Below, piece by piece: positions 1 through 64,000 of a stretch of DNA of 64,000 nucleotides. The notes under the pieces were generated by a model. It did not search any database, had not been told where the DNA came from, and worked only from the letters and a program-made list of their open reading frames with translations. The translations under genes were made by a program, and so were the position numbers. The first letter of the stretch is position 1; each line of letters opens with the position of its first letter. The stretch comes from an uncultured bacterium (GTDB taxonomy: Bacteria; Fidelibacterota; Marinisomatia; Marinisomatales; UBA1611), in NCBI GenBank assembly GCA_943788175.1, contig CALSPG010000001.1, forward strand, positions 240,873 through 304,872, written 5' to 3'.

Positions 1-479
1 ATATCTGTTGTATCTTCAATTACTTTACCCCAAAAGTCGTCCAACGCATTTTGTTTTGAAATTTTTACTAACGTATCAGAGACACCATGGGTCCAAGCCC
101 AGCTTGATTCGTGGTCACCTATAGCTTCTATTCTTGCTTTTCTTACGCGTTTGTTTGCGGTGTTTTGCATGTAAGTCATCATAGAAAAAAATAAAAAAAC
201 AAAAACTATAATAATTATATATCTATCATATGATTCTTCTTTGTTTTTTAATAGAACAAGAAAATTCCAATTAGCTTTTATAAAATCATATGCCTTATGA
301 GCTTTTTCTATTTTTTTACTCGCTAATAACTTTTCATCGATAGTTTCAAAGTTGTCTAATTTCCAATACTTTAAATACTTTTGGTACTTTCTATATAATT
401 CAAGTTTAGAGCATTTGTGGTTGAGACCAAAATACTCCAGTTCTTTTTTAAGAGTAACTATTGTCTTTTCTAGGTCCAT
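1..479 (-). CDS. hypothetical membrane-anchored protein; its 3' end runs off the window
   Basis: Not in the ORF track because no stop lies in the window. My reverse-strand translation from ATG (479-477) reads MDLEKTIVTLKKELEYFGLNHK...YDRYIIIIVFVFLFFSMMTYMQNTANKR... and stays open to base 1. It has one hydrophobic helix. Confidence 0.45.
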   Translation of the reverse strand, partial: MDLEKTIVTLKKELEYFGLNHKCSKLELYRKYQKYLKYWKLDNFETIDEKLLASKKIEKAHKAYDFIKANWNFLVLLKNKEESYDRYIIIIVFVFLFFSMMTYMQNTANKRVRKARIEAIGDHESSWAWTHGVSDTLVKISKQNALDDFWGKVIEDTTD

Positions 480-602
480 TATAGTGCAACTCTAATGCTC
501 GATACTCCAGATATACTTGTTAGAAATAAGGTCATAAATACAAATGAAATTAAATAATAATTATTTGGTTAGAGCTAATAAAATTTTCTTTTAATTTATT
601 GT

Positions 603-1994
603 ATGTTAATTCGCCTATTTTTCGGAATCTCATTATTTCTTTTATCTAGTTGCTCAAATATTAGTAACGAATCAGAATTAGAATTAAAAAGAGGTCTTTT
701 CTATAATACTTCCAATGGAAAGCCTTTCTCCGGTAAAGTATATAAATTATATAATAATGGTTCTAAAATGCGAGAGGCGCAATTTGATATAGGTGCTATT
801 GAAGGTTCATACACTTATTATGATAACGAAGGCTCGATAATTTATCCAGCAGACGAGGCTTCATTAGATTTTAGAGATGGGAAAAAATATTTTGCAAATT
901 CTGATAAAGAATTCTGGGGTTTAGCCTTTGGAACTTATCAAAGCGGAGAAACTTCTTTCGAAGTGCTTTATGAAAATGGCAAGGTAGTTGGAGATTATGT
1001 TTACTTTAACCGAGACGGTTCTATCAAGTCCCCTATCTTTACGTCATTATTGATTCGTCGCGGAGATGTCTTATATCAAGAAAGTTCACCAGAACCTTAC
1101 ACGGGTCCTGTATTTGATCTGTGGGAAAATGGAAATAAAATGTTGGAGGGCTCCTACAAAAATTCTGTTAAGGACGGTAGGTGGATGGAGTGGTTTGATA
1201 ATGGTCAGCCAGAGAAGACAGTACAACTATCGTTACGGACTTCGTCATGGCTATTGGGCTGAATGGCACAGCAACGGCTTGCTCTCTATTGAAGGTAGCT
1301 ATACGTTGACGGTAAAGAGGATGGCACCTGGACATATCTGGTACCCTTCCGGCCAAAAAGAAAAGATAATCATGCAAAAAGAAGGTTGGTGGAATGGAAG
1401 GATCTCAAAAATGGTTCTTAAATGGCCAAATGATGGAAGATATAAGCTATAAAGACCAAATGCCTGTAGGCAAATGGCAATATTGGTTTGAAAATGGTCA
1501 ACTAAAAGGAAGAAAGAAACTATGAGAATGGTTTGCCCTCCGGAAGCTGGACTCAGTATTATAACAATGGATTTATGAAACATAAAATCAACTACTTGTA
1601 CTAGGCAAGGAAGATGGTACGTGGGTCTATTGGTATAACAACGGCCAAAAAAAGGAAGAAAAAAACTTTATCAATGGAAAAAAAGAAGGTAAGTGGCAAA
1701 GTTGGTTTGCCAATGGCGCCAAAAAAGAAGTGAGATACTTTTGCTGGTAATTTAAAAAGTGGAGTGTGGAGAGAATGGTATGACCTCCAGCCCAGAGAAG
1801 AAAGACGATATGTGAACGGTAAATTAGATGGGCCTAGAAAAAAATGGTATTCCAATGGTAAGTTAAAAGAAGAGGGTAATTATAAAGAGGGTAAAGAGAA
1901 CGGAAGATGGACCTACTATCTTGAAGATGGCGCTATTGAAACATCCTATGATATTAAAGGTAACTTTTTATCGCGAATTAATGTTGATGACTAA
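603..1994 (+). pseudogene. MORN/YwqK-type repeat lipoprotein, disrupted by multiple frame changes
   Basis: It has a lipoprotein signal (MLIRLFFGISLFLLSSC). The repeat unit G-x-W-x-x-W-[YF]-x-N-G-x appears in all three + frames in turn: KDGRWMEWFDNGQ (frame of 603), RHGYWAEWHSNG (frame of 1066), EDGTWVYWYNNGQKKEE and KEGKWQSWFANGAKKE (about 1610-1730), and PRKKWYSNGKLKEEG and ENGRWTYY (frame of 1764). Confidence 0.75.
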
Positions 1995-2145
1995 AAAAAC
2001 TAAAAATAGTTCGGATTGCCACTTATAAAAAATGTACTTAAGTTAAAAAGCATCTGTTTTAAACAATTACATAGAATAATCATGAAAAAAATCTTTTATT
2101 TACTCAATATTATTATCCTTCGCCTCTGCTCAACAAGGGCTCAAC

Positions 2146-3222
2146 TTGGAAGAGCTTGAATCAGATGATAACGGGACCCTAATGTATCCTTACTCTGGGA
2201 AAGTATTTGAATACTGGCCTAATGGGGATTTAAAGGTTAGAGGTAGACTTAGAAATGGTTTAAGAAATGGTAAATGGGAATATTATCACACAAATGGATC
2301 AAAGATGGCTGCTGGTAAGTATTTCGATGGCAATGGTTCTAAAATCGATCCTGAAACTAAGATTCCCATGCAGGGTTTTGTAGGTAATTGGACGTTCTAC
2401 TATAAAACAGGGCAGCAATGGCAAGAAGGCAGCTGGAAAGACGGTATACCATCAGGAGAACATGTAAAATGGTATCCTAATGGAAATACTAAAACTATTC
2501 TAACATATGAGAGCGGAGAGCTTCAGGGGCCTATAACTAAATGGTTTGAAGATGGTCAAGTAAAAGAAGAGGCGTTTTACAACTTTGGTAAGCTAGATAG
2601 TTCTTACTCAACCTGGTATTCAAATGGCAGCAAAAAAGAAGAGGGTGATTACTTTCGAGGCATTCAAAATGGACATTGGACATTTTGGCACGAAAATGGA
2701 GAGCTAAAGCGAGATGGTAGTTATTCAAATGGTGAAATGGATGGTATCTGGGTGGAATATGCAGCTGATGGAAATAGTATCCAGCGAAGTAGGTACAATG
2801 AGGGGTTGTTTCTATATGACTTGCATTGGGGGCCGAAAGAGCTTTACACAAGGTCACAAAAGCTTAGAAAAAAGAATATAGAGTCTTCAATTTTAGTTTT
2901 AGACAACATTGTCAATTCATTCAAAGAAAGTAAGTATGCCACTCGATCTCAATTTTTAAAAGCCGAAATTTATATGAATGATTTAAAAGATTTTAATGCT
3001 GCAATTAGGGAATATAAAGCAGTAGTTAAATTGTTTCCCACCTCTGCGCAGGCCCAAGACTCACAATATATGGTTTCTTATATCTATGGTAGTGTATTAG
3101 ATAATAAAAAGCAGGCTAAAAAAGAATACAAATCTTTCCTTAAAAAGTATCCTAGTAGTAGGCTTGTATCCGCAGTGAGATTAGAATTGAAACAGCTTAA
3201 TAGTAGGATGGCTAGAAAATAG
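2146..3222 (+). CDS. MORN/YwqK-repeat protein with a C-terminal TPR-like (YbgF-type) domain; the signal peptide sits in another frame upstream
   Basis: Repeats include NGKWEYYHTNGSK, GEHVKWYPNGN, QNGHWTFWHENGE and MDGIWVEY. The C-terminus (AEIYMNDLKDFNAAIREYKAVVKLFPTSAQAQDSQYMVSYIY) is TPR-like. ATG at 2082 encodes MKKIFYLLNIIIL in a different frame, and it joins the ...SFASAQQGLNLEELE frame after a 1-nt shift near 2112-2120. Confidence 0.75.
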   Translation: MEELESDDNGTLMYPYSGKVFEYWPNGDLKVRGRLRNGLRNGKWEYYHTNGSKMAAGKYFDGNGSKIDPETKIPMQGFVGNWTFYYKTGQQWQEGSWKDGIPSGEHVKWYPNGNTKTILTYESGELQGPITKWFEDGQVKEEAFYNFGKLDSSYSTWYSNGSKKEEGDYFRGIQNGHWTFWHENGELKRDGSYSNGEMDGIWVEYAADGNSIQRSRYNEGLFLYDLHWGPKELYTRSQKLRKKNIESSILVLDNIVNSFKESKYATRSQFLKAEIYMNDLKDFNAAIREYKAVVKLFPTSAQAQDSQYMVSYIYGSVLDNKKQAKKEYKSFLKKYPSSRLVSAVRLELKQLNSRMARK

Positions 3223-3227
3223 TTTAT

Positions 3228-4550
3228 TTAGTCTAAACCAATAATTGTTGGTTTATTTACGGGCCCAGTTAGTTTTAAGACAATCACAGGTCCTTCTCTG
3301 TTTAAATTTTTATCATTCTCTATTTCCCATTCTCTTATAATATCTCTTACGCCATATGATATCGGATTAATTCTAATTTCAGTATCAAATAAATCCAATG
3401 AACTAAAATCTTTTTTTCTAGTATCAAATGAAAATTGCCCACTAATATTAATTTTTAAAAATGGACTATCAAATAATGCTTCAATTATTCCAAATTCATT
3501 ATCATAAAATCGAAAATTAAAATCTGCTCTTCTAATACGTAATAAACCATTCCTGGCACCAAGTTCAAGCATTAAGAAGTTTATAGTCTCATCGTTAGTA
3601 ATAGACGGTGGTATTTTAAACTCAAGGTTTTTGATTGAAAAATCACCACTGCCATTCTGAAAATTTGGATAGCCTTCCGTATCTAAAACTTGGAAAGATA
3701 AATTATTTATATTTAGGATTATATCGTTTATTTTGAAATTAGTTTGTTCGAAAATATCATTATTAGGGATGGCTGTTACTGACAATCCTTTAAGTGTGAA
3801 TTTTCCATATTTTTGAAAATACTCAATACTAGAACTTTTTGGAGATAAACCAATATTAATATCTGAAAGTAGCGACTGTTCAATTTCATTTATATTAAAT
3901 CTAAAAGACCAGTTTGTACTGTCTTTAGGAAAATTATCAGATTCTTTGTTGGTTATTTTTTTCGTTTCCCAGTTTAAAGAAATATATTTTTCTTGTTTTT
4001 TGTGGCTTGAAGTTGTTCGCGCATCAATACTAATTGGTAATGACATAGTGTAGTTCCATTCATTATTGCTAAATGGATATTTGTCGGGTCTTATCAAAGA
4101 CTCGATAACTAAGTCATTATAATTTTTTGGATATTTTTCATTTTTTTGGAAATAAGCTTCGGTTGCTTTTTCTAAAACTTCAAAAGCATCCATCGGTGTT
4201 TCATACCGTTTATCTGAAAGATCAGTTAATATTAAGTTGTAAAAATTCGCTAATTTGTAGTTGGTTATTAATTCAAAATGATCAAGCAATAAGCCAGGTC
4301 CATTAATCACTATTCCTATTGATTCATCATTTATATTTTTTATTGCTATATCATCAAAACCAAATTTTAAAGATTGTATTGAGAGTTGTGCATTCTCAAG
4401 GCTGTCTTTTGATATATTAGTAGCTATTTTAAATTTATTAAGTTGAAAATATAATTGTTCTAATGATGCTGTCGCATCAATATAATTTTGGCTTTTTATA
4501 CTTTGCCCTATAATTAAGACAATAAAAATGCATTTTGTTAAAATTTTCAT
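3228..4550 (-). CDS. hypothetical secreted protein
   Basis: Long ORF. The internal Met at 4550 gives a clean signal peptide (MKILTKCIFIVLIIGQSIKSQ), while the 33 codons upstream in the track ORF look non-coding. I recognise no family motif. Confidence 0.6.
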   Translation of the reverse strand: MKILTKCIFIVLIIGQSIKSQNYIDATASLEQLYFQLNKFKIATNISKDSLENAQLSIQSLKFGFDDIAIKNINDESIGIVINGPGLLLDHFELITNYKLANFYNLILTDLSDKRYETPMDAFEVLEKATEAYFQKNEKYPKNYNDLVIESLIRPDKYPFSNNEWNYTMSLPISIDARTTSSHKKQEKYISLNWETKKITNKESDNFPKDSTNWSFRFNINEIEQSLLSDINIGLSPKSSSIEYFQKYGKFTLKGLSVTAIPNNDIFEQTNFKINDIILNINNLSFQVLDTEGYPNFQNGSGDFSIKNLEFKIPPSITNDETINFLMLELGARNGLLRIRRADFNFRFYDNEFGIIEALFDSPFLKINISGQFSFDTRKKDFSSLDLFDTEIRINPISYGVRDIIREWEIENDKNLNREGPVIVLKLTGPVNKPTIIGLD

Positions 4551-4629
4551 ATTTTTATTAATTTGTTGTATACATAATTTATGTAGTGAGTCAATTTGAT
4601 AAACTATTTTTTTCGAATACTTTAATTTT

Positions 4630-4959
4630 ATGAAAAAACGACAAAACATTGTGTTCTCTACGGATGAAAATTTTTTTCATGATAAAAATGAATCTATAGA
4701 ACCTATTAATGTGGCTGCAAATGAACAAAATCTGAAAATCAGTTTAAAAAGGCTACCTGGTAATAGGATATTAACGATTATTAATGGTTTAAAAGGAGAC
4801 GCCTTAAGCTTTAATGCTTTATCAAAAGATCTTAAAAAGGCTTGTGGTGTCGGCGGATCGGTAAAAAATAGACAAATCTTAATCCAAGGAAATCATAGGG
4901 AAAAAATAATAAAAATTTTAGATGAAAGAGGCTTTAAAGTAAAGGCCAGTGGAGGTTAA
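4630..4959 (+). CDS. yciH: translation initiation factor SUI1/YciH family
   Basis: 109 aa. The C-terminal KKACGVGGSVKNRQILIQGNHREKIIKILDERGFKVKASGG matches the YciH/eIF1 pattern (KKxCGCGGxVK...IQGD...G..VK..GG). Confidence 0.85.
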   Translation: MKKRQNIVFSTDENFFHDKNESIEPINVAANEQNLKISLKRLPGNRILTIINGLKGDALSFNALSKDLKKACGVGGSVKNRQILIQGNHREKIIKILDERGFKVKASGG

Positions 4960-4968
4960 ATTTATAAC

Positions 4969-6141
4969 ATGAAATTTTTTAATTTAATTACATTTATAGT
5001 TTTAAGTGTCATGTCATTTTCTTCGTGCGATAAATCGTTAAAACTATCAAAAATAAAAATGGTGCTAACTGGGAGTGTTCATGGCCAGTTAGATCCTTGT
5101 GGCTGAAAGAAAAATCCTCTAGGCGGTCTGTCTAGAAAATTAATGGTATTAAAAGATATGCGTAAGAATGGTGAAAGCCCTCTAGTTCTTGATGCCGGCG
5201 ATATGTTCTTTAGTAAAACTAGCATTAACATTAATAATATTAAATCAGAGCAGCATAGGTGCGAAACTATGTTAAAAGGCTACGAGAAAATTGGCATTGA
5301 CGCTCAAAATGTTGGTAAGTATGAACTTTTAGCTGGGTTATTATATCTGAAAAAAATGGAGAAAAAGTTCAGTAATATTCCATTTATTTCTGCAAATATA
5401 AAAAGTGCTGCGACAGGCGAGTTATTATTTAAGCCATACCGTGTCGTAAGTAAAGATGGTCTTAACATAGGTGTTTTGGGTTTAACTAATATGGTTCCTG
5501 ATACGATGCGCTCTGTTGTCATGGATGACTACATAAATACAGGAATTAAATACATTAAAGAATTGAAAAATAAAGTTGACCTTATTGTTTTGCTTGTTAA
5601 TGCAGATAGAACTTCCCAGGCTTCTTTATCAAAACATTTTAGCGATGCGGATTTTATTTTTACAAGCGGTAGTACTCATAGAACTAGCTCATCAATGACT
5701 CAAAATAAGAATGGTCCTTTTTTATATTCTAATGGAAAACAAGGTAAATACCTATCGATAATTGATCTTGAGATTAAAAATGTCAAGGGACCCATTGCTG
5801 ATCTTTCAGCTCCAGAACAAAAAGTAAAACAACTTAATAATAGGCTGAAAAGATTGCAGAAAAAAGATCCAAATAGTTCTCTTGAAAAAATTTATGCTGG
5901 TAAAGATAATATCTTAAACCTAATCAAACGCTATAAAAACGACCTTAAAACAGCAGAAACTGCTATTGAAAATGCTTCAAATAAAATGAGATACACTAGT
6001 TTCGCGTTAAATAGAAAAATAAAAGATGACCCTGAAATGTTAACAATGGTTAATCTTGCTGTCGAAAAATGTAAATCGTTAGAATTGAATAATAATAGTT
6101 TTGAAAAAAGTAATTCTCACGGGCACAACCATAGCCATTAA
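4969..6141 (+). CDS. calcineurin-like/5'-nucleotidase-type lipoprotein with an in-frame TGA (codon 46); candidate selenoprotein
   Basis: ATG 4969 is in the same frame as track ORF 5143..6141. The sequence reads MKFFNLITFIVLSVMSFSSC (lipobox) ...VLTGSVHGQLDPCG-TGA(5104-5106)-KKNPLGGLSRKLMVLKDM... and this TGA is the only stop. Downstream motifs are LVLDAGDMFF and NVGKYE (a degenerate GNHE), and the tail is His-rich (SNSHGHNHSH). Confidence 0.65.
5118..5136 (+). promoter_or_regulatory. putative bacterial SECIS hairpin downstream of UGA 5104
   Basis: UCUAGGC-GGUCU-GUCUAGA forms a 7-bp stem (one G-U pair) with the loop GGUCU. Counting U of the UGA as 1, G22 G23 U24 C25 U26 G27 match the bases at the same positions of the E. 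coli fdhF SECIS as I recall it. Confidence 0.5.
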
Positions 6142-6185
6142 TTTTTTTAAAAGGTTTAATATTATCAAATTTTAATTTTGAATTA

Positions 6186-6671
6186 ATGAACTATTCTAAC
6201 TCGATCCACCAAGTAGGTATCTTCATATTTATATCTTTAATTTTTAGTATTTCTACTAATTTTTTCCGATCTGATTCTATTGATTATATCTCAAAAGGAT
6301 TTGATAAAGTTGAATCTTTAGATGATTTAAATTTAAATAGTGAAGAGGGTATTAAAGAGGTTAGTTTAAAAATTGCTCAGGATTTGTTCAAAAAGGAGAC
6401 ACTTTTTATTGATGCTAGAGCTAAAGAATATTACCTTGAGGGACATATCCCTGGTGCAATTTGTTTTGATGATTTTGATTCTCTTTCAAATGAAATTGAT
6501 AATAGGATCCAAAATAATGAATTTTTTGTAGTTTACTGTAGTGACGATGACTGTGGTTCAAGCGAAGAACTTTCATATCAGTTGCTTGACGAGGGCTTTA
6601 CAAGTATTTATTTATTTCGAGGCGGTTGGAAGCTGTGGATAGATAATAAAATGCCTATTGAAAAACCATGA
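6186..6671 (+). CDS. rhodanese-domain protein, membrane-anchored
   Basis: It has an N-terminal hydrophobic helix. Rhodanese signatures are EYYLEGHIPGAI, the active-site loop VVYCSDDDCGSSEE and LFRGGWKLW. Its stop overlaps the next start (ATGA at 6668-6671). Confidence 0.85.
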   Translation: MNYSNSIHQVGIFIFISLIFSISTNFFRSDSIDYISKGFDKVESLDDLNLNSEEGIKEVSLKIAQDLFKKETLFIDARAKEYYLEGHIPGAICFDDFDSLSNEIDNRIQNNEFFVVYCSDDDCGSSEELSYQLLDEGFTSIYLFRGGWKLWIDNKMPIEKP

Positions 6672-7119
6672 ATTACTTAAAAAGTTATTCTATATTAATA
6701 TTAAGAATTATTGTTGGCTCGGTTTTCTTATGGGCTAGTCTAAGCAAGATCATAGATCCTTCAAAGTTTGCTAGAGAAATTTCAAATTATCATGTTATGC
6801 CATTTGGTTTGGAGAATACGTTGCTATCTTTTTACCATGGTTAGAGTTTTTTATTGGCTCTGCACTCATTCTTGGAATTATGGTTGATGGTTCGGTAATC
6901 ATATGTGCATCTTTATTAATTATGTTTAATTTGCTTGTAGCTCAAGCAATGGTTCGAGGTTTTAACATAGAGTGTGGATGTGGCTTAAAAGAGGGTGAGC
7001 TAGTTGGTTTTCAAAAGCTATTTGAAAACTTTACCTTTCTAGGATTCTGTGTTTTGATTTATTTTAGAAAAAATAAATTTTTGGAAATATTTCCAAAAAC
7101 AGAATTGTCTGATAAATAA
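6668..7119 (+). pseudogene. MauE/DoxX-family membrane protein with one frame change near 6822-6830
   Basis: ATG 6668 gives MNYLKSYSILILRIIVGSVFLWASLSKIIDPSKFAREISNYHVMPFGLENT and then a stop. The sequence continues in another frame as AIFLPWLEFFIGSALILGIMVDGSVIICASLLIMFNLLVAQAMVRGFNIECGCG (track ORF 6880..7119). Confidence 0.7.
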
Positions 7120-7141
7120 CATAGATGTAAATTTATATCAT

Positions 7142-7214
7142 GCGAGAGTAGCTCAGCTGGTAGAGCATCACCTTGCCAACGTGGATGTCGCGAGTTCGAA
7201 TCTCGTCTCTCGCT
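7142..7214 (+). tRNA. tRNA-Gly (anticodon GCC)
   Basis: Hand-folded cloverleaf: acceptor stem GCGAGAG/CTCTCGC, D arm GCTC-AGCTGGTA-GAGC, anticodon arm TCACC-TTGCCAA-CGTGG (one 31:39 mismatch), T arm GCGAG-TTCGAAT-CTCGT. It closely resembles E. coli tRNA-Gly(GCC). CCA is not encoded. Confidence 0.9.
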
Positions 7215-7220
7215 CGCGAT

Positions 7221-7258
7221 AATAGCCTTACCTGATTTTTTCATGTAAGGCTATTTTG
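7221..7258 (+). terminator. rho-independent terminator after tRNA-Gly
   Basis: Inverted repeat AATAGCCTTAC / GTAAGGCTATT (11 bp) followed by TTT. Confidence 0.6.
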
Positions 7259-7454
7259 ATTACAGTTAAGTATTTGTTATCTATTTTTTTGATTTTTATA
7301 CTTTTCGTATTGATGATATGGATTATTTAGGTAAATTATTCTAAGCTTTCTTTGCTATCTATGTGTTTTAGTTAACATTAGCTTGTCCTAATCAACTATG
7401 TATTACATCGTGTATAGCATCTGTGCTCTTAAAATATTATAGGTTATTAACCAT

Positions 7455-7661
7455 TTGAAGATAATATATATTATAATTTTTTCTTTTTTAGGGAATTGCT
7501 TGTTTTCTCAAACGTGTTCTCTTGATGGTAAGAGTGTTGTCCCCGTCAGCTCAACAGAGATAGTTAATAATGAATCCTTAGCTCTTTACAGGTGCTCTAA
7601 TGGTCACCAGATGTGGTTAGCCAATCCTGAAACTAAGGTTAGCAATGAATCTATTAATTGA
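7455..7661 (+). CDS. small hypothetical secreted protein (weak call)
   Basis: 68 aa with a non-ATG start and the signal-like N-terminus MKIIYIIIFSFLGNCLFSQ. It lies in a gene-poor, stop-riddled region. Confidence 0.3.
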   Translation: MKIIYIIIFSFLGNCLFSQTCSLDGKSVVPVSSTEIVNNESLALYRCSNGHQMWLANPETKVSNESIN

Positions 7662-8250
7662 ATCTATTGGTTCAGATAATAAGATCTATTGCTCCCATAA
7701 AATAGGCAGGTAGCTAAAGTATAAGGTTAGTGATTCAGAATTGCGAGTTTCTAACCCTGACAGTTTCTAAAGGCTTTTCTAAGCAAAGCTATTGATTCTC
7801 AAAATATAAATACCAAAACTATTATCTGATAACTTAAATGTGGCTCCTAAAAATAAAAATGTTGATTCTCTCAGGTTTTACCGCTGTTAAAAAAAGAGAG
7901 ACTATGTCTAAAAAGGAATCTCAGAGATTCAAAATTTTCAAGTTCTTTAAATATTCAAAAATTTGGGCTTGAAACACTTTTGCACAAAAAAATTGAAAGT
8001 GACAGGCAGTTTTCTGAGAAACTTGATAATGAAAAGTCTGAACTACTCCACTTGATGTATACTCAAAAAAAGTTATTTGATAAAATAGATGATAATAGAT
8101 TTTCTTTTAAAAAATACCCTATTTTTTCATATTCCAACATGTTGTATATTGCTATATCTATTGCATTTACATCGTATTTAATTTTTTAAATTTTAATAAT
8201 GGCTCCTCCTGGAGCAATTTTTTATATTTAGACATATAATATCAATTCAT

Positions 8251-9878
8251 ATGTCACAATTTAATAAAAATACTTTTTTGTTTTTTCTTTCTCTCCTATT
8301 TGTGTTTACAAATTTATATGCTGTTAATAAAATTTCTGTTTCAGGGATAGTGGAAGACGTGAATGGCGTGTTGCTTTCAGACGTGTTAATAACTTTAAGT
8401 AGGCAAAACAACAGCGCTGTTTCAAATCGATTCGGTGAGTTTGACCTTGGGCGTATTTCTTCCCAAACGATACAATGTATGTAATGTGTATAGCTGGTTT
8501 TCAAAAAAAAGAATTCATGCCTTCATAACTAGTATGAAAATAAAGCTATTTCCTAAATCTATTATTCAAGAAAAAATAAATAACGTAAGAAATGGCCAGA
8601 CGCTGATTATTCCGCCTGGTATTCATTTTCTTTATCCGGATTTTAATGTGGATAGTACTTTTGGTCTAATTATTAGTAACAAATCAAACGTTACAATCCA
8701 AGGATCCGAAAATTCAGAGATAAGATTGTTGAAAAAGAACGCGGATATTTTTCGTATTTTTAAATCAAATAATATTAATATAAAAAATCTAATTATTAGT
8801 TACGATGATTTAGATAAAAGGACAAAGAATTTTAATATTTCTAGAAGTCAAGCTGTTGATTTTCCTGATGCTTTAAACTTGGCGAAAAATCATGTATGGT
8901 GAAAACTCGGTTTTTAAATATGACGGTAGTCTTCACCATACAAAAGGTTTTAAAGAACCTTTTATTGAACATCATTTAGCGAATGTCGTCAATATCGTGA
9001 ATTCAACAAATATAACTTTCGATAGCGTAACTTTTAGTGCTCATGGGAAAATATGCCTAGCCGGACAAAACTCACGAAATATTTCTATTAATAATTCTGT
9101 ATTAAATGATGGTATTTATGGAACAGTATTAAAAAATTGTCAAAACGTTAGCATTTCAACAATCTCTTATTATCGGATAATGCAGAGTTATATTATTACA
9201 ATAATAGTACATTGAATTACGTTGATAATAAAATTAAAATTTTAGGGTACCATGTTCCAGAACTTATTTTTGTCGAAGGTGGTTCTATAGAGATGCTAGA
9301 TGAAACTATTATTCCACCACCAAAACCCACTTATCTTAGCTCTGAAAGTTTTAAAATGAGTAAGAAAGAAATTACGTTTGATCAATATGACTCTTTTTGT
9401 ATGGCTACAGATAAGGGTTTGCCCGATGACAGTGAGTGGGGCCGTGGGACTAGGCCTGTTATAAACATATCTTATGATGATGCTGAATTGTATTGCAAAT
9501 GGTTAAGTGACCTTACGGGAAAGAAGTTCAGGCTACCCAATGTTACTGAATGGGAATTTGCTGCTAGAGGTGGTTTAAAAGGCGGTGATGATTATGCGTA
9601 TAGCGGCAATAGTTTGTTGGAGCCAGTAGCTTGGTGTAAATACAATACAAATGGAATGACAGAGCCGGTTGGTTTAAAAATTCCCAATGAACTAGGGTTG
9701 TTTGATATGTCTGGAAATGTATTTGAATATTGTAGTTCAACAAATGACAGCATGATTGTTCTGAAAGGTGGATCTTGGGCAAATAGTGGAGTTGGTTGTA
9801 GAGTTGCTGACGAAGTTGTAAGCAGTATACACCATTGGGATGATAATATTGGCTTTCAGAATAGTTCAAGGAGACTAG
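8251..9878 (+). pseudogene. secreted CarboxypepD_reg / right-handed beta-helix / FGE-sulfatase (SUMF1-like) multidomain protein, broken by several frame changes
   Basis: The signal peptide is MSQFNKNTFLFFLSLLFVFTNLYA. A CarboxypepD_reg-like segment follows (ISVSGIVEDVNGVLLSDVLITL...NRFGEFDLG), then beta-helix-type repeats (NVTIQGSENSEI, INIKNLIISY, NITFDSVTF, ISINNSVL, NCQNVSIS) spread over ORFs 8435.., 8892.. and 9212... The FGE domain shows RPVINISYDDAELYCKWLS, FRLPNVTEWEFAARGG, GLFDMSGNVFEYC and KGGSWAN. The expected tail GFRIVQGD-stop (TAG 9876-9878) is 1 nt out of frame. Confidence 0.65.
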
Positions 9879-9880
9879 GC

Positions 9881-10552
9881 ATTAGAAATCTAATTATAAT
9901 TGTTCTAATTAAGCTTTTGTTATTAATTGATTGTCTTCAAGCAAATCTTCCATTAGGATTTGTATACCTTGATTCAATTATCCCAACAGTAAAAATTGAT
10001 TTAAAGTACTTCGGTAAAGAGAATTTTACAGGTACTAATATTAATGGATATGATTCAAATAGGTGTATTATATCAAAAGACGCTGCTTTTGCATTAAAAA
10101 ATGTACAAAGTGATTTAGGTCACTTTAACTATGGTTTGAAGGTTTTTGACGCATATAGGCCACAAAGAGCAGTTGACCATTTTGTAAAATGGGCTAGAAA
10201 TAATAATCAAAAAATGAAAAGTGTTCATTATCCAAATGTGAATAAGAAAAATTTATTTAAGGAAGGATATATTGCTTCTAAGTCAGGTCATTCAAGGGGT
10301 AGCACGGTAGATTTAACTATAATTGATTTTGAAACAGGGTTAGAACTAGATATGGGTACATGTTACGATTTTTTTGGTGAAGAATCATGGATCACATTTG
10401 AGAATATCAATGTAGTTCAAAAACAAAACCGCCTACTTCTTCAATCGGTTATGAAAAAATATGGTTTTAAGCCTTTAAAGGCCGAATGGTGGCATTTTAC
10501 GTTACATATTGAGCCTTTTCCCAATAAATATTTTAATTTTAAGATTATTTAA
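9881..10552 (+). CDS. ddpX: D-alanyl-D-alanine dipeptidase, M15D (VanX/DdpX-like); start codon uncertain
   Basis: Motifs are GFVYLDSIIPTVKIDLKYFGKENFTG, FDAYRPQRA, SGHSRGSTVDLTI (SxHxxGxxxD) and EWWHFTL (ExxH). A signal-like segment (RNLIIIVLIKLLLLIDCLQA) precedes them. No ATG, GTG or TTG lies upstream. AAGGAGA (9868-9874) sits 6 nt before ATT 9881. Confidence 0.7.
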   Translation: MRNLIIIVLIKLLLLIDCLQANLPLGFVYLDSIIPTVKIDLKYFGKENFTGTNINGYDSNRCIISKDAAFALKNVQSDLGHFNYGLKVFDAYRPQRAVDHFVKWARNNNQKMKSVHYPNVNKKNLFKEGYIASKSGHSRGSTVDLTIIDFETGLELDMGTCYDFFGEESWITFENINVVQKQNRLLLQSVMKKYGFKPLKAEWWHFTLHIEPFPNKYFNFKII

Positions 10553-10557
10553 AAATA

Positions 10558-11913
10558 ATGGTTCGATATAAAAAGATTGCTGTTATTTTATGTTTAGTTT
10601 CTCTTTCAATTGCAGAAGATATCAAACCTAGTTACGAGCAAACTTCAATTAAAATTATTAATTCTCTTAAATCAGATAGTGTTGGTTATAATAGATTATC
10701 TTATCTTTGTGATATGTTTGGTCCAAGGCTTAGTGGTTCAAAAAATCTTGAAAAAGCAATCGACTGGATTATAAAGGAAATGAAACTCGATGGATTATCT
10801 AATGTAAAAGGTGAAAGAGTAAAAGTACCTACTTGGATAAGAGGGGAGGAATCATTGCAAATTCTGGTTCCGTATATAAAAGATTTAAAAATTCTTGGAA
10901 TAGGTGGTAGTGTTGGTACACCTAAGGCTGGAATTAGTGGAGAAGTTTTAGTACTAAATAGTTTTGATGAACTGGAAGAAGTAAAGTATAAAGCAAGGGG
11001 AAAAATTGTTTTATTTAATGTGCCTTTTACTACTTACGGTGAAACGGTAAAGTACAGATATGATGCTCCTAGCAAAGCTGCAAAGTACGGTGCAAAAGCG
11101 ACTTTAATTCGTTCTATAGGATCCTGGTCTATGAATACGCCGCATACTGGTACAATGGGAGAATATACTTATCACAAAAAAATTCCTCATGCTGCTATTA
11201 CTTCTGAAGATGCAATGATGATATCTAGGATATCTAAAAGAGGACAAAAAGTAGTATTAAAATTAAATATGGATGGAAAATTTGTCGAAGATAGGTGGTC
11301 TAGAAATATCATTGCCGAACTTAAAGGTTCTACTTACCCGGAAGAAATAATTGTAGTTGGTGGGCATATTGATTCATGGGATGTTGGGCAAGGTGCACAT
11401 GATGATGCTGGTGGTTGTGTGGCTGCTTGGCGTGCTGTTACGTTAATTAAAGAATTGGGATTAAAACCACGAAGAACTATCAGAATAGTCTTATGGACAA
11501 ATGAAGAAAATGGTGGGAAGGGAAATGAAAATTATAAAAATGAACATTTATCTGAGTTAAATAATCACATACTTGCTATAGAATCTGATGGTGGTGTTTT
11601 TGCGCCTCGAGGTTTTGGTTTTACAGGAAGTGAAAAAGCTAGAGATTACATTCTAGATATTGCATCATTACTTGACCCAATTGGAGCTGGGACCATTACT
11701 AATTGGGGTAGAGCAGCAGACGTAGCGCCATTAAATGATAACGGTGTTCCAGTAATGTCTCTTAATGTTGATAATTCTAAATATTTTTGGTACCACCACA
11801 CAAATGCTGATACTTTTGATAAAATTGATTTTCGAGAATTTAATAACTGTATAGCTGCCATGGCGATAATGAGCTATGTTGTTTCTGATATGGAAAAAAA
11901 GTTGCCAAGGTAA
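10558..11913 (+). CDS. M28-family peptidase (carboxypeptidase Q-like, with a PA-type insert)
   Basis: It has a signal peptide. Metal-ligand motifs are VVGGHIDSWDVGQGAHDDAGG, WTNEENGG and WYHHTNADT. Confidence 0.85.
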   Translation: MVRYKKIAVILCLVSLSIAEDIKPSYEQTSIKIINSLKSDSVGYNRLSYLCDMFGPRLSGSKNLEKAIDWIIKEMKLDGLSNVKGERVKVPTWIRGEESLQILVPYIKDLKILGIGGSVGTPKAGISGEVLVLNSFDELEEVKYKARGKIVLFNVPFTTYGETVKYRYDAPSKAAKYGAKATLIRSIGSWSMNTPHTGTMGEYTYHKKIPHAAITSEDAMMISRISKRGQKVVLKLNMDGKFVEDRWSRNIIAELKGSTYPEEIIVVGGHIDSWDVGQGAHDDAGGCVAAWRAVTLIKELGLKPRRTIRIVLWTNEENGGKGNENYKNEHLSELNNHILAIESDGGVFAPRGFGFTGSEKARDYILDIASLLDPIGAGTITNWGRAADVAPLNDNGVPVMSLNVDNSKYFWYHHTNADTFDKIDFREFNNCIAAMAIMSYVVSDMEKKLPR

Positions 11914-11929
11914 ATTACAATTATAAGAT

Positions 11930-14062
11930 ATGTTTTATAAAAATACATACATAAGACTATTTCTATTAATTGTTATTATAATTCTACTCCATAAATATGC
12001 TCCAACTCCTTTAAAATACCCTAAAACCAATATGAATAATAATATCAGTGACAATTACCACGGTAAAGAGGTAAAAGATGAGTACAGGTGGTTAGAGGAC
12101 GAAACCTCAGTACAAACTGATGCGTGGATTCAAAAACAAAACGCGTTTACTGATAGATATATAAGAAAAATCCCCTTTCGTAAAAAGATTCAAAAAAGGC
12201 TTAAAGAACTTTGGAACTATCCAACCATGAGTATGCCATTTATTAAAAATGATAAAATTTATTTTTACAAAAATAATGGCCTTCAAAATCAATCTATTTT
12301 ATACGCGAAAACGAACATAGAAGATTCTGATACCTCAGCAAAAGTAATAATTGATCCTAATAAATTATCTAAAGATGGAACTGTAGCTCTTAGTGGTATA
12401 TATTTTTCAAATGATAACAAATACCTTGGGTATTCAATCTCAAAATCTGGCTCAGATTGGAGAGAGTTTTTTATTAAAGATTTATCTTCAGGGAAAAATT
12501 TAAATGACCATCTGCAGTCGATTAAATTTAGTGGAATGTCCTGGGTCGATGATGGTTTTTATTATAATGCTTTTCCTCAACCAAAGGATGGTCGCGAATT
12601 ATCTGAGATTAATCATAGTAGTAAAGTATTTTTTCATAAATTAGGCACAAGTCAAGACGCAGATCGCTTGGTTTTTTCCGATTCTAAAAACCCAAAAATA
12701 AATAATTACCCATCAACAACAAAAGATGGTGGATTTTTAATTATTTATAGAACTAAAGGTACATACGGTAATAAACTATTAGTTAAAGACTTAAGAAATG
12801 AAGGCAGCGATTTTGTAAGTATTGTTAATGATTTTAATTCTGATATAGATATTATTGACAATCTTGATGGTAAGCTTTTAGCTATTACAGATAGAAATGC
12901 ACCTAGAAAGAAGGTTGTCTTAATAGATCTAAAAAATCCAGAAGAAAATAACTGGGATACTATTATACCTCAAAATGATAATATCCTTACATCGGTTAAC
13001 ATAATAAACAATAAACTAGTTGCTCATTATATGGTGGATGTCCTTTCTAGTTGGTTAATTCATGATTTGAAAGGTGAATTAATTCAAAAAGTAGAATTAC
13101 CAGGGCCTGGAATATCTTATGGATTTGGTGGTAGTAAAGAACAATCTGTTTCTTGGTATATTTTTGAATCGTTGGTTCATCCTCCCACGGTTTTTATGTA
13201 TGACTTTGATAAATTCAAATCAAATTTATACTATGATTCAAAAGCTAAGTTCGACAAAGATAGATTTATCATGAAGCAAGAGTTTTATTTCTCGAAAGAT
13301 GGTACAAGGGTTCCAATTTTTATTGCTTACGAAAAAGATCTCGTTTTAAATGGTTTATCTCCTACTCTGCTATATGGTTATGGAGGATTTAATATATCTG
13401 AAAAGCCATATTTTAATAAAACAATTCCAGTTATACTTGAAAATGGAGGTGTATATGCTATCGCTTGTATTAGAGGAGGTGGAGAGTATGGTCAGGATTG
13501 GCATAGTCAGGGGATGCTAGAAAAAAAACAAAATGTATTTGACGATTTTATTGCTGCGTCAGAGTTTTTAATCACTCAAGGTTTTACTTCACCTGATAGA
13601 TTAGCAATAAGGGGCGGCTCAAATGGAGGAACATTAATCGGTGCTGTTCTTAATCAAAAACCTCACCTTTTTCGTGTTGCGTTTCCAGAAGTCGGTGTTA
13701 TGGATATGCTAAGATATGAAAAGTTTACGATAGGCTGGGCATGGGCTGTTGAATTTGGGTCTGTCGAAAATAAAAATAGTTTTGTGAACTTATTATCATA
13801 TTCACCATTACATAATATCAAAAAGAAATCATATCCTTCTGTTCTAATTTATACCGCTGACCATGATGACAGAGTTGTTCCTGCTCATTCATATAAATAC
13901 GCAGCCAAGCTACAAAGTAATCAAATGAATGATGTAGATCCAATTCTAATTAGGATAGGTACAAAAACTGGTCATGGTGCAGGTAAATCGACAGAAACAA
14001 AGATAAGAGAATATGCTGAAAAATGGGCTTTTATGTTTTATGAGATGGGAATAAAGTACTAA
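11930..14062 (+). CDS. prolyl oligopeptidase (S9A)
   Basis: The N-terminal part shows DEYRWLED and a beta-propeller region. The catalytic triad context is GGSNGG (Ser), ADHDDRVVP (Asp) and GHGAGK (His). Confidence 0.9.
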   Translation: MFYKNTYIRLFLLIVIIILLHKYAPTPLKYPKTNMNNNISDNYHGKEVKDEYRWLEDETSVQTDAWIQKQNAFTDRYIRKIPFRKKIQKRLKELWNYPTMSMPFIKNDKIYFYKNNGLQNQSILYAKTNIEDSDTSAKVIIDPNKLSKDGTVALSGIYFSNDNKYLGYSISKSGSDWREFFIKDLSSGKNLNDHLQSIKFSGMSWVDDGFYYNAFPQPKDGRELSEINHSSKVFFHKLGTSQDADRLVFSDSKNPKINNYPSTTKDGGFLIIYRTKGTYGNKLLVKDLRNEGSDFVSIVNDFNSDIDIIDNLDGKLLAITDRNAPRKKVVLIDLKNPEENNWDTIIPQNDNILTSVNIINNKLVAHYMVDVLSSWLIHDLKGELIQKVELPGPGISYGFGGSKEQSVSWYIFESLVHPPTVFMYDFDKFKSNLYYDSKAKFDKDRFIMKQEFYFSKDGTRVPIFIAYEKDLVLNGLSPTLLYGYGGFNISEKPYFNKTIPVILENGGVYAIACIRGGGEYGQDWHSQGMLEKKQNVFDDFIAASEFLITQGFTSPDRLAIRGGSNGGTLIGAVLNQKPHLFRVAFPEVGVMDMLRYEKFTIGWAWAVEFGSVENKNSFVNLLSYSPLHNIKKKSYPSVLIYTADHDDRVVPAHSYKYAAKLQSNQMNDVDPILIRIGTKTGHGAGKSTETKIREYAEKWAFMFYEMGIKY

Positions 14063-14436
14063 GAAACAATCTTATCGATATCTTCCCTTATTAGGATTAA
14101 TATTGCTGATTGAGGGACAATAAGGTACCCTTTTTGTTCTATTTCAAGCTCTATCGCAGCTTTCCCTAGATAAAGGGCATAATCACCAATCTCTGCTTGA
14201 GTAGGAATATATTTAACATCGCTCTTAGAATCTTTCCATGGCTCATCAACAATATCATCAGGAGCCCCTAATGGTATACCAGGACCAACCTCAACAACAA
14301 TGCCAGCTTTGACTTCTTGCTTTTCAACAACACTAGGAGGGAGGTAAAGCCCCGCTGGAGAAGTCTTATCACCTTTGTCGGGTCGAATTAAAAGTCTGTC
14401 ACCTACAACCAAGATTTGTTTATTCTTACTTTTCAC
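14059..14436 (-). CDS. GroES/Cpn10-like family protein (long form)
   Basis: VGDRLLIRPDKGDKTSPAGLYLPPSVVEKQEVKAGIVVEVGPG resembles the Cpn10 mobile-loop and beta-core pattern. At 125 aa it is longer than canonical GroES. Confidence 0.55.
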   Translation of the reverse strand: MKSKNKQILVVGDRLLIRPDKGDKTSPAGLYLPPSVVEKQEVKAGIVVEVGPGIPLGAPDDIVDEPWKDSKSDVKYIPTQAEIGDYALYLGKAAIELEIEQKGYLIVPQSAILILIREDIDKIVS

Positions 14437-14469
14437 TTGATAAACCCACTAAAGAATATTTTGTAAAGT

Positions 14470-15030
14470 TTAATTATTTTTAGAATCTATTACAGTGGGT
14501 GGTGTTTCTTTTGGTTTGCTACCCCAATAAGAAGGGCGTGTATTAAGCATATAAAATAGATTTTCAGAAGTACGATATACTATATCTACACCAATATTTC
14601 TGTAAAAGTTGTGAGCATAGTCTTGACCTTTATTGCTAAATATAGTCGATGCTATCAGCTTGTCATCCTGAAAAACTGATAAGAGTTTTCCAGAAACGGT
14701 ATCAACGCCAAATGTAACCCATTTATTTGGATTTTTTGACATAACCATATCATAAGTTCCGCCGATAACTTTTTCAAAGAATTGGTCGATTTGCCTATCT
14801 TTAACAACTAACGAATCATTATCAAGGATAGACCAAACTGAGTCAGTTTTAAAAAGAGTGATTGATTCACCAGAAGAATCTTTGAGTATAATTTTATTTA
14901 TAATATCTGCATCTAAATCAAATATCGTTTCAGAGGTGCCTATGTATTTATTTTGTTGTCCTTGATTGATAAAATAAAGAAATAATAATGTGCCAAAGGC
15001 GATGAGTAAGTATTTTAAAGATTTATTCAT
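14470..15030 (-). CDS. DUF4340-like protein, last gene of the gld-like ABC operon
   Basis: It has a signal anchor and lies directly downstream of, and overlapping, the GldG-like gene, which is the usual DUF4340 position. The family call rests on context and size. Confidence 0.5.
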   Translation of the reverse strand: MNKSLKYLLIAFGTLLFLYFINQGQQNKYIGTSETIFDLDADIINKIILKDSSGESITLFKTDSVWSILDNDSLVVKDRQIDQFFEKVIGGTYDMVMSKNPNKWVTFGVDTVSGKLLSVFQDDKLIASTIFSNKGQDYAHNFYRNIGVDIVYRTSENLFYMLNTRPSYWGSKPKETPPTVIDSKNN

Positions 15031-16561
15031 ATATTTGTTTTAGTATATCTGCTTTTGTTTTTTCATTCTTTGATCTGTAGAAGCCTAATCCAGCGATTAT
15101 TAGTGAAGGTAAAAGGACATTAGCCCATTTCCATCGAGTTCTTGTCCCGTCTTCAATCTCATCAAGAGGCCTATTGGTTATTTCACGAGAACGCAGTGCA
15201 ATAAGTTCTTTTTCACCTGCTAAATAATCAATAGCATTCATTAAAAAGACCATATTCTCAGGAATGGACATTCCTGCATCATCTGCTAGAAACTTTGAAT
15301 CAGAAACTAGAATTAACTCCCCACCGGTAGCTAGCCTAGAGGCAGCGCCAACAATTTTACTATCCTGATTTAGGTTTTGGAGAAACGGGTTATTTTTTGG
15401 ATCGGGACTAAGCATAAATCTACCCGCCATGATGCCAGATTTATTAGAACTTGAAAATAGATCAGTCACTCCAATTACTTCGTCGCTTAGTAATGTATCT
15501 AGAACTATTTCACTTGGGAAAAAGACATGTATCTGTTCGAGACCACTAACCACAAGTTCCTGATCATTAAAATTCTTAATTATTGGAAGAAATGGATATT
15601 CCATTGGTACGTTCATCCGGATAAAGCCCATTTGCTGTTGGACTTGTACACGCCCACAAGATTTATCTAGAACTAGATTTTTGTTAATAATTAGACCGTA
15701 TGACTTTAATAAAGAGAATATATTTGAGTTTATTGGATTTGCTTGCTGAACTTGCATGTCGGTTAAAACAGCGCCTTGGGCCATAAAAATGTTTTTGCCA
15801 GAATTCATAAAACTTTGAATATTAGTAATTGAATTATCGTCTAAAGTATCCGTAGCTCCACTTATTAACATCACATCAATATTATCCATTATTAAATCTT
15901 CATTTGAAAGATCTAATGATTGAACATTATGATGTTGTCGTAATTGATTAGAAAGGTTTTCAGTTTTAACCTCTTCGGTTTTCGAAAGGTTCACAATGCC
16001 CACTGTTTTTTTATTTGTATTTACTAGAGTTTTAATTTTTGTTGTTATTAAATATTCTAAACCAGTAGCAGTTTGAATAACGGGTATAGTCTCTTTTTTA
16101 TCCTCATAAAGCATCACCATTCCTAAATATACTTTCTTAATCTCTAGCTTGTCATCTTCAACAACCTGCATCTGAACAGGTTGTATACCATCCTTTTGTG
16201 CTTCTTCTTGTAGTTTTTCATTAGATTCCGGATCAGTAAAGAAAAATCGAATGTTATCAGACTTGGCTTCATACTCTTCAAGCAAATCTTGTAAATATCT
16301 TTTAGTATTAGATAGCTCGCCAGGGAGATCGTTAGAGAAGTACACCTTCATAGTTAATAAGTCGTCAATTTTATCTACGATGTTTTCGCTCGAGCTACTC
16401 AGAGAATACATTTTGTTGTCAGTAAGATCAAAACGTTTGTACCAGTTTCTACTAATTAAATTGAGTAATAATAATGCTCCTATTAAAATGAGAAGATATA
16501 TTGTGAGAGAATTTCTATTTTTTACTAACATGTATTTAACTCCATCTCCGAGACTCAACAA
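15023..16561 (-). CDS. gldG: GldG-like ABC-transporter auxiliary protein
   Basis: 512 aa with N- and C-terminal TM helices flanking a large periplasmic domain. It follows the ABC-2 permease. The start may be the second Met (MLVKNRNS...). Confidence 0.7.
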   Translation of the reverse strand: MLSLGDGVKYMLVKNRNSLTIYLLILIGALLLLNLISRNWYKRFDLTDNKMYSLSSSSENIVDKIDDLLTMKVYFSNDLPGELSNTKRYLQDLLEEYEAKSDNIRFFFTDPESNEKLQEEAQKDGIQPVQMQVVEDDKLEIKKVYLGMVMLYEDKKETIPVIQTATGLEYLITTKIKTLVNTNKKTVGIVNLSKTEEVKTENLSNQLRQHHNVQSLDLSNEDLIMDNIDVMLISGATDTLDDNSITNIQSFMNSGKNIFMAQGAVLTDMQVQQANPINSNIFSLLKSYGLIINKNLVLDKSCGRVQVQQQMGFIRMNVPMEYPFLPIIKNFNDQELVVSGLEQIHVFFPSEIVLDTLLSDEVIGVTDLFSSSNKSGIMAGRFMLSPDPKNNPFLQNLNQDSKIVGAASRLATGGELILVSDSKFLADDAGMSIPENMVFLMNAIDYLAGEKELIALRSREITNRPLDEIEDGTRTRWKWANVLLPSLIIAGLGFYRSKNEKTKADILKQIYE

Positions 16562-17249
16562 GTCTCGTGGTTAGAAAAAGGAAAAAACCTATCACAGAAC
16601 CGAAATAAATAAGATTTCGAGTGTCGATAACGCCTCTAGATATGTTGGAGAGATGATATTCAACGCTTAAATATTGTATCGTACCAGCAAGTAAATCCGG
16701 CATAAAGATCAAAACTTTATCAAAAAGCCAAAAAACAAAAATAATAGCGATGCCTACAATAAAAGAAATAACTTGATTATCAGTAACCGCGCTTGAAAAC
16801 ATACCAACAGAAGCATACACTGAACCAACAAGGAGTAAACCTAGGTATCCAGTAAAAACAGCACCATAGTCAATTGAGTTTCCAAAAGAAGAAAGGGTAA
16901 TAAAATGTAATGATGTAGTCAAAAGTGCTATGGCAATGAGTGCAACTGCTGATAAATATTTGCCAACTACGATATCTCTGTCATCAATAGGAAGTGTAGA
17001 AATAATTTCAATTGTACCAAGTCCTTTTTCTCTAGATATGAGTCCCATTGTTATTCCCGGGATAAAAAATAGGTACACCAAGGGTACAATATTAAAAAGT
17101 GTCCTTAAATCAGACTGACCATAAAGAAAAAACGTTGTTGTAAAGAACCATCCGTTCAGTAGCGCAAAAACGACAAGAAAAACATATGCCATTGGGCTAT
17201 CGAAAAACGATTTTAGCTCCCTTTTAAAAATTGTTAGAGTGTTATGCAT
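16536..17249 (-). CDS. gldF: ABC-2 type permease (GldF-like)
   Basis: 237 aa, polytopic. Its start overlaps the ATPase stop. Confidence 0.75.
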   Translation of the reverse strand: MHNTLTIFKRELKSFFDSPMAYVFLVVFALLNGWFFTTTFFLYGQSDLRTLFNIVPLVYLFFIPGITMGLISREKGLGTIEIISTLPIDDRDIVVGKYLSAVALIAIALLTTSLHFITLSSFGNSIDYGAVFTGYLGLLLVGSVYASVGMFSSAVTDNQVISFIVGIAIIFVFWLFDKVLIFMPDLLAGTIQYLSVEYHLSNISRGVIDTRNLIYFGSVIGFFLFLTTRLVESRRWS

Positions 17250-18193
17250 TATGAAGGCTTACCATTGCTTGTTAAGTTTCGAAAAATATCCTCAAGGTTT
17301 TGTTTTGTGGCTACCATTTCTAAAATAACCCATTTTTTAGAAACGGCATAATTGAATATATCAGCACGAGGATCTTTGTTATTTGAATATTCAATATTAA
17401 TGTTAGTGTAAGAATCGTTTTTAGTAATGCTATCTATATCAATAGATGGAATAGTCGCTTTCATATCTTTAATATCATTTTCATTAGCATTACTAACATC
17501 AATACTTAACTCAACTTTACCGCCAGCTGAATCTTTGAGAAGCGATTCACTAGAACCATCAGCTACAATAGAACCTTCATTGATAATTATGATTCTATCA
17601 ACGGTAGCTTGTATCTCTTGTAAAATATGAGAAGACATTAAAACAATTTTTTCTTTTCCAAGTTTTTTTATTAATTGTCTTATTTCAACAATCTGGTTTG
17701 GATCTAATCCAGTTACCGGCTCATCAAGAATTAGTATTTTTGGGTCGTGAATCATCGCAGCTGCTAAGCCAATTCTTTGTTTATAACCTTTAGAACAGTT
17801 GCCAATAGTTCGATGAGCAACAGCATTTAAAGAACATTCTTCAACAACTTTTTGAAATGCATTTTTAAAGTCGTTACTGGGAATACCTCTTATATCTGAA
17901 ATAAATTTAAGATAATCATGAACTCTCATTTCACTGTACAGGGGATTGAGCTCAGGTAAATAACCTATATCTTTTTGTATATCCGATGTGTCATCTTGTA
18001 TGTTTCTATTTCCATAATAAACGTTGCCTGATGAGGGGGAGATGTAACCAGTCATTATTTTTAACGTTGTGCTTTTTCCGGCACCATTAGCACCAAGGAA
18101 ACCAACTACTTGACCGTCCTGCAATTCAAAAGATATAGACTTTACTGCTTTTACGTCATCATAGTTTTTAGATAAGTTGTCTACTTTAATCAA
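17249..18193 (-). CDS. gldA: ABC transporter ATP-binding protein (GldA-like)
   Basis: Walker A GANGAGKST, signature-region SKGYKQR, Walker B ILILDEP and H-loop SSH. Confidence 0.9.
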   Translation of the reverse strand: MIKVDNLSKNYDDVKAVKSISFELQDGQVVGFLGANGAGKSTTLKIMTGYISPSSGNVYYGNRNIQDDTSDIQKDIGYLPELNPLYSEMRVHDYLKFISDIRGIPSNDFKNAFQKVVEECSLNAVAHRTIGNCSKGYKQRIGLAAAMIHDPKILILDEPVTGLDPNQIVEIRQLIKKLGKEKIVLMSSHILQEIQATVDRIIIINEGSIVADGSSESLLKDSAGGKVELSIDVSNANENDIKDMKATIPSIDIDSITKNDSYTNINIEYSNNKDPRADIFNYAVSKKWVILEMVATKQNLEDIFRNLTSNGKPS

Positions 18194-18384
18194 AATATGT
18201 TCTCTGCTTTTTTATATCGTTAATGTTTAAATAATTAAAAAGTTCCAAAAATTTTAGACGAAATATTAATACTAAATATTTTTATGGTAAAATAATATTT
18301 TGGTTTGCGCACAAATTATATAAATATTTTTTAGTCTATATAGTCATATATACAATAGAATGTTTTTTTAAGCTTTAATAAAAC

Positions 18385-18413
18385 TTGACAATAGTATTTA
18401 TTTGAAAATAACT
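18385..18413 (+). promoter_or_regulatory. putative sigma70-like promoter for the small cationic protein gene
   Basis: TTGACA (18385-18390), a 17-18 nt spacer, then ATAACT/TAACTT. It lies about 67 nt upstream of ATG 18481 in a 287-nt AT-rich intergenic region. Confidence 0.35.
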
Positions 18414-18480
18414 TATGATAACTGATAAATGTATATCAGTGTTGTCGACAAACAATAACAGTTAACTAAAGGAGAATAGA

Positions 18481-18756
18481 ATGAAACGTTTCTATAGATT
18501 ATTTATCTCTCTTCTCGTCATCGTTGGTATCGTTGCAGTAGCTCCAGCTACTACAGTTGAAACCAAAACAGAGCAATGCGCAGTCAGCGCAGGTTCTTGT
18601 GGTGGTGGAGATTTCGTTTATGCAGATGCTGCAGATGATATCAAGAAGAAAAAGAAGAAGAAGAATAAGAAGAAAAAAGGAAAAGAAGGAAAAGGCAAAA
18701 AAGGTGGATCTTGGGGTAAGTGGAAGTCCAAGTGGAAGAAGAAAAGCTCTAACTAA
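18481..18756 (+). CDS. small secreted or membrane-anchored protein with an extreme Lys-rich tail
   Basis: A strong SD (AAAGGAGAATAGA-ATG) precedes it. The signal or anchor is MKRFYRLFISLLVIVGIVAVAPA, with a Cys pair (CAVSAGSC). The tail is KKKKKKKNKKKKGKEGKGKKGGSWGKWKSKWKKKSSN. The gene is flanked by its own promoter-like site and terminator. Confidence 0.6.
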   Translation: MKRFYRLFISLLVIVGIVAVAPATTVETKTEQCAVSAGSCGGGDFVYADAADDIKKKKKKKNKKKKGKEGKGKKGGSWGKWKSKWKKKSSN

Positions 18757-18775
18757 TTTTCTTTTCTAATTAACA

Positions 18776-18808
18776 ATAAAAAAGGCGCTTATTTGCGCCT
18801 TTTTTATT
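18776..18808 (+). terminator. rho-independent terminator
   Basis: AAAAAAGGCGC-TTATTT-GCGCCTTTTTT. Confidence 0.75.
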
Positions 18809-18886
18809 TTAGGAAGTTGCCTAAAAATTTTGCTACTTTCTCTTTACTTGTACGATCATTCTTAAAAACTTTTAGTAGGATAAAAA

Positions 18887-19708
18887 ATGATAATATATAA
18901 AATATTAGTTTGTTTGTTTTTAGCTGTACCTGTATTCAACTTAACCTATGCGCAAGATGATGTTGAAGAAAATAGCTTTGAGTCTTCGCATGACTTATAT
19001 ATTGCTTTCGATCAGACCAGTGGGAATACAAATAATTTAGTTTCTGGTGCTGAGTACAGTTTTTCTTTATTAGGAGATCTCTTATCTTTTACTGATACAG
19101 AATTTTCTTTTTCTCTTAATGGTAATTATGCCACCCTTGAAGAGGAACCTTATGCTCTCGATGGCAATATTCACACACAACTTGATCTTTGGGCAAATCA
19201 AAAATATTCTCCTTTTTTGTTTTTTGACTACAGCTTTGATCGCTCGTTAGGTTTAATCAATAGAACAGACGTAGCACTTGGCGCTAAAGTTAGGCTAGGT
19301 AAAATCTTTTCTCTTAGCTATGCCTTTATGTTTGAAGAAGAAGAATATGATTCAGTAGAAACTTTTTCCAGACATTCGTTTCGTCCAAAAATAAAATTAG
19401 TTTTATCTGAAGGCGCTCTTTTTATGGACTACCGAGCCTTTTATAAGCCACGAGTTGAAGATTTTAATGATTATCTTCTAGAAAATACTTTAGTTCTATC
19501 TATTGCAACATTTTATGAAGCATTATCTGTAGATATTACATTGCAACATAGTTATAATAGTAAATATGAGGGAGACAATAAAGTTCTCAAACCTTTAGAA
19601 GAATGGGAAAGTGAATACGATTCCGACTATGGAGATTTTGTATCTAAAGAGACTTTCTATAAAGATACAGATTTGTCCGCTTCCATCGGCTTTAGTTTAT
19701 CTTTCTAA
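18887..19708 (+). CDS. outer-membrane beta-barrel protein (DUF481/YdiY-like)
   Basis: It has a signal peptide, alternating hydrophobic beta-strand patterning and the C-terminal ...SASIGFSLSF with a terminal Phe, typical of OMPs. Confidence 0.6.
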   Translation: MIIYKILVCLFLAVPVFNLTYAQDDVEENSFESSHDLYIAFDQTSGNTNNLVSGAEYSFSLLGDLLSFTDTEFSFSLNGNYATLEEEPYALDGNIHTQLDLWANQKYSPFLFFDYSFDRSLGLINRTDVALGAKVRLGKIFSLSYAFMFEEEEYDSVETFSRHSFRPKIKLVLSEGALFMDYRAFYKPRVEDFNDYLLENTLVLSIATFYEALSVDITLQHSYNSKYEGDNKVLKPLEEWESEYDSDYGDFVSKETFYKDTDLSASIGFSLSF

Positions 19709-19734
19709 ACCTTTTTTAATTAATTCTTAAAAAC

Positions 19735-19760
19735 GGGCGCAATTACACTTGCGCCTTTTA
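19735..19760 (+). terminator. rho-independent terminator
   Basis: GGCGCAA-TTACAC-TTGCGCC followed by TTTTA. It ends 9 nt before the leuS ATG. Confidence 0.65.
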
Positions 19761-19768
19761 TTTATACT

Positions 19769-22186
19769 ATGGACTATAATCACCTAAAAATCGAAAAAAA
19801 GTGGCAAAAGTTTTGGGAGGATAACAATACTTTTAAAACTGAAGATTCGAAAGAAAAAGAAAAATGCTATATTCTTGACATGTTTCCTTATCCTTCTGGT
19901 TCAGGTCTACATGTGGGGCATCCTCTTGGCTATACTGCCACAGACATATATTCTCGCTTTAAAAGACTAAATAATTTTAATGTGTTACATCCTATCGGTT
20001 GGGATGCTTTTGGTCTACCTGCTGAGCAATATGCACTAAAAACTGGCACCCACCCAAGCATTACTACTGAAAAAAATATAAATCGTTATAGGAAACAGTT
20101 GAAAATGCTTGGCTTTTCATATGATTGGGATAGGGAGGTAAATACAACTGATGCCAACTATTATAAATGGACGCAATGGATTTTCTTGCAACTATATAAA
20201 AAAGGACTCGCCTATGAAGCTGAGGTACCAGTTAATTGGTGTCCTGAATTAAAAGCAGTTTTATCAAATGAAGAAGTCGTCGATGGGAAATCAGACATAG
20301 GAGGACATCCAGTTGAACGCTTGCCAATGAGACAATGGATGTTTAGAATTACTGATTATGCAGAATCTTTATTGGAAGGACTAGAAGATTTAGATTGGCC
20401 AGAAAGCGTAAAGGAGTTACAACGTAATTGGATTGGAAAATCAAATGGTTGTGAAGTTGATTTTAAAGTAAAATCTTTAAATCAAAGTATTACTGTATAT
20501 ACAACAAGACCAGATACGCTTTTTGGTGCTACTTATATGGTCCTTTCTCCAGAGCATCCACTAGTAGATAAACTCGTATCTAATGATCAAGTAGTACAAG
20601 TAAAAGATTATAAGAAACTTGCCTCAATGAAGTCGGATTTTGATAGAGGGGAAATCAATAAAAACAAATCTGGTGTGTTTTTAGGATCATATGCTATAAA
20701 TCCAGTAAATGATGAAAAGATACCAATCTGGATTGCTGATTATGTCTTGATGAGTTACGGCACAGGATCAATCATGGCCGTACCGGCACACGATGAAAGA
20801 GACTATGAATTTGCAAAGAAATTTAAACTACCTATTAAAGAAGTTGTTTCTGGTGGATACATAGAAAAAGAAGCTCATAAAGACACTGATCATGGAGTTA
20901 TGGTTAATTCGTCAAACAATCGAGATCTTGATTTAAATGGCTCTAGTATCAAATCAGCGATTGAGCAGGTAATTATTTGGCTTGAAAAAAAGCAATTAGG
21001 TAAAAGAAAAACTCAATATAAGCTTAGAGATTGGCTTTTTTCTAGGCAGAGATACTGGGGTGAACCAATTCCAATAATTCATCACAAAGATGGTAGTGTA
21101 GTACCTCTTGATAATTCAGATTTACCTTTAACACTTCCTCAAGTAGAAAAATATGAGCCTACTGGTACAGGGGAGTCTCCTTTAGCTGGTATATCTGATT
21201 GGGTTAATACGGAGGATGGAAGAAGAGAAACAAACACAATGCCTCAGTGGGCGGGATCGTGCTGGTACTATTTACGTTATATTAGTCCGAATGACAATAG
21301 TGTTGCATGGAATAAGGATGATGAGAAATACTGGATGCCTGTTGATCTCTATGTTGGAGGCGTAGAGCATGCAGTTTTACATCTTCTATATTCAAGATTC
21401 TGGCACCACGTGCTTCACGACTTAGGTTTAGTATCAACCAGAGAGCCATTCAAAAAGCTTTATAATCAGGGTATGATTGGCGGGGAAGATGGTCAAAAAA
21501 TGAGTAAATCCAGAGGGAATGTTGTAAATCCTGATGATGTTGTTGAAAAGTTTGGAGCAGATAGCTTTAGAGTTTATGAGATGTTTATGGGACCATTAGA
21601 TAAGTCAAAACCATGGAATACTAAAGGTTTGCAAGGTTCGTACAGATTCATACAAAAAGTTTGGAAAGCTTGTATTGAAAATAAAGATAAGATAAATAAT
21701 CGAAATGAATCTTCTGACCAAACGATAAGAATTCTCCATCAAACTATAAAGAAAGTCACTAAAGATTTAGAAAACTTGAGTTTTAATACTGCTGTATCAC
21801 AAATGATGATTTTCATTAACCATATTTTAACGCTTAAAAGTTATGACGAGGATGTAATTAGGTCTTTCCTGATCATCCTAAATCCATTTGCTCCACATAT
21901 TTCAGAAGAAATAAATGAATTATTATCATTAAGTAATGGCGAACCAATTTCTAGTCAACATTGGCCTAAGTATGTTGAAAGTTTAATTGCTACAGCAAAC
22001 ATGACAATTGCAGTGCAATTTAATGGAAAAACTAGAGGAACTATTGATGTGAGCACTGATTCTAGTAAAGATGAAATTATACAAAATATTACTAAAAACG
22101 ATAATTTTAAGAAGTATTTTGTAGATGTCGAAATAGTAAAAGAGGTCTACGTTCCAAAACGTTTAGTGAACTTAGTATTCAAATAA
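19769..22186 (+). CDS. leuS: leucyl-tRNA synthetase
   Basis: 805 aa with the HIGH motif (HVGHPLGY), the KMSKS motif and an editing-domain region ([20 protein letters not shown]). Confidence 0.97.
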
Positions 22187-22220
22187 CAACTGTCAATCAT
22201 TTTAAATTGAGGATTCGAAC

Positions 22221-25200
22221 ATGAGGTTTTTTATAAAAAATATTTGTATCTTTTTTTTATTAACTGTTTTCCTATTTGCTGATGATAATATTAACAACCA
22301 GATAGAAAACGATCATAGGATTAGGAATTTTGCTTTTATAGGACCTTTTTCAAAAGATTTTAACTCTGATTCACTAGCTAAGTCCTTTAGCTTCAAAAAT
22401 ATTGAAATTGAAAAAGATTTAGTAATTAATGGATCTAAATTTAGGTTTCTTAAACCACCTGCTTCTAATGGTTCCATAGGCTTTCATAATATTTGGCATT
22501 ATTATCCAGAAATTCAGACCGAAGAAGTTGTTTTAGCTATATCTATAGTTAATTCAAAAACTAATCAGTCTATAACTGCTTCTATTTTTAACGAATGGTA
22601 TTGCAAAGCTACTATATATATAAATGGTAAAATTATTTATGACCCGAATAGCAACGTAAAATCAGAATTTTCAAGAGGTTTATTAAAGGCTGGTGATAAT
22701 TTAGTGATTGTGAAAATTGACGCAATCAGAGAACCTGGCTTTAATTTAGTTCTTTATCCTGAAACTAGAGCAGAGGTTTCAGGAAAAGTACTCGATTCTT
22801 TTGGGAAACCTGTACCGTATGCTTCTGTAAGATTATATGAATTAAATGAAAAAAGATGGGTTTCTGGCGATGCAAATTCAAAAGGTGAATATACATTAAA
22901 TATATTTCCAGCTAATAATGAAGGTGAGTATAATTTATTCTCAAGCGCTGGAGATGATAAAAAATATTTTAAATTATTAAATAACATCAGACCAGGTGAT
23001 AGAAAGACTTTAAATATTAAAGTTGGCCCAAGGCCAAAAATAAAAGGTAAAATTTTAAATCTTGATGATAATGGTAGGCAAAGTGGAGTGGTCGTACAAG
23101 CTGTTGGCTTAAATAGTAGTGGTAAAGAGGATAAAAGGCAAATATTTACTAGCCAAAGTGATGTAGAAGGTGAATTCAATTTCAATAATTTACCAAATTC
23201 TCATAATTTTTTAATTAGAGTTCACGGTGAGAAAGACTTTATTTATTATCTGGACAAAAATGGTAACAACAAAGTTTTTAACTTAAATAAACCAAATGAC
23301 AGTTTTGAAAGCTTAAAGTTTAATGTTTCTCGTACTTCACGAGGTACTTGGAGTCAAATTACTTATACAGATGGCTTAACAAGTAACTACTCTATGTCGA
23401 GCGTAATTGATGAAGAAAATAAGTTTTGGTTTGGTACTTATACAGGAATTTCTATTTATGATGGTCAAGAAATAAAAAATATTACTCAATATGATGGCTT
23501 ACCTCAGAGCCCGGTTCTTAGTCTCTACAAAGATAATAATAATAAAATATGGGCTGCTGCTGCAGATCCTTTCTGGAAAAATGAAGGTGGCTTAGTAAAG
23601 TTTGAAAATGAAAAAATACAAAAAGTATTTTCTGATGATGATGGATTTCCTTACAAAAATATTAGAGCAATTTCTCAAGATATAAATAATAATATGTTAA
23701 TAGGGGGTAATGGAGGTCTTTCTATTTATGATGGAAATAGTTTTACAAACTATTCTGCTTTAGATGGTATTCCTTTTGGCTACATTACTGATATTATGGT
23801 AGAGGGAATAAATATTTGGCTTGGTTCTTTAGATGGGTTAGTGCTTTACAATGGTAAAAAGTTCAGAGTCTATAACAAGGATGATGGATTAATTAATCAA
23901 TGGGTCAGATGTATTAAAAAAGGTCCAAAGGGAAATATATGGATTGGAACTCGAGGTGGTATATCTATTTTTGACGGAACTAAATTTAAAAATATTAATC
24001 GTTTGCAGGGTCTTCCAAATAGAGAGATTAATGATATTTACTTTGATGATTCAGGGGAAGCTATTATAACGACTCAAAGAGGTGTCTACAGGTATAATAG
24101 TACTACATTTGTGCGACTTAACCCTAAAATGGCAGGGCATGATTTTGGCCTTCGAAATGTTCATCAAATTAATCGATCAAGCGATGGCATTTATTGGTTT
24201 AATGATTGGAGTGGCTCAGGTATTGTAAAATATGATCCAAGGTCAATTATTAATACTACATTCACTGATAGTTTCCCCAAAACTAGTATTAATGATATTG
24301 AAGTAGATAAAAATAGAAATTTATGGTTTGGAACAGCAAATCATGGATTGATTAAAGTCTCAGAAAATAAAATTGTTAAAAAATTAAATAGAGAAAATGG
24401 TTTGAGGTCGAATGAAGTTTTAGCTATTGATTTTGATATATATGGTAATGTTTGGATAGCTACAGAAAATGCTTTGTCTAAATATGATGGTAGAGAAATA
24501 AAGAATTATACTGTTGAAGATGGTCTTCCATCAAGCAATATTAGAGATTTAGTTGCGGATAAAAGAGGTTTTATATGGTTAGCAACCCAAAAAGGCGTAA
24601 CGAGATTTGATGGATTAGAAGCAAAAAATTTCGATGAAAAAAATGGCCTTACTGCTCAGGTATCAACTGGCCTACATATTGCCAAGGGTGGTCCAAATGA
24701 TATTATTGTTTTTAGTATATACAATTATGGATTCTCTATACTTAAAGATGGCAAATTTACTAATTACGGTGTAAGTGAGGGGCTCCCTGACCCAAGGATA
24801 TCAGGTGTAGACATAGATAGCGAAGGTAATATTTGGTTAGGTTCTGATGGCTCCGGTGTAATAAAATTTGATGGAAATAATTTTAAACAGTATAAAAGAG
24901 AAGATGGTGTAGCTAATCCTGAAATTTGGACTCTTCATGTAGATGATTATGATAGAGTTTGGATAGGTACTTATGGAGGCGGTGTTGGATTTTACGATGG
25001 TGAAACATGGACTACACTTGATAAAAGAGATGGTATTGTTGATAATGATATTTCAGCGTTAACTAGCTTTGGCGGGAATGTATTTTGGTTTGGAAGTGGA
25101 AAGGGCGCAGGGTTTAGTGAATACAGGCCTTCAAAATCTCCTGGTTTTTCCATAGTTAAAGAGGTGGTTACTTCCAATAAAAGATATGATTTAAAGAACA

Positions 25201-27167
25201 GAGCCATATTGCCAAGTTCAATTACTAATAATAGATTAAGTTTCATTGTAAATGCTGCAAATTATAATACTCACAAGGACAAACAAAAGTTTAGATATAG
25301 AATAAAAGAAGTTTCCGAAAGTTGGAGCGAACCATCAAATAAATCTATTTTTGAATGGGTTCCGAAAAATGCCGGTTTATACACATTTGAAGTCCAATCA
25401 ATTGATCGAGACTTAAATTATTCAAAACCCGCTAGTATTTCATTTAATATTGATTATCCTTGGTATCGGGAGCCAAAAACTGCTTTCCCATTTTGGGGAA
25501 TTATTATATTCATATTGTCTTTATCTGGTGTATCTACAAAAAATTATATAAAACAAAGAAGAGTAGCTTCAGTACTGAGGAGGGAGGCAGCAGAAAAAGA
25601 TAGAATTGCTAGAGAACGATTAGAAGAAAAAAATACTGAGTTACAAGATTCTCAAAAAGAAGCAGAGGCAGCAAATGAGGCAAAGAGCACTTTTTTAGCA
25701 AACATGAGTCATGAATTAAGAACACCGTTAAATGCTATTATAGGTTATAGTGAAATGCTTATGGAAGATGCAGAAGATGAGAATGAGGATTTCATTCCAG
25801 ATCTTGATAAGATAAATGGTTCTGGCAAACATCTACTTGGATTAATTAATGATATCTTGGATTTATCTAAGGTTGAGTCTGGTAAAATGGAATTATATAT
25901 TGAAGAATTCGATTTAAAGAAAATTGTTAGTGAGGTAGAGGCAACAATTAAGCCTCTCATTGACAAAAATAACAATAAACTTGTGATAAAGTACAATGCA
26001 GTTGAAGATAAAATGTCTGCTGACTTAACTAAAATTAGACAAATACTACTTAATCTTTTGAGCAATTCAGCAAAATTTACAAAAGAAGGTACGGTTACAA
26101 TATCTGTTGATAAATCTAAATCGATTAAAAATGCTATCGATTTTAATATATCAGATACTGGCATAGGGATGACTCCTGACCAGGTTGATAAGGTATTTAA
26201 ACCATTTACTCAAGCAGATGAAAAAACTACAAGAAAGTTTGGTGGAACAGGACTAGGGTTAACAATAACAAAAATGTTTGCAGAAATGATGGGAGGCGAT
26301 ATAAACCTCAAGTCCAAAGAAGGTGAAGGGACAACTTTCACTGCAACCATTCCACTAAAAGTTAAAGATTTAAAGGTATCGCAACCTGTTAATAATGGTG
26401 GAATAATTAAAGAAGATGATTCTGATTATAAAGTTTTAGTCATTGATGATGATGATAATGCACAAGATATGATGAAGAAATTTTTAGAGAAGCAGAATGT
26501 TAGTATAATACAAGCTAAATCTGGTGAAGAAGGCTTAAAACTCGCAGCTGAACATTTACCTGATGCTATTACTTTGGATGTGATGATGCCTGAAATGGAT
26601 GGTTGGGAAGTGCTCACAGCCTTACAAGCAAACGATGTTACTAAGAATATTCCAGTCATTATGCTTACTATGGCTGATGAACCTGATATTGGTTATTCAT
26701 TAGGCGCAACTGACTATTTAACTAAACCTGTTAATTGGAATCAGTTATCAAATATTCTAAGTAATCACAAGATTGAATCGGCCTCGCAGACGATACTTAT
26801 AGTTGAAGATGATGATACTACAAGGGAAATGTTAAAAAAGAGCCTTACGGGCCATGATTTCAAGGTTAGAATAGCAACCAATGGTAAAGAGGGGCTTGAA
26901 AAAGTAAAAGATTCAAAACCTGGCTTAGTTCTTCTTGATTTAATGATGCCAGAAATGGATGGGTTTGAGTTTGCTGAGAAACTAAGAGAAAATAAAGATT
27001 GGTTGGATATTCCAGTTGTGGTTATAACCGCAAAAGACCTTACTAGTGCAGATCACAAAAGACTAAAAGGGAATGTTGAAGCGATAATGCAAAAAGGTTC
27101 TTACAGCAAAAAAGAACTAATGTCTGAAGTTGGAAATAGAATTAAACTGTTAAAAAAACGGAGTTAG
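22221..27167 (+). CDS. hybrid sensor histidine kinase: periplasmic beta-propeller/Y_Y_Y sensor, TM, HisKA, HATPase and two receiver domains
   Basis: 1648 aa. Many Reg_prop-type repeats (W[FI]GT..G[LIV]..[YF]DG). A TM helix ([15 protein letters not shown]) and a coiled coil follow. The kinase core shows [18 protein letters not shown] and the G-boxes DTGIGM and GGTGLGL. The two REC domains show VLVIDDDDN...[10 protein letters not shown] and ILIVEDDD...[10 protein letters not shown]. Confidence 0.93.
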
Positions 27168-27171
27168 GCTT

Positions 27172-27531
27172 ATGTCAAAAATATTAATTGTTGAAGATAA
27201 CGAGATGAATAGAGATATGCTATCTAGGCGTTTAGAGAGGAAAGGTTTTGAGGTAGTAATGGCAGAAGATGGTAAAAAAGGTGTAGATATGTCAAAAAGT
27301 GAAACCCCTGATCTGATATTAATGGATTTGAGTTTGCCAATAATGGATGGATGGGAAGCAACTTCAACAATTAAGTCAGAAGAAAGTACTAGAGACATCC
27401 CAATAATAGTCCTTACTGCTCATGCTATGTCCGGTGATAGAGAAAAAGCGCTCGAAGCTGGGGCTGATGAGTACGATACTAAACCTATTGATTTCAAAAG
27501 GCTTTTAGGGAAAATTAAAGATTTTATTTAA
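27172..27531 (+). CDS. single-domain response regulator (CheY-like)
   Basis: KILIVEDNEMN, LILMDLSLPIMDG, LTAH and YDTKP. It starts 4 nt after the kinase stop. Confidence 0.9.
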   Translation: MSKILIVEDNEMNRDMLSRRLERKGFEVVMAEDGKKGVDMSKSETPDLILMDLSLPIMDGWEATSTIKSEESTRDIPIIVLTAHAMSGDREKALEAGADEYDTKPIDFKRLLGKIKDFI

Positions 27532-27562
27532 AAATATCATTTTTTAGAGTCCCTCTTTTATA

Positions 27563-28120
27563 ATGGATAAAAGAACACAAAATGCTTTTCTTGGGAAGGC
27601 AAGGCATAATCTCAAGAACCCCGTCAATGCTATTCTTGGTTATAGTGAAATGTTAATTGAAGATTGTGAAGATGAAGGTTTTATTAGCTTGATACCAGAT
27701 ATAAAGAAGCTAAATCAGGCTGGTAATGATATATTATCATCCATTGAAGAAATATTCAGTGATAAGGCACTGGCCGATTCAGAAAATTCAATATCTGGAA
27801 TGGCTAAAGAAATGGAAATAGCACTCCGAACTCCTCTAAATACAATAATTGGATATTCTGAGCTTTTAATTGAAGAATCAGACAGTGTTACAATTGATAA
27901 TTTTAAAACTGATATTGATAAAATAACACAGTCAGGTAGGTTGTTAGAGGAGGAATTGAGAAGTATAATAAGTTTTGATTCTAAAAATATTAAAAAAATA
28001 GGAGATCAAAATTTAAACCACGGAAACCTTTCCATGGTGCAAGATGTTCTTGATAGTATAATTCCATTAGATCAAAAAGATAAAAAACCTAAAGATGACG
28101 GGGACTATTTTGGCCGTTGA
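27563..28120 (+). CDS. stand-alone tandem DHp (HisKA-like) protein without an ATPase domain; putative phosphotransfer protein
   Basis: It contains two copies of the neighbouring kinase's DHp helix. RHNLKNPVNAILGYSEMLIED keeps the His. IALRTPLNTIIGYSELLIEE has Ile at the His position. There are no N, G1 or G2 boxes. Confidence 0.6.
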   Translation: MDKRTQNAFLGKARHNLKNPVNAILGYSEMLIEDCEDEGFISLIPDIKKLNQAGNDILSSIEEIFSDKALADSENSISGMAKEMEIALRTPLNTIIGYSELLIEESDSVTIDNFKTDIDKITQSGRLLEEELRSIISFDSKNIKKIGDQNLNHGNLSMVQDVLDSIIPLDQKDKKPKDDGDYFGR

Positions 28121-29141
28121 TGACAATAAAAACAATACTGATCTTCTTGATAAAAGATTAACGAAAAAAGGTCATGAGGTTTTTACAGCAAACAATGGTA
28201 AAGATGCTCTCCTGCGTTTGAGCATTGATAGAAATCAAATAGATGTGATTTTATTAGATATTGTTATGCCTGAAATGAATGGTTTTGAGGTTCTAAAATA
28301 TTTGAAAAATGACAAACGCTATTTTGAAATACCTGTAATTATGATATCGTCAATGGATGACACGGATAGTATATATAGATGTATTGAAAATGGCGCTGAT
28401 GACTACATTACAAAGCCATTTGACAAGTCAATACTTGATGCCAGAATTTCATCGTGTATTGAAAAGAAACACCTTAGAGATAAAGAAAAGGTTTTGATGA
28501 AAAAACTAGCTGAGGAACAAGAAAAGTCAGAAAACTTATTACTTAATATTCTTCCAGAAGATATAGCATATAGATTGAAATCTGGAGAAACAAATATAGC
28601 TACCAAGCATAAAGGTGTTTCAATTTTGTTTGCAGATATTGTTGATTTTACACCTCAGTCTAAAAATTTACAACCCAATGAACTAGTAGTTATATTAAAT
28701 AAAATCTTTTCTTGTTTCGATGACTTATCCTCAAAATTTAAAATAGAAAAAATTAAAACTATTGGAGATAGTTATTTTGCTGTCGGAGGACTAAACAGTG
28801 AATCACTAAAATCATCAAAAAATTTAATTGAAATGGCAAAAGAAATGATAACAGAAATCGATGTTCTTAACAATGAAACAGAAAAAATGGACATCCAATT
28901 AAGAATAGGGATACATTGTGGTGATGTAGTAACGGGAGTAATTGGGAAGCATAAATTTGCTTATGATCTCTGGGGTTCTGCAGTAAATATGGCAAGCAGG
29001 ATGGAATCAACTAGTCTCCCAGGTAAGATCCAAGTAAGTGAAGAAGTAAAATTACTAGTTGCAGACAGTTTTAAATTTCAAAAAAGAGAAAAAATAAAAA
29101 TAAAAGGACTAGGGTATATAAGTACTTACTTTATTAAGTAA
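28095..29141 (+). CDS. response-regulator receiver fused to a class III adenylate/guanylate cyclase
   Basis: The REC domain shows ILAVDDNKNN, ILLDIVMPEMNG and YITKP. The cyclase domain shows ILFADIVDFT, KTIGDSYFAVGG, RIGIHCGDVVTGVIG and YDLWGSAVNMASRMES. Confidence 0.88.
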   Translation: MTGTILAVDDNKNNTDLLDKRLTKKGHEVFTANNGKDALLRLSIDRNQIDVILLDIVMPEMNGFEVLKYLKNDKRYFEIPVIMISSMDDTDSIYRCIENGADDYITKPFDKSILDARISSCIEKKHLRDKEKVLMKKLAEEQEKSENLLLNILPEDIAYRLKSGETNIATKHKGVSILFADIVDFTPQSKNLQPNELVVILNKIFSCFDDLSSKFKIEKIKTIGDSYFAVGGLNSESLKSSKNLIEMAKEMITEIDVLNNETEKMDIQLRIGIHCGDVVTGVIGKHKFAYDLWGSAVNMASRMESTSLPGKIQVSEEVKLLVADSFKFQKREKIKIKGLGYISTYFIK

Positions 29142-29152
29142 TGAAATATTAT

Positions 29153-30226
29153 TTAAATGCTAATATTATTGATTATAGATATAATTAAAATACTAGAAAA
29201 TCCTACAGTCGTTGCCGCAATAAGACCTATATAAAAAGGTTTTATACCTAGTTCTTTAAAATTATCAAAAGAAGTATTAAAACCAACTGCAGCCATTGCA
29301 ATGATTAAAAAGAATTCTGCAATTTTTTTAATAAAAACTATTGAATTTTTCCAAGTAGCTAAATATATCTCATTATCAAGAAAATAAAAATCACCTAATG
29401 ATCTAATGCAACCAAAAACAATAAAACCTATTACAAAGTAAGGGAAAATAGCAGAAATTTTATACGATTTTTTTTGTACAGACATTGATTTATGAGCTAA
29501 ATAGGGTATAACAATTACCATAAGCGTATTTCTAATTAATTTTGTAACAGTCGCAACAGCAATAATATTTGGTTCTTCATATTGATCGCTGTAAATCATA
29601 GCAGATCCAGCTACTTGAGCTGTCTCATGAATTGAACTACCAAGGAAAAGACCTGCTGAAACAATATCTTGAGAAAATAAAAAATGCGCAAATATTGGGT
29701 ATAAAAACATTGCAAAGAGTCCAAAAATTGTAATATTCGCAATTGCATAAGTAATTTCTGATTTTTTAGCTTTAATTGAAGGCGCTAAAGCCACAATTGC
29801 TGTAGCTCCACAAATACTGGTGCCGACAGCAATTAGCAATGATAGTTTTTCTGATATCTTAAGATTTTTTCGTAACACCTGAACTAAGAATATAGTAATG
29901 ATAATGCACGGGATAACGACAATTAACCCTTTAGTACCATAACTAATTAAATCTATTAGGCTTAAACGTATCCCTAATAAAATAATTCCAATTTTTAGTA
30001 ATACTTTTATACAAAAATCTAAACCAGGTTTTAGTGCATTAATAATCATTGAGTTGAAGTTTGCAATTGATATTCCAACTATAATGGCTATCATGATTGG
30101 TGATATTGGACTTTTTTCAAATCCAAGTAAATGTATTCCTAGATATTCAGATAGTTGAATTGATGTTATCGCAACTGTTATACAGGCTATAATACCAAAT
30201 GCTTTACTCTTAAAACTTTCGGACAT
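29153..30226 (-). CDS. YeiH/UPF0324-family integral membrane protein
   Basis: 357 aa, polytopic. VGTSICGATAIVALAPSIKAK matches the YeiH family core motif as I recall it. Confidence 0.7.
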   Translation of the reverse strand: MSESFKSKAFGIIACITVAITSIQLSEYLGIHLLGFEKSPISPIMIAIIVGISIANFNSMIINALKPGLDFCIKVLLKIGIILLGIRLSLIDLISYGTKGLIVVIPCIIITIFLVQVLRKNLKISEKLSLLIAVGTSICGATAIVALAPSIKAKKSEITYAIANITIFGLFAMFLYPIFAHFLFSQDIVSAGLFLGSSIHETAQVAGSAMIYSDQYEEPNIIAVATVTKLIRNTLMVIVIPYLAHKSMSVQKKSYKISAIFPYFVIGFIVFGCIRSLGDFYFLDNEIYLATWKNSIVFIKKIAEFFLIIAMAAVGFNTSFDNFKELGIKPFYIGLIAATTVGFSSILIISIINNISI

Positions 30227-30392
30227 TAAATATATATCCTATTATACATAATATATGTTATATGCCATTAAGATATCGAATTGTATGTTCTATTATATAA
30301 AATATATTTAATAACTAATATATCATACAGTATAATTTTTAAGGACAAACTTAGATTTTTGATAGATAATATTTTTTAAGAAGTTAAATAAA

Positions 30393-30427
30393 ACAAAAAA
30401 AGGAACACCTAAAGTCCCTTTTTTGTT
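30393..30427 (-). terminator. weak rho-independent terminator after the 30450..30983 gene
   Basis: The reverse strand reads AAAAAAGGGAC-TTTAGGT-GTTCCTTTTTTT, a 5-bp stem including one G-U pair. Confidence 0.4.
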
Positions 30428-30449
30428 GATATAGTTTTGTATTGGAAGT

Positions 30450-30983
30450 TTATTTTTCTGCCGCCTTAGCTTCTTCCTCTTTCATTTTTTGAATGCTTTT
30501 AATAATACTTGGAAGAGACTTTATCTCTTTTAAATCTTTAGTTAATTGTTCCTTTGATTGTTCCAAGTCAGCAAGTTTTTGTTTTGTTCGCCTAGCACTG
30601 CTTCGGACATCATCAGATAAGTCTTCAAGGTCATTTGTTACATTCTTAAAATTTCTTCCAGTCTCTCTTATAAAGTTATCTAACTTAAAGTCCACATCAT
30701 CAATTAAACTGAGTAATGAATCGGTATTTTTGATTATCAGATCAGTATTGTCTATGATATCTATTTGTGCCTTTCGCAGGTGTTTACCTCTTCCAATAAA
30801 TCTTAAATTGTATTGTCGAAGACTATCGGCAAATTGATCTTCAACTTTGTCCACAAGCTTTTGATCAATTGTATTGATTTCATCCATTCTTTTATTCAGC
30901 TCGTCTGCTAAATATTGAAAATATCCAGCCCCAAGAAAAAGAACGATAAGTAACCCAATGATAATTTTATCCGCATTTCTCAA
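30450..30983 (-). CDS. hypothetical N-terminally anchored coiled-coil protein
   Basis: It has a TM helix (IIIGLLIVLFLGAGYF) followed by charged heptad-like sequence. Confidence 0.5.
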   Translation of the reverse strand: MRNADKIIIGLLIVLFLGAGYFQYLADELNKRMDEINTIDQKLVDKVEDQFADSLRQYNLRFIGRGKHLRKAQIDIIDNTDLIIKNTDSLLSLIDDVDFKLDNFIRETGRNFKNVTNDLEDLSDDVRSSARRTKQKLADLEQSKEQLTKDLKEIKSLPSIIKSIQKMKEEEAKAAEK

Positions 30984-31008
30984 TTTTTATTTCCTTTATT
31001 TATTAATG

Positions 31009-31350
31009 CTACTTTAAGCCTTCAAGCCGTTTTTCCCATTCACTCATAATTTCAGAATCTAAGTTTGATGACTGTTCATGATTTTCTTGAGTGTTTGGTT
31101 CACTAGATATTGAATCATTACCTTCCATTAAAGTATGAATAATTTCAGCTCTCTTATCAGAGTTGCCTTTTACGGCCTCGGTTAGTTGACTGATCTCATC
31201 ATTAAAATCATTAATGGTACGGTCGAGCCTCATAACCAGTTCATTAAATAATTCTTCTCCATAAGAAGAATTAATTCCTTCAAGTAGGTCATCTAGCTTT
31301 TCGTTTAGATAGCCTAAACGACTATCCTGATTGTTAAACTCTATACTCAC
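31009..31350 (-). CDS. hypothetical acidic protein
   Basis: 113-aa ORF on the same strand as its neighbours and tightly spaced with them. No motif recognised. Confidence 0.45.
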   Translation of the reverse strand: MSIEFNNQDSRLGYLNEKLDDLLEGINSSYGEELFNELVMRLDRTINDFNDEISQLTEAVKGNSDKRAEIIHTLMEGNDSISSEPNTQENHEQSSNLDSEIMSEWEKRLEGLK

Positions 31351-31430
31351 AATAGACTGTAAATTTATATAAACGAATGTATTTATGGGAGATTATTTTT
31401 ATAAATTTTAATAATTTCATAAAACTGTAA

Positions 31431-31877
31431 TCATCTCCTCGTTTTTACTAGTTTCAATCCTCTCTTTTCAAGTGCATCTATTATGGGGAGAAATATTTTT
31501 TTCTGCAATCGATAAGGTAATTTATCAACAGTTTTTATTTTTAAAATATCATCTGGATTGCCTATTCCAGATGTTACAATTTCATATTTCCCCATACCAA
31601 CCACCACTACTAAATCATTGATATTAATTGATAAAGCTAAAAAAACCTTTCCGGTATTTAGTTTAAATAATTTATAATCAGTTAATATGAACCCAGACTC
31701 AGGAGCGTAATGAATAATATCGTATTCTTGACTTTCTAGATAATCTTTGATAGTTGGCATGATATCTTTGATTGAACCATTATACTGAAAGTTTATATTC
31801 ATTCGAGGTGGCTCAGGACAGGTTGAAATCTTAATTGAGCCGAGCGAAATTATTAAAAGAGTAAATAATGCGCGCAC
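31431..31877 (-). CDS. hypothetical lipoprotein
   Basis: Signal with a Cys (MRALFTLLIISLGSIKISTC). It starts 8 nt downstream of the lepB stop. Confidence 0.5.
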   Translation of the reverse strand: MRALFTLLIISLGSIKISTCPEPPRMNINFQYNGSIKDIMPTIKDYLESQEYDIIHYAPESGFILTDYKLFKLNTGKVFLALSININDLVVVVGMGKYEIVTSGIGNPDDILKIKTVDKLPYRLQKKIFLPIIDALEKRGLKLVKTRR

Positions 31878-31884
31878 GAAAATT

Positions 31885-33057
31885 CTAGTTTATCAGTGTA
31901 CCTATTCTATTCAATCTTGGAATCCATGTTTTTAAATCCAATGAGAAATACGCAAATAAAGCCTCTCCAAGAATAAATTTTTCTGGAATAAGTCCCCAAT
32001 ATCTTGAATCCAAACTGTCATCTCTATTATCACCCATAGCCCAATAATAATCTTGTTTTACTTCGTATATCTTCCATTCATTTAATGGTTTACCATTGAC
32101 TTCTAAAAACTCAAAATGACTATCTAAAATTTTTGTCGACCATGGATTAATTAAATTACCTTCTCCCCAGCCAAAGTATGGGTCGAAAACAGAAGGATGG
32201 TCTTTTCTTCTATGCAATTCAAATGGATCTTGAAGTGTAAAGTTATATGTTTTGGATTCACTTACAAGTTTGGCTGTATTCCCATCCATCATCATTATTG
32301 GGAGTAACTCACGCCAATTGGTATTTGTATTAATCTCAAACTTGTCACCTTTTTTTGGTATCACTATTGGCCCCATATTATCTTTATTAATATTAGTTTC
32401 AGAACTTAAATATATTTCTCTTTGTTTTATTGATCTTGGGATTTCCTTTTGGGAGAAAACAAAGTTTTCAGGAAGTTCTGTTAGAATGCCATTTATGTAT
32501 ACTTGTTTATGATTAATTATAATTGTATCACCAGGGCCGGCAACACACCTTTTAACGTATTTAACGTATTTATCTCTGGGATATTTAAAAATTAAAACAT
32601 CTCCGACTTCTGGAACTTTAAATCTTGGTAGCTGAAAAGAAGGTATAAAAAATCCGATATCAGTATATGGAATACCTACCCAATCAGGAGTTCTGAGGCC
32701 ATATACAAAACGACTACCAATTAAAAAATCTCCAGTCATAATTGTTTTTTCCATGCTCCCGGTAGGTACAATGTATGCTTCCAAGAGAGTTACTTTAACT
32801 GATAGAGCAATTAAGACAATAATAACAATTGCCTTTAATTCAGATAAAAACTTTTTATTTCCGGTACTTAAGCCTGTAAGCGCAAATCCAATTGCACCTA
32901 GAAATATTTTTGAGGGCATACCATATCTCTCATTTAAAAAAAGAGAATAAATAAGGATAAGTACCCCTAAAGCTGCCATTACTTTATTTTTAATTTCGTA
33001 ACCTAATAGTATCATTTTTTTATAATTGATTTTAAAATTCTCTAAAGATTTAAACAA
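31885..33057 (-). CDS. lepB: signal peptidase I
   Basis: S26 boxes are present: PTGSMEKTIMTGD (Ser), YVKRCVAGPGD (Lys) and GDNRDDSLDSRYWG. Confidence 0.88.
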   Translation of the reverse strand: MFKSLENFKINYKKMILLGYEIKNKVMAALGVLILIYSLFLNERYGMPSKIFLGAIGFALTGLSTGNKKFLSELKAIVIIVLIALSVKVTLLEAYIVPTGSMEKTIMTGDFLIGSRFVYGLRTPDWVGIPYTDIGFFIPSFQLPRFKVPEVGDVLIFKYPRDKYVKYVKRCVAGPGDTIIINHKQVYINGILTELPENFVFSQKEIPRSIKQREIYLSSETNINKDNMGPIVIPKKGDKFEINTNTNWRELLPIMMMDGNTAKLVSESKTYNFTLQDPFELHRRKDHPSVFDPYFGWGEGNLINPWSTKILDSHFEFLEVNGKPLNEWKIYEVKQDYYWAMGDNRDDSLDSRYWGLIPEKFILGEALFAYFSLDLKTWIPRLNRIGTLIN

Positions 33058-33109
33058 TCAGTTCCATATTTAACCATATAAAGCTTTAAGAATTTAAACC
33101 TGTCTTTTA

Positions 33110-33664
33110 TTATAAGATTCTACTTTTTTTATTTTTCATAGGTTTAAAAGTTAATCTATGTATCGGTGATGGATTGCAGTTTTTCAATGCATTTAAATGG
33201 AATTTAGTTCCGTAGCCTTTGTTGTTTTGAAAACCAAAATTAGGATATTGTAGTGCATAAGTTTCCATTAATTTATCTCTGCTTACTTTTGCATATATTG
33301 AAGCAGCCATAATACATTCTTCAGAATTATCTCCTCCAACGATATTTTTATTAGGTAAATCGATATCTAGTTTATCTAATCCGTCAATTAAAACTAAATC
33401 AGGTCGTTTTTTTAAATTTTTTATCGCATCTTTCATTGCTTGAATAGTAGCATTTCTTATATTAACCCTATCTATAGTAGAAGCTTCTATTGACGCGATG
33501 CCTATACTGATGGCTATTCGTTTTATTTTTATTGATAGCTCAATTCTTTTTTTTGCGCTTAGCTTTTTTGAATCATTAAGCCCAACAATATAATGTTTTG
33601 TTGGTAAAATCACAGCAGCTGCAACTACTGGCCCAGCTAACGACCCTCTACCTACTTCATCCAC
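33110..33664 (-). CDS. rnhB: ribonuclease HII; the N-terminus probably extends upstream of the GTG
   Basis: DEVGRGSLAGPVVAAAVIL (catalytic DEXGRG), DSKKLS, and the C-terminal NKGYGT..H and HR.SF. In-frame upstream codons give EKIIIQNLKKYICG-V-DEVGRG back to a stop at 33707-33709. Confidence 0.88.
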   Translation of the reverse strand: MDEVGRGSLAGPVVAAAVILPTKHYIVGLNDSKKLSAKKRIELSIKIKRIAISIGIASIEASTIDRVNIRNATIQAMKDAIKNLKKRPDLVLIDGLDKLDIDLPNKNIVGGDNSEECIMAASIYAKVSRDKLMETYALQYPNFGFQNNKGYGTKFHLNALKNCNPSPIHRLTFKPMKNKKSRIL

Positions 33665-33796
33665 TCCGCAAATATATTTTTTTAAATTTTGTATAATGAT
33701 TTTCTCTTAATTTTAAAATTTTAATTTCTTGATTGTCGTTCCCAAGTCTTTATTATAATATATGTTCTTAATTTAAATGAAACATTAGGTATAACA

Positions 33797-35374
33797 ATGG
33801 ACAGAAAACAATCTGGGATAGTTTTTTTTGCAATAATAACATTTTTGCTTTACGCATTCGGTGTTGAATTATTTGAACAAGTCTGGAGTTTTCCTAAGAT
33901 AAGGGAAATCCCTTTAATGGTATTGGCTTTAGTAGGGACAGGCGTTTTTGCCACTGTAAGACTCGGTTTTCCTCAACTAAAATATTTAAAACATGGAATT
34001 AATGTTACTGCTGGTAAGTATGATGACCCAGCTGACAAAGGTGACTTAAATCATTTTCAGGCATTGACAACAGCTCTTTCTGCAACTGTTGGTGTTGGAA
34101 ATATAGCAGGTGTGGCAACGGCAATGTATTACGGTGGACCAGGTGCATTATTTTGGATGTGGATTACTGCTTTTTTTGGCACTACTCTAAAATATGCGGA
34201 GTGCACTCTATCAGTCAAATATAGAGAAATAAACTCTAGTGGTTTCACCGCAGGTGGACCTATGTATACGATTGAAAATGGCATGGGTAAAAAGTGGAAA
34301 TGGCTAGCGATAGCTTTCGCAGGTTTCGCTATAATTTGTTCTTTTGCTACAGGAAATGCGATACAATCCTTTACTATCTCAGATCAAATTTATTCTGAAT
34401 CTGTGCAACTTCTTGGTTCAGATCACTTTTTAAACTTAGATAGAACTTTATTTGGTATTATAAGTTTTAATTTTCAGCAAATATTCATTGGTATTATTCT
34501 AGCCACTGTTGTTGGTGCAGTAATTATTGGTGGTATAAAAAGGATTGGCCAAGTTACTGGCTACCTAGCACCAATTATGGCGGTAATATATGTATTAGCT
34601 TCTGTTTTAGTACTCGTCTATCATTCAGAAAAGATTGGCGAGTCTTTTTCACTTATTTTTAATGGCGTTTTTAATCCTACTGCTACTGTCATAGGAGCTG
34701 GAGGCGGCGCTTTAATGACAATGCTTAATACTATGTTAATGGGTATTAAAAGGGGTCTTTATTCAAATGAAGCTGGGCAAGGAAGTGCTGCAATCGCACA
34801 TTCTGCAGCAAAAACAAATTTTCCAGTACGAGAAGGCGCCGTAGCAATGCTCGGGCCGTATATAGATACTATTATTATTTGTACTTTAACTGGTTTAGTA
34901 ATTCTATGTACTGGTGCATGGAAACATACTGAGTATTATGTAAGTATATCTGCTAGTTCTATTGAAGAATATAATAATGCAATAACTATAGGTATTTTTA
35001 GAGGTATGGATTTAATAAATGGAAGTCTCCTGACATCATTTGCTTTCAAAAATGGTTTAAGTTGGATTTTTAACTATGGAGATAAGATAATTACCCTATC
35101 TGTATTATTGTTCGCAACCTCTACTGCTATTAGTTGGTCTTTTTATGGTGATAGAGCAACAGAATACCTCTTTGGTGAAAAGGCAATATATTGGTACCGC
35201 TTAGTCTATATCCTTTTTGTTTTTATAGGAGCAAATGCCGGGATAGAAACGGTTTGGGCGTTCGGAGATGCTGCCCTTGGATTTATGACATTCCCTAACC
35301 TTATATCAATAATTTTTCTTACTGGAGCATTGAAAAAAATGACTCAAGAATATTTCAAAGTAAATAATGAATAA
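33797..35374 (+). CDS. alanine/glycine:cation symporter (AGCS family)
   Basis: FQALTTALSATVGVGNIAGVATAMYYGGPGALFWMW and GLYSNEAGQGSAAIAHSAAKT. Confidence 0.9.
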   Translation: MDRKQSGIVFFAIITFLLYAFGVELFEQVWSFPKIREIPLMVLALVGTGVFATVRLGFPQLKYLKHGINVTAGKYDDPADKGDLNHFQALTTALSATVGVGNIAGVATAMYYGGPGALFWMWITAFFGTTLKYAECTLSVKYREINSSGFTAGGPMYTIENGMGKKWKWLAIAFAGFAIICSFATGNAIQSFTISDQIYSESVQLLGSDHFLNLDRTLFGIISFNFQQIFIGIILATVVGAVIIGGIKRIGQVTGYLAPIMAVIYVLASVLVLVYHSEKIGESFSLIFNGVFNPTATVIGAGGGALMTMLNTMLMGIKRGLYSNEAGQGSAAIAHSAAKTNFPVREGAVAMLGPYIDTIIICTLTGLVILCTGAWKHTEYYVSISASSIEEYNNAITIGIFRGMDLINGSLLTSFAFKNGLSWIFNYGDKIITLSVLLFATSTAISWSFYGDRATEYLFGEKAIYWYRLVYILFVFIGANAGIETVWAFGDAALGFMTFPNLISIIFLTGALKKMTQEYFKVNNE

Positions 35375-36155
35375 AGGAGATAATCATATTTTTTTAGAAA
35401 CGGCAATTTTTGCTGCAAAATCGGCAGCGACCGTTATCAATTCATCTTATAATAATTCTGTTAAAACTTACAAAAGCTTAACAGATCTTGTTACTCAAAC
35501 GGATATTGATTCTGAAAAAAAGATTATAGAATTAATAAGTTCAAAATTCCCAGATCATAGTTTCTTAGCAGAGGAATCTGGAAAAAAATTGAAACCTTCC
35601 AAATTTACATGGGTTATCGACCCACTTGATGGCACTACGAATTTTGTACATGGCTATCCCTGTTACGGAATATCTATAGCTTTGATGCACGAAAACGAAA
35701 CTATAGTAGGTGTAGTGATTGAGTTGCCTATGAATAATATATATTTTGCGACAAATACTAGTTCGGCTTATTGCAATGATGATATTATCCAGGTCTCAAA
35801 AAATAAAGATCTTATTAATAGTCTTCTAGTTACTGGCTTTGGATATAACCATGGAGATAAATGGAATTTTAATATGGAACTATTTAAAAAATTTACAGAT
35901 TTAACACAAGGAGTTAGAAGATCAGGAGCAGCGGCTGTTGATTTATGCCATACTGCATCTGGAAAAGTCGACGGATATTGGGAATTTGATGTTAAGCCTT
36001 GGGATTTGGCTGCCGGCGCTTTAATTGCTAAACAAGCTGGTGCAAAGCTAACAAATCTTAAAGGAGAAAAATTTTCAATTTTTGATAATGAAGTACTAGT
36101 ATCAAATAACTTAATTCATTCCGAAATGGTTAATACTGTTCATAACCTTAGTTAA
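35367..36155 (+). CDS. suhB: inositol monophosphatase family protein
   Basis: FLAEESG, WVIDPLDGTTNFVHG and WDLAAGALI. Confidence 0.9.
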   Translation: MNKGDNHIFLETAIFAAKSAATVINSSYNNSVKTYKSLTDLVTQTDIDSEKKIIELISSKFPDHSFLAEESGKKLKPSKFTWVIDPLDGTTNFVHGYPCYGISIALMHENETIVGVVIELPMNNIYFATNTSSAYCNDDIIQVSKNKDLINSLLVTGFGYNHGDKWNFNMELFKKFTDLTQGVRRSGAAAVDLCHTASGKVDGYWEFDVKPWDLAAGALIAKQAGAKLTNLKGEKFSIFDNEVLVSNNLIHSEMVNTVHNLS

Positions 36156-36855
36156 ATTGATCAATGAATTGCTTTTCCGTCCAAGTAGCTTCAATTGAAA
36201 CTATTTTATTACTTTTTCGAGATGTTTTAATTATTTCTATAGCTCTAAAGCTATAATTAGGTCCTTTTTCTACTAGGCTTCCCTCCCAGCTGTAATGGAT
36301 AACAAACCTGTTTTTTTTTGAAAAAATATCTATTATACTCAATTCGTAATCAAACCACCTATTTCCATAACTTTTTATATCTTCGATAAATTTATCAGAA
36401 CGTTGCTGGAGCTGCTGTTTTGTCAAAAATACCAGGGTCGACATAGACTCGCCATTTCTACTAAATATTAATTTTAGCGAATCACCAGCCGCACCCTTGG
36501 TTTTTCTTATAAAATAATCTTCACTATTATTATTACTTAACTTATAATCATTTACCTGAAGTATTACATCGCCCTTATTTAACATATTAGTTGCTTTAAT
36601 AAAAGGCGATACCGCTTTAATCATTATCCCAAGATTTGTCACTTCAGTAGTTATACCTAAACCAACGTATGGAGAATGATAATATATAAAATTATTGTCA
36701 AGAAAAAGGCTAACAGAGTCAATGTTAGCGCTATATCGAGATTCTAGAAATTTGATAATTTGAATTTCTTTTTTATTTTGGCCTAAAGTTAAGGAAAGGA
36801 AAAAACTTAAAAATATAGTGATTTTGATTAAATAATAACGTTTCATTGAAATCAA
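36148..36855 (-). CDS. secreted PDZ-domain protein
   Basis: It has a signal peptide and a PDZ-like core (GLGITTEVTNLGIMIKAVSPFIKATNMLNKGDVILQVNDYKL). The flanks resemble an NTF2/SnoaL-like fold, but that is a weak call. Confidence 0.5.
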   Translation of the reverse strand: MISMKRYYLIKITIFLSFFLSLTLGQNKKEIQIIKFLESRYSANIDSVSLFLDNNFIYYHSPYVGLGITTEVTNLGIMIKAVSPFIKATNMLNKGDVILQVNDYKLSNNNSEDYFIRKTKGAAGDSLKLIFSRNGESMSTLVFLTKQQLQQRSDKFIEDIKSYGNRWFDYELSIIDIFSKKNRFVIHYSWEGSLVEKGPNYSFRAIEIIKTSRKSNKIVSIEATWTEKQFIDQFN

Positions 36856-36869
36856 ATCTAGCTATCTAT

Positions 36870-37748
36870 TTATTCTATTTTAAGGTTTTTAATAATGTGA
36901 TTAATTGTATCAGGAGTGGAGCCACAGCAAGCACCAAGAACACTAGCGCCTTTGCTAGCGGCAAACATTAATTGTTCTGCAATATCTATATCATTTATTT
37001 TACTATCGATATATCCATCTTTTGTTGGCATGTCCTCTCCCAAGTTTGGATATACACCCCACTTACCTGGCCAATGTCTTTTTATTTTTGGTATTGCTCT
37101 AATGGTGTTGTGAATTGTTGAGCAGTTTATAAGTATTGTATCAACTGAATTATTATAAGCGAGCCTAAAAACTTCTGTAATATTTGTACCATCAAGAATT
37201 TGATTTTCATTTTTTAAAACCATACTTAGCCACTTCTTTTTATTTGTATTAATATCAATTTCTAATAGTGTCTTAATTTCCTCAAAATTGCCCATCGTTT
37301 CATAGAGTAATAAGTCAACGGCTTGATGATTAAATATATTAATTAGATGAATATATTCATCTATAGCAATCCTTTTACCTGGAAAATCGTTTGGTTCGTA
37401 ACAATCTTCTAATGGTCCTATAGATCCTGCAACCAAAACGTTTCTTCCCTTTCTGGCTGTGTTAGCAGCTTCTATAGCTAATCTAAGTGATTGTTCACTT
37501 TTAACGACGGCATTAGAATTACTGTATCCAGCTTTTCTAAAAGTTCTAGGAGTAGTTCTAAACGAATTAGTAGTGATTACATTACATCCGCTTTTAATAT
37601 ATTCTTTATGAATAGCTATTACATCATCAAAGTTTTCATAATTAGCAACAGCAGACCATAACGGTAATGGCGCTTTAATACCTCGCATCATTAGAGCGGT
37701 ACCCATAGCACCATCTAAAATGAGTGGTATTTGAATGTCTGAATCCAT
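36870..37748 (-). CDS. homocysteine S-methyltransferase family protein
   Basis: ILDGAMGT at the N-terminus, the Zn-ligand context NCS and GACCGSTP. Confidence 0.85.
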   Translation of the reverse strand: MDSDIQIPLILDGAMGTALMMRGIKAPLPLWSAVANYENFDDVIAIHKEYIKSGCNVITTNSFRTTPRTFRKAGYSNSNAVVKSEQSLRLAIEAANTARKGRNVLVAGSIGPLEDCYEPNDFPGKRIAIDEYIHLINIFNHQAVDLLLYETMGNFEEIKTLLEIDINTNKKKWLSMVLKNENQILDGTNITEVFRLAYNNSVDTILINCSTIHNTIRAIPKIKRHWPGKWGVYPNLGEDMPTKDGYIDSKINDIDIAEQLMFAASKGASVLGACCGSTPDTINHIIKNLKIE

Positions 37749-37802
37749 AGTTTAAATTAAATAATATTATTTTTAATAAAATTGTATTTATACCTTCTAT
37801 GC

Positions 37803-39083
37803 ATGAGTAAAATAAAAAATACTATGCTAGTTGTGATTTTGACAAGTTTTGTTATTTGTCAAAAGACATATATTCAAGCCGGTAGGCTCATTGATGGTAT
37901 TACAGAGATTCCAATAGAGATGGTGACAATTGTTATTAATGGTAGCATAATACAAGCAATATTAAGAGGACATATACAGCCTGGACCTAAAGATAGCCTA
38001 ATATCATTAAAAGAATTTACTGTATTACCTGGTTTGATGGACATGCATACCCACTTATCAATTCAAAGTAGTCCAAAAAGTTATATGGAAAAATTTTATA
38101 TGGACCTTGATGAATATGCATATAGGTCTATACCGTATGCAGAAAAAACACTTATGGCTGGTTTTACAACTGTTAGAGAGCTTGGAGGAGTTATTAGCAA
38201 TAGCTTGCGTGATGCCATAAGCGCTGGCTATGTAAATGGTCCAAGGATTTTCAGTGCCGGTAAATCAATTGCCACAACTGGAGGCCATGCGGACCCTTCA
38301 AGCGGATTAAATATGAATTTTTCAGCAGATTTAGGACCTGAAGATGGTGTTATTAATGGACCCAGTGATGCAAGAAAAGCAGTTCGTCAAAGATATAAAA
38401 ATGGTTCTGATTTAATAAAAATTTCTGCTACTGGTGGTGTATTGAGTGTAGCTAAGAATAGTAAAAATCCTCAGTTTACAGAATCAGAAATTAAGGCCAT
38501 AGTTGAAGCTGCTCAAGATTACGATATGCATGTTGCTGCTCATGCGCATGGCCCTGAAGGTATGAAGAGGGCTATTAGGGCGGGTGTTCATTCAATAGAA
38601 CATGGTACTATAATGGACGGCGAAGTTTTGGCATTAATGAAGAAGCATGGAACATATTATGTGCCGACGATATCTGCGGGTATGTTCGCGGCTGAAAAAG
38701 CAAAAATAATTGGTTATTATCCCCCTATCATTATTCCTAAGGCATTAGAAATTGGTCCTAGATTATTAAATACTTTTACTACTGCTTATAAATTCGGTAT
38801 TAAGATCGCATTCGGTACAGATTCAGGCGTTTCGTATCATGGTAATAATGCAATGGAGTTTTCATATATGGTAAAGGGCGGCATGACTGAAATGGAAGCG
38901 ATTAGATCAGCAACTATTACTGCATCAGAAATGCTAGGTATTAGTGATGAATTAGGGTCAGTTGAATCAGGAAAGTTAGCAGATTTAATAGCTGTTGAAG
39001 GAAACCCAATTAAAGATATAACAGCACTTCAAAATGTTGTTTTCGTAATGAAAGAAGGTAAAATATATAAATTACCAAAATAG
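37803..39083 (+). CDS. secreted amidohydrolase-family metallohydrolase
   Basis: ATG 37803 gives the signal MSKIKNTMLVVILTSFVICQ. Motifs are PGLMDMHTHL, AAHAHG and FGTDSG. Confidence 0.85.
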   Translation: MSKIKNTMLVVILTSFVICQKTYIQAGRLIDGITEIPIEMVTIVINGSIIQAILRGHIQPGPKDSLISLKEFTVLPGLMDMHTHLSIQSSPKSYMEKFYMDLDEYAYRSIPYAEKTLMAGFTTVRELGGVISNSLRDAISAGYVNGPRIFSAGKSIATTGGHADPSSGLNMNFSADLGPEDGVINGPSDARKAVRQRYKNGSDLIKISATGGVLSVAKNSKNPQFTESEIKAIVEAAQDYDMHVAAHAHGPEGMKRAIRAGVHSIEHGTIMDGEVLALMKKHGTYYVPTISAGMFAAEKAKIIGYYPPIIIPKALEIGPRLLNTFTTAYKFGIKIAFGTDSGVSYHGNNAMEFSYMVKGGMTEMEAIRSATITASEMLGISDELGSVESGKLADLIAVEGNPIKDITALQNVVFVMKEGKIYKLPK

Positions 39084-39614
39084 TTAATTCATTTTTCCCC
39101 TTCTTAATGCATAATCATGTGATCTTTCCGTAATTATTTCCATTGCTTCTTCTATTTCAAGTTGATAATGATTCGGTAGTAATTGAACCCACCAGTTTGG
39201 AATCATGCTTTGTAAAATCTTTTGTGTGCTAAGTGGTCCTAACCCATTTCCATAATTATTTTTAAAATAGACATTAAGTTTAGATTTCCAAAATCCTTCT
39301 TTCACATCTTGGACAAACACTAACCATTCAAAATATTTAGCCAAATAACTACCTATGCCAATAATAATCGAAACAAAAATTATTGTCATAGATAATTTTA
39401 AATCTTCATAAAATAAAGATAAAAACCACAGATTAATAATCATTAAAAATGTCCCTATCAATAAACCATGTTTAGAAAGCCATATAATTTGTGGTAACAG
39501 TTCACAAAATCGCTTTTTGCTTTGCATAGTAAGCCAGGTGGCAAAACTCCAGCTAAGAGTTAGCAATATAACTAAAAAAATTAAATGAGGCTGAACATCT
39601 GTATGTATGAACAT
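39084..39614 (-). CDS. hypothetical integral membrane protein
   Basis: 176 aa with 4-5 hydrophobic helices. No motif recognised. Confidence 0.5.
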   Translation of the reverse strand: MFIHTDVQPHLIFLVILLTLSWSFATWLTMQSKKRFCELLPQIIWLSKHGLLIGTFLMIINLWFLSLFYEDLKLSMTIIFVSIIIGIGSYLAKYFEWLVFVQDVKEGFWKSKLNVYFKNNYGNGLGPLSTQKILQSMIPNWWVQLLPNHYQLEIEEAMEIITERSHDYALRRGKMN

Positions 39615-39632
39615 AAAATTAAAATAGACAAA

Positions 39633-41300
39633 CTAGTTAAAAGCTCTAAAAACTTCTTTTCCATTGTATATTGTATTAAGAACTCTTGTTTTTAATATAT
39701 CATCGATTTTAATAGATGTTATATCTTTTGATAATACCACAAAATCGGCTAGCATGTCTTTTTGCAAAACTCCTATGTTTTTTTCACTAAATACTGCATA
39801 CGAATTATTATTTGTATAACAAGATATTGCTTCCTCAACTGTTAATTTTTGTTCCGGATTCCAGCCACCTGGATTGCTACCATCAATCGTTTTTCTTGAA
39901 ACAGCAGCATAGATTCCAAACAATGGGTTTAATGGTGTTACATCCCAATCAGATCCAAAAGTCAGGTTTACATTTTTATCTATAAATGTTTTAAAAATAT
40001 AAGTCCTTGACATCAAATCACTATTAATTCTTTTATGCATCCATCTAGTATCATCGATACAGCCATAAGGCTGCATTGATGGAATTATGTCATTGTTTAT
40101 AATTTTTTCAATTGCATCTTTGGTTAAATGTTGGGCGTGCTCAATGCGTATTCGTCTATCAATCAAACCATTGACTTTATTCAAATTCATAGATTGCTTT
40201 ATTATCCAATCATTTGCTTTATCTCCGATGGCATGGATTGCTAATTGAATGCCGTTTTTATCTAAATTTGTTATCATTTTCTTAAAGCTATTAGTGTCTT
40301 TTATACGCATGATACCATTTGTGTTTTTATCATCAAGATAATGGTTGTGCATCCATGCGGTTCGAGATCCAAGAGAACCATCTATCATTGCCTTTATTCC
40401 ATCCCACCTAAGTATGTTATCCCCTTTTCCATATTTATCAATCAAGTCAATTAGTTTTTCCCAATCCTCATACCATGTATAGGTTTTTATTCTCAAAGTT
40501 AATTTATCTTTATTTCTTCTAAACGTTTGTAAGTCATCCCAGGTCGCCATATCATGAATTTGAGTAATTCCTTGAGAGGATGCGTAATTCATAGAAGTTT
40601 TTAAAATACTGTCTTGTTCAGAGTGTGACTGCTTTGGAATGAGTTTTCGAACAATATCAATTGCTGTGTCTTTAAGTATACCAGTTGGAATTCCAGTATT
40701 TATATCTTTAACTATTTCACCCCCAACAGGGTTGGGGGTATTTTCATTTATATTTGCTTCTTCTAATGCTTTTGAGTTAGCAAGTGCCATGTGACCATCT
40801 ACCCTACTTACAAGAACTGGGTTATTATTTGTAAGACTATCTATCCAAGACTTGTTGGGTAGTGCTCCACCCCAGTTTTCATGGTCCCAATTACCACCTT
40901 GTAACCATAGACCATTATTAATATTTGGGATGTATTCTCTGAAAGCATTAATAAATTCATATTGAGTTAGTGAATTTTGGAGACTTATGTTATTTAATTT
41001 TGTTCCACCGTAAATAAAGTGAGTATGATTATCTATAAAGCCAGGAAGTAAAAAATTATTCTTTAAATCAATAAGTTTAGTATTACTACTTATTAAGTGA
41101 CTGTAATTATCGATACCTAATTCTAGGATGCGATTATTTTTTGTTGCTATATAATTTTGCCTTGTGTCTTCTTTGATACCAGTATAAATATTACCATTAA
41201 AATAAATTATGTCTGCTGTTTCGATGCTAGCGCATTTTAATAAAAAAAATGAGAACGTTAGAATTATCAAATTTTTAATATTAATAATATATTCCCCCAA
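39633..41300 (-). CDS. amidohydrolase-3 (YtcJ-like) lipoprotein; start uncertain
   Basis: LPGFIDNHTHFIYGG, AIHAIGD, RIEHAQH and FGSDW. A lipobox-like FFLLKC is present. The track start (TTG 41300) overlaps the upstream gene by 20 nt, and an internal TTG near 41270 is equally plausible. Confidence 0.85.
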   Translation of the reverse strand: MGEYIINIKNLIILTFSFFLLKCASIETADIIYFNGNIYTGIKEDTRQNYIATKNNRILELGIDNYSHLISSNTKLIDLKNNFLLPGFIDNHTHFIYGGTKLNNISLQNSLTQYEFINAFREYIPNINNGLWLQGGNWDHENWGGALPNKSWIDSLTNNNPVLVSRVDGHMALANSKALEEANINENTPNPVGGEIVKDINTGIPTGILKDTAIDIVRKLIPKQSHSEQDSILKTSMNYASSQGITQIHDMATWDDLQTFRRNKDKLTLRIKTYTWYEDWEKLIDLIDKYGKGDNILRWDGIKAMIDGSLGSRTAWMHNHYLDDKNTNGIMRIKDTNSFKKMITNLDKNGIQLAIHAIGDKANDWIIKQSMNLNKVNGLIDRRIRIEHAQHLTKDAIEKIINNDIIPSMQPYGCIDDTRWMHKRINSDLMSRTYIFKTFIDKNVNLTFGSDWDVTPLNPLFGIYAAVSRKTIDGSNPGGWNPEQKLTVEEAISCYTNNNSYAVFSEKNIGVLQKDMLADFVVLSKDITSIKIDDILKTRVLNTIYNGKEVFRAFN

Positions 41301-42453
41301 CTAATGAAAGTAGCCAGGCTGTAAATAAACCTGCATAAATACCTATTATATTACCAATTACACCCATTAATAAACCTACTGGTGCAAGAGACTTTTTATA
41401 AACAGTTGCAATAATAGGTGCACTAACGACACCACCAATATTTGCTTGACTGCTAGTTGCAATCAAAAACATTGGAGCTTTTAATAACCGTCCACCAAAA
41501 AATAAGATTATTGCATGAATAAATATCCAAAGTATGCCTACAGCAATATAATAAGGAAGGTCTCCAATTTGTGTGATATTGGCTTTTGCTCCAATTGTAC
41601 CTAAAAGTATGTATAAAAATAAATTTCCAACATGGGATGCCCCTGCATTATTTAAGTCTGATAGTCTAGTAAAAGATAAAGAAACACCAATTAGTGAAAC
41701 TAAAATTATTGTCCATCCAAAACTAGTAACTACTTTCCCTAAATCAGGGATTAGCTTGCCCAATTCTAAAGAAAGGAGCCCAAAAAATAAACTAACAACT
41801 ACGATTGTTAATAAATCGTTAAAAGAAGTAGGTCGTTTTGAATCTTCTGTGCTCATTTTTATATTTAAATCATCGATGATACGAGTATCAGCATCATTCC
41901 ATTTATCTATACTTTTTTGATGGCCTGATATTAAAATTACAATCCCCATCCAACCATACCCAACGACAGTATCAATAACAATCATATTTCCAAAAAGATT
42001 ATCGCTGGTGCCAATTGATTTACCGATAGCAACCATGTTTGCACTTCCACCTATCCAACTACCTGATAACGCCGCTAAGCCCATCCAGGCATCCTCTGGT
42101 AAAAAGCTTCCAAATACAAGTAGGGATATAGGACCACCTAAAACTATACCTAGTGTGCCAAAAAGCATTGTGCCAATAGCCTTAGATCCAAGAGTTGAAA
42201 GAATCTTTATATTTGAAGATAATAGCAATAATATAAGAGCTGGAGGCAATAAGTATTTTGAAGTCCACGAATAGATAGGAGAAGCAGTTGGTATTATTCC
42301 AATACCTGAGCTTAGCATCGGTAAAAAGTATATCCATATTATTGGAGGAGCGTATTTAAAAACTTTTTCTAAAGCGCTTATCGACTTTAGGTAGTGTATT
42401 AAACCTATTAAACTAACGATATAAATAAATATTGCATTTGGATCTTTTATCAT
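41281..42453 (-). CDS. DUF819-family integral membrane protein
   Basis: 390 aa, polytopic. LSGSWIGGSANMVA and ATSSQANIGG resemble DUF819 (YjcL-like) motifs as I recall them. Confidence 0.65.
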   Translation of the reverse strand: MIKDPNAIFIYIVSLIGLIHYLKSISALEKVFKYAPPIIWIYFLPMLSSGIGIIPTASPIYSWTSKYLLPPALILLLLSSNIKILSTLGSKAIGTMLFGTLGIVLGGPISLLVFGSFLPEDAWMGLAALSGSWIGGSANMVAIGKSIGTSDNLFGNMIVIDTVVGYGWMGIVILISGHQKSIDKWNDADTRIIDDLNIKMSTEDSKRPTSFNDLLTIVVVSLFFGLLSLELGKLIPDLGKVVTSFGWTIILVSLIGVSLSFTRLSDLNNAGASHVGNLFLYILLGTIGAKANITQIGDLPYYIAVGILWIFIHAIILFFGGRLLKAPMFLIATSSQANIGGVVSAPIIATVYKKSLAPVGLLMGVIGNIIGIYAGLFTAWLLSLVGGIYY

Positions 42454-42522
42454 TTTAGGAAAAAAATAAATAGTTCATTAAATAATTACGATAATTTGAC
42501 AGAAAAAACAGTACTTTTAAGA

Positions 42523-44253
42523 TTAATTAAGAAAACAAGAATTAAAAAAATCAATCATTTTAGGTTTTGTATATGGAAGTGATTTAATGAAAGATTCAAC
42601 ATCGGATCCTGAAACCACCTCAGCTTCTTTCAGACACTCTATTGCTTTATCAGACTTACCAAGTTTAAAATAACATGCGGACAAATAAAATAAATTCTGT
42701 TGCATTAATTTTACTTTTCTAAAGCTTTCTATAGCTTTCTCATAATTTTCAAGCCAAAAATAACACATTCCTTCCTCCACATATAAAATATCATGAGAAA
42801 ATGGGTCTAACCTTGTAGCCCTATTAAGCTCCTTTAGTGCGCTTTCTATATCACCGGTGTATATTAAAACTAATGCATACCTAGAAATAATATAAACATC
42901 ACTTGGGCATAAATCTTTTGCTTTTTCGAGATGATAAATGCCTAATTCAATATCTTTTTCAAAAAAGAATTTTATAGATCCCATAACACGATGAGCTTCA
43001 GGGTCATTAGAATCTAGTTCTAGTGCTTTATACGCTGATGCGATTGCAGATTTAAATAATGCTGAATCTGGTTTAGTTTCCCAATCAGATAAATTTCCCA
43101 ATGAGCATGCTCTCCATGCATGAGCGCGAGCGTAGTTAGGATCAAGGTCTATAGCTTTCTCAAAAAACTTTACAGCATTTTCAGTATTTTTTTTTATTAC
43201 ATTCCCTTTTCTAGCATAGTCTAATCCTTTTAATACTAACTCATAAGCTCCCATATTTTCAGGCCTTTTTGATTTAATATTCTCTAGCGCATCTGATTCT
43301 ACTCTACCAACAATAGTGGAGACAATCTGCTCTGCTATTTGATCTTGAACGTCAAATACTTCATCAATAGACAAATCATAATTGTTCGTCCAAAGCGATT
43401 TTTTATTTTCAGTTGAAACAAGTTGCGCATTTATTCTCATTTTTTTTCCTAACCTTCTTACGCTCCCATTAATGACGTACTTAACACCGAGTTCCTTTCC
43501 AATTTCTGAAAAATCTTTACTTTTATTCCTATAGGCAAAACTAGCATGACTTGAAATAACTACAAGCTTATTAAATCTTGAAAGCATGGAAAGAAGATCT
43601 TCACAAAATCCCTCGCAAAAATATTCTTGTTCCTCGTCATTACTTAAATTTTTAAACATCATTACGGCAACAGACCCTGGTTCAACTTCTTTTACTTCTT
43701 TTTGTATCTTATCAGAATCTTGAGTAAACCTAGGTGTTCCTTTATTTTCCAAAACATGAAAAGCCTTAATTGGGAATTCGATATTTTTTAAATCTAATTG
43801 ACCAGCATCTTCAAACGAGACCATAATTTTACGATTAATCATATCAAAAACTGTTTGAGATACACAAATACCTGATGGCTTGGCTGCAGCTTCGAGTCTG
43901 GCAGCTATGTTGACGGCATCACCGAATAAGTTGTTTTCTGTTATCATTACATCGCCTATATTAATTCCGACTCTAAAAATCATAGTTTCAGAATCCTCCA
44001 ACCCATGATTCATCGTTTTCATTTTTAGTTGAGTATCTACTGCTGCCTGAGCAGCTTTTATTGGACTAGCGAATTCAGCAATTACACTATCGCCTGCACT
44101 GCCAAAGATGATTCCGTCATGATCATCAATAATCTTATCAATCACCTTTCTCCTTTCTTTAAGGATCTTTAATGTATTGACTTCATCTGTACCCATCATT
44201 TTACTAAAGCCTACTACGTCTGAAGCAAAAATTGTAGCTAATTTTCTATCCAT
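42523..44253 (-). CDS. class III adenylate/guanylate cyclase fused to a TolB-N-like segment and TPR repeats
   Basis: TIFASDVVGFSKMM, GSAGDSVIAEF, FRVGINIGDVM and LFGDAVNIAARLE. VAVMMFKNLSNDEEQEYFCEGFCEDL follows, then several TPR-like helices. Confidence 0.88.
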   Translation of the reverse strand: MDRKLATIFASDVVGFSKMMGTDEVNTLKILKERRKVIDKIIDDHDGIIFGSAGDSVIAEFASPIKAAQAAVDTQLKMKTMNHGLEDSETMIFRVGINIGDVMITENNLFGDAVNIAARLEAAAKPSGICVSQTVFDMINRKIMVSFEDAGQLDLKNIEFPIKAFHVLENKGTPRFTQDSDKIQKEVKEVEPGSVAVMMFKNLSNDEEQEYFCEGFCEDLLSMLSRFNKLVVISSHASFAYRNKSKDFSEIGKELGVKYVINGSVRRLGKKMRINAQLVSTENKKSLWTNNYDLSIDEVFDVQDQIAEQIVSTIVGRVESDALENIKSKRPENMGAYELVLKGLDYARKGNVIKKNTENAVKFFEKAIDLDPNYARAHAWRACSLGNLSDWETKPDSALFKSAIASAYKALELDSNDPEAHRVMGSIKFFFEKDIELGIYHLEKAKDLCPSDVYIISRYALVLIYTGDIESALKELNRATRLDPFSHDILYVEEGMCYFWLENYEKAIESFRKVKLMQQNLFYLSACYFKLGKSDKAIECLKEAEVVSGSDVESFIKSLPYTKPKMIDFFNSCFLN

Positions 44254-44292
44254 GTAATACCATTCCTATACATTGATTATTTGTCAAAAGTT

Positions 44293-44604
44293 TTAATGCG
44301 TGTTTTTATTATTTTTATTATGCCAGTGCCCATGCTCAACAGACCATATTTTACCATTAGGGGCATCACCTTTAGGTCTTTTTAAATTTCCTGTCTTTTC
44401 CGAAAAAGGTTTTGGTGATAAACCAGATGAAGCATTAGAAGAATTAAATTTTGTACTACCAAAGAAAAAAATCGTAACTATACCTAACGAAATAACAGCA
44501 AGGTATACCAATTGAGCAGATTGGCTATTTTTTTTCAATTGGTGACACTGTTTATACTTTTTCCCACTTCCACAGTTACATACTTCGTTACGACCAATTT
44601 TCAT
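44293..44604 (-). CDS. small SEC-C-motif membrane protein with a C-terminal His cluster
   Basis: The SEC-C zinc motif is CNCGSGKKYKQCH. A TM helix (LVYLAVISLGIVTIFFF) follows, and the tail reads KIWSVEHGHWHNKNNKNTH. Confidence 0.7.
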   Translation of the reverse strand: MKIGRNEVCNCGSGKKYKQCHQLKKNSQSAQLVYLAVISLGIVTIFFFGSTKFNSSNASSGLSPKPFSEKTGNLKRPKGDAPNGKIWSVEHGHWHNKNNKNTH

Positions 44605-44820
44605 AATATCATATTCCTTTCAAAGTTTAATCCTAAACTGATTTACTAACAATATTAAAAGACAATAGCTCATTGAAATAATAATTAGCGACATAATAAG
44701 TCTCAAATATTGCATGATTTATTTAATGAAATTTTGATTTAGTTCTCATATCATTCATAGTAGCATAAAACTTTATTATAATCCATTAATACTAGCCTCA
44801 TGTAGCATCTATAATCATAT

Positions 44821-46965
44821 TTATTTTATTAAATTATTTGACGTTACACTGTAACTAGAATGAAGATTCTTTTTAATATCATTAATATTACTCCAAACTG
44901 GTTTCATTTTTTTCTCTGAAAATAATTTTGATTGATTATTAAAAAATTTTGAATTTTTATCATTTGTACTAGATCCGAATTGATGAATAGACTTTGCGCT
45001 TACTTTCCCTTCCGGGCTCCATTCAACTATTTGAACATAACAGTCACCAACTTTTGCAACCATCCTGCCATCTTCCCAAGTTGAATATATAGCTCTCATA
45101 TTTCCAGGACCACCATCGAGCGGATAGCTAACATCACCTCTTATTAGACGCTGTACTTGTCCAAGGGGAACATCAAACCTTCCAAAACTACTTTTTAATT
45201 TAGAAATAGATTCTTTTAAATTTTTAGTAATTTGAGTAAGATCATGCTCGTAGTTAGAAATATCAAACTCAAGGGGGAATGTAAGAATCGCTAATGCAGC
45301 AGCTCTATTATCAAAGTCTGTTCTTAAATTCCAATTTTTTAGCAAGTCCACAGCTGCTAATAATTCTAAATCTTCAGTTTTAAAGTCTTCAATAAAACTA
45401 TCAATAGCAAATGCCATTACTGAATTTTTTGCATACTGATTATCAAATTTATAATTATAAAATTCACTTCTACTAATTTTACGATCTCCTCCGTAAAGTT
45501 TTATAGCTCTAAGCGATCTATTTGTTTGATGAGTCTCAATACCGGCATCCTTTGTGATACCCTTTGAGGTTATCTCTTCAAGAAAACCCGTAGCTAAAAA
45601 TGGGTTGGCATTACAATTTTGGAAATACCCAGAAGGTGGATTTGTAGTTTGAGGAAGATTTTGAAATTTTATATATTCATTCCAGTTGGTTTTAGATGTG
45701 TTACCCTTAACAATTTGATTCCAATTATAGCCCTTACTCCTTTTTGGTATTAGTGCATTATATACATAAAAGATATTTCCTTCTTTATCAGCATACCCAG
45801 TGTTGTACATTGGTAGCGCCTGCATTTCCATAGCACTTTTAAATTCTTTCATGTTCTTTGATTTATTCATTCTATAAAACTGCTCTACAGTCCTCATTTC
45901 ATTTATTCCTGCATATTTTATTGCGTACGTACCATGTGATTGTTTCAATACAGGTCCATGAATAGATTTATATACTTTCTTTTTAACTGTCCACTTAAAA
46001 GGCCCGAGAATCTTTATTTTTAATTTTATTTCTCTAGAATCTAAATTTTTCCATTCTCCATCATAAAAATATTGATTTTCATTTAATGGATTTATTTCCA
46101 ATTCGTAAATATCAATTAAATCAGGGTTATTGGAGGTAAAAGACCAACCAATATTTTCATTATGACCATGATTTACCAAAGGCGAACCTGGAAATAGTCC
46201 ACCAGTCATATTTAGACCATCTTCGCTATGTATTTGCGCTTCATACCATGCTGTCGGACCGCTCCATGGTTGATGTGTATTTAATAAAAGTCTAGTATAT
46301 CCATCCTCGGATTTAATAGGTGCAACTGCGATAACATTACTACCAATTAAATCAATATTCAGAGGATCAAAATCATCATTTTTAGAATTAATATTTGAAG
46401 AAAAGCTTGGTTTACTACTTTTAAATAATTTACCTAAAACTTTTTCTATACCGTATAAATAAGGAATTTGATACATCCATCCAGCAATGATGTCCTTCCC
46501 CGTTAGCGGAAATAATTCTTTTTCTACCTCTTGTTGATGTTCAAATGCATATTTATTAATGCCCTGAGCATATGCTTCACAAATAAGCTTAATATGTTCA
46601 GGAATTTCATCATCATAACGGTTATTTATATCCTCCCAAACGCCAATAAGTTCAACATAATAGTCAACAGGTGAAAATTTAACTCCATACTTGGCGCCAA
46701 GCATACCTCTAGCACCCAATAGAAGATCTTGAATAGTTTTAAAATCATCCTCTGCATGTGCGAATGCAAGTCCGAAGACAGCATCCGCATCTGTTTTTCC
46801 AAAAATATGAGGTACGCCCATAATATCTCTATATATATCTGCTGAAAAAGTTCTAGTTGAGTTATCTACTTTACTTGTCATAAAAGGAGCCATAGAGCTA
46901 CATGAATAAACACTAAACAGAATAAAAACCAATATTATATGAATTCGATTTATTATTTGTATCAA
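44821..46965 (-). CDS. penicillin/acyl-homoserine-lactone acylase family (Ntn hydrolase S45)
   Basis: It has a signal or lipobox (SVYSC). IYRDIMGVPHIFGKTDADAVFGLAFAHAEDD is present, and the putative nucleophile context is LIGSNVIAVAP. Confidence 0.82.
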   Translation of the reverse strand: MIQIINRIHIILVFILFSVYSCSSMAPFMTSKVDNSTRTFSADIYRDIMGVPHIFGKTDADAVFGLAFAHAEDDFKTIQDLLLGARGMLGAKYGVKFSPVDYYVELIGVWEDINNRYDDEIPEHIKLICEAYAQGINKYAFEHQQEVEKELFPLTGKDIIAGWMYQIPYLYGIEKVLGKLFKSSKPSFSSNINSKNDDFDPLNIDLIGSNVIAVAPIKSEDGYTRLLLNTHQPWSGPTAWYEAQIHSEDGLNMTGGLFPGSPLVNHGHNENIGWSFTSNNPDLIDIYELEINPLNENQYFYDGEWKNLDSREIKLKIKILGPFKWTVKKKVYKSIHGPVLKQSHGTYAIKYAGINEMRTVEQFYRMNKSKNMKEFKSAMEMQALPMYNTGYADKEGNIFYVYNALIPKRSKGYNWNQIVKGNTSKTNWNEYIKFQNLPQTTNPPSGYFQNCNANPFLATGFLEEITSKGITKDAGIETHQTNRSLRAIKLYGGDRKISRSEFYNYKFDNQYAKNSVMAFAIDSFIEDFKTEDLELLAAVDLLKNWNLRTDFDNRAAALAILTFPLEFDISNYEHDLTQITKNLKESISKLKSSFGRFDVPLGQVQRLIRGDVSYPLDGGPGNMRAIYSTWEDGRMVAKVGDCYVQIVEWSPEGKVSAKSIHQFGSSTNDKNSKFFNNQSKLFSEKKMKPVWSNINDIKKNLHSSYSVTSNNLIK

Positions 46966-46978
46966 AGCGTAAACACTC

Positions 46979-47920
46979 CTAACTATTTAAATTTGATTTC
47001 ATTCTATTTTTTAAAAACAAGACTATGCTATTTACTTGATTTTTATTTGATGCGGTAAAAGTTGTTAAATATTTATTATTTATATTAATTCTATAACCTA
47101 AAATGCTATTACCTCTTAGATTTACGTTGTAAATAGAATCGTATGGAATAATTACTAGTTTTTTATTTAAGGTTTTTAATACCCTTATATCTTTTTCAGT
47201 AAAAAGAGTGCCAGTTTTCTTTAACCACCTGTTAAAATAAAATAAAATTACGTCAGAGAGTTCTAATTGATAGTTTTTACTTAAACTATCCATAAACCAA
47301 AATGGATTGAAAAAATACCTGTCATTGTGCTCAAGATTATCTTTTAGCAAGCGGGTATCACGCTCAAGCTTAATTTGATGCCTATAAAATAGACTTAAAC
47401 TATCTTTATCTGGGAATTTTTGACCATTAAATGGACTAATCAATAAATTAGAAATTGAATTAAAAAATTTAATATTATCATAAACAATTAGATTTATATC
47501 TGATATGTCAAAGATATATCGGATTTCATTATTATTTTTTGGTCTTAAACCAATTACCAAAGTATCCTCGGTTAATATTTCCATTAAAAGTAATTCGGGA
47601 TTAGGACAATATGAACTTTTACCATCTTTTGACATAGGCCAATTGCCCTCATAGAAACCGTACTTATTTAAGTTGTAATAAATATTTGCATTAGAAGTAT
47701 TAGCAAATTCACCCCAATTGATAATAAGACTAAGGTCATTACCATTTATATAAATTGTTATTTCACCTCTGACTCGAGATGAGAAGACTCTCTCTTCGTT
47801 AGAACTATTTTTTTTTAATGTTAATATCTTATCATCAATGACATTCTTTTTCCAACTAAAGTTCATAGAAAACAAAAATTCTACAAATACAAGAAGTGCT
47901 ATAAAAAAAATATTATTCAA
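46979..47920 (-). CDS. hypothetical secreted protein
   Basis: 313-aa ORF with a signal-like N-terminus, 14 nt downstream of the acylase... correction: its stop lies 14 nt upstream of the acylase start on the same strand. No motif recognised. Confidence 0.5.
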   Translation of the reverse strand: MNNIFFIALLVFVEFLFSMNFSWKKNVIDDKILTLKKNSSNEERVFSSRVRGEITIYINGNDLSLIINWGEFANTSNANIYYNLNKYGFYEGNWPMSKDGKSSYCPNPELLLMEILTEDTLVIGLRPKNNNEIRYIFDISDINLIVYDNIKFFNSISNLLISPFNGQKFPDKDSLSLFYRHQIKLERDTRLLKDNLEHNDRYFFNPFWFMDSLSKNYQLELSDVILFYFNRWLKKTGTLFTEKDIRVLKTLNKKLVIIPYDSIYNVNLRGNSILGYRININNKYLTTFTASNKNQVNSIVLFLKNRMKSNLNS

Positions 47921-47928
47921 GATATGAT

Positions 47929-47957
47929 AAAAAAAATCCCCGCATAGCAGGGATTTG
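47929..47957 (-). terminator. rho-independent terminator after the 47977..48708 gene
   Basis: The reverse strand reads AAATCCC-TGCTATGCG-GGGATTTTTTTT. Confidence 0.6.
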
Positions 47958-47976
47958 ATTAGAAAAAATTAAATAT

Positions 47977-48708
47977 CTATTGCAACGACAAATAGAAGCT
48001 AACGCAAGAAGAATCGGTATTAAACCAAGAGCCTTCAAGATTCACATTCCCACTTACATTATCGATAGAATACGTAAATGTTCTTTCGATAGTTGATTTG
48101 AAGCTACCATATTCTAGGTTATTGCAAGCATCAACATCAGTAATGTACGAAGGATTATCAAAAGAGTTGACGCATACAGAATCCATTTTTACAGTAACGG
48201 TTGAGTTAGCCTCATTAGAAGTCCAAGTGCCAGTTATAGCCGCACTTTGGCTGCATTCAGTTGTCTCAATATTATACTGATTATGTTCGTAATAGTTATT
48301 GCAGAACTCTATTGGTGTATAATCATAATATTCGTAATAAGAGTCACTACAACCTTCGCTATTACTCCATGTGCCATAATAGTCCTCACACTCATATTTT
48401 AGGTTTACGCTTTGATCAAAAAACAATTGCAAGCTCCCATCTGATAATAACCAAAGATTATAGTTATCTATGTATGAATCAGTAAGGACATTTGAAGTGC
48501 TATCTTCTGTTTTTACGCAACTAGAAAAAGAACTAATAGAATCAGCGTACCAATCACCAATAATTGGGTTTTCAGTCTGAGAATCTCCATCAGCATCCCA
48601 GAGATCATCAATTTGCTCTTCGCAGCTAGAAAAGAATACCGCCATGAACACCGCCATAGACGATAATAATAAAGAGCGAATTTTAAATAATTTGGATATT
48701 ATTTCCAT
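47977..48708 (-). CDS. hypothetical Cys-, Tyr- and acid-rich lipoprotein
   Basis: It has a signal plus lipobox (VFFSSC). Multiple Cys residues are spaced through an acidic, Tyr-rich sequence. Confidence 0.55.
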   Translation of the reverse strand: MEIISKLFKIRSLLLSSMAVFMAVFFSSCEEQIDDLWDADGDSQTENPIIGDWYADSISSFSSCVKTEDSTSNVLTDSYIDNYNLWLLSDGSLQLFFDQSVNLKYECEDYYGTWSNSEGCSDSYYEYYDYTPIEFCNNYYEHNQYNIETTECSQSAAITGTWTSNEANSTVTVKMDSVCVNSFDNPSYITDVDACNNLEYGSFKSTIERTFTYSIDNVSGNVNLEGSWFNTDSSCVSFYLSLQ

Positions 48709-48809
48709 AATATTCTCCTAAAAAGTAAATATTTATAATAATTATTCAGATTGTACTATAAATATACCTAAAAAAAATTAATATTAGATATATAAACAAA
48801 AAATTAATA

Positions 48810-49493
48810 CTACAATAAGTGTGCGTTCATTTCTCGAATGAATTTCTTTTTATCATCATTATCGTTATCAAAAGTTGCGCCTATTATATTTTGGCCGTTT
48901 TTTCCTTTAATTAACAAAGCTCCGCTTGATATTTTCATTTCTTTCAATATTAACACTCGTTCCTTAGAAAGTCTATCAAAGTCAAAATAGTTTTTACTAT
49001 AATAATTAGATAACATCATAATATCTAATATTAGACTTATGGAGCTTTCTTTATCTAATTCAAAACTTTTCATCCATTTGTAGTATAAAAACAAGAAAAC
49101 TTCATAATTAAAATATAATTCACTAGAATCCTTACGCGTTTTCCAGTATTTCCGATGATCATTATAGAAAACCATTCTATTTGATAACTCTAACTTATTT
49201 AAATCGTTTTCTTTCAAAAAAGAATTACTACTCAACGCGGTTTTTCTAACACGCGTCTCTAATTCATAAAACTTAGTTATTTGATTTATTTGTGCTTTAG
49301 ATTTTCTTATAGCATCTTCTGGGGTTATCGTAAAGCACTTAACAAGGTTTAGCTGAATCATCCCGAAAAATATCCAATCATTTTTAGTTATAATTTTTTT
49401 GTCAATAAAAGATTGAAGTTCGGGGAAATACAATCTGAGTTTTAATCTTATTTCCCTAATAATTTCTCTTTCTACTATTCTTGATGTTTTCAT
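48810..49493 (-). CDS. hypothetical cytoplasmic protein
   Basis: 227-aa ORF. Its start lies immediately next to the stop of the 52-aa ORF upstream. No motif recognised. Confidence 0.5.
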   Translation of the reverse strand: MKTSRIVEREIIREIRLKLRLYFPELQSFIDKKIITKNDWIFFGMIQLNLVKCFTITPEDAIRKSKAQINQITKFYELETRVRKTALSSNSFLKENDLNKLELSNRMVFYNDHRKYWKTRKDSSELYFNYEVFLFLYYKWMKSFELDKESSISLILDIMMLSNYYSKNYFDFDRLSKERVLILKEMKISSGALLIKGKNGQNIIGATFDNDNDDKKKFIREMNAHLL

Positions 49494-49494
49494 G

Positions 49495-49653
49495 TTACAA
49501 CTCTAAGTCAATAGTTTCTAAAGAATCTGGCTCAGATATAACTCTATTGTAATTTTCATAAAAAGACAAATCTACATTTGTTAAAATAAAAATTATTAAA
49601 ACGAAAATGATGACGATGAATAAAATATATGTATAGTTACTGTTTTTTTTCAT
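49495..49653 (-). CDS. hypothetical 52-aa single-pass membrane peptide (not in the ORF track)
   Basis: My translation is MKKNSNYTYILFIVIIFVLIIFILTNVDLSFYENYNRVISEPDSLETIDLEL. Its TAA (49495-49497) is 1 nt from the ATG of the next gene. Confidence 0.35.
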   Translation of the reverse strand: MKKNSNYTYILFIVIIFVLIIFILTNVDLSFYENYNRVISEPDSLETIDLEL

Positions 49654-49680
49654 ATAGTCTAATTATTTACGTTTTGATAA

Positions 49681-49887
49681 TCATATTTTAAAAAAAAACT
49701 TTCGTAGTAACTTAAAAAGGAATTTTAAAGTTGATGTTACTATTTCTTGTTTTATATAAGGATTTGAGTAAAAAAACTTTCCTCGCTTGAATATCATACT
49801 GAGTTCTTTTCGATTTAAACTTATAAACCTATATATATACCAAAACACATAGGCGACTATTACGAAAATGATTATTCTTAAATACAT
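49681..49887 (-). CDS. hypothetical 68-aa membrane peptide
   Basis: It has a TM helix (IIIFVIVAYVFWYIY) followed by a basic tail. Confidence 0.3.
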   Translation of the reverse strand: MYLRIIIFVIVAYVFWYIYRFISLNRKELSMIFKRGKFFYSNPYIKQEIVTSTLKFLFKLLRKFFFKI

Positions 49888-49927
49888 AGTCTGACACTAA
49901 AAGCATTATAAAATATTTCAAGTATAA

Positions 49928-51274
49928 TCATTTTAGATATATCATTTTGTTTGATAAGAGTGTTTTATCTACGATTAATTGATAAAAATAAACGCCCGAG
50001 CTTATTTCTTGGTCAAATTGATTTTTGGCGTTCCAATTCATTTCATAATAACCACTATGTTTAAAATCACTAATTATATTTTTAATCAAATTTCCTCTTA
50101 AATCATATATGGATAAGTCTACATTTGAATCGCGATGTAATAGAAAAACAAAATTTGTATACCCGTTAAATGGATTAGGATAATTATTCATTTCAAGTTT
50201 ATAACTTTCAGGTAAATTAATATCAATACCCAGGTAATTGGTTTTTAAAGAATTAATTAATCTTTGTTTACCATCTATAATATCATAACTAAGAGCCCAT
50301 ATCATTAAGCCGCCAATTTGATTATCTTTCACATAATCACTTTTTCGCGCAATAGAAGTAGAATCTTCTATGGTAATGATTTGGTCTTGTGTCGAATTTC
50401 GTAAATATGGTGATTGAGCTGTATTATCCCAATTATAATCCCAGCCGTTATTAATATAATGCTCATATTGATTATACAGTAGTGATGATACTTCACCTTG
50501 AAAAGACTGATTTATGTCTAAAGCATTGTATTGTTTGCCATAGAAAGCCAAACCGATATTAATCTTACTTCGAGGAATACCTCGGGTATTTGAAAGGTAA
50601 TTAAAACCAGTGCTTACTGCTCCATCGGGATCGTTCACGGGAGAAGGATATAATGGTGCATTGTGACCTGCGTGATCGGTCCAAGACCCATGGAAATCAT
50701 ATGTCATTGCATTAAAATAACTAACATTTTGGATCAATGAATTAAAATCATAATGCTGCCCAGACCAATTGGAAACAGGTACAGCCATAGATATTAACCA
50801 CTCAGGATATAGTTCATTAAATGCTTGTCTTAATTCAGCGATAAAATGACTTAAATTATTTTTTTGAGTGACACCGGTTGGATGCTCCCAATCAATGTCA
50901 ATTCCATCATAATTGTTATTTTCGCAAATACTAATGATATTATCAATAAAAATAGAACGCGCTTCTTCGGATTCGACTGATGGTGCAAATCCCCATGAAT
51001 TTCCCCAACCGCCTAAACTCAGTAAAATTTTTGCACCATGGTCATGTACAACGCTAGTAATTGATTGAGAAATCATATCATCATAGTGTAAAATATTACC
51101 CTCTTCATCAGGCCATGCGAAAGCATGATTTACATGTGTAATTACACTATAGTCTATTTCTGAAGGATGAAGATTTCCTTGAACCCATTGTGGATAATAA
51201 CCAACAACCCGTTGTGAAAAAGAAATATCAAAAACACAGGTACATAATATTATAGTAGCTAGTAATAATTTCAT
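49928..51274 (-). CDS. GH18 chitinase with a T9SS C-terminal sorting domain
   Basis: It has a signal peptide, the catalytic DGIDIDWEHP (DxxDxDxE) and the C-terminal NNYPNPFNGYTNFVF...VYFYQL...MIYLK. Confidence 0.9.
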   Translation of the reverse strand: MKLLLATIILCTCVFDISFSQRVVGYYPQWVQGNLHPSEIDYSVITHVNHAFAWPDEEGNILHYDDMISQSITSVVHDHGAKILLSLGGWGNSWGFAPSVESEEARSIFIDNIISICENNNYDGIDIDWEHPTGVTQKNNLSHFIAELRQAFNELYPEWLISMAVPVSNWSGQHYDFNSLIQNVSYFNAMTYDFHGSWTDHAGHNAPLYPSPVNDPDGAVSTGFNYLSNTRGIPRSKINIGLAFYGKQYNALDINQSFQGEVSSLLYNQYEHYINNGWDYNWDNTAQSPYLRNSTQDQIITIEDSTSIARKSDYVKDNQIGGLMIWALSYDIIDGKQRLINSLKTNYLGIDINLPESYKLEMNNYPNPFNGYTNFVFLLHRDSNVDLSIYDLRGNLIKNIISDFKHSGYYEMNWNAKNQFDQEISSGVYFYQLIVDKTLLSNKMIYLK

Positions 51275-51369
51275 TCTTAATTGAAGATTAGCGAATTTAA
51301 TATTAGATAGCTAATCTAGTTATCAAAAAAAGTAATAAATAATTAAGGAATATCTTTAAAAAGCTAAAA

Positions 51370-54300
51370 CTACTTTAGTAGTATCATTTTTTTTGAACTA
51401 TTAAACTCTTTTGTTTGTAGGGATAAAATATATACACCTGCGGGTAAAATTGAACCTAAATTATTTTCTCCGCGCCACATAATTTCTTTATATCCTGGTG
51501 ATTGAACAGAATTAACTAAAGACTTTACATTTTCACCTTTAAGGTTATATATATTTGCATTTACAATTGTTCTTATTGGTAATTCATACTGAATCTTTGT
51601 TATAGGGTTAAATGGGTTTGGATAATTCTGCTTTAACAAGAATAAATGTGGAACAGGATCGATTTCGGTATCTAGCTCTCCATTAAAACAGCTTCCAACT
51701 TCATATGTATGTGGTTCCGCGGATGTGTTCCTCTCTAAACCATTATACGAATATGTGTAATAAAACTGTATCATCTCACCTTCATTTGCATTTATTTGAA
51801 ATGGAATATTAGGGCTTACATTGTATCCTGGCGGTGTTCCCCCTGTGCTATAATAAAGAATACAAGTTGGGTTTCCCACATGCCCTTGACTTGGTATAAA
51901 AGTAAGCGTTGGGTTATTTATATCGTCAGAAAATTCATATGTATAGTCGCCATTGCCTGGACCGCCTATGCATGATGGCGCCTCAATTATTTCAATTTCA
52001 AATGAGTTTGATTCAGAAGATAAGCCATCATCGTCTGTTGCAATAACCTTGATAGTATGATACCCCAATGAAATGTTTTCCCAAAGGTATTCAAATGGTT
52101 CTTCAATTATTTCGGTAATAATTATGTCATTATCATAAAATTGAATTAATTCAATCTCTCCATCAATATCAGTCGCACTAGCAATAAGCTCTATAGAAGT
52201 TCCCTGATAATATGTCTCACTTAAATTGGATGTATTTAAGGAAACAGAAGGTGATAGGTATTCAGAATCAGAAACAAAAATATTTACGTAATCTTCTGAT
52301 GAGTGAGAATTATCATCTACAATAAGTTTAAATTTGTATGTTCCCTCTATTAATCCTGTGATATTTGTTTCTACAGTTAGTGGTGTTACTATACTTACAG
52401 TATTAGGGCCAAATATTTGAACCCATTGAAAATTTAAATTATCTGTATCAATATCTGAACTTAAGCTACCATTAAGAGTTGCAGTTGAATTTGGTAAAAT
52501 TACTAGTACATCCTCCCCTGCGTTTGATAATGGTGGGTTATAATCTAAATTTCTATTAAACGTAAAATTTAACCTACCTAGATTAAATCCACCCTGTATA
52601 AAAACAATCCTTAGAACATGTTTTCCTGTATTTAGTTCAATGTTTTGAGAATTTCCCGTTTGCCAGTTATACCAATCCCCTGTATTAGCAGCATATATAT
52701 TATCACTAACTATTTCTCCATTTATCTCAAAATGAAAAGGGCCACCTCCACCCGCAATATCTGAAGCATATCTATAGTCTAAGTCATAGTAGCCAGCGGC
52801 AAGAACATTTATCGAGTATTCAACCCATTCACCTGGCTCAATCCAGCCCAGAGTTGGTCCTTCGATATTTCCAGAGTATTCGACATCAACGTATTCATCA
52901 GTCCTATAGTCTCCTTCATTGTTAAGTGAATTATCAAAATATGAAATATTTTGGCCTAAGCCTCCTTCAAAAGCATCATATTTACCCGGTTCAATAATAC
53001 CCGGGATATTGTTTTCAGAATTGTTATAGGCTAACTGTTCCCCAACAACAATTGTAATAAAATTGGTTAATCCAAATTCAGAACCAGAAAACATTTTACC
53101 GTAAATATTATGAGTTCCCAAAGACAGATTTTGGGCTGTGAACTCAAATGGTTGTGATGTTACCTCACCAATTAGATCTCCGTTATCATAAAACTCTAAT
53201 CTTGTAATATTTTGATTTTGGGATTCAAAGCTAATTAAAGCACTACCATTTATGTATGACTGAACAAAATCTGTTTGTATTGAACCTGCTATAGCTTCTC
53301 CTCTATTTGTGCCCATGTCTTTTGGATTCACGGTTAATTGATATCCATCAGAAAAAGATACTAATAACGGTTCTTCCGTATAATTATGAGCGGCGTATGT
53401 AATCTGTCCATTCTTATTAAAACTAGCAGCAATTGGCCAGTTAGCTGTGATTTCAGACCTATATTGTCCTAATGCATTCATACTATGTAGCCAGTAATAT
53501 GTCTGAGCATCTGAGATTCCAAACTTTAAAATTCTATCTGGATTCGAATTGTAAAGTTCAATTGCAGCAGGAGCATCAATATATGAAAGGTATTTCCAAA
53601 ACACATCATGCCATAAATTTGGATTTATCTCATTGTTTAAAATCCCTGTATTGCTAGTGATCTCTGTCCATAGATTAGTAGTATATTCTAAATTATGAGA
53701 TAAATAAAAAGACCCACCATGAATTGGATACATTTCAATACCGTAGGAAGCTGCTATATCATTAGTCCAGAATGTCCCGTTGTCATATGAATTCCCCCAG
53801 ACCCTTGAGACTAAGCTATATTGTTGATTATCACCAAAGTTTCTATTGTACATATCAAACCAGTACTCATCAATAGCTGTTCTTTCTGTGGTATATAAAT
53901 AAATACCTAGGTCTCTGATCTCATCATTACCTGTAACGCTTCCCCAGTGTATTAATGAGGAATTAAACTGCATGCTTTCAGAGGTAGATTCTTGGTCATT
54001 TCCTTGAGGGAAAGTAGCAAATCCATTTGCCCAGCAGTGGCCTGCAAAAGGGCTAAAACTTCTTAAAAATGGGTAATTAGGGTCATCTCTATTAGATGAT
54101 GCAGCATCTCTCACTAAATGATTTACCATCTCACCCCATTCATCTGCCCAACCGGGATCAAATTGTTCGATAAATGATGCAGCATGAATAAAATAACCCC
54201 AATGAAAATGATGATCGTTAATATTGTTATCTTGACCATGCCCTGAAGGGTAACCAATTAATGTGGACCAAGTAGAATTATAGTAGAAAATAAAAGCAAC

Positions 54301-55518
54301 TTCAGATGAAGAAGCTGTTAACCAATCTTCTAACCTATTTTTGACTGTCACAATCATCTGATCTCTTGCTTCTGTATTACCTAATTCATGAGCTATTCTA
54401 GCGGTCTGAACTAAGCGGTTCATTACTTGGCCTTCGTTGTAAGAGTCGGTCCATGTTGCAAGTTGATTATTCTCAATTTGTGAAATTTTATTTTGTAAAT
54501 CCGCTGGATTATAACTCTCGCTATAATGGGGCAAATCTGGTAAAGTTGGAAGAATCCCGGAAAATAAATTTTTTGTACTGAAATTATTTCCATTTAACAT
54601 TTTTAGTTCACCCCTTACGCTATTATATGAATATTCATATGGATAGGGTGACTCATCAGATAAATTATTCCATTGGTGAGGAAGTAAACCTTGTAAAATA
54701 TTTTCGTATGAGCCTTCTTTAATATCTACTTCTACTAAAAAGTCAGTATAAACGACTGAGTTGTTATTATCATATGACCATTCAACAGAGGTATTTTGAG
54801 GAAAAACGTAGGCATATTTCTGTAGATCCGCGACAACTGAATTAAGGTTGCTGTAGTCTTGTGGCAGCATAGCAAGTGACCAATAATTTTGACCATTTAA
54901 GCTGGAGGTATACTTATTACCAGATTGTTGCCAAGAACTCCCGGTAGGAGCATAAATAACAAAATCTGCTCCATTTCTGGCATCCTCTATTATCATTTTT
55001 TCACTTAAAACAGTGACTTGACCTAAGTTTACTTCTATTTCAACTTCTGAATTTGTGTCTTTATTAAAATAAATAAAAGGCATGCCTACGCCAGAAGTGG
55101 CTTGGAGGGAATTATTTTCATCTGTCCAGTCTAACGTTACAGTCCAATCAGAAAAATCATATACTTTTGCTTTAGATGAGCTCAATCCAGATAGACCAAT
55201 AATTATTGGTTCTTGATCATCGTATACCCCCCATGGTAAATAACTCACAACTAAACCTTTATTTACTGTTTTAAGAGCCATCGGATAGTTAAAGAGATTA
55301 CTTACATGGTCATTTTTTATAACCGAGGACCACCAATCATTAGTTGGTATATGCTTGTTTGAAGCTGGTCCAATTGTTTGTGGTTGTCCTGATGGATAGC
55401 TATTTCTTCCGGCCTCATCAGTACCAGGAAAACTAGTCGTGTAGCTACCAGAACCGACTTGAACAACTTGTGAAAAAACAAAGTTTATTAAAAATAATAT
55501 TATAGTGTATTTAATCAT
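51370..55518 (-). CDS. GH81 endo-beta-1,3-glucanase with CBM-like and Ig/PKD-like modules and a T9SS C-terminal sorting domain
   Basis: GH81 signatures are NDHHFHWGYFIHAAS and DQESTSESMQF. CBM6-like segments follow (GWIEPGEWVEYSINV, YRYAS), then repeated Ig-like modules. The C-terminus reads QNYPNPFNPITKIQYELP...VYILSL...MILLK. Confidence 0.88.
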   Translation of the reverse strand: MIKYTIILFLINFVFSQVVQVGSGSYTTSFPGTDEAGRNSYPSGQPQTIGPASNKHIPTNDWWSSVIKNDHVSNLFNYPMALKTVNKGLVVSYLPWGVYDDQEPIIIGLSGLSSSKAKVYDFSDWTVTLDWTDENNSLQATSGVGMPFIYFNKDTNSEVEIEVNLGQVTVLSEKMIIEDARNGADFVIYAPTGSSWQQSGNKYTSSLNGQNYWSLAMLPQDYSNLNSVVADLQKYAYVFPQNTSVEWSYDNNNSVVYTDFLVEVDIKEGSYENILQGLLPHQWNNLSDESPYPYEYSYNSVRGELKMLNGNNFSTKNLFSGILPTLPDLPHYSESYNPADLQNKISQIENNQLATWTDSYNEGQVMNRLVQTARIAHELGNTEARDQMIVTVKNRLEDWLTASSSEVAFIFYYNSTWSTLIGYPSGHGQDNNINDHHFHWGYFIHAASFIEQFDPGWADEWGEMVNHLVRDAASSNRDDPNYPFLRSFSPFAGHCWANGFATFPQGNDQESTSESMQFNSSLIHWGSVTGNDEIRDLGIYLYTTERTAIDEYWFDMYNRNFGDNQQYSLVSRVWGNSYDNGTFWTNDIAASYGIEMYPIHGGSFYLSHNLEYTTNLWTEITSNTGILNNEINPNLWHDVFWKYLSYIDAPAAIELYNSNPDRILKFGISDAQTYYWLHSMNALGQYRSEITANWPIAASFNKNGQITYAAHNYTEEPLLVSFSDGYQLTVNPKDMGTNRGEAIAGSIQTDFVQSYINGSALISFESQNQNITRLEFYDNGDLIGEVTSQPFEFTAQNLSLGTHNIYGKMFSGSEFGLTNFITIVVGEQLAYNNSENNIPGIIEPGKYDAFEGGLGQNISYFDNSLNNEGDYRTDEYVDVEYSGNIEGPTLGWIEPGEWVEYSINVLAAGYYDLDYRYASDIAGGGGPFHFEINGEIVSDNIYAANTGDWYNWQTGNSQNIELNTGKHVLRIVFIQGGFNLGRLNFTFNRNLDYNPPLSNAGEDVLVILPNSTATLNGSLSSDIDTDNLNFQWVQIFGPNTVSIVTPLTVETNITGLIEGTYKFKLIVDDNSHSSEDYVNIFVSDSEYLSPSVSLNTSNLSETYYQGTSIELIASATDIDGEIELIQFYDNDIIITEIIEEPFEYLWENISLGYHTIKVIATDDDGLSSESNSFEIEIIEAPSCIGGPGNGDYTYEFSDDINNPTLTFIPSQGHVGNPTCILYYSTGGTPPGYNVSPNIPFQINANEGEMIQFYYTYSYNGLERNTSAEPHTYEVGSCFNGELDTEIDPVPHLFLLKQNYPNPFNPITKIQYELPIRTIVNANIYNLKGENVKSLVNSVQSPGYKEIMWRGENNLGSILPAGVYILSLQTKEFNSSKKMILLK

Positions 55519-55720
55519 GTTTAATTTTACTAAAATAATTAATTATTAATCGAAAACATTTTAAATACTTAACCTTGAATTATACTTTTGCATTTTGTGT
55601 TTTCAATTAAAAAAAACAAATCTTCCATAATTTTAAATACGTCCTTTAATCGTATACTGGTTTTTGTTAAACTCCCCTCCTAAAAATTTATAAATTTAAA
55701 AAAGAGACCTAAAATCAAAT

Positions 55721-57330
55721 ATGATTACTACATCTAATATTTCCATGCAATTCGGTTCGAAGCCATTATTTGAAAGTATATCCGTCGCTTTCTCTGATAA
55801 AAATAGATATGGCCTCATTGGTGCAAACGGTTCTGGAAAATCAACCTTTATGAAAATACTTACGGGTGAATTAGAACCTACCTCTGGAACCGTATCGATT
55901 GATAAAAATAAACGAGTTTCAAAACTGAGTCAAGATCAGTTTGCATATGAAGATATAAAAGTATCTGATTGTGTTATTATGGGGGCACGATTTGCTCTGG
56001 AAAATCAAAAATGAGAGAGAAAAAACTTTATAGTCTGCCTGAAATGACTGATGAGCAAGGAATGAAAGTCGCTGAATTAGAAGTTGAATTTGGGAGAGAT
56101 GGATGGATATACGGCTGAAGCGAATGCTGAGGAACTGCTCCTGGGACTTGGAATTCCAATCGAAGACCACGACAAGCCAATGAGTTCTATTGCTCCAGGT
56201 TTGAAATTACGAGTACTCTTAGCGCAAGCTCTATTTGGCGGACCCAGGCATACTACTATTGGATGAGCCGACAAACAATCTTGATATAAATACTATTCGA
56301 TGGCTTGAAAACACGTGTAAAAAAACAAAGATTGTGTTGATGATTGTCATCTCTCATGATAGGCGATTTTTAAATAGTGTATGCACAAATATGGCAGATT
56401 TAGATTACGGCGAAATAAGGGTTATTACAACGGAAACTATGATGACTTTATGATTGCAGCAACCATGGCCAGAGAAACACTTATGAACGAGAACGCAAAA
56501 AAACAAGCAAAGATAAAAGAATTACAATCATTTGTTAGTCGTTTTTCTGCAAATGCATCTAAAGCCTAAGCAAGCTACATCAAGGGCAAACCAAATAAAT
56601 AAGATAAAATTAGAAGATATATAATTCTTCTAGCAGGGTTTACCCATTTATTAGATTTAAGCAAGAACAAAAAAGTTGCATAACAAGGTGGTTGACATCG
56701 AAAACATTTCTAAGTCTTATGATGATTTAAATGTTATTAAAAAATTTAATATGACTATTAATACTGGCGATAGAATCGCTATTGTTGGTGAAAATGGAAT
56801 CGGTAAAACAACTTTACTTAAATGTATCATTGAAAGCAGTTTTTCTGATAACGGTATTATTAAATGGTCTGAAAATGCATCTATTGGCTATTTTGCGCAA
56901 AATCACAGCGATGAATTCAAAGGCGATATAAGTTTGATTGATTGGATGGCTAAATGGAGTCATAAAGATGATGATCTAGAAACTATAAGAGGCACATTAG
57001 GTCGATTATTGTTCAATCAAGATGATATTAATAAACCAATTAGTGTATTATCTGGCGGAGAACAACGTCGAATGCTAATTGGAAAAATCATCCTACAAAG
57101 GGCAAATGTCATTATATTAGATGAACCGGACTAATCACTTAGATATGGAATCAATAGAAGCCCTAAATCATGCTCTAAGTATATTTGAAGGAACAATTAT
57201 TTTTGTTTAGCCATGATAGAGAGTTTATCTCTTCTCTTTCAACTAGACTATTAGAAGTTCGAGAAGAAAAGATAGTAGAGCACAGTGGGGGGTTATGAAA
57301 GTTATAGGGACAGTATTAATGGAAGCTTAG
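55721..57330 (+). pseudogene. ybiT: ABC-F ATPase (YbiT-like), heavily disrupted
   Basis: Homologous pieces occur in changing frames: GANGSGKST (55721..), [22 protein letters not shown] and [15 protein letters not shown] (56084..), [11 protein letters not shown] and ISHDRRFLN (56235..), [15 protein letters not shown] (56381..), GENGIGKTT and LSGGEQRRM..ILDEP (56676..), and HLDMESIEALN and SHDREFISS beyond 57134. There are also in-frame stops near 56567-56690. Confidence 0.85.
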
Positions 57331-57339
57331 ATAAAAGTA

Positions 57340-57552
57340 TTAATCATGTCCTCTTTCTGAAGGATCATTTACATCTTTGCTAAAAGCAGATTTTGAACCT
57401 GTCTTATTTGTAACTATTTTTTCTTCTAGCTTTTTAGATTGGCCATCATCTTCAGTTAGACTGGTACTTGAATAGTTGTTTTTATTTTTTTTTGTTAAAG
57501 GCATATCTTTATTAAGCTGATTGTAATTCTTCCACCGCTTTTTTTTCTCCAT
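57340..57552 (-). CDS. small hydrophilic hypothetical protein (weak call)
   Basis: 70-aa Lys/Asn-rich ORF between the two disrupted genes. No motif recognised. Confidence 0.25.
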   Translation of the reverse strand: MEKKKRWKNYNQLNKDMPLTKKNKNNYSSTSLTEDDGQSKKLEEKIVTNKTGSKSAFSKDVNDPSERGHD

Positions 57553-59126
57553 TTAGATATTTGAGCAAGCCTAAAGTTAAAACTGTCACTTAAAGCTTGC
57601 CTACTAGCATCAATAATATTTTTCGAAACACCAATTGTTGACCACGACTCATCTCCATATGTGCTTTCAATCAAAACTCTAACCTTTGCGCCAGTGCCTT
57701 CTTGTTCATTTAATACGCGAACTTTATAGTCAGTTAGTCTAACATCTTTTTAAGTGCGGAAAAAAAATCGAGACAAGGCCTTGCGAAGAGCATTATTCAA
57801 AGCATCAACAGGACCATCTCCATCAGAAGCTGTGTGCTCAATATCTCCATCTACCAAGACCTTTAAAGTAGCATCAGATTTTGCGCTATCATTTTCACCA
57901 TGCGAAATATGTACGTTTGAATCTATAACAGTAAAAAAAGGACTATATTCACCAGACAGCTCTCGAATAATAAGCTCTAGAGATGCATCAGCTGCTTCAA
58001 ATTGATAGCCTTTAAACTCTAACTCTTTTACTTTAGAAATCAGTTTACCAGTAATTTCTTTGGAGTTTTTAAAGTTTATATTTAATTCATTTGCTTTAAA
58101 GCTGATATTACTTTTTCCAGAAAGGTCAGAAACAAGAACTCTTTGCTTATTTCCAACTATGTCTGGTTTTATATGTTCATACATAGAGCTATTTTTCATA
58201 ACTGCGCTAACGTGTATTCCACCTTTGTGGCGCGAATGCAGATTTGCCTATGAATGGAGCTTGAGTGTTAGGAGGCATATTCATAATATCATAGGTAAAA
58301 CTCACCAAACTGGCAAGGTTCGGTAACTTTAAGTCAGTCTTTGTAGTTACATTCATTTTTAATACTAAATTTGGTATTACTGTTGCTAAGCTAACATTTC
58401 CGCATCTTTCTCCTACGCCATTTATAGTTCCTTGAACATGTAATGCTCCTCCTGTATACTGCCGTTAGCGTATTTGCGGCAGCTAAGCCACTATCATTAT
58501 GTGAATGAATACCAATTGGCAAAGAATACCGTTCAACAACTTTTCTTGGTGACATCATAAATATTATTTGGGAGAGAGCCACCATTAGTATCACACAATA
58601 CTAGTGTATCTGCACCGCCATTTACGGCCGCATCTAACATTTCTAATGCAAATGATTCAGATTGTTGATATCCATCAAAAAAATGCTCTGCATCAAAGAG
58701 GACCCGCACTCCGTTTTTTGAAAGAAAAGCAACAGAACGCTCAATAAGTTTTGCATTATCTAGATCAGATATTCCTAGTCCATGTTTAGAATGTAGTTGC
58801 CATGTTTTACCAAATATCGTAATCACTCCAACCTCAGCTTCTAACAATGATAATAAGTTGTGGTCTCCCTCAACATTACTTAGCTTTCTAGCTGTAGAAC
58901 CGAAAGCACATATTTCTGATTGTTTTAGGTTTATGGACTTAATTTTTTTGAAGAAACTTTTATCTCTGGGATTGCTTCCAGGCCAGCCGCCTTCTATAAT
59001 GTTAATACCAAAATCATCTAATCGCTTAGCTAGTCTAATTTTATCCTCAACCGATAAATTAACGCCTTCACCTTGCGTTCCGTCCCTTAAGGTTGTGTCA
59101 AATAATTCTATTGCTTTATTTTTCAT
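57553..59126 (-). pseudogene. cimA: citramalate synthase-like (CimA/LeuA family) gene, disrupted by several frame changes; the 3' limit is approximate
   Basis: The N-terminus is intact (FDTTLRDGTQGEG, 58533..59126). PIGIHSHNDSGLAAANTL follows in another frame (58391..58594). FIGKSAFAHKGGIHVSA-type sequence around 58200-58330 is in yet another frame. The C-terminal regulatory domain (GDGPVDALNNALRKAL, 57750..58199) and LTDYKVRVLNEQEGTGAKVRVLIES come after a further shift. Confidence 0.8.
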
Positions 59127-59139
59127 TTTCTAAACCTAT

Positions 59140-59778
59140 CTAATTAAATAACCACGGAAATTTATTTTTATAATTATCTTCAAAGTTCTTTATAATGTCA
59201 ATATTCTCTAAGGTTTGGCCAATTTCATCTAGCCCTTTTATAAGGGATTCTTTTTGATAAGGATTTATTTCAAATTTAATTTCATTATAAAAATTATCAT
59301 TGACGACTTGATTGGTTAAATCAATTGTCAATTCATAGTTTTCTTTTTCTAGGCAATCATTAAAAAGAGTATTTATGTCTTTTTCACCTAGCTCTATTGG
59401 AAGAATGCCATTTTTAAAACAATTATTATAAAAAATATCAGCAAAGCTTTTAGCTATGATGGCTTTTATTCCAAAATCTTTAATAGCCCAGGCAGCATGT
59501 TCGCGGCTAGAACCACATCCGAAATTTTCTCCAGTCAATAACACAGAAGCTCTATTATGGGGCTTTTTATTTAATATAAAATTTTTATTTATACGTCTTA
59601 TAGAATGATCTTGACCGGGTTCACCCATATCTAAATATCTCCACTCATCAAATAGATTCACTCCAAATCCTTCTCTAGATATAGATTTAAGATATTGTTT
59701 CGGTATAATAGCATCTGTATCAATATTGTTTTTATCAAGTGGAGCTACAATTCCTTTGAATTTTCTGTACTTTTCCAT
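59140..59778 (-). CDS. leuD: 3-isopropylmalate dehydratase small subunit
   Basis: GENFGCGSSREHAAWA. Its start overlaps the leuC stop. Confidence 0.95.
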   Translation of the reverse strand: MEKYRKFKGIVAPLDKNNIDTDAIIPKQYLKSISREGFGVNLFDEWRYLDMGEPGQDHSIRRINKNFILNKKPHNRASVLLTGENFGCGSSREHAAWAIKDFGIKAIIAKSFADIFYNNCFKNGILPIELGEKDINTLFNDCLEKENYELTIDLTNQVVNDNFYNEIKFEINPYQKESLIKGLDEIGQTLENIDIIKNFEDNYKNKFPWLFN

Positions 59779-61160
59779 TATATGCTTTCAATATCTGTGA
59801 AATGACCAGCCACAGCAGCAGCTGCAGCCATAGCAGGACTTACAAGATGAGTACGCCCACCCTGCCCTTGTCTTCCTTCAAAATTTCGGTTGGAGGTCGA
59901 TGCACACCTTTCACCTGGATTCAGTCTATCTGCATTCATTGCGAGGCACATAGAACAGCCCGGATCTCTCCATTCAAATCCAGCTTCAAGAAATATTTTA
60001 TCCAATCCTTCTTCTTCTGCTTGTCTTTTTATTGGACCTGAGCCTGGAACTACCATTGCAAGTTTTATAGAGGTGCTAATTTTTTTATTTTTTACAACTT
60101 CTGCCGCTGATCTTAAATCTTCTATTCTACTGTTTGTACAAGATCCAATGAAAATTTTATCAAGCTTAATATTTCTGATTTTTGTTCCAGGAGCCAAGTC
60201 CATGTACTTAAGAGCTGAGGAATAAGATTTTTCTGCTCCAAGAGGAATTTCTCCATTTATATTCGTTACCATCTCTGGGGATGTTCCCCAGGTCACCATA
60301 GAACTAACATCTTCTCCATTAATATCTATAATTTTGTCAAATGATGCGTTGCTATCAGAGTTAAGTGTCTTCCAGTACTTAACTGCTTCTTCAAATTTAT
60401 TTTTTGATGGAGCATAATTTTTATTTTGTAAATAATGAATAGTTTTATCGTCTACTCCAATAAGACCTGCCCTAGCCCCAGCCTCAATAGTCATATTGCA
60501 TACTGTCATTCTTCCCTCCATAGAAAGCGACCTAATAACAGAACCGCCAAATTCAATAGAATATCCAGTTCCTCCTGCAGTGCCAATCTTACCTATTATA
60601 AATAAAATTAAATCTTTAGCTGTAATCCCATTTGATAGTTGACCATTAATATTAATTAGCATAGTCTTAGATCTTTTTTGAATTAAACACTGAGTCGCCA
60701 ATACATGCTCTACTTCAGAAGTACCGATTCCAAATGCTAATGTACCAAATGCACCATGTGTTGAGGTGTGTGAATCACCACAAACAATAGTCATTCCAGG
60801 TAATGTCAAACCTTGCTCTGGACCAATAATATGGACAATACCTTGACTAGGATCATTCATACTGAATTTTTTTACATTAAAGTTTTCGCAGTTTTCTTCA
60901 AGAGTCTCAACTTGAATTTTTGAAACGGGGTCAGTTATTCCTTTATGCCTGTTCTTTGTTGGGATATTATGATCAGGTACAGCAAAATTTGAATTGGTCC
61001 TCCAAAGCCTCCTCTTTGCAATCCTCAATCCTTCAAAAGCTTGTGGAGATGTGACTTCATGAATATAATGTCTATCTATATAAAGTAAGTCAAAACCGTT
61101 TTTATTAGATTTAACACAATGGGAATCCCAAATTTTATCGTACAGTGTTTTTGGTGTCAT
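59778..61160 (-). CDS. leuC: 3-isopropylmalate dehydratase large subunit
   Basis: Aconitase-family motifs VCGDSHT, GSCTNSR and NRNFEGRQG. Confidence 0.95.
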
Positions 61161-61163
61161 GTT

Positions 61164-62747
61164 CTACACGTTCACAGATTCTTCAATAAATAAAAGATAT
61201 CTACTGTTTTTATCATTTTCATATTGGTTTAATGCGTCTAAATAAGCTTTAACACTTGCTTTGATTGTATCGGTTGATGTTCCCTTTGATATATATAAAG
61301 AGTCATTAATAAACAGTCTTATTATCACTTCTCCGAATGCATCCTTTCCGCTGGTTATCGATCTAACCTTGTAATCATGAAGCTTAATATCATAATCAAG
61401 CTTTAAAGCTCTCTTGATAGCTTTAAAACAGGCTGCTACAGGCCCATCACCTGTTGCAGATTCTTGTTCAATACTATCTGGTGTCTTTATGCGTACAGTA
61501 GCGGTGGGTATAGTATTAGTGCCATTATTAACATGAAGGTAGTCCAGTTCGTATGAGTTATTTTTATTCACATTTCTATCGCCCATCAATATTCTAAGGT
61601 CATCATCGAATATTTCTTTTTTCTTATCCGCTAATTCTAAAAACTTAGAATAAACTTTATTCATCTCTTTATTAGTAAGCTCGTATCCTAATTCAGATAA
61701 CCTAGATTGGATACCATGCCTACCAGAATGACGACCAAGTATAATTTTACTTTTATTTAGACCTACAGACTCAGGAGTCATTATTTCATAAGTTTCTCTG
61801 TTTTTTAAAAATCCATCTTGATGTATACCTGATTCATGAGCAAAAGCATTGTCACCAACAATGGCTTTATTTGCTTGAACAATCATACCAGTATGTTTAG
61901 AAACCATTTTACTGGTATTATAAATTTCTTTTGTGACTATATCTGTATCAAAGTCCCAATAATCATTTCTAACATTCAGACTCATGACTATTTCCTCGAG
62001 AGAGGCATTACCAGCGCGTTCACCTATGCCATTTATGGTACACTCAACCTGTCGCGCCCCTGATGATATCGCAGACAGAGAGTTTGCTACTGCCAACCCT
62101 AGATCATTATGACAATGAACACTAATAATTGCCTTTCGAATATTTCTAACCTTCTTCTTTATTAATAATATTTTTTCACCAAATTCTAAAGGCATAGTGT
62201 ATCCAGTCGTATCAGGTACATTAATTACTGTCGCGCCAGCATCAATGACAGCCTCTATAATCTCGCACAAATAATTAATATCTGTTCTACCAGCGTCTTC
62301 AGGAGAAAACTCAACATCATCTGTTAATGTTTTAGCATAGGTGACTGCATCAGCTGCCATTTTAATAACTGTTTCTCTTTTCTCGTTAAGATTTATACCG
62401 TATTTCGTATCTGAAAACTTTCCCATGATATGAATATCAGAAGTGCCCGCAAATGTATGAATACGATAATTATTTGCATTCTTTAAGGCCTCATACGCTT
62501 TCTTTACATCTTTCGGAATTGACCTCGCTAGAGCGGCTATTATGGGACCATCTGTACTGCCTGATATTCTTTCTACAGCCTCAAACTGAGCTTTTGAAGA
62601 AACAGGAAAACCAGCTTCAATTACATCAACATTTAATTTTGATAGTTGTTTTGCTATCTCGACTTTTTCTTCAATTTCAAGAGAAGAGCCAGGTGCTTGT
62701 TCTCCATCTCTAAGGGTAGTATCAAAAATAACTATTTTATCGCTCAT
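61164..62747 (-). CDS. leuA: 2-isopropylmalate synthase
   Basis: FDTTLRDGEQ, HCHNDLGLAVANSL and the C-terminal LeuA-dimer domain (GDGPVAACFKAI). Confidence 0.95.
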   Translation of the reverse strand: MSDKIVIFDTTLRDGEQAPGSSLEIEEKVEIAKQLSKLNVDVIEAGFPVSSKAQFEAVERISGSTDGPIIAALARSIPKDVKKAYEALKNANNYRIHTFAGTSDIHIMGKFSDTKYGINLNEKRETVIKMAADAVTYAKTLTDDVEFSPEDAGRTDINYLCEIIEAVIDAGATVINVPDTTGYTMPLEFGEKILLIKKKVRNIRKAIISVHCHNDLGLAVANSLSAISSGARQVECTINGIGERAGNASLEEIVMSLNVRNDYWDFDTDIVTKEIYNTSKMVSKHTGMIVQANKAIVGDNAFAHESGIHQDGFLKNRETYEIMTPESVGLNKSKIILGRHSGRHGIQSRLSELGYELTNKEMNKVYSKFLELADKKKEIFDDDLRILMGDRNVNKNNSYELDYLHVNNGTNTIPTATVRIKTPDSIEQESATGDGPVAACFKAIKRALKLDYDIKLHDYKVRSITSGKDAFGEVIIRLFINDSLYISKGTSTDTIKASVKAYLDALNQYENDKNSRYLLFIEESVNV

Positions 62748-62756
62748 TATGGTTCT

Positions 62757-63839
62757 CTAATCTTTGTTAGTTAAAAGTTTTCTATAGTTTTCTATTACCA
62801 GTTCTGTGAATTCAACAGTCGATAAATTTTTATTTTTATCGTTTACAATATCAGGAGTTCCATATCCTGCATCTAATGAATCACTAACCGCTTGATGAAG
62901 ATTCGATTCTATAGTTTTTTCATTAAATGAAATACCCATCATCATTGCAATAGACAGAATAGACGCTATAGGGTTCGCAATATTTTTACCCGCTAGGTCC
63001 GGAGCAGAACCATGAACTGGTTCATACATAGAAAAATTATCACCAATACTTGCAGATGGTAGCATTCCTAAGCTTCCTGTAATCATAGCAGAGATATCAC
63101 TCAAAATATCACCAAATAAATTTTGAGTGACAATTACATCAAACTGCTTAGGGTTATGAATAATCTGCATTGCAGCATTATCCACATACATATCAGATAA
63201 CATTACGTCTGGATAATTTTTATGAACATCATGTATAATATTTTGCCAAAATTGAGAGCTCTCTAATACATTTGATTTATGAACTGAGACTAAGTTTTTT
63301 GAACGACTTTGAGCCAGCTTGAATGATACATGGGCGATTCGTTCAACTTCTTTTTTTGTATATTCTAATGTATTCCAGCCTCTATCCGCTTCTAAACCCC
63401 TAGGACTACCAAAATATATTCCGCCCGTTAATTCTCTTACAATCATAATATTCGTACCTTCAATTATATTAGGCTTTAAGCTAGATGAATGAACTAAAGC
63501 TTTAAAAATATTTGCCGGTCTTAAGTTCGAGAACAGAGAAAGTGATTTTCTTAATTTTAAGAGTGCTTGTTCAGGTTTCTTATCATGCTCTACATTGTCC
63601 CACTTGGGACCACCTACAGCACCCAAAAAAACAGAATCAGAAGACAGGCAAGCTTCTAGAGTGTCGTTCGTGAGAGGTGTATCATATAAATCAATAGATT
63701 TACCCCCAATTTCCTTTTCTATAATAGTAAATTCTAATTCACTGTGCCTTGAGACTTCTTTTAATACTTCTACAGCGGAAGTAGTTATTTCAGGTCCTAT
63801 TCCGTCACCAGGAAGCGTTATTATGTTATAATTTTTCAT
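62757..63839 (-). CDS. leuB: 3-isopropylmalate dehydrogenase
   Basis: ITLPGDGIGPE, VRELTGGIYFG and NLFGDILSD. Confidence 0.95.
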   Translation of the reverse strand: MKNYNIITLPGDGIGPEITTSAVEVLKEVSRHSELEFTIIEKEIGGKSIDLYDTPLTNDTLEACLSSDSVFLGAVGGPKWDNVEHDKKPEQALLKLRKSLSLFSNLRPANIFKALVHSSSLKPNIIEGTNIMIVRELTGGIYFGSPRGLEADRGWNTLEYTKKEVERIAHVSFKLAQSRSKNLVSVHKSNVLESSQFWQNIIHDVHKNYPDVMLSDMYVDNAAMQIIHNPKQFDVIVTQNLFGDILSDISAMITGSLGMLPSASIGDNFSMYEPVHGSAPDLAGKNIANPIASILSIAMMMGISFNEKTIESNLHQAVSDSLDAGYGTPDIVNDKNKNLSTVEFTELVIENYRKLLTNKD

Positions 63840-64000
63840 ATTAATTAATTCGGTTATTATATTTTAAATCAACACTGATAAATAATCTGCATAATTAAGA
63901 AGTTTTGTGGAAGAATGTATTCCCAAGTACCGCTCAAACAGAATTATTATTTCTTATTAAGCGGTCAGAAAAGCGCGAATAATAATCAGGGATAAGATAA

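Follow-up and report, generated by a model that had tools for sequence, protein, structure and literature searches.

A Marinimicrobia UshA-like lipoprotein gene in which an in-frame UGA almost certainly encodes selenocysteine

We analyzed a 64-kb stretch of Marinimicrobia DNA, here called the window, in which a 390-codon gene on the forward strand (4969..6141) is interrupted by a single in-frame TGA. The UGA at 5104-5106 almost certainly encodes selenocysteine (Sec46). Taken as a whole, the best explanation, and one we hold to be highly probable, is that the gene codes for a Marinimicrobia UshA-like lipoprotein of about 390 residues in which the UGA is read as Sec via an fdhF-like hairpin and which would have a redox or chalcogen-transfer role. 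The finding is not a new selenoprotein family. Judged by its sequence, the gene belongs to the known UshA-like CxU selenoprotein family.

The ATG at 4969-4971 and the TGA at 5104-5106 (codon 46) share one frame, and the next stop is the TAA at 6139-6141. The TGA is the sole internal stop and lies within D-P-C-G-[TGA]-K-K-N-P-L-GG. The conceptual translation starts MKFFNLITFIVLSVMSFSSC..., reads VLTGSVHGQLDPCG*KKNPLGGLSRK... around the TGA and ends ...SNSHGHNHSH. A program-made ORF list placed the gene start at 5143. The sequence-only reading had counted the upstream ATG 4969, a lipoprotein signal and a first strand as part of the gene, and our analysis supports this. The window, where the GC content is 32%, uses the standard code: of its 47 ORFs that reach 150 aa, seven end in TGA, and across those of 200 aa or more Trp is written as TGG 251 times. 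Open frame on both sides was found for 21 TGAs in the window, and plausible read-through was judged only at 5104-5106, a judgement made for the others without comparison with homologues. An alternative genetic code (4 or 25) was rejected from stop-codon usage and the lack of another convincing in-frame TGA in the window.

The gene was compared with 44 Marinimicrobia (SAR406, now Fidelibacterota) genome loci, giving with the window a set of 45 sequences. All 44 species-level relatives keep the TGA at codon 46, down to 30% identity. 5' of the TGA, codons differ by synonymous changes but the encoded amino acids are fixed, and the conservation continues across the TGA in the 45 sequences. Just upstream of it, the Cys codon (TGT or TGC) and the Gly codon (GGN) interchange synonymously; in the window, Cys44-Gly45-Sec46 is written TGT GGC TGA (5098..5106). 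Distant homologues of the Bdellovibrionota type, about 520 aa long, have a Cys (EPCGC) at the Sec column, as aligned in L045-L048 and in 20 inspected sequences out of 403 matches. The motif P-C-G-x-x-x-N-P-x-G-G-x-x-R is invariant in Sec and Cys forms alike. The sequence-only reading had suggested that the TGA falls on the second Cys of a CxC motif and had proposed looking for homologues that span the site with Cys or TGA. Both kinds exist, with TGA in 45 of 45 sequences of the Marinimicrobia type and Cys in the Bdellovibrionota type, where EPCGC...NPxGGxxRK aligns. Because the TGA is universally kept in this set with synonymous variation on both sides, strand beta1 is encoded upstream of it, Cys homologues occur and the standard code is used elsewhere, we conclude that the UGA is translated.

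A SECIS-like hairpin is predicted shortly past the UGA (5118..5136), with the stem 5118-5124 / 5130-5136 enclosing the loop GGUCU (5125-5129). The stem measures 5-7 bp, its core (5120-5124 / 5130-5134) is conserved, and the loop is invariant. The hairpin begins 11-13 nt and the loop 18 nt past the UGA, which agrees with a SelB-type element, that is, a stem-loop just 3' of the UGA with its apical loop 16-37 nt away as in bacterial SECIS (PMC10778597). The RNAalifold consensus has five pairs. Compensatory changes are found at two synonymous sites of the stem, and one pair passes through all four Watson-Crick types; pair 18-30 is GC in 24 sequences, AU in 12, CG in two, UA in one, GU in three and unpaired in none. 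None of 500 shuffles equalled the covariation score. Although only 2.9% of the Leu codons of the window are CTG and 16.5% of its Gly codons are GGC, the run GGC-GGT-CTG is fixed (GGC in 45/45, GGT in 45/45 and CTG in 44/45), while other invariant Gly and Leu columns are spread over 4-6 codons. No Rfam family matched the hairpin, whether at the gathering threshold or with E values allowed up to 10. When about 750 kb (the window plus related loci totalling about 690 kb) were scanned for an open-frame TGA with a GGUC-loop hairpin, the UshA-like gene was the only match apart from two in unrelated high-GC loci, which we took to be chance.

Like the E. coli fdhF SECIS, the hairpin has GGUCUG (GGTCTG in the DNA) at nt 22-27 counted from the U of the UGA and a short stem inside the coding region. 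Unlike in fdhF, the stem has another sequence and the predicted loop is the 5-nt GGUCU closed by C-G, rather than GGUC closed by A-U. Also in contrast to fdhF, no lower stem is evident in the window hairpin, and U17 is predicted to be paired, not bulged. In the recoding route that we propose, and which the hairpin analysis for the most part supports, the predicted structure would display the GGUCU loop at the fdhF distance and so recruit SelB and Sec-tRNA(Sec). As the loop equals that of fdhF in sequence and spacing, E. coli expression or a reporter test may work directly.

ARAGORN found no tRNA-Sec in the window or in any of the 44 loci from Marinimicrobia, and Rfam found none in the window. 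A Pfam or NCBIfam screen of 30 window ORFs, which hold most of the coding sequence, detected no selA, selB or selD, and none was seen in the flanks of the 44 loci. The window ORFs of at least 290 aa outside this screen were named from N-terminal sequence only (an ABC ATPase at 17249-18193, LeuRS, LeuA, LeuB and LeuC). SelD is reported in three SAR406 single-cell genomes, which favours Sec decoding, but these are classed as "orphan SelD" as other Sec components went undetected in those partial genomes (Peng et al. 2016, PMC5029168). These single-cell genomes were all that we found in the literature on Sec use in Marinimicrobia.

The best family match of the protein is NCBIfam NF041198 (UshA_like_PCGU, "UshA-like (seleno)protein") with an E value of 7e-63. 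Its whole-protein score of 212.9 bits does not reach the 275-bit cutoff, and three other Marinimicrobia forms (200-214 bits) are likewise below it. Like NF041198, the window protein has an N-terminal UshA-like domain with PCG(U/C)xxNPxGGxxR, the P-C-G-U/C motif near the N-terminus being present as DPCG-TGA. Unlike NF041198, it has no haem domain and ends in Cys368 and a His-rich tail. It aligns to positions 3-387 only of the 519 in the profile, and the cytochrome part from about 405 is unmatched. Those positions represent a multihaem cytochrome c, since the C-terminal domain of protein P0122, taken by itself, reaches 97 bits and aligns best over 405-455. No CXXCH motif is present in the window protein. 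The model for UshA-like selenoprotein family 2 (CxxU; NF049981) gave 43.3 bits against a cutoff of 140, and the window motif is CxU, so assignment to that family failed. SoxB thiosulfohydrolase (TIGR04486) was rejected at 57 bits versus a cutoff of 550. Homology to COG0737/UshA is seen in NCBIfam matches to UshA, CpdB, NadN and SoxB at E 1e-8 to 1e-16 and in a sequence alignment to UshA in the PDB at E 7e-11.

A "COG0737, UshA-like" CxU family with 76 Sec sequences in GOS was reported in 2008, when it ranked among the 20 most frequent selenoprotein families of surface-ocean metagenomes (Zhang & Gladyshev, PLoS Genet 2008, PMC2398784), and it is covered in 2022 and 2026 reviews (PMC9312934, PMC13188914). 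None of these three publications describes a SECIS for the family, lays out its domain architecture or gene neighbourhood, or assigns it to a taxon. The GOS supplement of PMC2398784, under "#COG0737_UshA", has reads with ...VSTNVRGQLDPCGUKKNPLGGLSRKSTYV... and ...SGSMHGQLDPCGUKKNPMGGLSRRYVKI..., and PCGU appears there 74 times. The window protein and the GOS family are alike in motif, subfamily, lipoprotein-type N-termini, marine origin and the existence of Cys homologues, and nothing essential differs. The gene had been put forward from its sequence as a candidate new selenoprotein; this claim falls, as the DPCGUKKNPLGGLSRK subfamily was already in the 2008 supplement and is curated as NF041198. 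Given that the family was catalogued in ocean metagenomes in 2008, 4969-6141 is a corrected annotation, not a novel selenoprotein. The haem-less Marinimicrobia form under the NF041198 cutoff, its loss of ligands and the conserved SUI1/UshA-like/rhodanese/MauE/tRNA-Gly order may be additions to the literature.

The protein is probably a lipoprotein. Its signal peptide (residues 1-20, 4969..5028) was assigned from the motif, with the lipobox ...FSS-C20. Most Marinimicrobia orthologues have a hydrophobic stretch and [W/F/S/T/Y]-S-C there; the lipobox Cys is conserved and the remaining sequence is variable. A degenerate calcineurin-like / 5'-nucleotidase N-terminal domain spans about residues 27-270 (5047..5778), with S-V-H as motif I, DAGD as motif II and GKYE as motif III. 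Alignment to E. coli UshA pairs LLSGGD with VLDAGD and GNHE with GKYE. It thereby agrees with the sequence-only reading that GKYE replaces GNHE and that the metal ligands are degenerate; the GD motif and one motif I His are kept. This motif comparison uses what we take to be the UshA ligand numbering. More of the metal ligands survive in the haem-fused Cys forms (NDV.., THQG, GGHSQ) than in the Sec form of Marinimicrobia (GSVH, VNADR, SGSTH), and THQG and GGHSQ align with VNADR and SGSTH of the window protein. Pfam Metallophos and 5_nucleotid_C were undetected in the window protein. The C-terminal 5'-nucleotidase substrate-binding domain is absent; a helical region leads to the last residue, 390.

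An AF2 model of the 98% identical P0001 (pLDDT 83.9, pTM 0.81) has E. coli UshA (1oie/1ush, E ~1e-18) and CD73 as its best Foldseek matches in the PDB. In the model, residues 27-34, encoded 5' of the UGA, form strand beta1, and the C-G-U loop has a pLDDT below 50. The long helical region (about residues 280-371, 5806..6081; AF2 helices 280-297, 313-335 and 355-371) carries the near-invariant RLxRLQKKDP and runs to the conserved Cys368 (6070-6072). R292, R295, L296, Q297, K299 and P301 are invariant, and C368 is conserved in at least 90% of sequences. The His-rich C-terminal tail H-G-H-N-H-S-H (6118..6138; pLDDT below 50), also pointed out earlier from the sequence, has counterparts (such as HHNHSH, HSGHDH and HKHGHSH) in homologues of 45-98% identity. 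Like E. coli UshA, human CD73 and SoxB, the window protein has the N-terminal metallophosphoesterase fold and linker helix and a predicted periplasmic or extracytoplasmic location. Unlike these enzymes, it has Lys-Tyr for the catalytic Asn-His, has lost several metal ligands, has no C-terminal nucleotide-binding domain and has an added Cys-Gly-Sec loop.

The neighbouring genes are encoded on the same strand. A SUI1/YciH-type translation factor gene (4630..4959; Pfam SUI1, E 2e-17) is in the same place in 37 loci, and since its stop is 9 nt before ATG 4969, co-transcription is probable. Downstream, 44 nt past the selenoprotein stop and with no terminator-like site in between, is a gene for a rhodanese-domain protein with an N-terminal hydrophobic segment (6186..6671; Pfam Rhodanese, E 7e-15). 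The rhodanese has tblastn matches in 36 loci; in about 34 of them, L036 and L042 on the deepest branches among them, it is the next gene downstream. Its TGA overlaps the ATG of a gene for a MauE/DoxX-type membrane protein with a CGCG motif (6668..7119; Pfam MauE). The MauE gene has a -1 frameshift near 6816-6822 in the window only and is a single intact ORF in L001, L002, L004 and L008. A tRNA-Gly(GCC) (7142..7215; ARAGORN and Rfam), at the same position in most loci, is the conserved end of the syntenic block. Elsewhere in the window, at 55.7-59.1 kb, an ABC-F gene and a synthase gene are fragmented. The Cys-form genes are found between a Pal / DUF4398 / CpoB-like TPR cluster and tsaD/ksgA, and the rhodanese and MauE are absent there; this neighbourhood gave no clue to function. 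Because the conserved block also includes SUI1 and tRNA-Gly, the gene order may be phylum-wide synteny and not a sign of function.

Were the TGA a genuine stop, translation of the gene would begin with Met58 (5143), and the 45 codons before the TGA would either form a small ORF of their own or not be translated. Program-made ORF lists and many public calls agree with such a gene, with entries of about 330 aa, some named "2',3'-cyclic-nucleotide 2'-phosphodiesterase". However, these shortened calls vary in length (319-351 aa), and their product would have no signal peptide though full-length relatives are exported. Across 45 species these 45 codons change synonymously while the peptide that they encode is conserved, they code for the signal peptide and strand beta1, and the Cys forms run unbroken through the site, making a genuine stop very improbable. 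We give somewhat more weight, while still thinking it quite unlikely, to TGA being reassigned genome-wide (Trp in code 4 or Gly in code 25) or read through by a near-cognate tRNA (Trp or Cys) without selenium. Public callers gave full-length homologues a W at the site, the genome is AT-rich, and Sec machinery was not seen in the window. The homologues, however, carry Cys and neither Trp nor Gly, TGA still ends ORFs and TGG serves for Trp in the window, no other in-frame TGA there was judged plausible, and the conserved, predicted SelB-binding loop of the fdhF type would be left unexplained. The frameshifted MauE gene and the fragmented ABC-F and synthase genes could suggest sequencing error or a pseudogene, but the identical TGA recurs across 44 independently assembled genomes as well as in Sanger reads from GOS, and P0001, which stands for 103 member sequences, reads through the site; the probability of this explanation is negligible.

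As for what the Sec-containing protein does, its fold and its likeness to UshA, CpdB, NadN and SoxB, with the GD motif and one motif I His retained, would suit an active enzyme (5'-nucleotidase, cyclic phosphodiesterase or SoxB-type hydrolase) in which the Sec or Cys is merely structural or tunes the metal. Yet the change from GNHE to GKYE removes the catalytic His and a metal-binding Asn, the motif I Asp is a Ser, and the motif IV/V His are unaligned. With neither the substrate-binding domain nor the two Pfam domains found, and the SoxB score far under its cutoff, we regard a working hydrolase as unlikely. One element alone is invariant in the Sec as well as the Cys forms: the loop P-C-G-(U/C)-x-x-N-P-x-G-G-x-x-R, located after strand beta1 and motif I. 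A multihaem cytochrome c is fused to most of the Cys forms but is lacking in the Marinimicrobia forms. Because the dimetal ligands are mostly replaced, the C-terminal domain is missing, the loop is invariant and Cys forms are fused to haem domains, we infer that the UshA-like selenoprotein would act in the periplasm in redox chemistry or chalcogen transfer rather than as a phosphoesterase. It may use a Cys/Sec selenenylsulfide or a metal-binding centre on the flexible loop, and in the haem-less Marinimicrobia it could perhaps be partnered by the rhodanese and the MauE-like membrane protein encoded next to it.

A more specific proposal, tentative and in our view rather doubtful, is that the haem-less offshoot of the family is functionally distinct, has lost all phosphoesterase chemistry and forms, with the co-transcribed rhodanese and MauE, an undescribed periplasmic Sec-dependent module for sulfur/selenium trafficking or thiol redox, with the His-rich tail acting in metal delivery. 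That the rhodanese/MauE linkage is missing in Cys-form lineages and that the C-G-U loop is modelled with low confidence both count against the proposed redox or chalcogen-transfer role. For annotation, standard gene callers either cut the gene to about 330 aa, losing the signal peptide and the putative active loop, or apply code 4 with a wrong Trp; the correct call for 4969-6141 is a 390-aa Sec-containing lipoprotein. The haem-less Marinimicrobia Sec forms versus the mostly haem-fused Cys forms, the fdhF-identical loop and the conserved rhodanese and MauE order provide handles on the function of the family. If the module proposed for the haem-less offshoot is real, it would belong to a phylum that ranks among the most abundant in the dark ocean.

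The selenoprotein gene is a 390-codon frame from ATG 4969 to TAA 6139-6141, and its sole internal stop is a TGA at 5104-5106 (codon 46). The mechanical ORF list begins the gene at ATG 5143. The encoded N-terminus is hydrophobic up to FSS-C20, the segment around the TGA reads VLTGSVHGQLDPCG-[TGA]-KKNPLGGLSRK, GKYE is found in place of GNHE, a motif of 5'-nucleotidases, and the protein ends in SHGHNHSH. We thus reproduced the translation proposed in the sequence-only reading, with the same start, single TGA and peptide features; the observation holds up, and the gene needs a corrected model. The window, with a GC content of 32%, uses the standard code. TGG encodes Trp 251 times in ORFs of at least 200 aa, and of the 47 ORFs reaching 150 aa, seven end with TGA. 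An open frame flanks 21 TGAs in the window on both sides; from inspection of the window sequence alone, we judged 5104-5106 to be the only plausible read-through.

We scanned one genome per GTDB species and obtained 48 loci. Marinimicrobia/Neomarinimicrobiota MAGs and SAGs account for 44 of them (NCBI's present name for the phylum is Fidelibacterota). In all 44 the TGA immediately follows D-P-C-G, even where protein identity is as low as 30%. A codon-by-codon comparison of the 45 sequences, the window gene included, found the amino acids of the 14 codons upstream of the TGA fixed while synonymous change is free (His CAT/CAC, Gln CAA/CAG, Cys TGT/TGC, six codons for Leu, four each for Pro and Gly). 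Such a pattern is the signature of translation in the selenoprotein frame both before and after the TGA. In the AlphaFold model of a 98%-identical public entry, P0001 (pLDDT 83.9, pTM 0.81), residues 27-34, encoded before the TGA, form strand beta1. Four distant homologues (22-26% identity) from Bacteriovorax, Bdellovibrionia and a "Pseudomonadota" MAG encode Cys at the aligned position within EPCGC-R-x-NP-x-GG-x-x-RK, as do all 20 inspected relatives of roughly 520 aa. The alternation of TGA and Cys, which had been anticipated for this site, is the classical Sec/Cys pair.

A search with the selenoprotein returned about 260 relatives of two kinds, one truncated (319-351 aa) and starting after the TGA, the other full-length (356-407 aa) with a "W" at the TGA site. 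The W implies that the full-length entries were called with code 4, suggesting that it reflects the gene caller's model. Translation of the UGA as Sec is strongly supported. The public entries P0001-P0120 are systematically mis-annotated, either truncated past the TGA or with Trp at the Sec position, and some truncated ones carry the name 2',3'-cyclic-nucleotide 2'-phosphodiesterase.

From the TGA onward, all 45 sequences align without gaps, and the RNAalifold consensus folds columns 17-21 with 27-31, extendable to 15-21 with 27-33. In the window this SECIS-like hairpin spans 5118-5136 (+), with the loop GGUCU at 5125-5129. Pair 18-30 links the wobble positions of a Leu and a Ser codon and is never unpaired (GC 24, AU 12, CG 2, UA 1, GU 3); none of 500 shuffles matched its covariation score. 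When the 3' partner is shifted by 1-3 columns, the paired fraction falls to 26-52%, against 87% in register. The loop codes for Gly-Gly-Leu using GGC in 45, GGT in 45 and CTG in 44 of the 45 sequences. By contrast, all four Gly codons occur at five other Gly columns of this stretch that are nearly or fully invariant, and six codons at an invariant Leu; in the window, CTG makes up 2.9% of Leu codons and GGC 16.5% of Gly codons. We confirmed the E. coli fdhF SECIS against 5,426 E. coli genomes, 5,419 of which have TGACACGGCCCATCGGTTGCAGGTCTGCACC... located in fdhF. It carries GGTCTG at nt 22-27 from the T of the TGA, the same sequence and distance as in the window gene. The loop starts 18 nt past the UGA, which fits the bacterial range of 16-37 nt (PMC10778597), and the common minimal element is an apical hairpin of 5-6 bp (PMC4607533). 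Scanning the window and about 690 kb of loci for an open-frame TGA followed by a GGUC-loop hairpin matched the selenoprotein gene and two sites in unrelated high-GC loci, taken as chance; an Rfam search with the hairpin matched no family. An fdhF-type SECIS hairpin under RNA-level selection is strongly supported.

The best NCBIfam match of the window protein is NF041198, "UshA_like_PCGU, UshA-like (seleno)protein" (E 7e-63). The GOS ocean metagenome study names "COG0737, UshA-like", with the motif CxU, as one of its 20 major selenoprotein families, represented by 76 Sec sequences along with 92 Cys homologues, and places it among 51 "previously characterized" families (PMC2398784). The supplement to that study has 74 occurrences of PCGU and prints, under "#COG0737_UshA", ...VSTNVRGQLDPCGUKKNPLGGLSRKSTYV... 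and ...SGSMHGQLDPCGUKKNPMGGLSRRYVKI... (PMC2398784). These sequences belong to the exact subfamily of the window gene. The earlier proposal of a "candidate new selenoprotein" was therefore right about the selenoprotein and wrong about its novelty; publications have covered both family and subfamily since 2008, and they are in NCBIfam. The family also appears in reviews of 2022 and 2026.

The window protein scores 212.9 bits against the NF041198 cutoff of 275, covering only positions 3-387 of 519, and scores of 200-214 bits were obtained for three further Marinimicrobia forms. The Cys-form relatives of about 520 aa (L045-L050 and P0121-P0240, from Bdellovibrionota/Oligoflexia) are UshA-like domains fused to a cytochrome c, with four CXXCH motifs and Pfam Cytochrome_C554 in the C-terminal third; they are named "hypothetical", "5'-nucleotidase" or "multiheme c-type cytochrome". 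Taken by itself, their haem domain reaches 97 bits against NF041198 (best stretch, positions 405-455), so the curated family is an UshA-like domain plus a multihaem cytochrome c. The Marinimicrobia Sec form, unlike it, is devoid of haem motifs. Its C-terminal part comprises a long helical stretch bearing a near-invariant RLxRLQKKDP, then the conserved Cys368 and the His-rich tail already remarked on in the window protein.

We aligned UshA, haem-fused Cys forms and Marinimicrobia Sec forms, using the UshA ligand numbering. In the Cys and Sec forms, respectively, motif I reads N-D-V-x-G and G-S-V-H-G, motif III P-G-E-K-D and G-K-Y-E, motif IV T-H-Q-G and V-N-A-D-R, and motif V G-G-H-S-Q and S-G-S-T-H/N; motif II is DAGD in both. 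The catalytic Asn-His of GNHE is gone from both forms and most dimetal ligands are missing in the Sec form, in agreement with the degenerate phosphoesterase ligands described earlier. A Pfam search of the window protein detected neither Metallophos nor 5_nucleotid_C. Despite this, E. coli UshA and CD73 are the top Foldseek matches (E about 1e-18 to 1e-15).

Two Marinimicrobia MAGs, those of L015 and L014, encode a second TGA-carrying paralogue (L040:753-1781 and L041:344-1363, respectively). It has the motif DPCGU-PKKPLGG, an N-terminus without a lipobox Cys, and no adjacent rhodanese, MauE or SUI1. The L041 copy has the sole SECIS loop variant, CTA for CTG.

The gene lies in a block that about 34-37 of the 44 Marinimicrobia loci share, the deepest branches (L036 and L042) among them. 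SUI1 (4630-4959) stops 9 nt before ATG 4969, a rhodanese-domain protein (6186-6671) follows 44 nt downstream, and the ATG of a MauE-type membrane protein with a CGCG motif (6668-7119) overlaps the rhodanese stop (ATGA). tRNA-Gly(GCC) at 7142-7215 belongs to the block, and no terminator-like site was found between its genes. Because SUI1 and the tRNA are kept in it too, the order could be mere phylum-level synteny. Outside the phylum the rhodanese/MauE linkage is not kept; Cys-form genes lie downstream of a Pal/DUF4398/CpoB-like TPR cluster, overlapping by 4 nt the CpoB/YbgF-like TPR gene at its end, and before tsaD and ksgA. A partnership of rhodanese and MauE with the selenoprotein in Marinimicrobia is speculative and, in our estimate, improbable. 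The rhodanese best matches NF041203, "rhodanese_LYCAU, rhodanese-related (seleno)protein" (50.5 bits, cutoff 115); it reads VYCSDDDCGSS and so has no Sec there. Upstream, a 473-aa ORF on the opposite strand (3228-4649) overlaps the SUI1 start by about 20 nt. It is kept in the same place in 34 Marinimicrobia loci, with 22-56% identity, and Pfam and NCBIfam searches gave no match.

The MauE/DoxX-type gene is in two frames through a -1 frameshift near 6816-6822 (...GLENT | VAIFLPWLEFFIG...), reflecting an indel in the assembly or else recent pseudogenization; it is one intact ORF in L001, L002, L004 and L008. An ABC-F-type ATPase (55721-57134, +) is in three ORF pieces in different frames and a citramalate/isopropylmalate-synthase-like gene (57750-59126, -) in two, both identified by N-terminal sequence only. 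Together these suggest indel errors in the assembly. At 49928-55518 and 15023-16561 (both -) the window also encodes two large secreted proteins with T9SS C-terminal sorting domains, one chitinase-like of 448 aa and one of 1382 aa, and a GldG-like ABC component, all consistent with an FCB-group (Marinimicrobia) origin.

Export of the product is strongly supported, as is a 5'-nucleotidase-like fold with a Cys-Gly-Sec loop; the lipoprotein assignment follows from the conserved ...S-C motif. The loop, P-C-G-(U/C)-x-x-N-P-x-G-G-x-x-R, is the sole motif invariant across Sec and Cys forms, and its C-G-U part has a pLDDT below 50 in the P0001 model. Given this invariance, the lost hydrolytic residues and the fusion of most Cys relatives to a multihaem cytochrome, we tentatively propose, at somewhat less than even odds, that the family may be a periplasmic redox or chalcogen-transfer protein with the Cys/Sec pair as its working centre. 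The pair would act as a selenenylsulfide or soft-metal site. We found no selA, selB, selD or tRNA-Sec within the 64-kb window or the loci flanks. An "orphan SelD" is listed for three SAR406 single-cell genomes (Peng et al. 2016, PMC5029168), which shows that the phylum uses selenium, though not that these partial genomes have the whole Sec trait.

Follow-up and report, generated by a model that had tools for sequence, protein, structure and literature searches.

A conserved SECIS-type hairpin behind the in-frame UGA of a UshA-like selenoprotein gene in Marinimicrobia

The gene, its in-frame TGA and its neighbours

The window, by which we mean the whole stretch of 64,000 nucleotides that was analysed, carries on its + strand a complete selenoprotein gene for a putative UshA-like lipoprotein (4969..6141; 390 codons followed by TAA), which contains a single in-frame TGA at 5104..5106. 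We read this codon as selenocysteine, residue U46 of the product, and the same codon recurs in all the related genes that were compared (67/67). A table-11 listing of open reading frames divides the gene into two pieces, 4969-5106 and 5143-6141, and the translation around the point of division reads ...GSVHGQLDPCG*KKNPLGGLSRK.... Cys44, encoded by TGT at 5098..5100 on the + strand, is the partner of the selenocysteine in a CxU motif and is invariant both in a protein alignment and in 67/67 loci. At the beginning of the gene a signal peptide (4969..5028, + strand) can be read from the translation, with a lipobox-like end, ...SFSSC, in which Cys20 is encoded at 5026-5028. A Cys follows the hydrophobic N-terminus in all full-length homologues, and the combination of the hydrophobic segment with this conserved Cys (SFSSC) suggests that the product is lipidated, that is, a lipoprotein.

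The downstream neighbour, at 6186..6671 on the + strand, encodes a rhodanese domain (Pfam PF00581, E 6.7e-15), and a rhodanese gene adjoins the UshA-like gene in 45 loci. It is followed at 6668..7119, again on the + strand, by a gene for a MauE-family membrane protein, whose halves are matched by Pfam PF07291 in different frames; the gene is broken in the window by a deletion of 1 nt near 6820 and is a single ORF in five of the related loci (L001-L004 and L010). The order SUI1 - UshA-like gene - rhodanese - MauE-family membrane protein - tRNA-Gly is found in about 45 loci. The window also holds a fragmented LeuA/CimA-like gene and a fragmented ABC ATPase.

The hairpin and its conservation

From the TGA onwards the window (5104-5136) reads TGA AAG AAA AAT CCT CTA GGC GGT CTG TCT AGA. 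RNAfold, run on 5100-5150 and on 5104-5145, folds this segment into a hairpin at 5118..5136 on the + strand (-8.2 kcal/mol), with the 7-bp stem UCUAGGC/GUCUAGA, one G-U pair included, closing the 5-nt apical loop GGUCU (5125-5129, + strand). This is exactly the fold that had been drawn in an earlier, sequence-only reading of this DNA, and its remark that the hairpin has no bulged U agrees with both the MFE and the consensus fold. The loop lies inside the block GGCGGUCUG (5122..5130, + strand; positions 19-27 from the U of the UGA), the nucleotides of which are near-invariant among the related genes. Stability against shuffled controls, which the same reading had put forward as a check, gave a divided answer: a stretch of 42 nt stood out from dinucleotide shuffles (z -2.5; 4/200 shuffles equally good), and a stretch of 51 nt did not (z only -0.9; 41/200 equally good). 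Since the fold is marginal and dependent on the stretch chosen when it is set against shuffles, the window sequence alone is no proof of structure, and the significance of the hairpin is one that rests on comparison with other genomes and not on single-sequence stability. An Rfam scan of 4900-5300, with E up to 10, yielded no SECIS family or other meaningful match, its four matches being at chance level (E at least 3.8) and none of them lying over the hairpin on the + strand.

Roughly 260 relatives came out of a protein search. The full-length ones had all been called with 'W' at the TGA codon, i.e. under code 4, and the remaining ones with a start downstream of the TGA. A scan of loci, with one genome per GTDB species, then provided 66 loci comprising orthologues and paralogues, whose proteins share 35-67% identity with the query; those loci that are taxonomically labelled come nearly all from MAGs or single-cell genomes of Marinimicrobia / Neomarinimicrobiota / Fidelibacterota. 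TGA stands directly after ...PCG in the 66 loci and in the window alike (67/67).

The nucleotides of the apex are conserved beyond what the amino acids ask for. Every one of the 65 ungapped sequences has the loop GGUCU, and the third positions of GGC GGU CUG are identical in 65/65, 65/65 and 64/65 sequences, respectively, so that GGCGGUCUG amounts to nine near-invariant bases, namely the loop and its closing pairs, in which three synonymous third positions are included. Upstream of the TGA, the synonymous third positions of the invariant residues H-G-Q-L-D-P-C-G vary freely; that of the Gly codon immediately before the TGA is A in 18 sequences, C in 24, T in 17 and G in 6. The pattern shows a constraint at the RNA level acting on the GGC GGU CUG block.

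The stem, in turn, changes in a compensated manner. Positions 18 and 30, which flank GGCGGUCUG and are the last bases of a Leu and a Ser codon, respectively, form a pair in 60/60 distinct sequences, with GC in 32, AU in 17, GU in 6, CG in 2, UA in 2 and UG in 1, and with 22 double changes. Neither the covariation score nor the percentage paired of the real alignment was reached by any of 500 column shuffles (0/500), and when the partner is shifted by 1-3 columns pairing falls from 88% to 24-51%. Compensatory change in orthologues that also carry TGA, named in the sequence-only reading as a further check, is thus borne out, with TGA in 67/67 and six types of pair at 18-30. The pair 20-28 is G-U in 56 sequences and G-C in 4, and 57/60 sequences pair U17 with A31. 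The seventh and outermost pair, 15-33, was rejected as a conserved feature: it is unpaired in 39/60 sequences, and the conserved stem is therefore one of 5-6 bp, the pair counts in the 60 sequences delimiting a core at 5119/5120-5134/5135 on the + strand. An RNAalifold consensus keeps the four innermost pairs (18-21 with 27-30). A stem of 4-7 bp around the same 5-nt loop is found in 66/67 genes; in the gene at locus L061 a change of G27 to A opens the closing pair.

Homologues with a cysteine codon at this place offer a second comparison. An exhaustive HMMER search gave 4762 homologues, and in the UGA column of the family-profile alignment, among the matches listed, C (motif CGC) occurs in 36, which are distant homologues, and 'W' (TGA) in 44. 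The DNA of six Cys-codon homologues (L067 and L070-L074) was examined. Five of them, L070-L074, use other Gly and Leu codons and have neither GGCGGTCTG nor an equivalent hairpin; L074 has the identical peptide, PIGGLSRK, written with GGA GGA TTG, so the GGCGGUCUG block is not dictated by the protein. A distant homologue with TGA (L069) keeps a hairpin. A homologue with TGT (L067/L068) also keeps a strong one, with the apex GGUCUU, so that genes with UGA do not have the hairpin entirely to themselves; this hairpin may be a fossil SECIS left behind after a change from Sec to Cys.

Comparison with known SECIS elements and the decoding of the UGA

The element was compared with the bSECIS consensus model (bSECISearch; constraints as in PMC13188914, Fig. 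2). This model has a loop of 3-9 nt on a stem of 4-16 bp, a G at loop position 1 or 2, after which G or U is usual, a distance of 16-37 nt from the UGA to the apical loop, and an MFE of at most -7.5 kcal/mol (PMC13188914). The window element lies within all of these bounds, with a loop of 5 nt (GGUCU), a stem of 7 bp, a spacing of 18 nt and -8.2 kcal/mol, and its placement, just downstream of an in-frame UGA and inside the coding region, is also that of the model. Spacing is 18 nt in 65/67 genes; the orthologues L049 and L052 depart from the model in that their 15 nt fall just under its range. Folded over 45 nt starting at the UGA, 48/67 genes attain -7.5 kcal/mol or lower, and 19/67 are weaker. 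When the window and all the fetched loci were scanned for an in-frame TGA together with a GGU-loop hairpin, the UshA-like genes alone were retrieved.

The E. coli fdhF SECIS had been quoted in the sequence-only reading, and rightly so, since the 31-mer is present without mismatch within fdhF in 5412/5426 complete E. coli genomes, and its statement that positions 22-27, counted with the U of the UGA as 1, are GGUCUG in both fdhF and the window gene is accurate. In the published description of the fdhF element, positions 15-31 form a 17-nt upper stem-loop in which U17 is bulged and G23/U24 lie in the loop; SelB contacts U17 and G23, the bulged U is required by E. coli SelB, and the lower stem is dispensable in E. 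coli (PMC8659212). Both elements follow the UGA directly within the coding region (positions 15-33 in the window, 15-31 in fdhF) and both expose G23/U24 in the apical loop at an equal distance from the UGA. They differ in that the bulged U17 of fdhF has no counterpart in the window element, where U17 pairs with A31; in the loop, which is AGGUCU closed by C20-G27 in fdhF whereas the 5-nt loop of the window is closed by C21-G27; and in the stem, which is AU/GU-rich and weaker in the window. A lower stem (positions 4-14 with 32-41) is absent from the single-sequence and from the consensus folds. The window element is, then, fdhF-like in its position and apex, and is not a strict fdhF-type SECIS.

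We consider it very probable that the hairpin is a functional bacterial SECIS for UGA 5104. According to this proposal, the hairpin would still be folded 11-15 nt downstream when UGA 5104 enters the ribosomal A site; SelB carrying Sec-tRNA(Sec) would then bind the apical loop GGUCU, in which G23/U24 are exposed, and would deliver selenocysteine, the UGA being read as residue 46 and not as a stop. The resulting protein would be exported and lipidated, and its fold would resemble that of 5'-nucleotidase (UshA/SoxB).

The UGA might also be read through without SelB, by a near-cognate Trp- or Cys-tRNA or by a suppressor, the hairpin acting as a generic stimulator and Trp or Cys being placed at 46. 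This is improbable, although several observations would agree with it. The 64 kb of the window and ~400 kb from related loci gave no selA, selB, selD or tRNA-Sec gene, ARAGORN found no tRNA-Sec when run on the window and on 60 loci, and six-frame motif scans together with the translations of all the window ORFs gave no SelB or SelD signature. Furthermore, three SAR406 single-cell genomes, which are partial, have been reported by Peng et al. to contain an 'orphan' SelD with no SelA or SelB detected (PMC5029168), and the hairpin has no bulged U of the kind that E. coli SelB needs. Against this stands the loop, which is invariant at the nucleotide level and matches, position for position, the GGUCU that SelB contacts in fdhF. 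The homologues have Cys there, in a CxC motif, which forms with the UGA the classical Sec/Cys pair; a Cys codon would suffice if Cys were all that was wanted, yet TGA has been kept in 67/67 genes; and curators class the family among selenoproteins. As judged from these comparisons, the absence of sel genes from the stretches searched is outweighed by the phylum-wide TGA and the invariant loop of SelB type.

A second alternative takes the TGA as a true stop, so that a lipopeptide of 45 residues and a separate protein of 332 residues, started at ATG 5143, would be made; we hold this to be very unlikely, and with it the corresponding view of the hairpin as a device for translational coupling or mRNA stability. 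Standard gene callers annotate the gene in this way, and in the databases the majority of homologues appear in truncated form, with about 320-350 residues. Amino-acid conservation, in contrast, peaks right across the TGA (HGQLDPCG-TGA-KKNPLGGLSRK), and no conserved restart codon after the TGA was found among the homologues, the called starts of the truncated proteins varying from one to another. Homologues with Cys run on here without a break, and the first beta-strand of the fold (residues 27-33 in an AlphaFold2 model) lies upstream of the TGA.

A variant genetic code that reads TGA as sense, Trp in code 4 or Gly in code 25, would account for the W that full-length database entries carry at this position, and it could be thought of in a genome that is AT-rich (32% G+C), but we regard it as extremely improbable. 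TGA is the terminator of 8/51 long ORFs in the window, one of these being the ATGA stop/start overlap at 6668-6671, and a scan of the 64 kb for TGA with an open frame on both sides gave 5104 as the only credible case; these two observations exclude a code with TGA as sense. In addition, ORFs of 1648 and 1382 codons stay open under code 11, and a sense codon would need no invariant hairpin downstream. A sequencing or assembly error, or the lesion of a pseudogene, to which the 1-nt deletion in the neighbouring MauE gene and the fragmented LeuA/CimA-like and ABC ATPase genes could lend some colour, is refuted by the same TGA in 66 independent assemblies, with GOS reads from 2008 carrying it as well, and is likewise next to impossible.

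The protein family and its possible function

The protein belongs to a family that has been on record for some time. The family 'COG0737, UshA-like', with the motif CxU, was presented in 2008 as a major selenoprotein family in data from Global Ocean Sampling (GOS), with 76 sequences from 20 samples and 92 Cys homologues (PMC2398784), and as NF041198/COG0737 it is listed in the reviews PMC9312934 and PMC13188914. Among the COG0737_UshA reads given in the GOS supplement are ...SGSMHGQLDPCGUKKNPMGGLSRRYVKI... and RGQLDPCGUKKNPLGGLSRK (PMC2398784), and the window protein shares with members of this group the stretch HGQLDPCGUKKNP[LM]GGLSR (PMC2398784 supplement). The best NCBIfam match of the window protein is NF041198, 'UshA_like_PCGU, UshA-like (seleno)protein' (E 1.6e-60), with a score of 205 bits that is below the curated cutoff of 275. 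The match extends over positions 3-387 of the 519 in the model, and the low score goes together with the absence of the model's C-terminal cytochrome part. Weaker NCBIfam matches are UshA (63 bits) and SoxB (58 bits). With the NF041198/COG0737 family the protein has in common P-C-G-U in an equivalent location following the first beta-strand, a 5'-nucleotidase-like fold, and the existence of Cys (CGC) forms. It differs from the homologues P0231, P0256 and P0188, which carry a C-terminal multihaem cytochrome part, in that the Marinimicrobia protein is without this part and has a His-rich tail (HGHNHSH) at its end.

Pfam gave nothing on the read-through protein, Metallophos included, and on several homologues it left the enzyme domain unmatched, finding only the cytochrome domains of the longer Cys homologues. 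The AlphaFold2 model has a pLDDT of 80.8, falling below 50 for residues 39-48 around CGU, and its top Foldseek match is E. coli UshA (1oie, E 4.6e-17); the matches to 1oie/1ush have E ~1e-16 and a TM of 0.59, and the profile matches UshA chains with E 5e-15. The protein is similar to the SoxB thiosulfohydrolase and the UshA 5'-nucleotidase in overall fold, in exported location and in weak sequence matches. It differs from these dinuclear metallophosphoesterases in the site itself: in the profile alignment the GNHE motif of UshA aligns with GKYE in the window protein, so that the dimetal/catalytic site appears degenerate, and a CxU motif has been added. The GKYE motif, the lack of a Metallophos match and the added CxU make a canonical phosphoesterase unlikely, and the window protein probably is not one.

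Cys44-Gly-Sec46, in the loop after the first beta-strand, most likely constitutes a redox-active selenenylsulfide centre. Our best guess is a redox role for Cys-Gly-Sec, which might extend to sulfur or selenium transfer together with the rhodanese, and it is possible that the rhodanese is the functional partner of the UshA-like selenoprotein. More tentatively, all of this could be taken as one picture, which as a whole we regard as speculative: the CxU selenoprotein, the rhodanese and the MauE protein, whose genes are syntenic across Marinimicrobia, would make up an uncharacterised envelope module for sulfur/selenium transfer or redox chemistry; a scaffold like that of SoxB would have exchanged its dimetal centre for a selenenylsulfide one; and the phylum-wide GGCGGUCUG apex, identical to positions 22-27 of fdhF, would reflect an ancient code of SelB-SECIS recognition, one common to Proteobacteria and the FCB group.

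As the family and its CxU motif have been described since at least 2008, the present finding is a correct rediscovery and leaves current understanding unchanged: the UshA-like selenoprotein family is already known, and the SECIS reading is correct and ordinary. Its practical consequence concerns annotation. The gene is misannotated in essentially all public Marinimicrobia assemblies, either by truncation to the part after the UGA or by a code-4 Trp46, and once the SECIS is recognised the protein regains its signal peptide, its first beta-strand and its Cys-Gly-Sec centre. The finding also means that an abundant uncultured phylum of the ocean (Marinimicrobia, SAR406) spends selenium on an exported enzyme of unassigned function, and that a small, clean SECIS with natural covariation is at hand as material for the recognition of SelB beyond Proteobacteria. 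A second group of paralogues, with TGA, a hairpin and the motif U-PKKPLGGLS, is present elsewhere in some of the same genomes.

Conserved neighbourhood of the selenoprotein gene

The order SUI1, UshA-like selenoprotein, rhodanese, MauE and tRNA-Gly(GCC), which spans 4630-7215 in the window, is kept in about 45 Marinimicrobia genomes (related loci L001-L037, L046-L052, L054-L058 and L065), and this conservation suggests that the products of the three middle genes (selenoprotein, rhodanese and MauE-like membrane protein) are functionally linked. In the window the MauE-family gene (6668-7119), which follows the rhodanese gene, is split over two frames near 6818-6822, where an apparent 1-nt deletion divides it (GAG AAT ACG TTG... 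versus the expected ...AC? GTT GCT). One frame matches positions 2-48 of the Pfam MauE profile and the second frame positions 43-127, and the orthologues in L001-L004 and L010 form one uninterrupted ORF. Either the assembly is in error at the frame break or the gene is a pseudogene.

Paralogue, Cys-codon homologues and database entries

A second selenoprotein paralogue, with the motif PCG-U-PKKPLGGLS or U-KKKPLGGLS, was found in some of the same MAGs, located outside the conserved neighbourhood (L038-L045, L048, L053, L060, L061, L063 and L066). It also carries the TGA and the same GGCGGUCUG apex; in the L061 copy a change of G27 to A opens the closing pair of the hairpin.

The Cys-codon (TGT) homologue of locus L067 retains a strong hairpin with an apical GGUCUU at the SECIS position (3130-3177, likewise in L068), comprising 8 bp with -14.5 kcal/mol over 48 nt, and may preserve a fossil SECIS left after Sec-to-Cys replacement. 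An equivalent hairpin is absent from the other five Cys homologues.

Public protein databases contain full-length entries of the UshA-like family (P0001, P0002, P0010-P0015, P0029 and others) only because all of them derive from short contigs gene-called with genetic code 4, which places Trp at the Sec position; the remaining entries are N-terminally truncated. This misannotation of the family is systematic.

Apparently fragmented stretches and putative polysaccharide-degrading enzymes

On the minus strand, a LeuA/citramalate-synthase-like gene exists only as separate fragments within 57750-59126, one with an HMGL-like N-terminus (58533-59126) and another with HCS_D2 and LeuA_dimer (57750-58199). 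Together with a plus-strand ABC ATPase ORF ending after 152 residues (56676-57134), the region seems to have decayed or to have been badly assembled. It adjoins an intact leuD-leuC-leuA-leuB-like run (59140-63839), whose four genes were assigned by reading translations only. At the other end, MORN-repeat ORFs lie in differing frames (603-1262, 1066-1452, 1734-1991 and 2146-3222) and may represent a single fragmented MORN/TPR lipoprotein gene or two such genes. At 1731 an in-frame TGA separates two open stretches, and a SECIS-like hairpin was not found in this region (603-3222).

Finally, the minus strand of 49928-55518 encodes a GH18 chitinase-like protein with a type IX secretion sorting domain (Por_Secre_tail) and a GH81-like glucanase of 1382 residues with CBM6, PKD and Ig domains, both consistent with a polysaccharide degrader of the FCB group.
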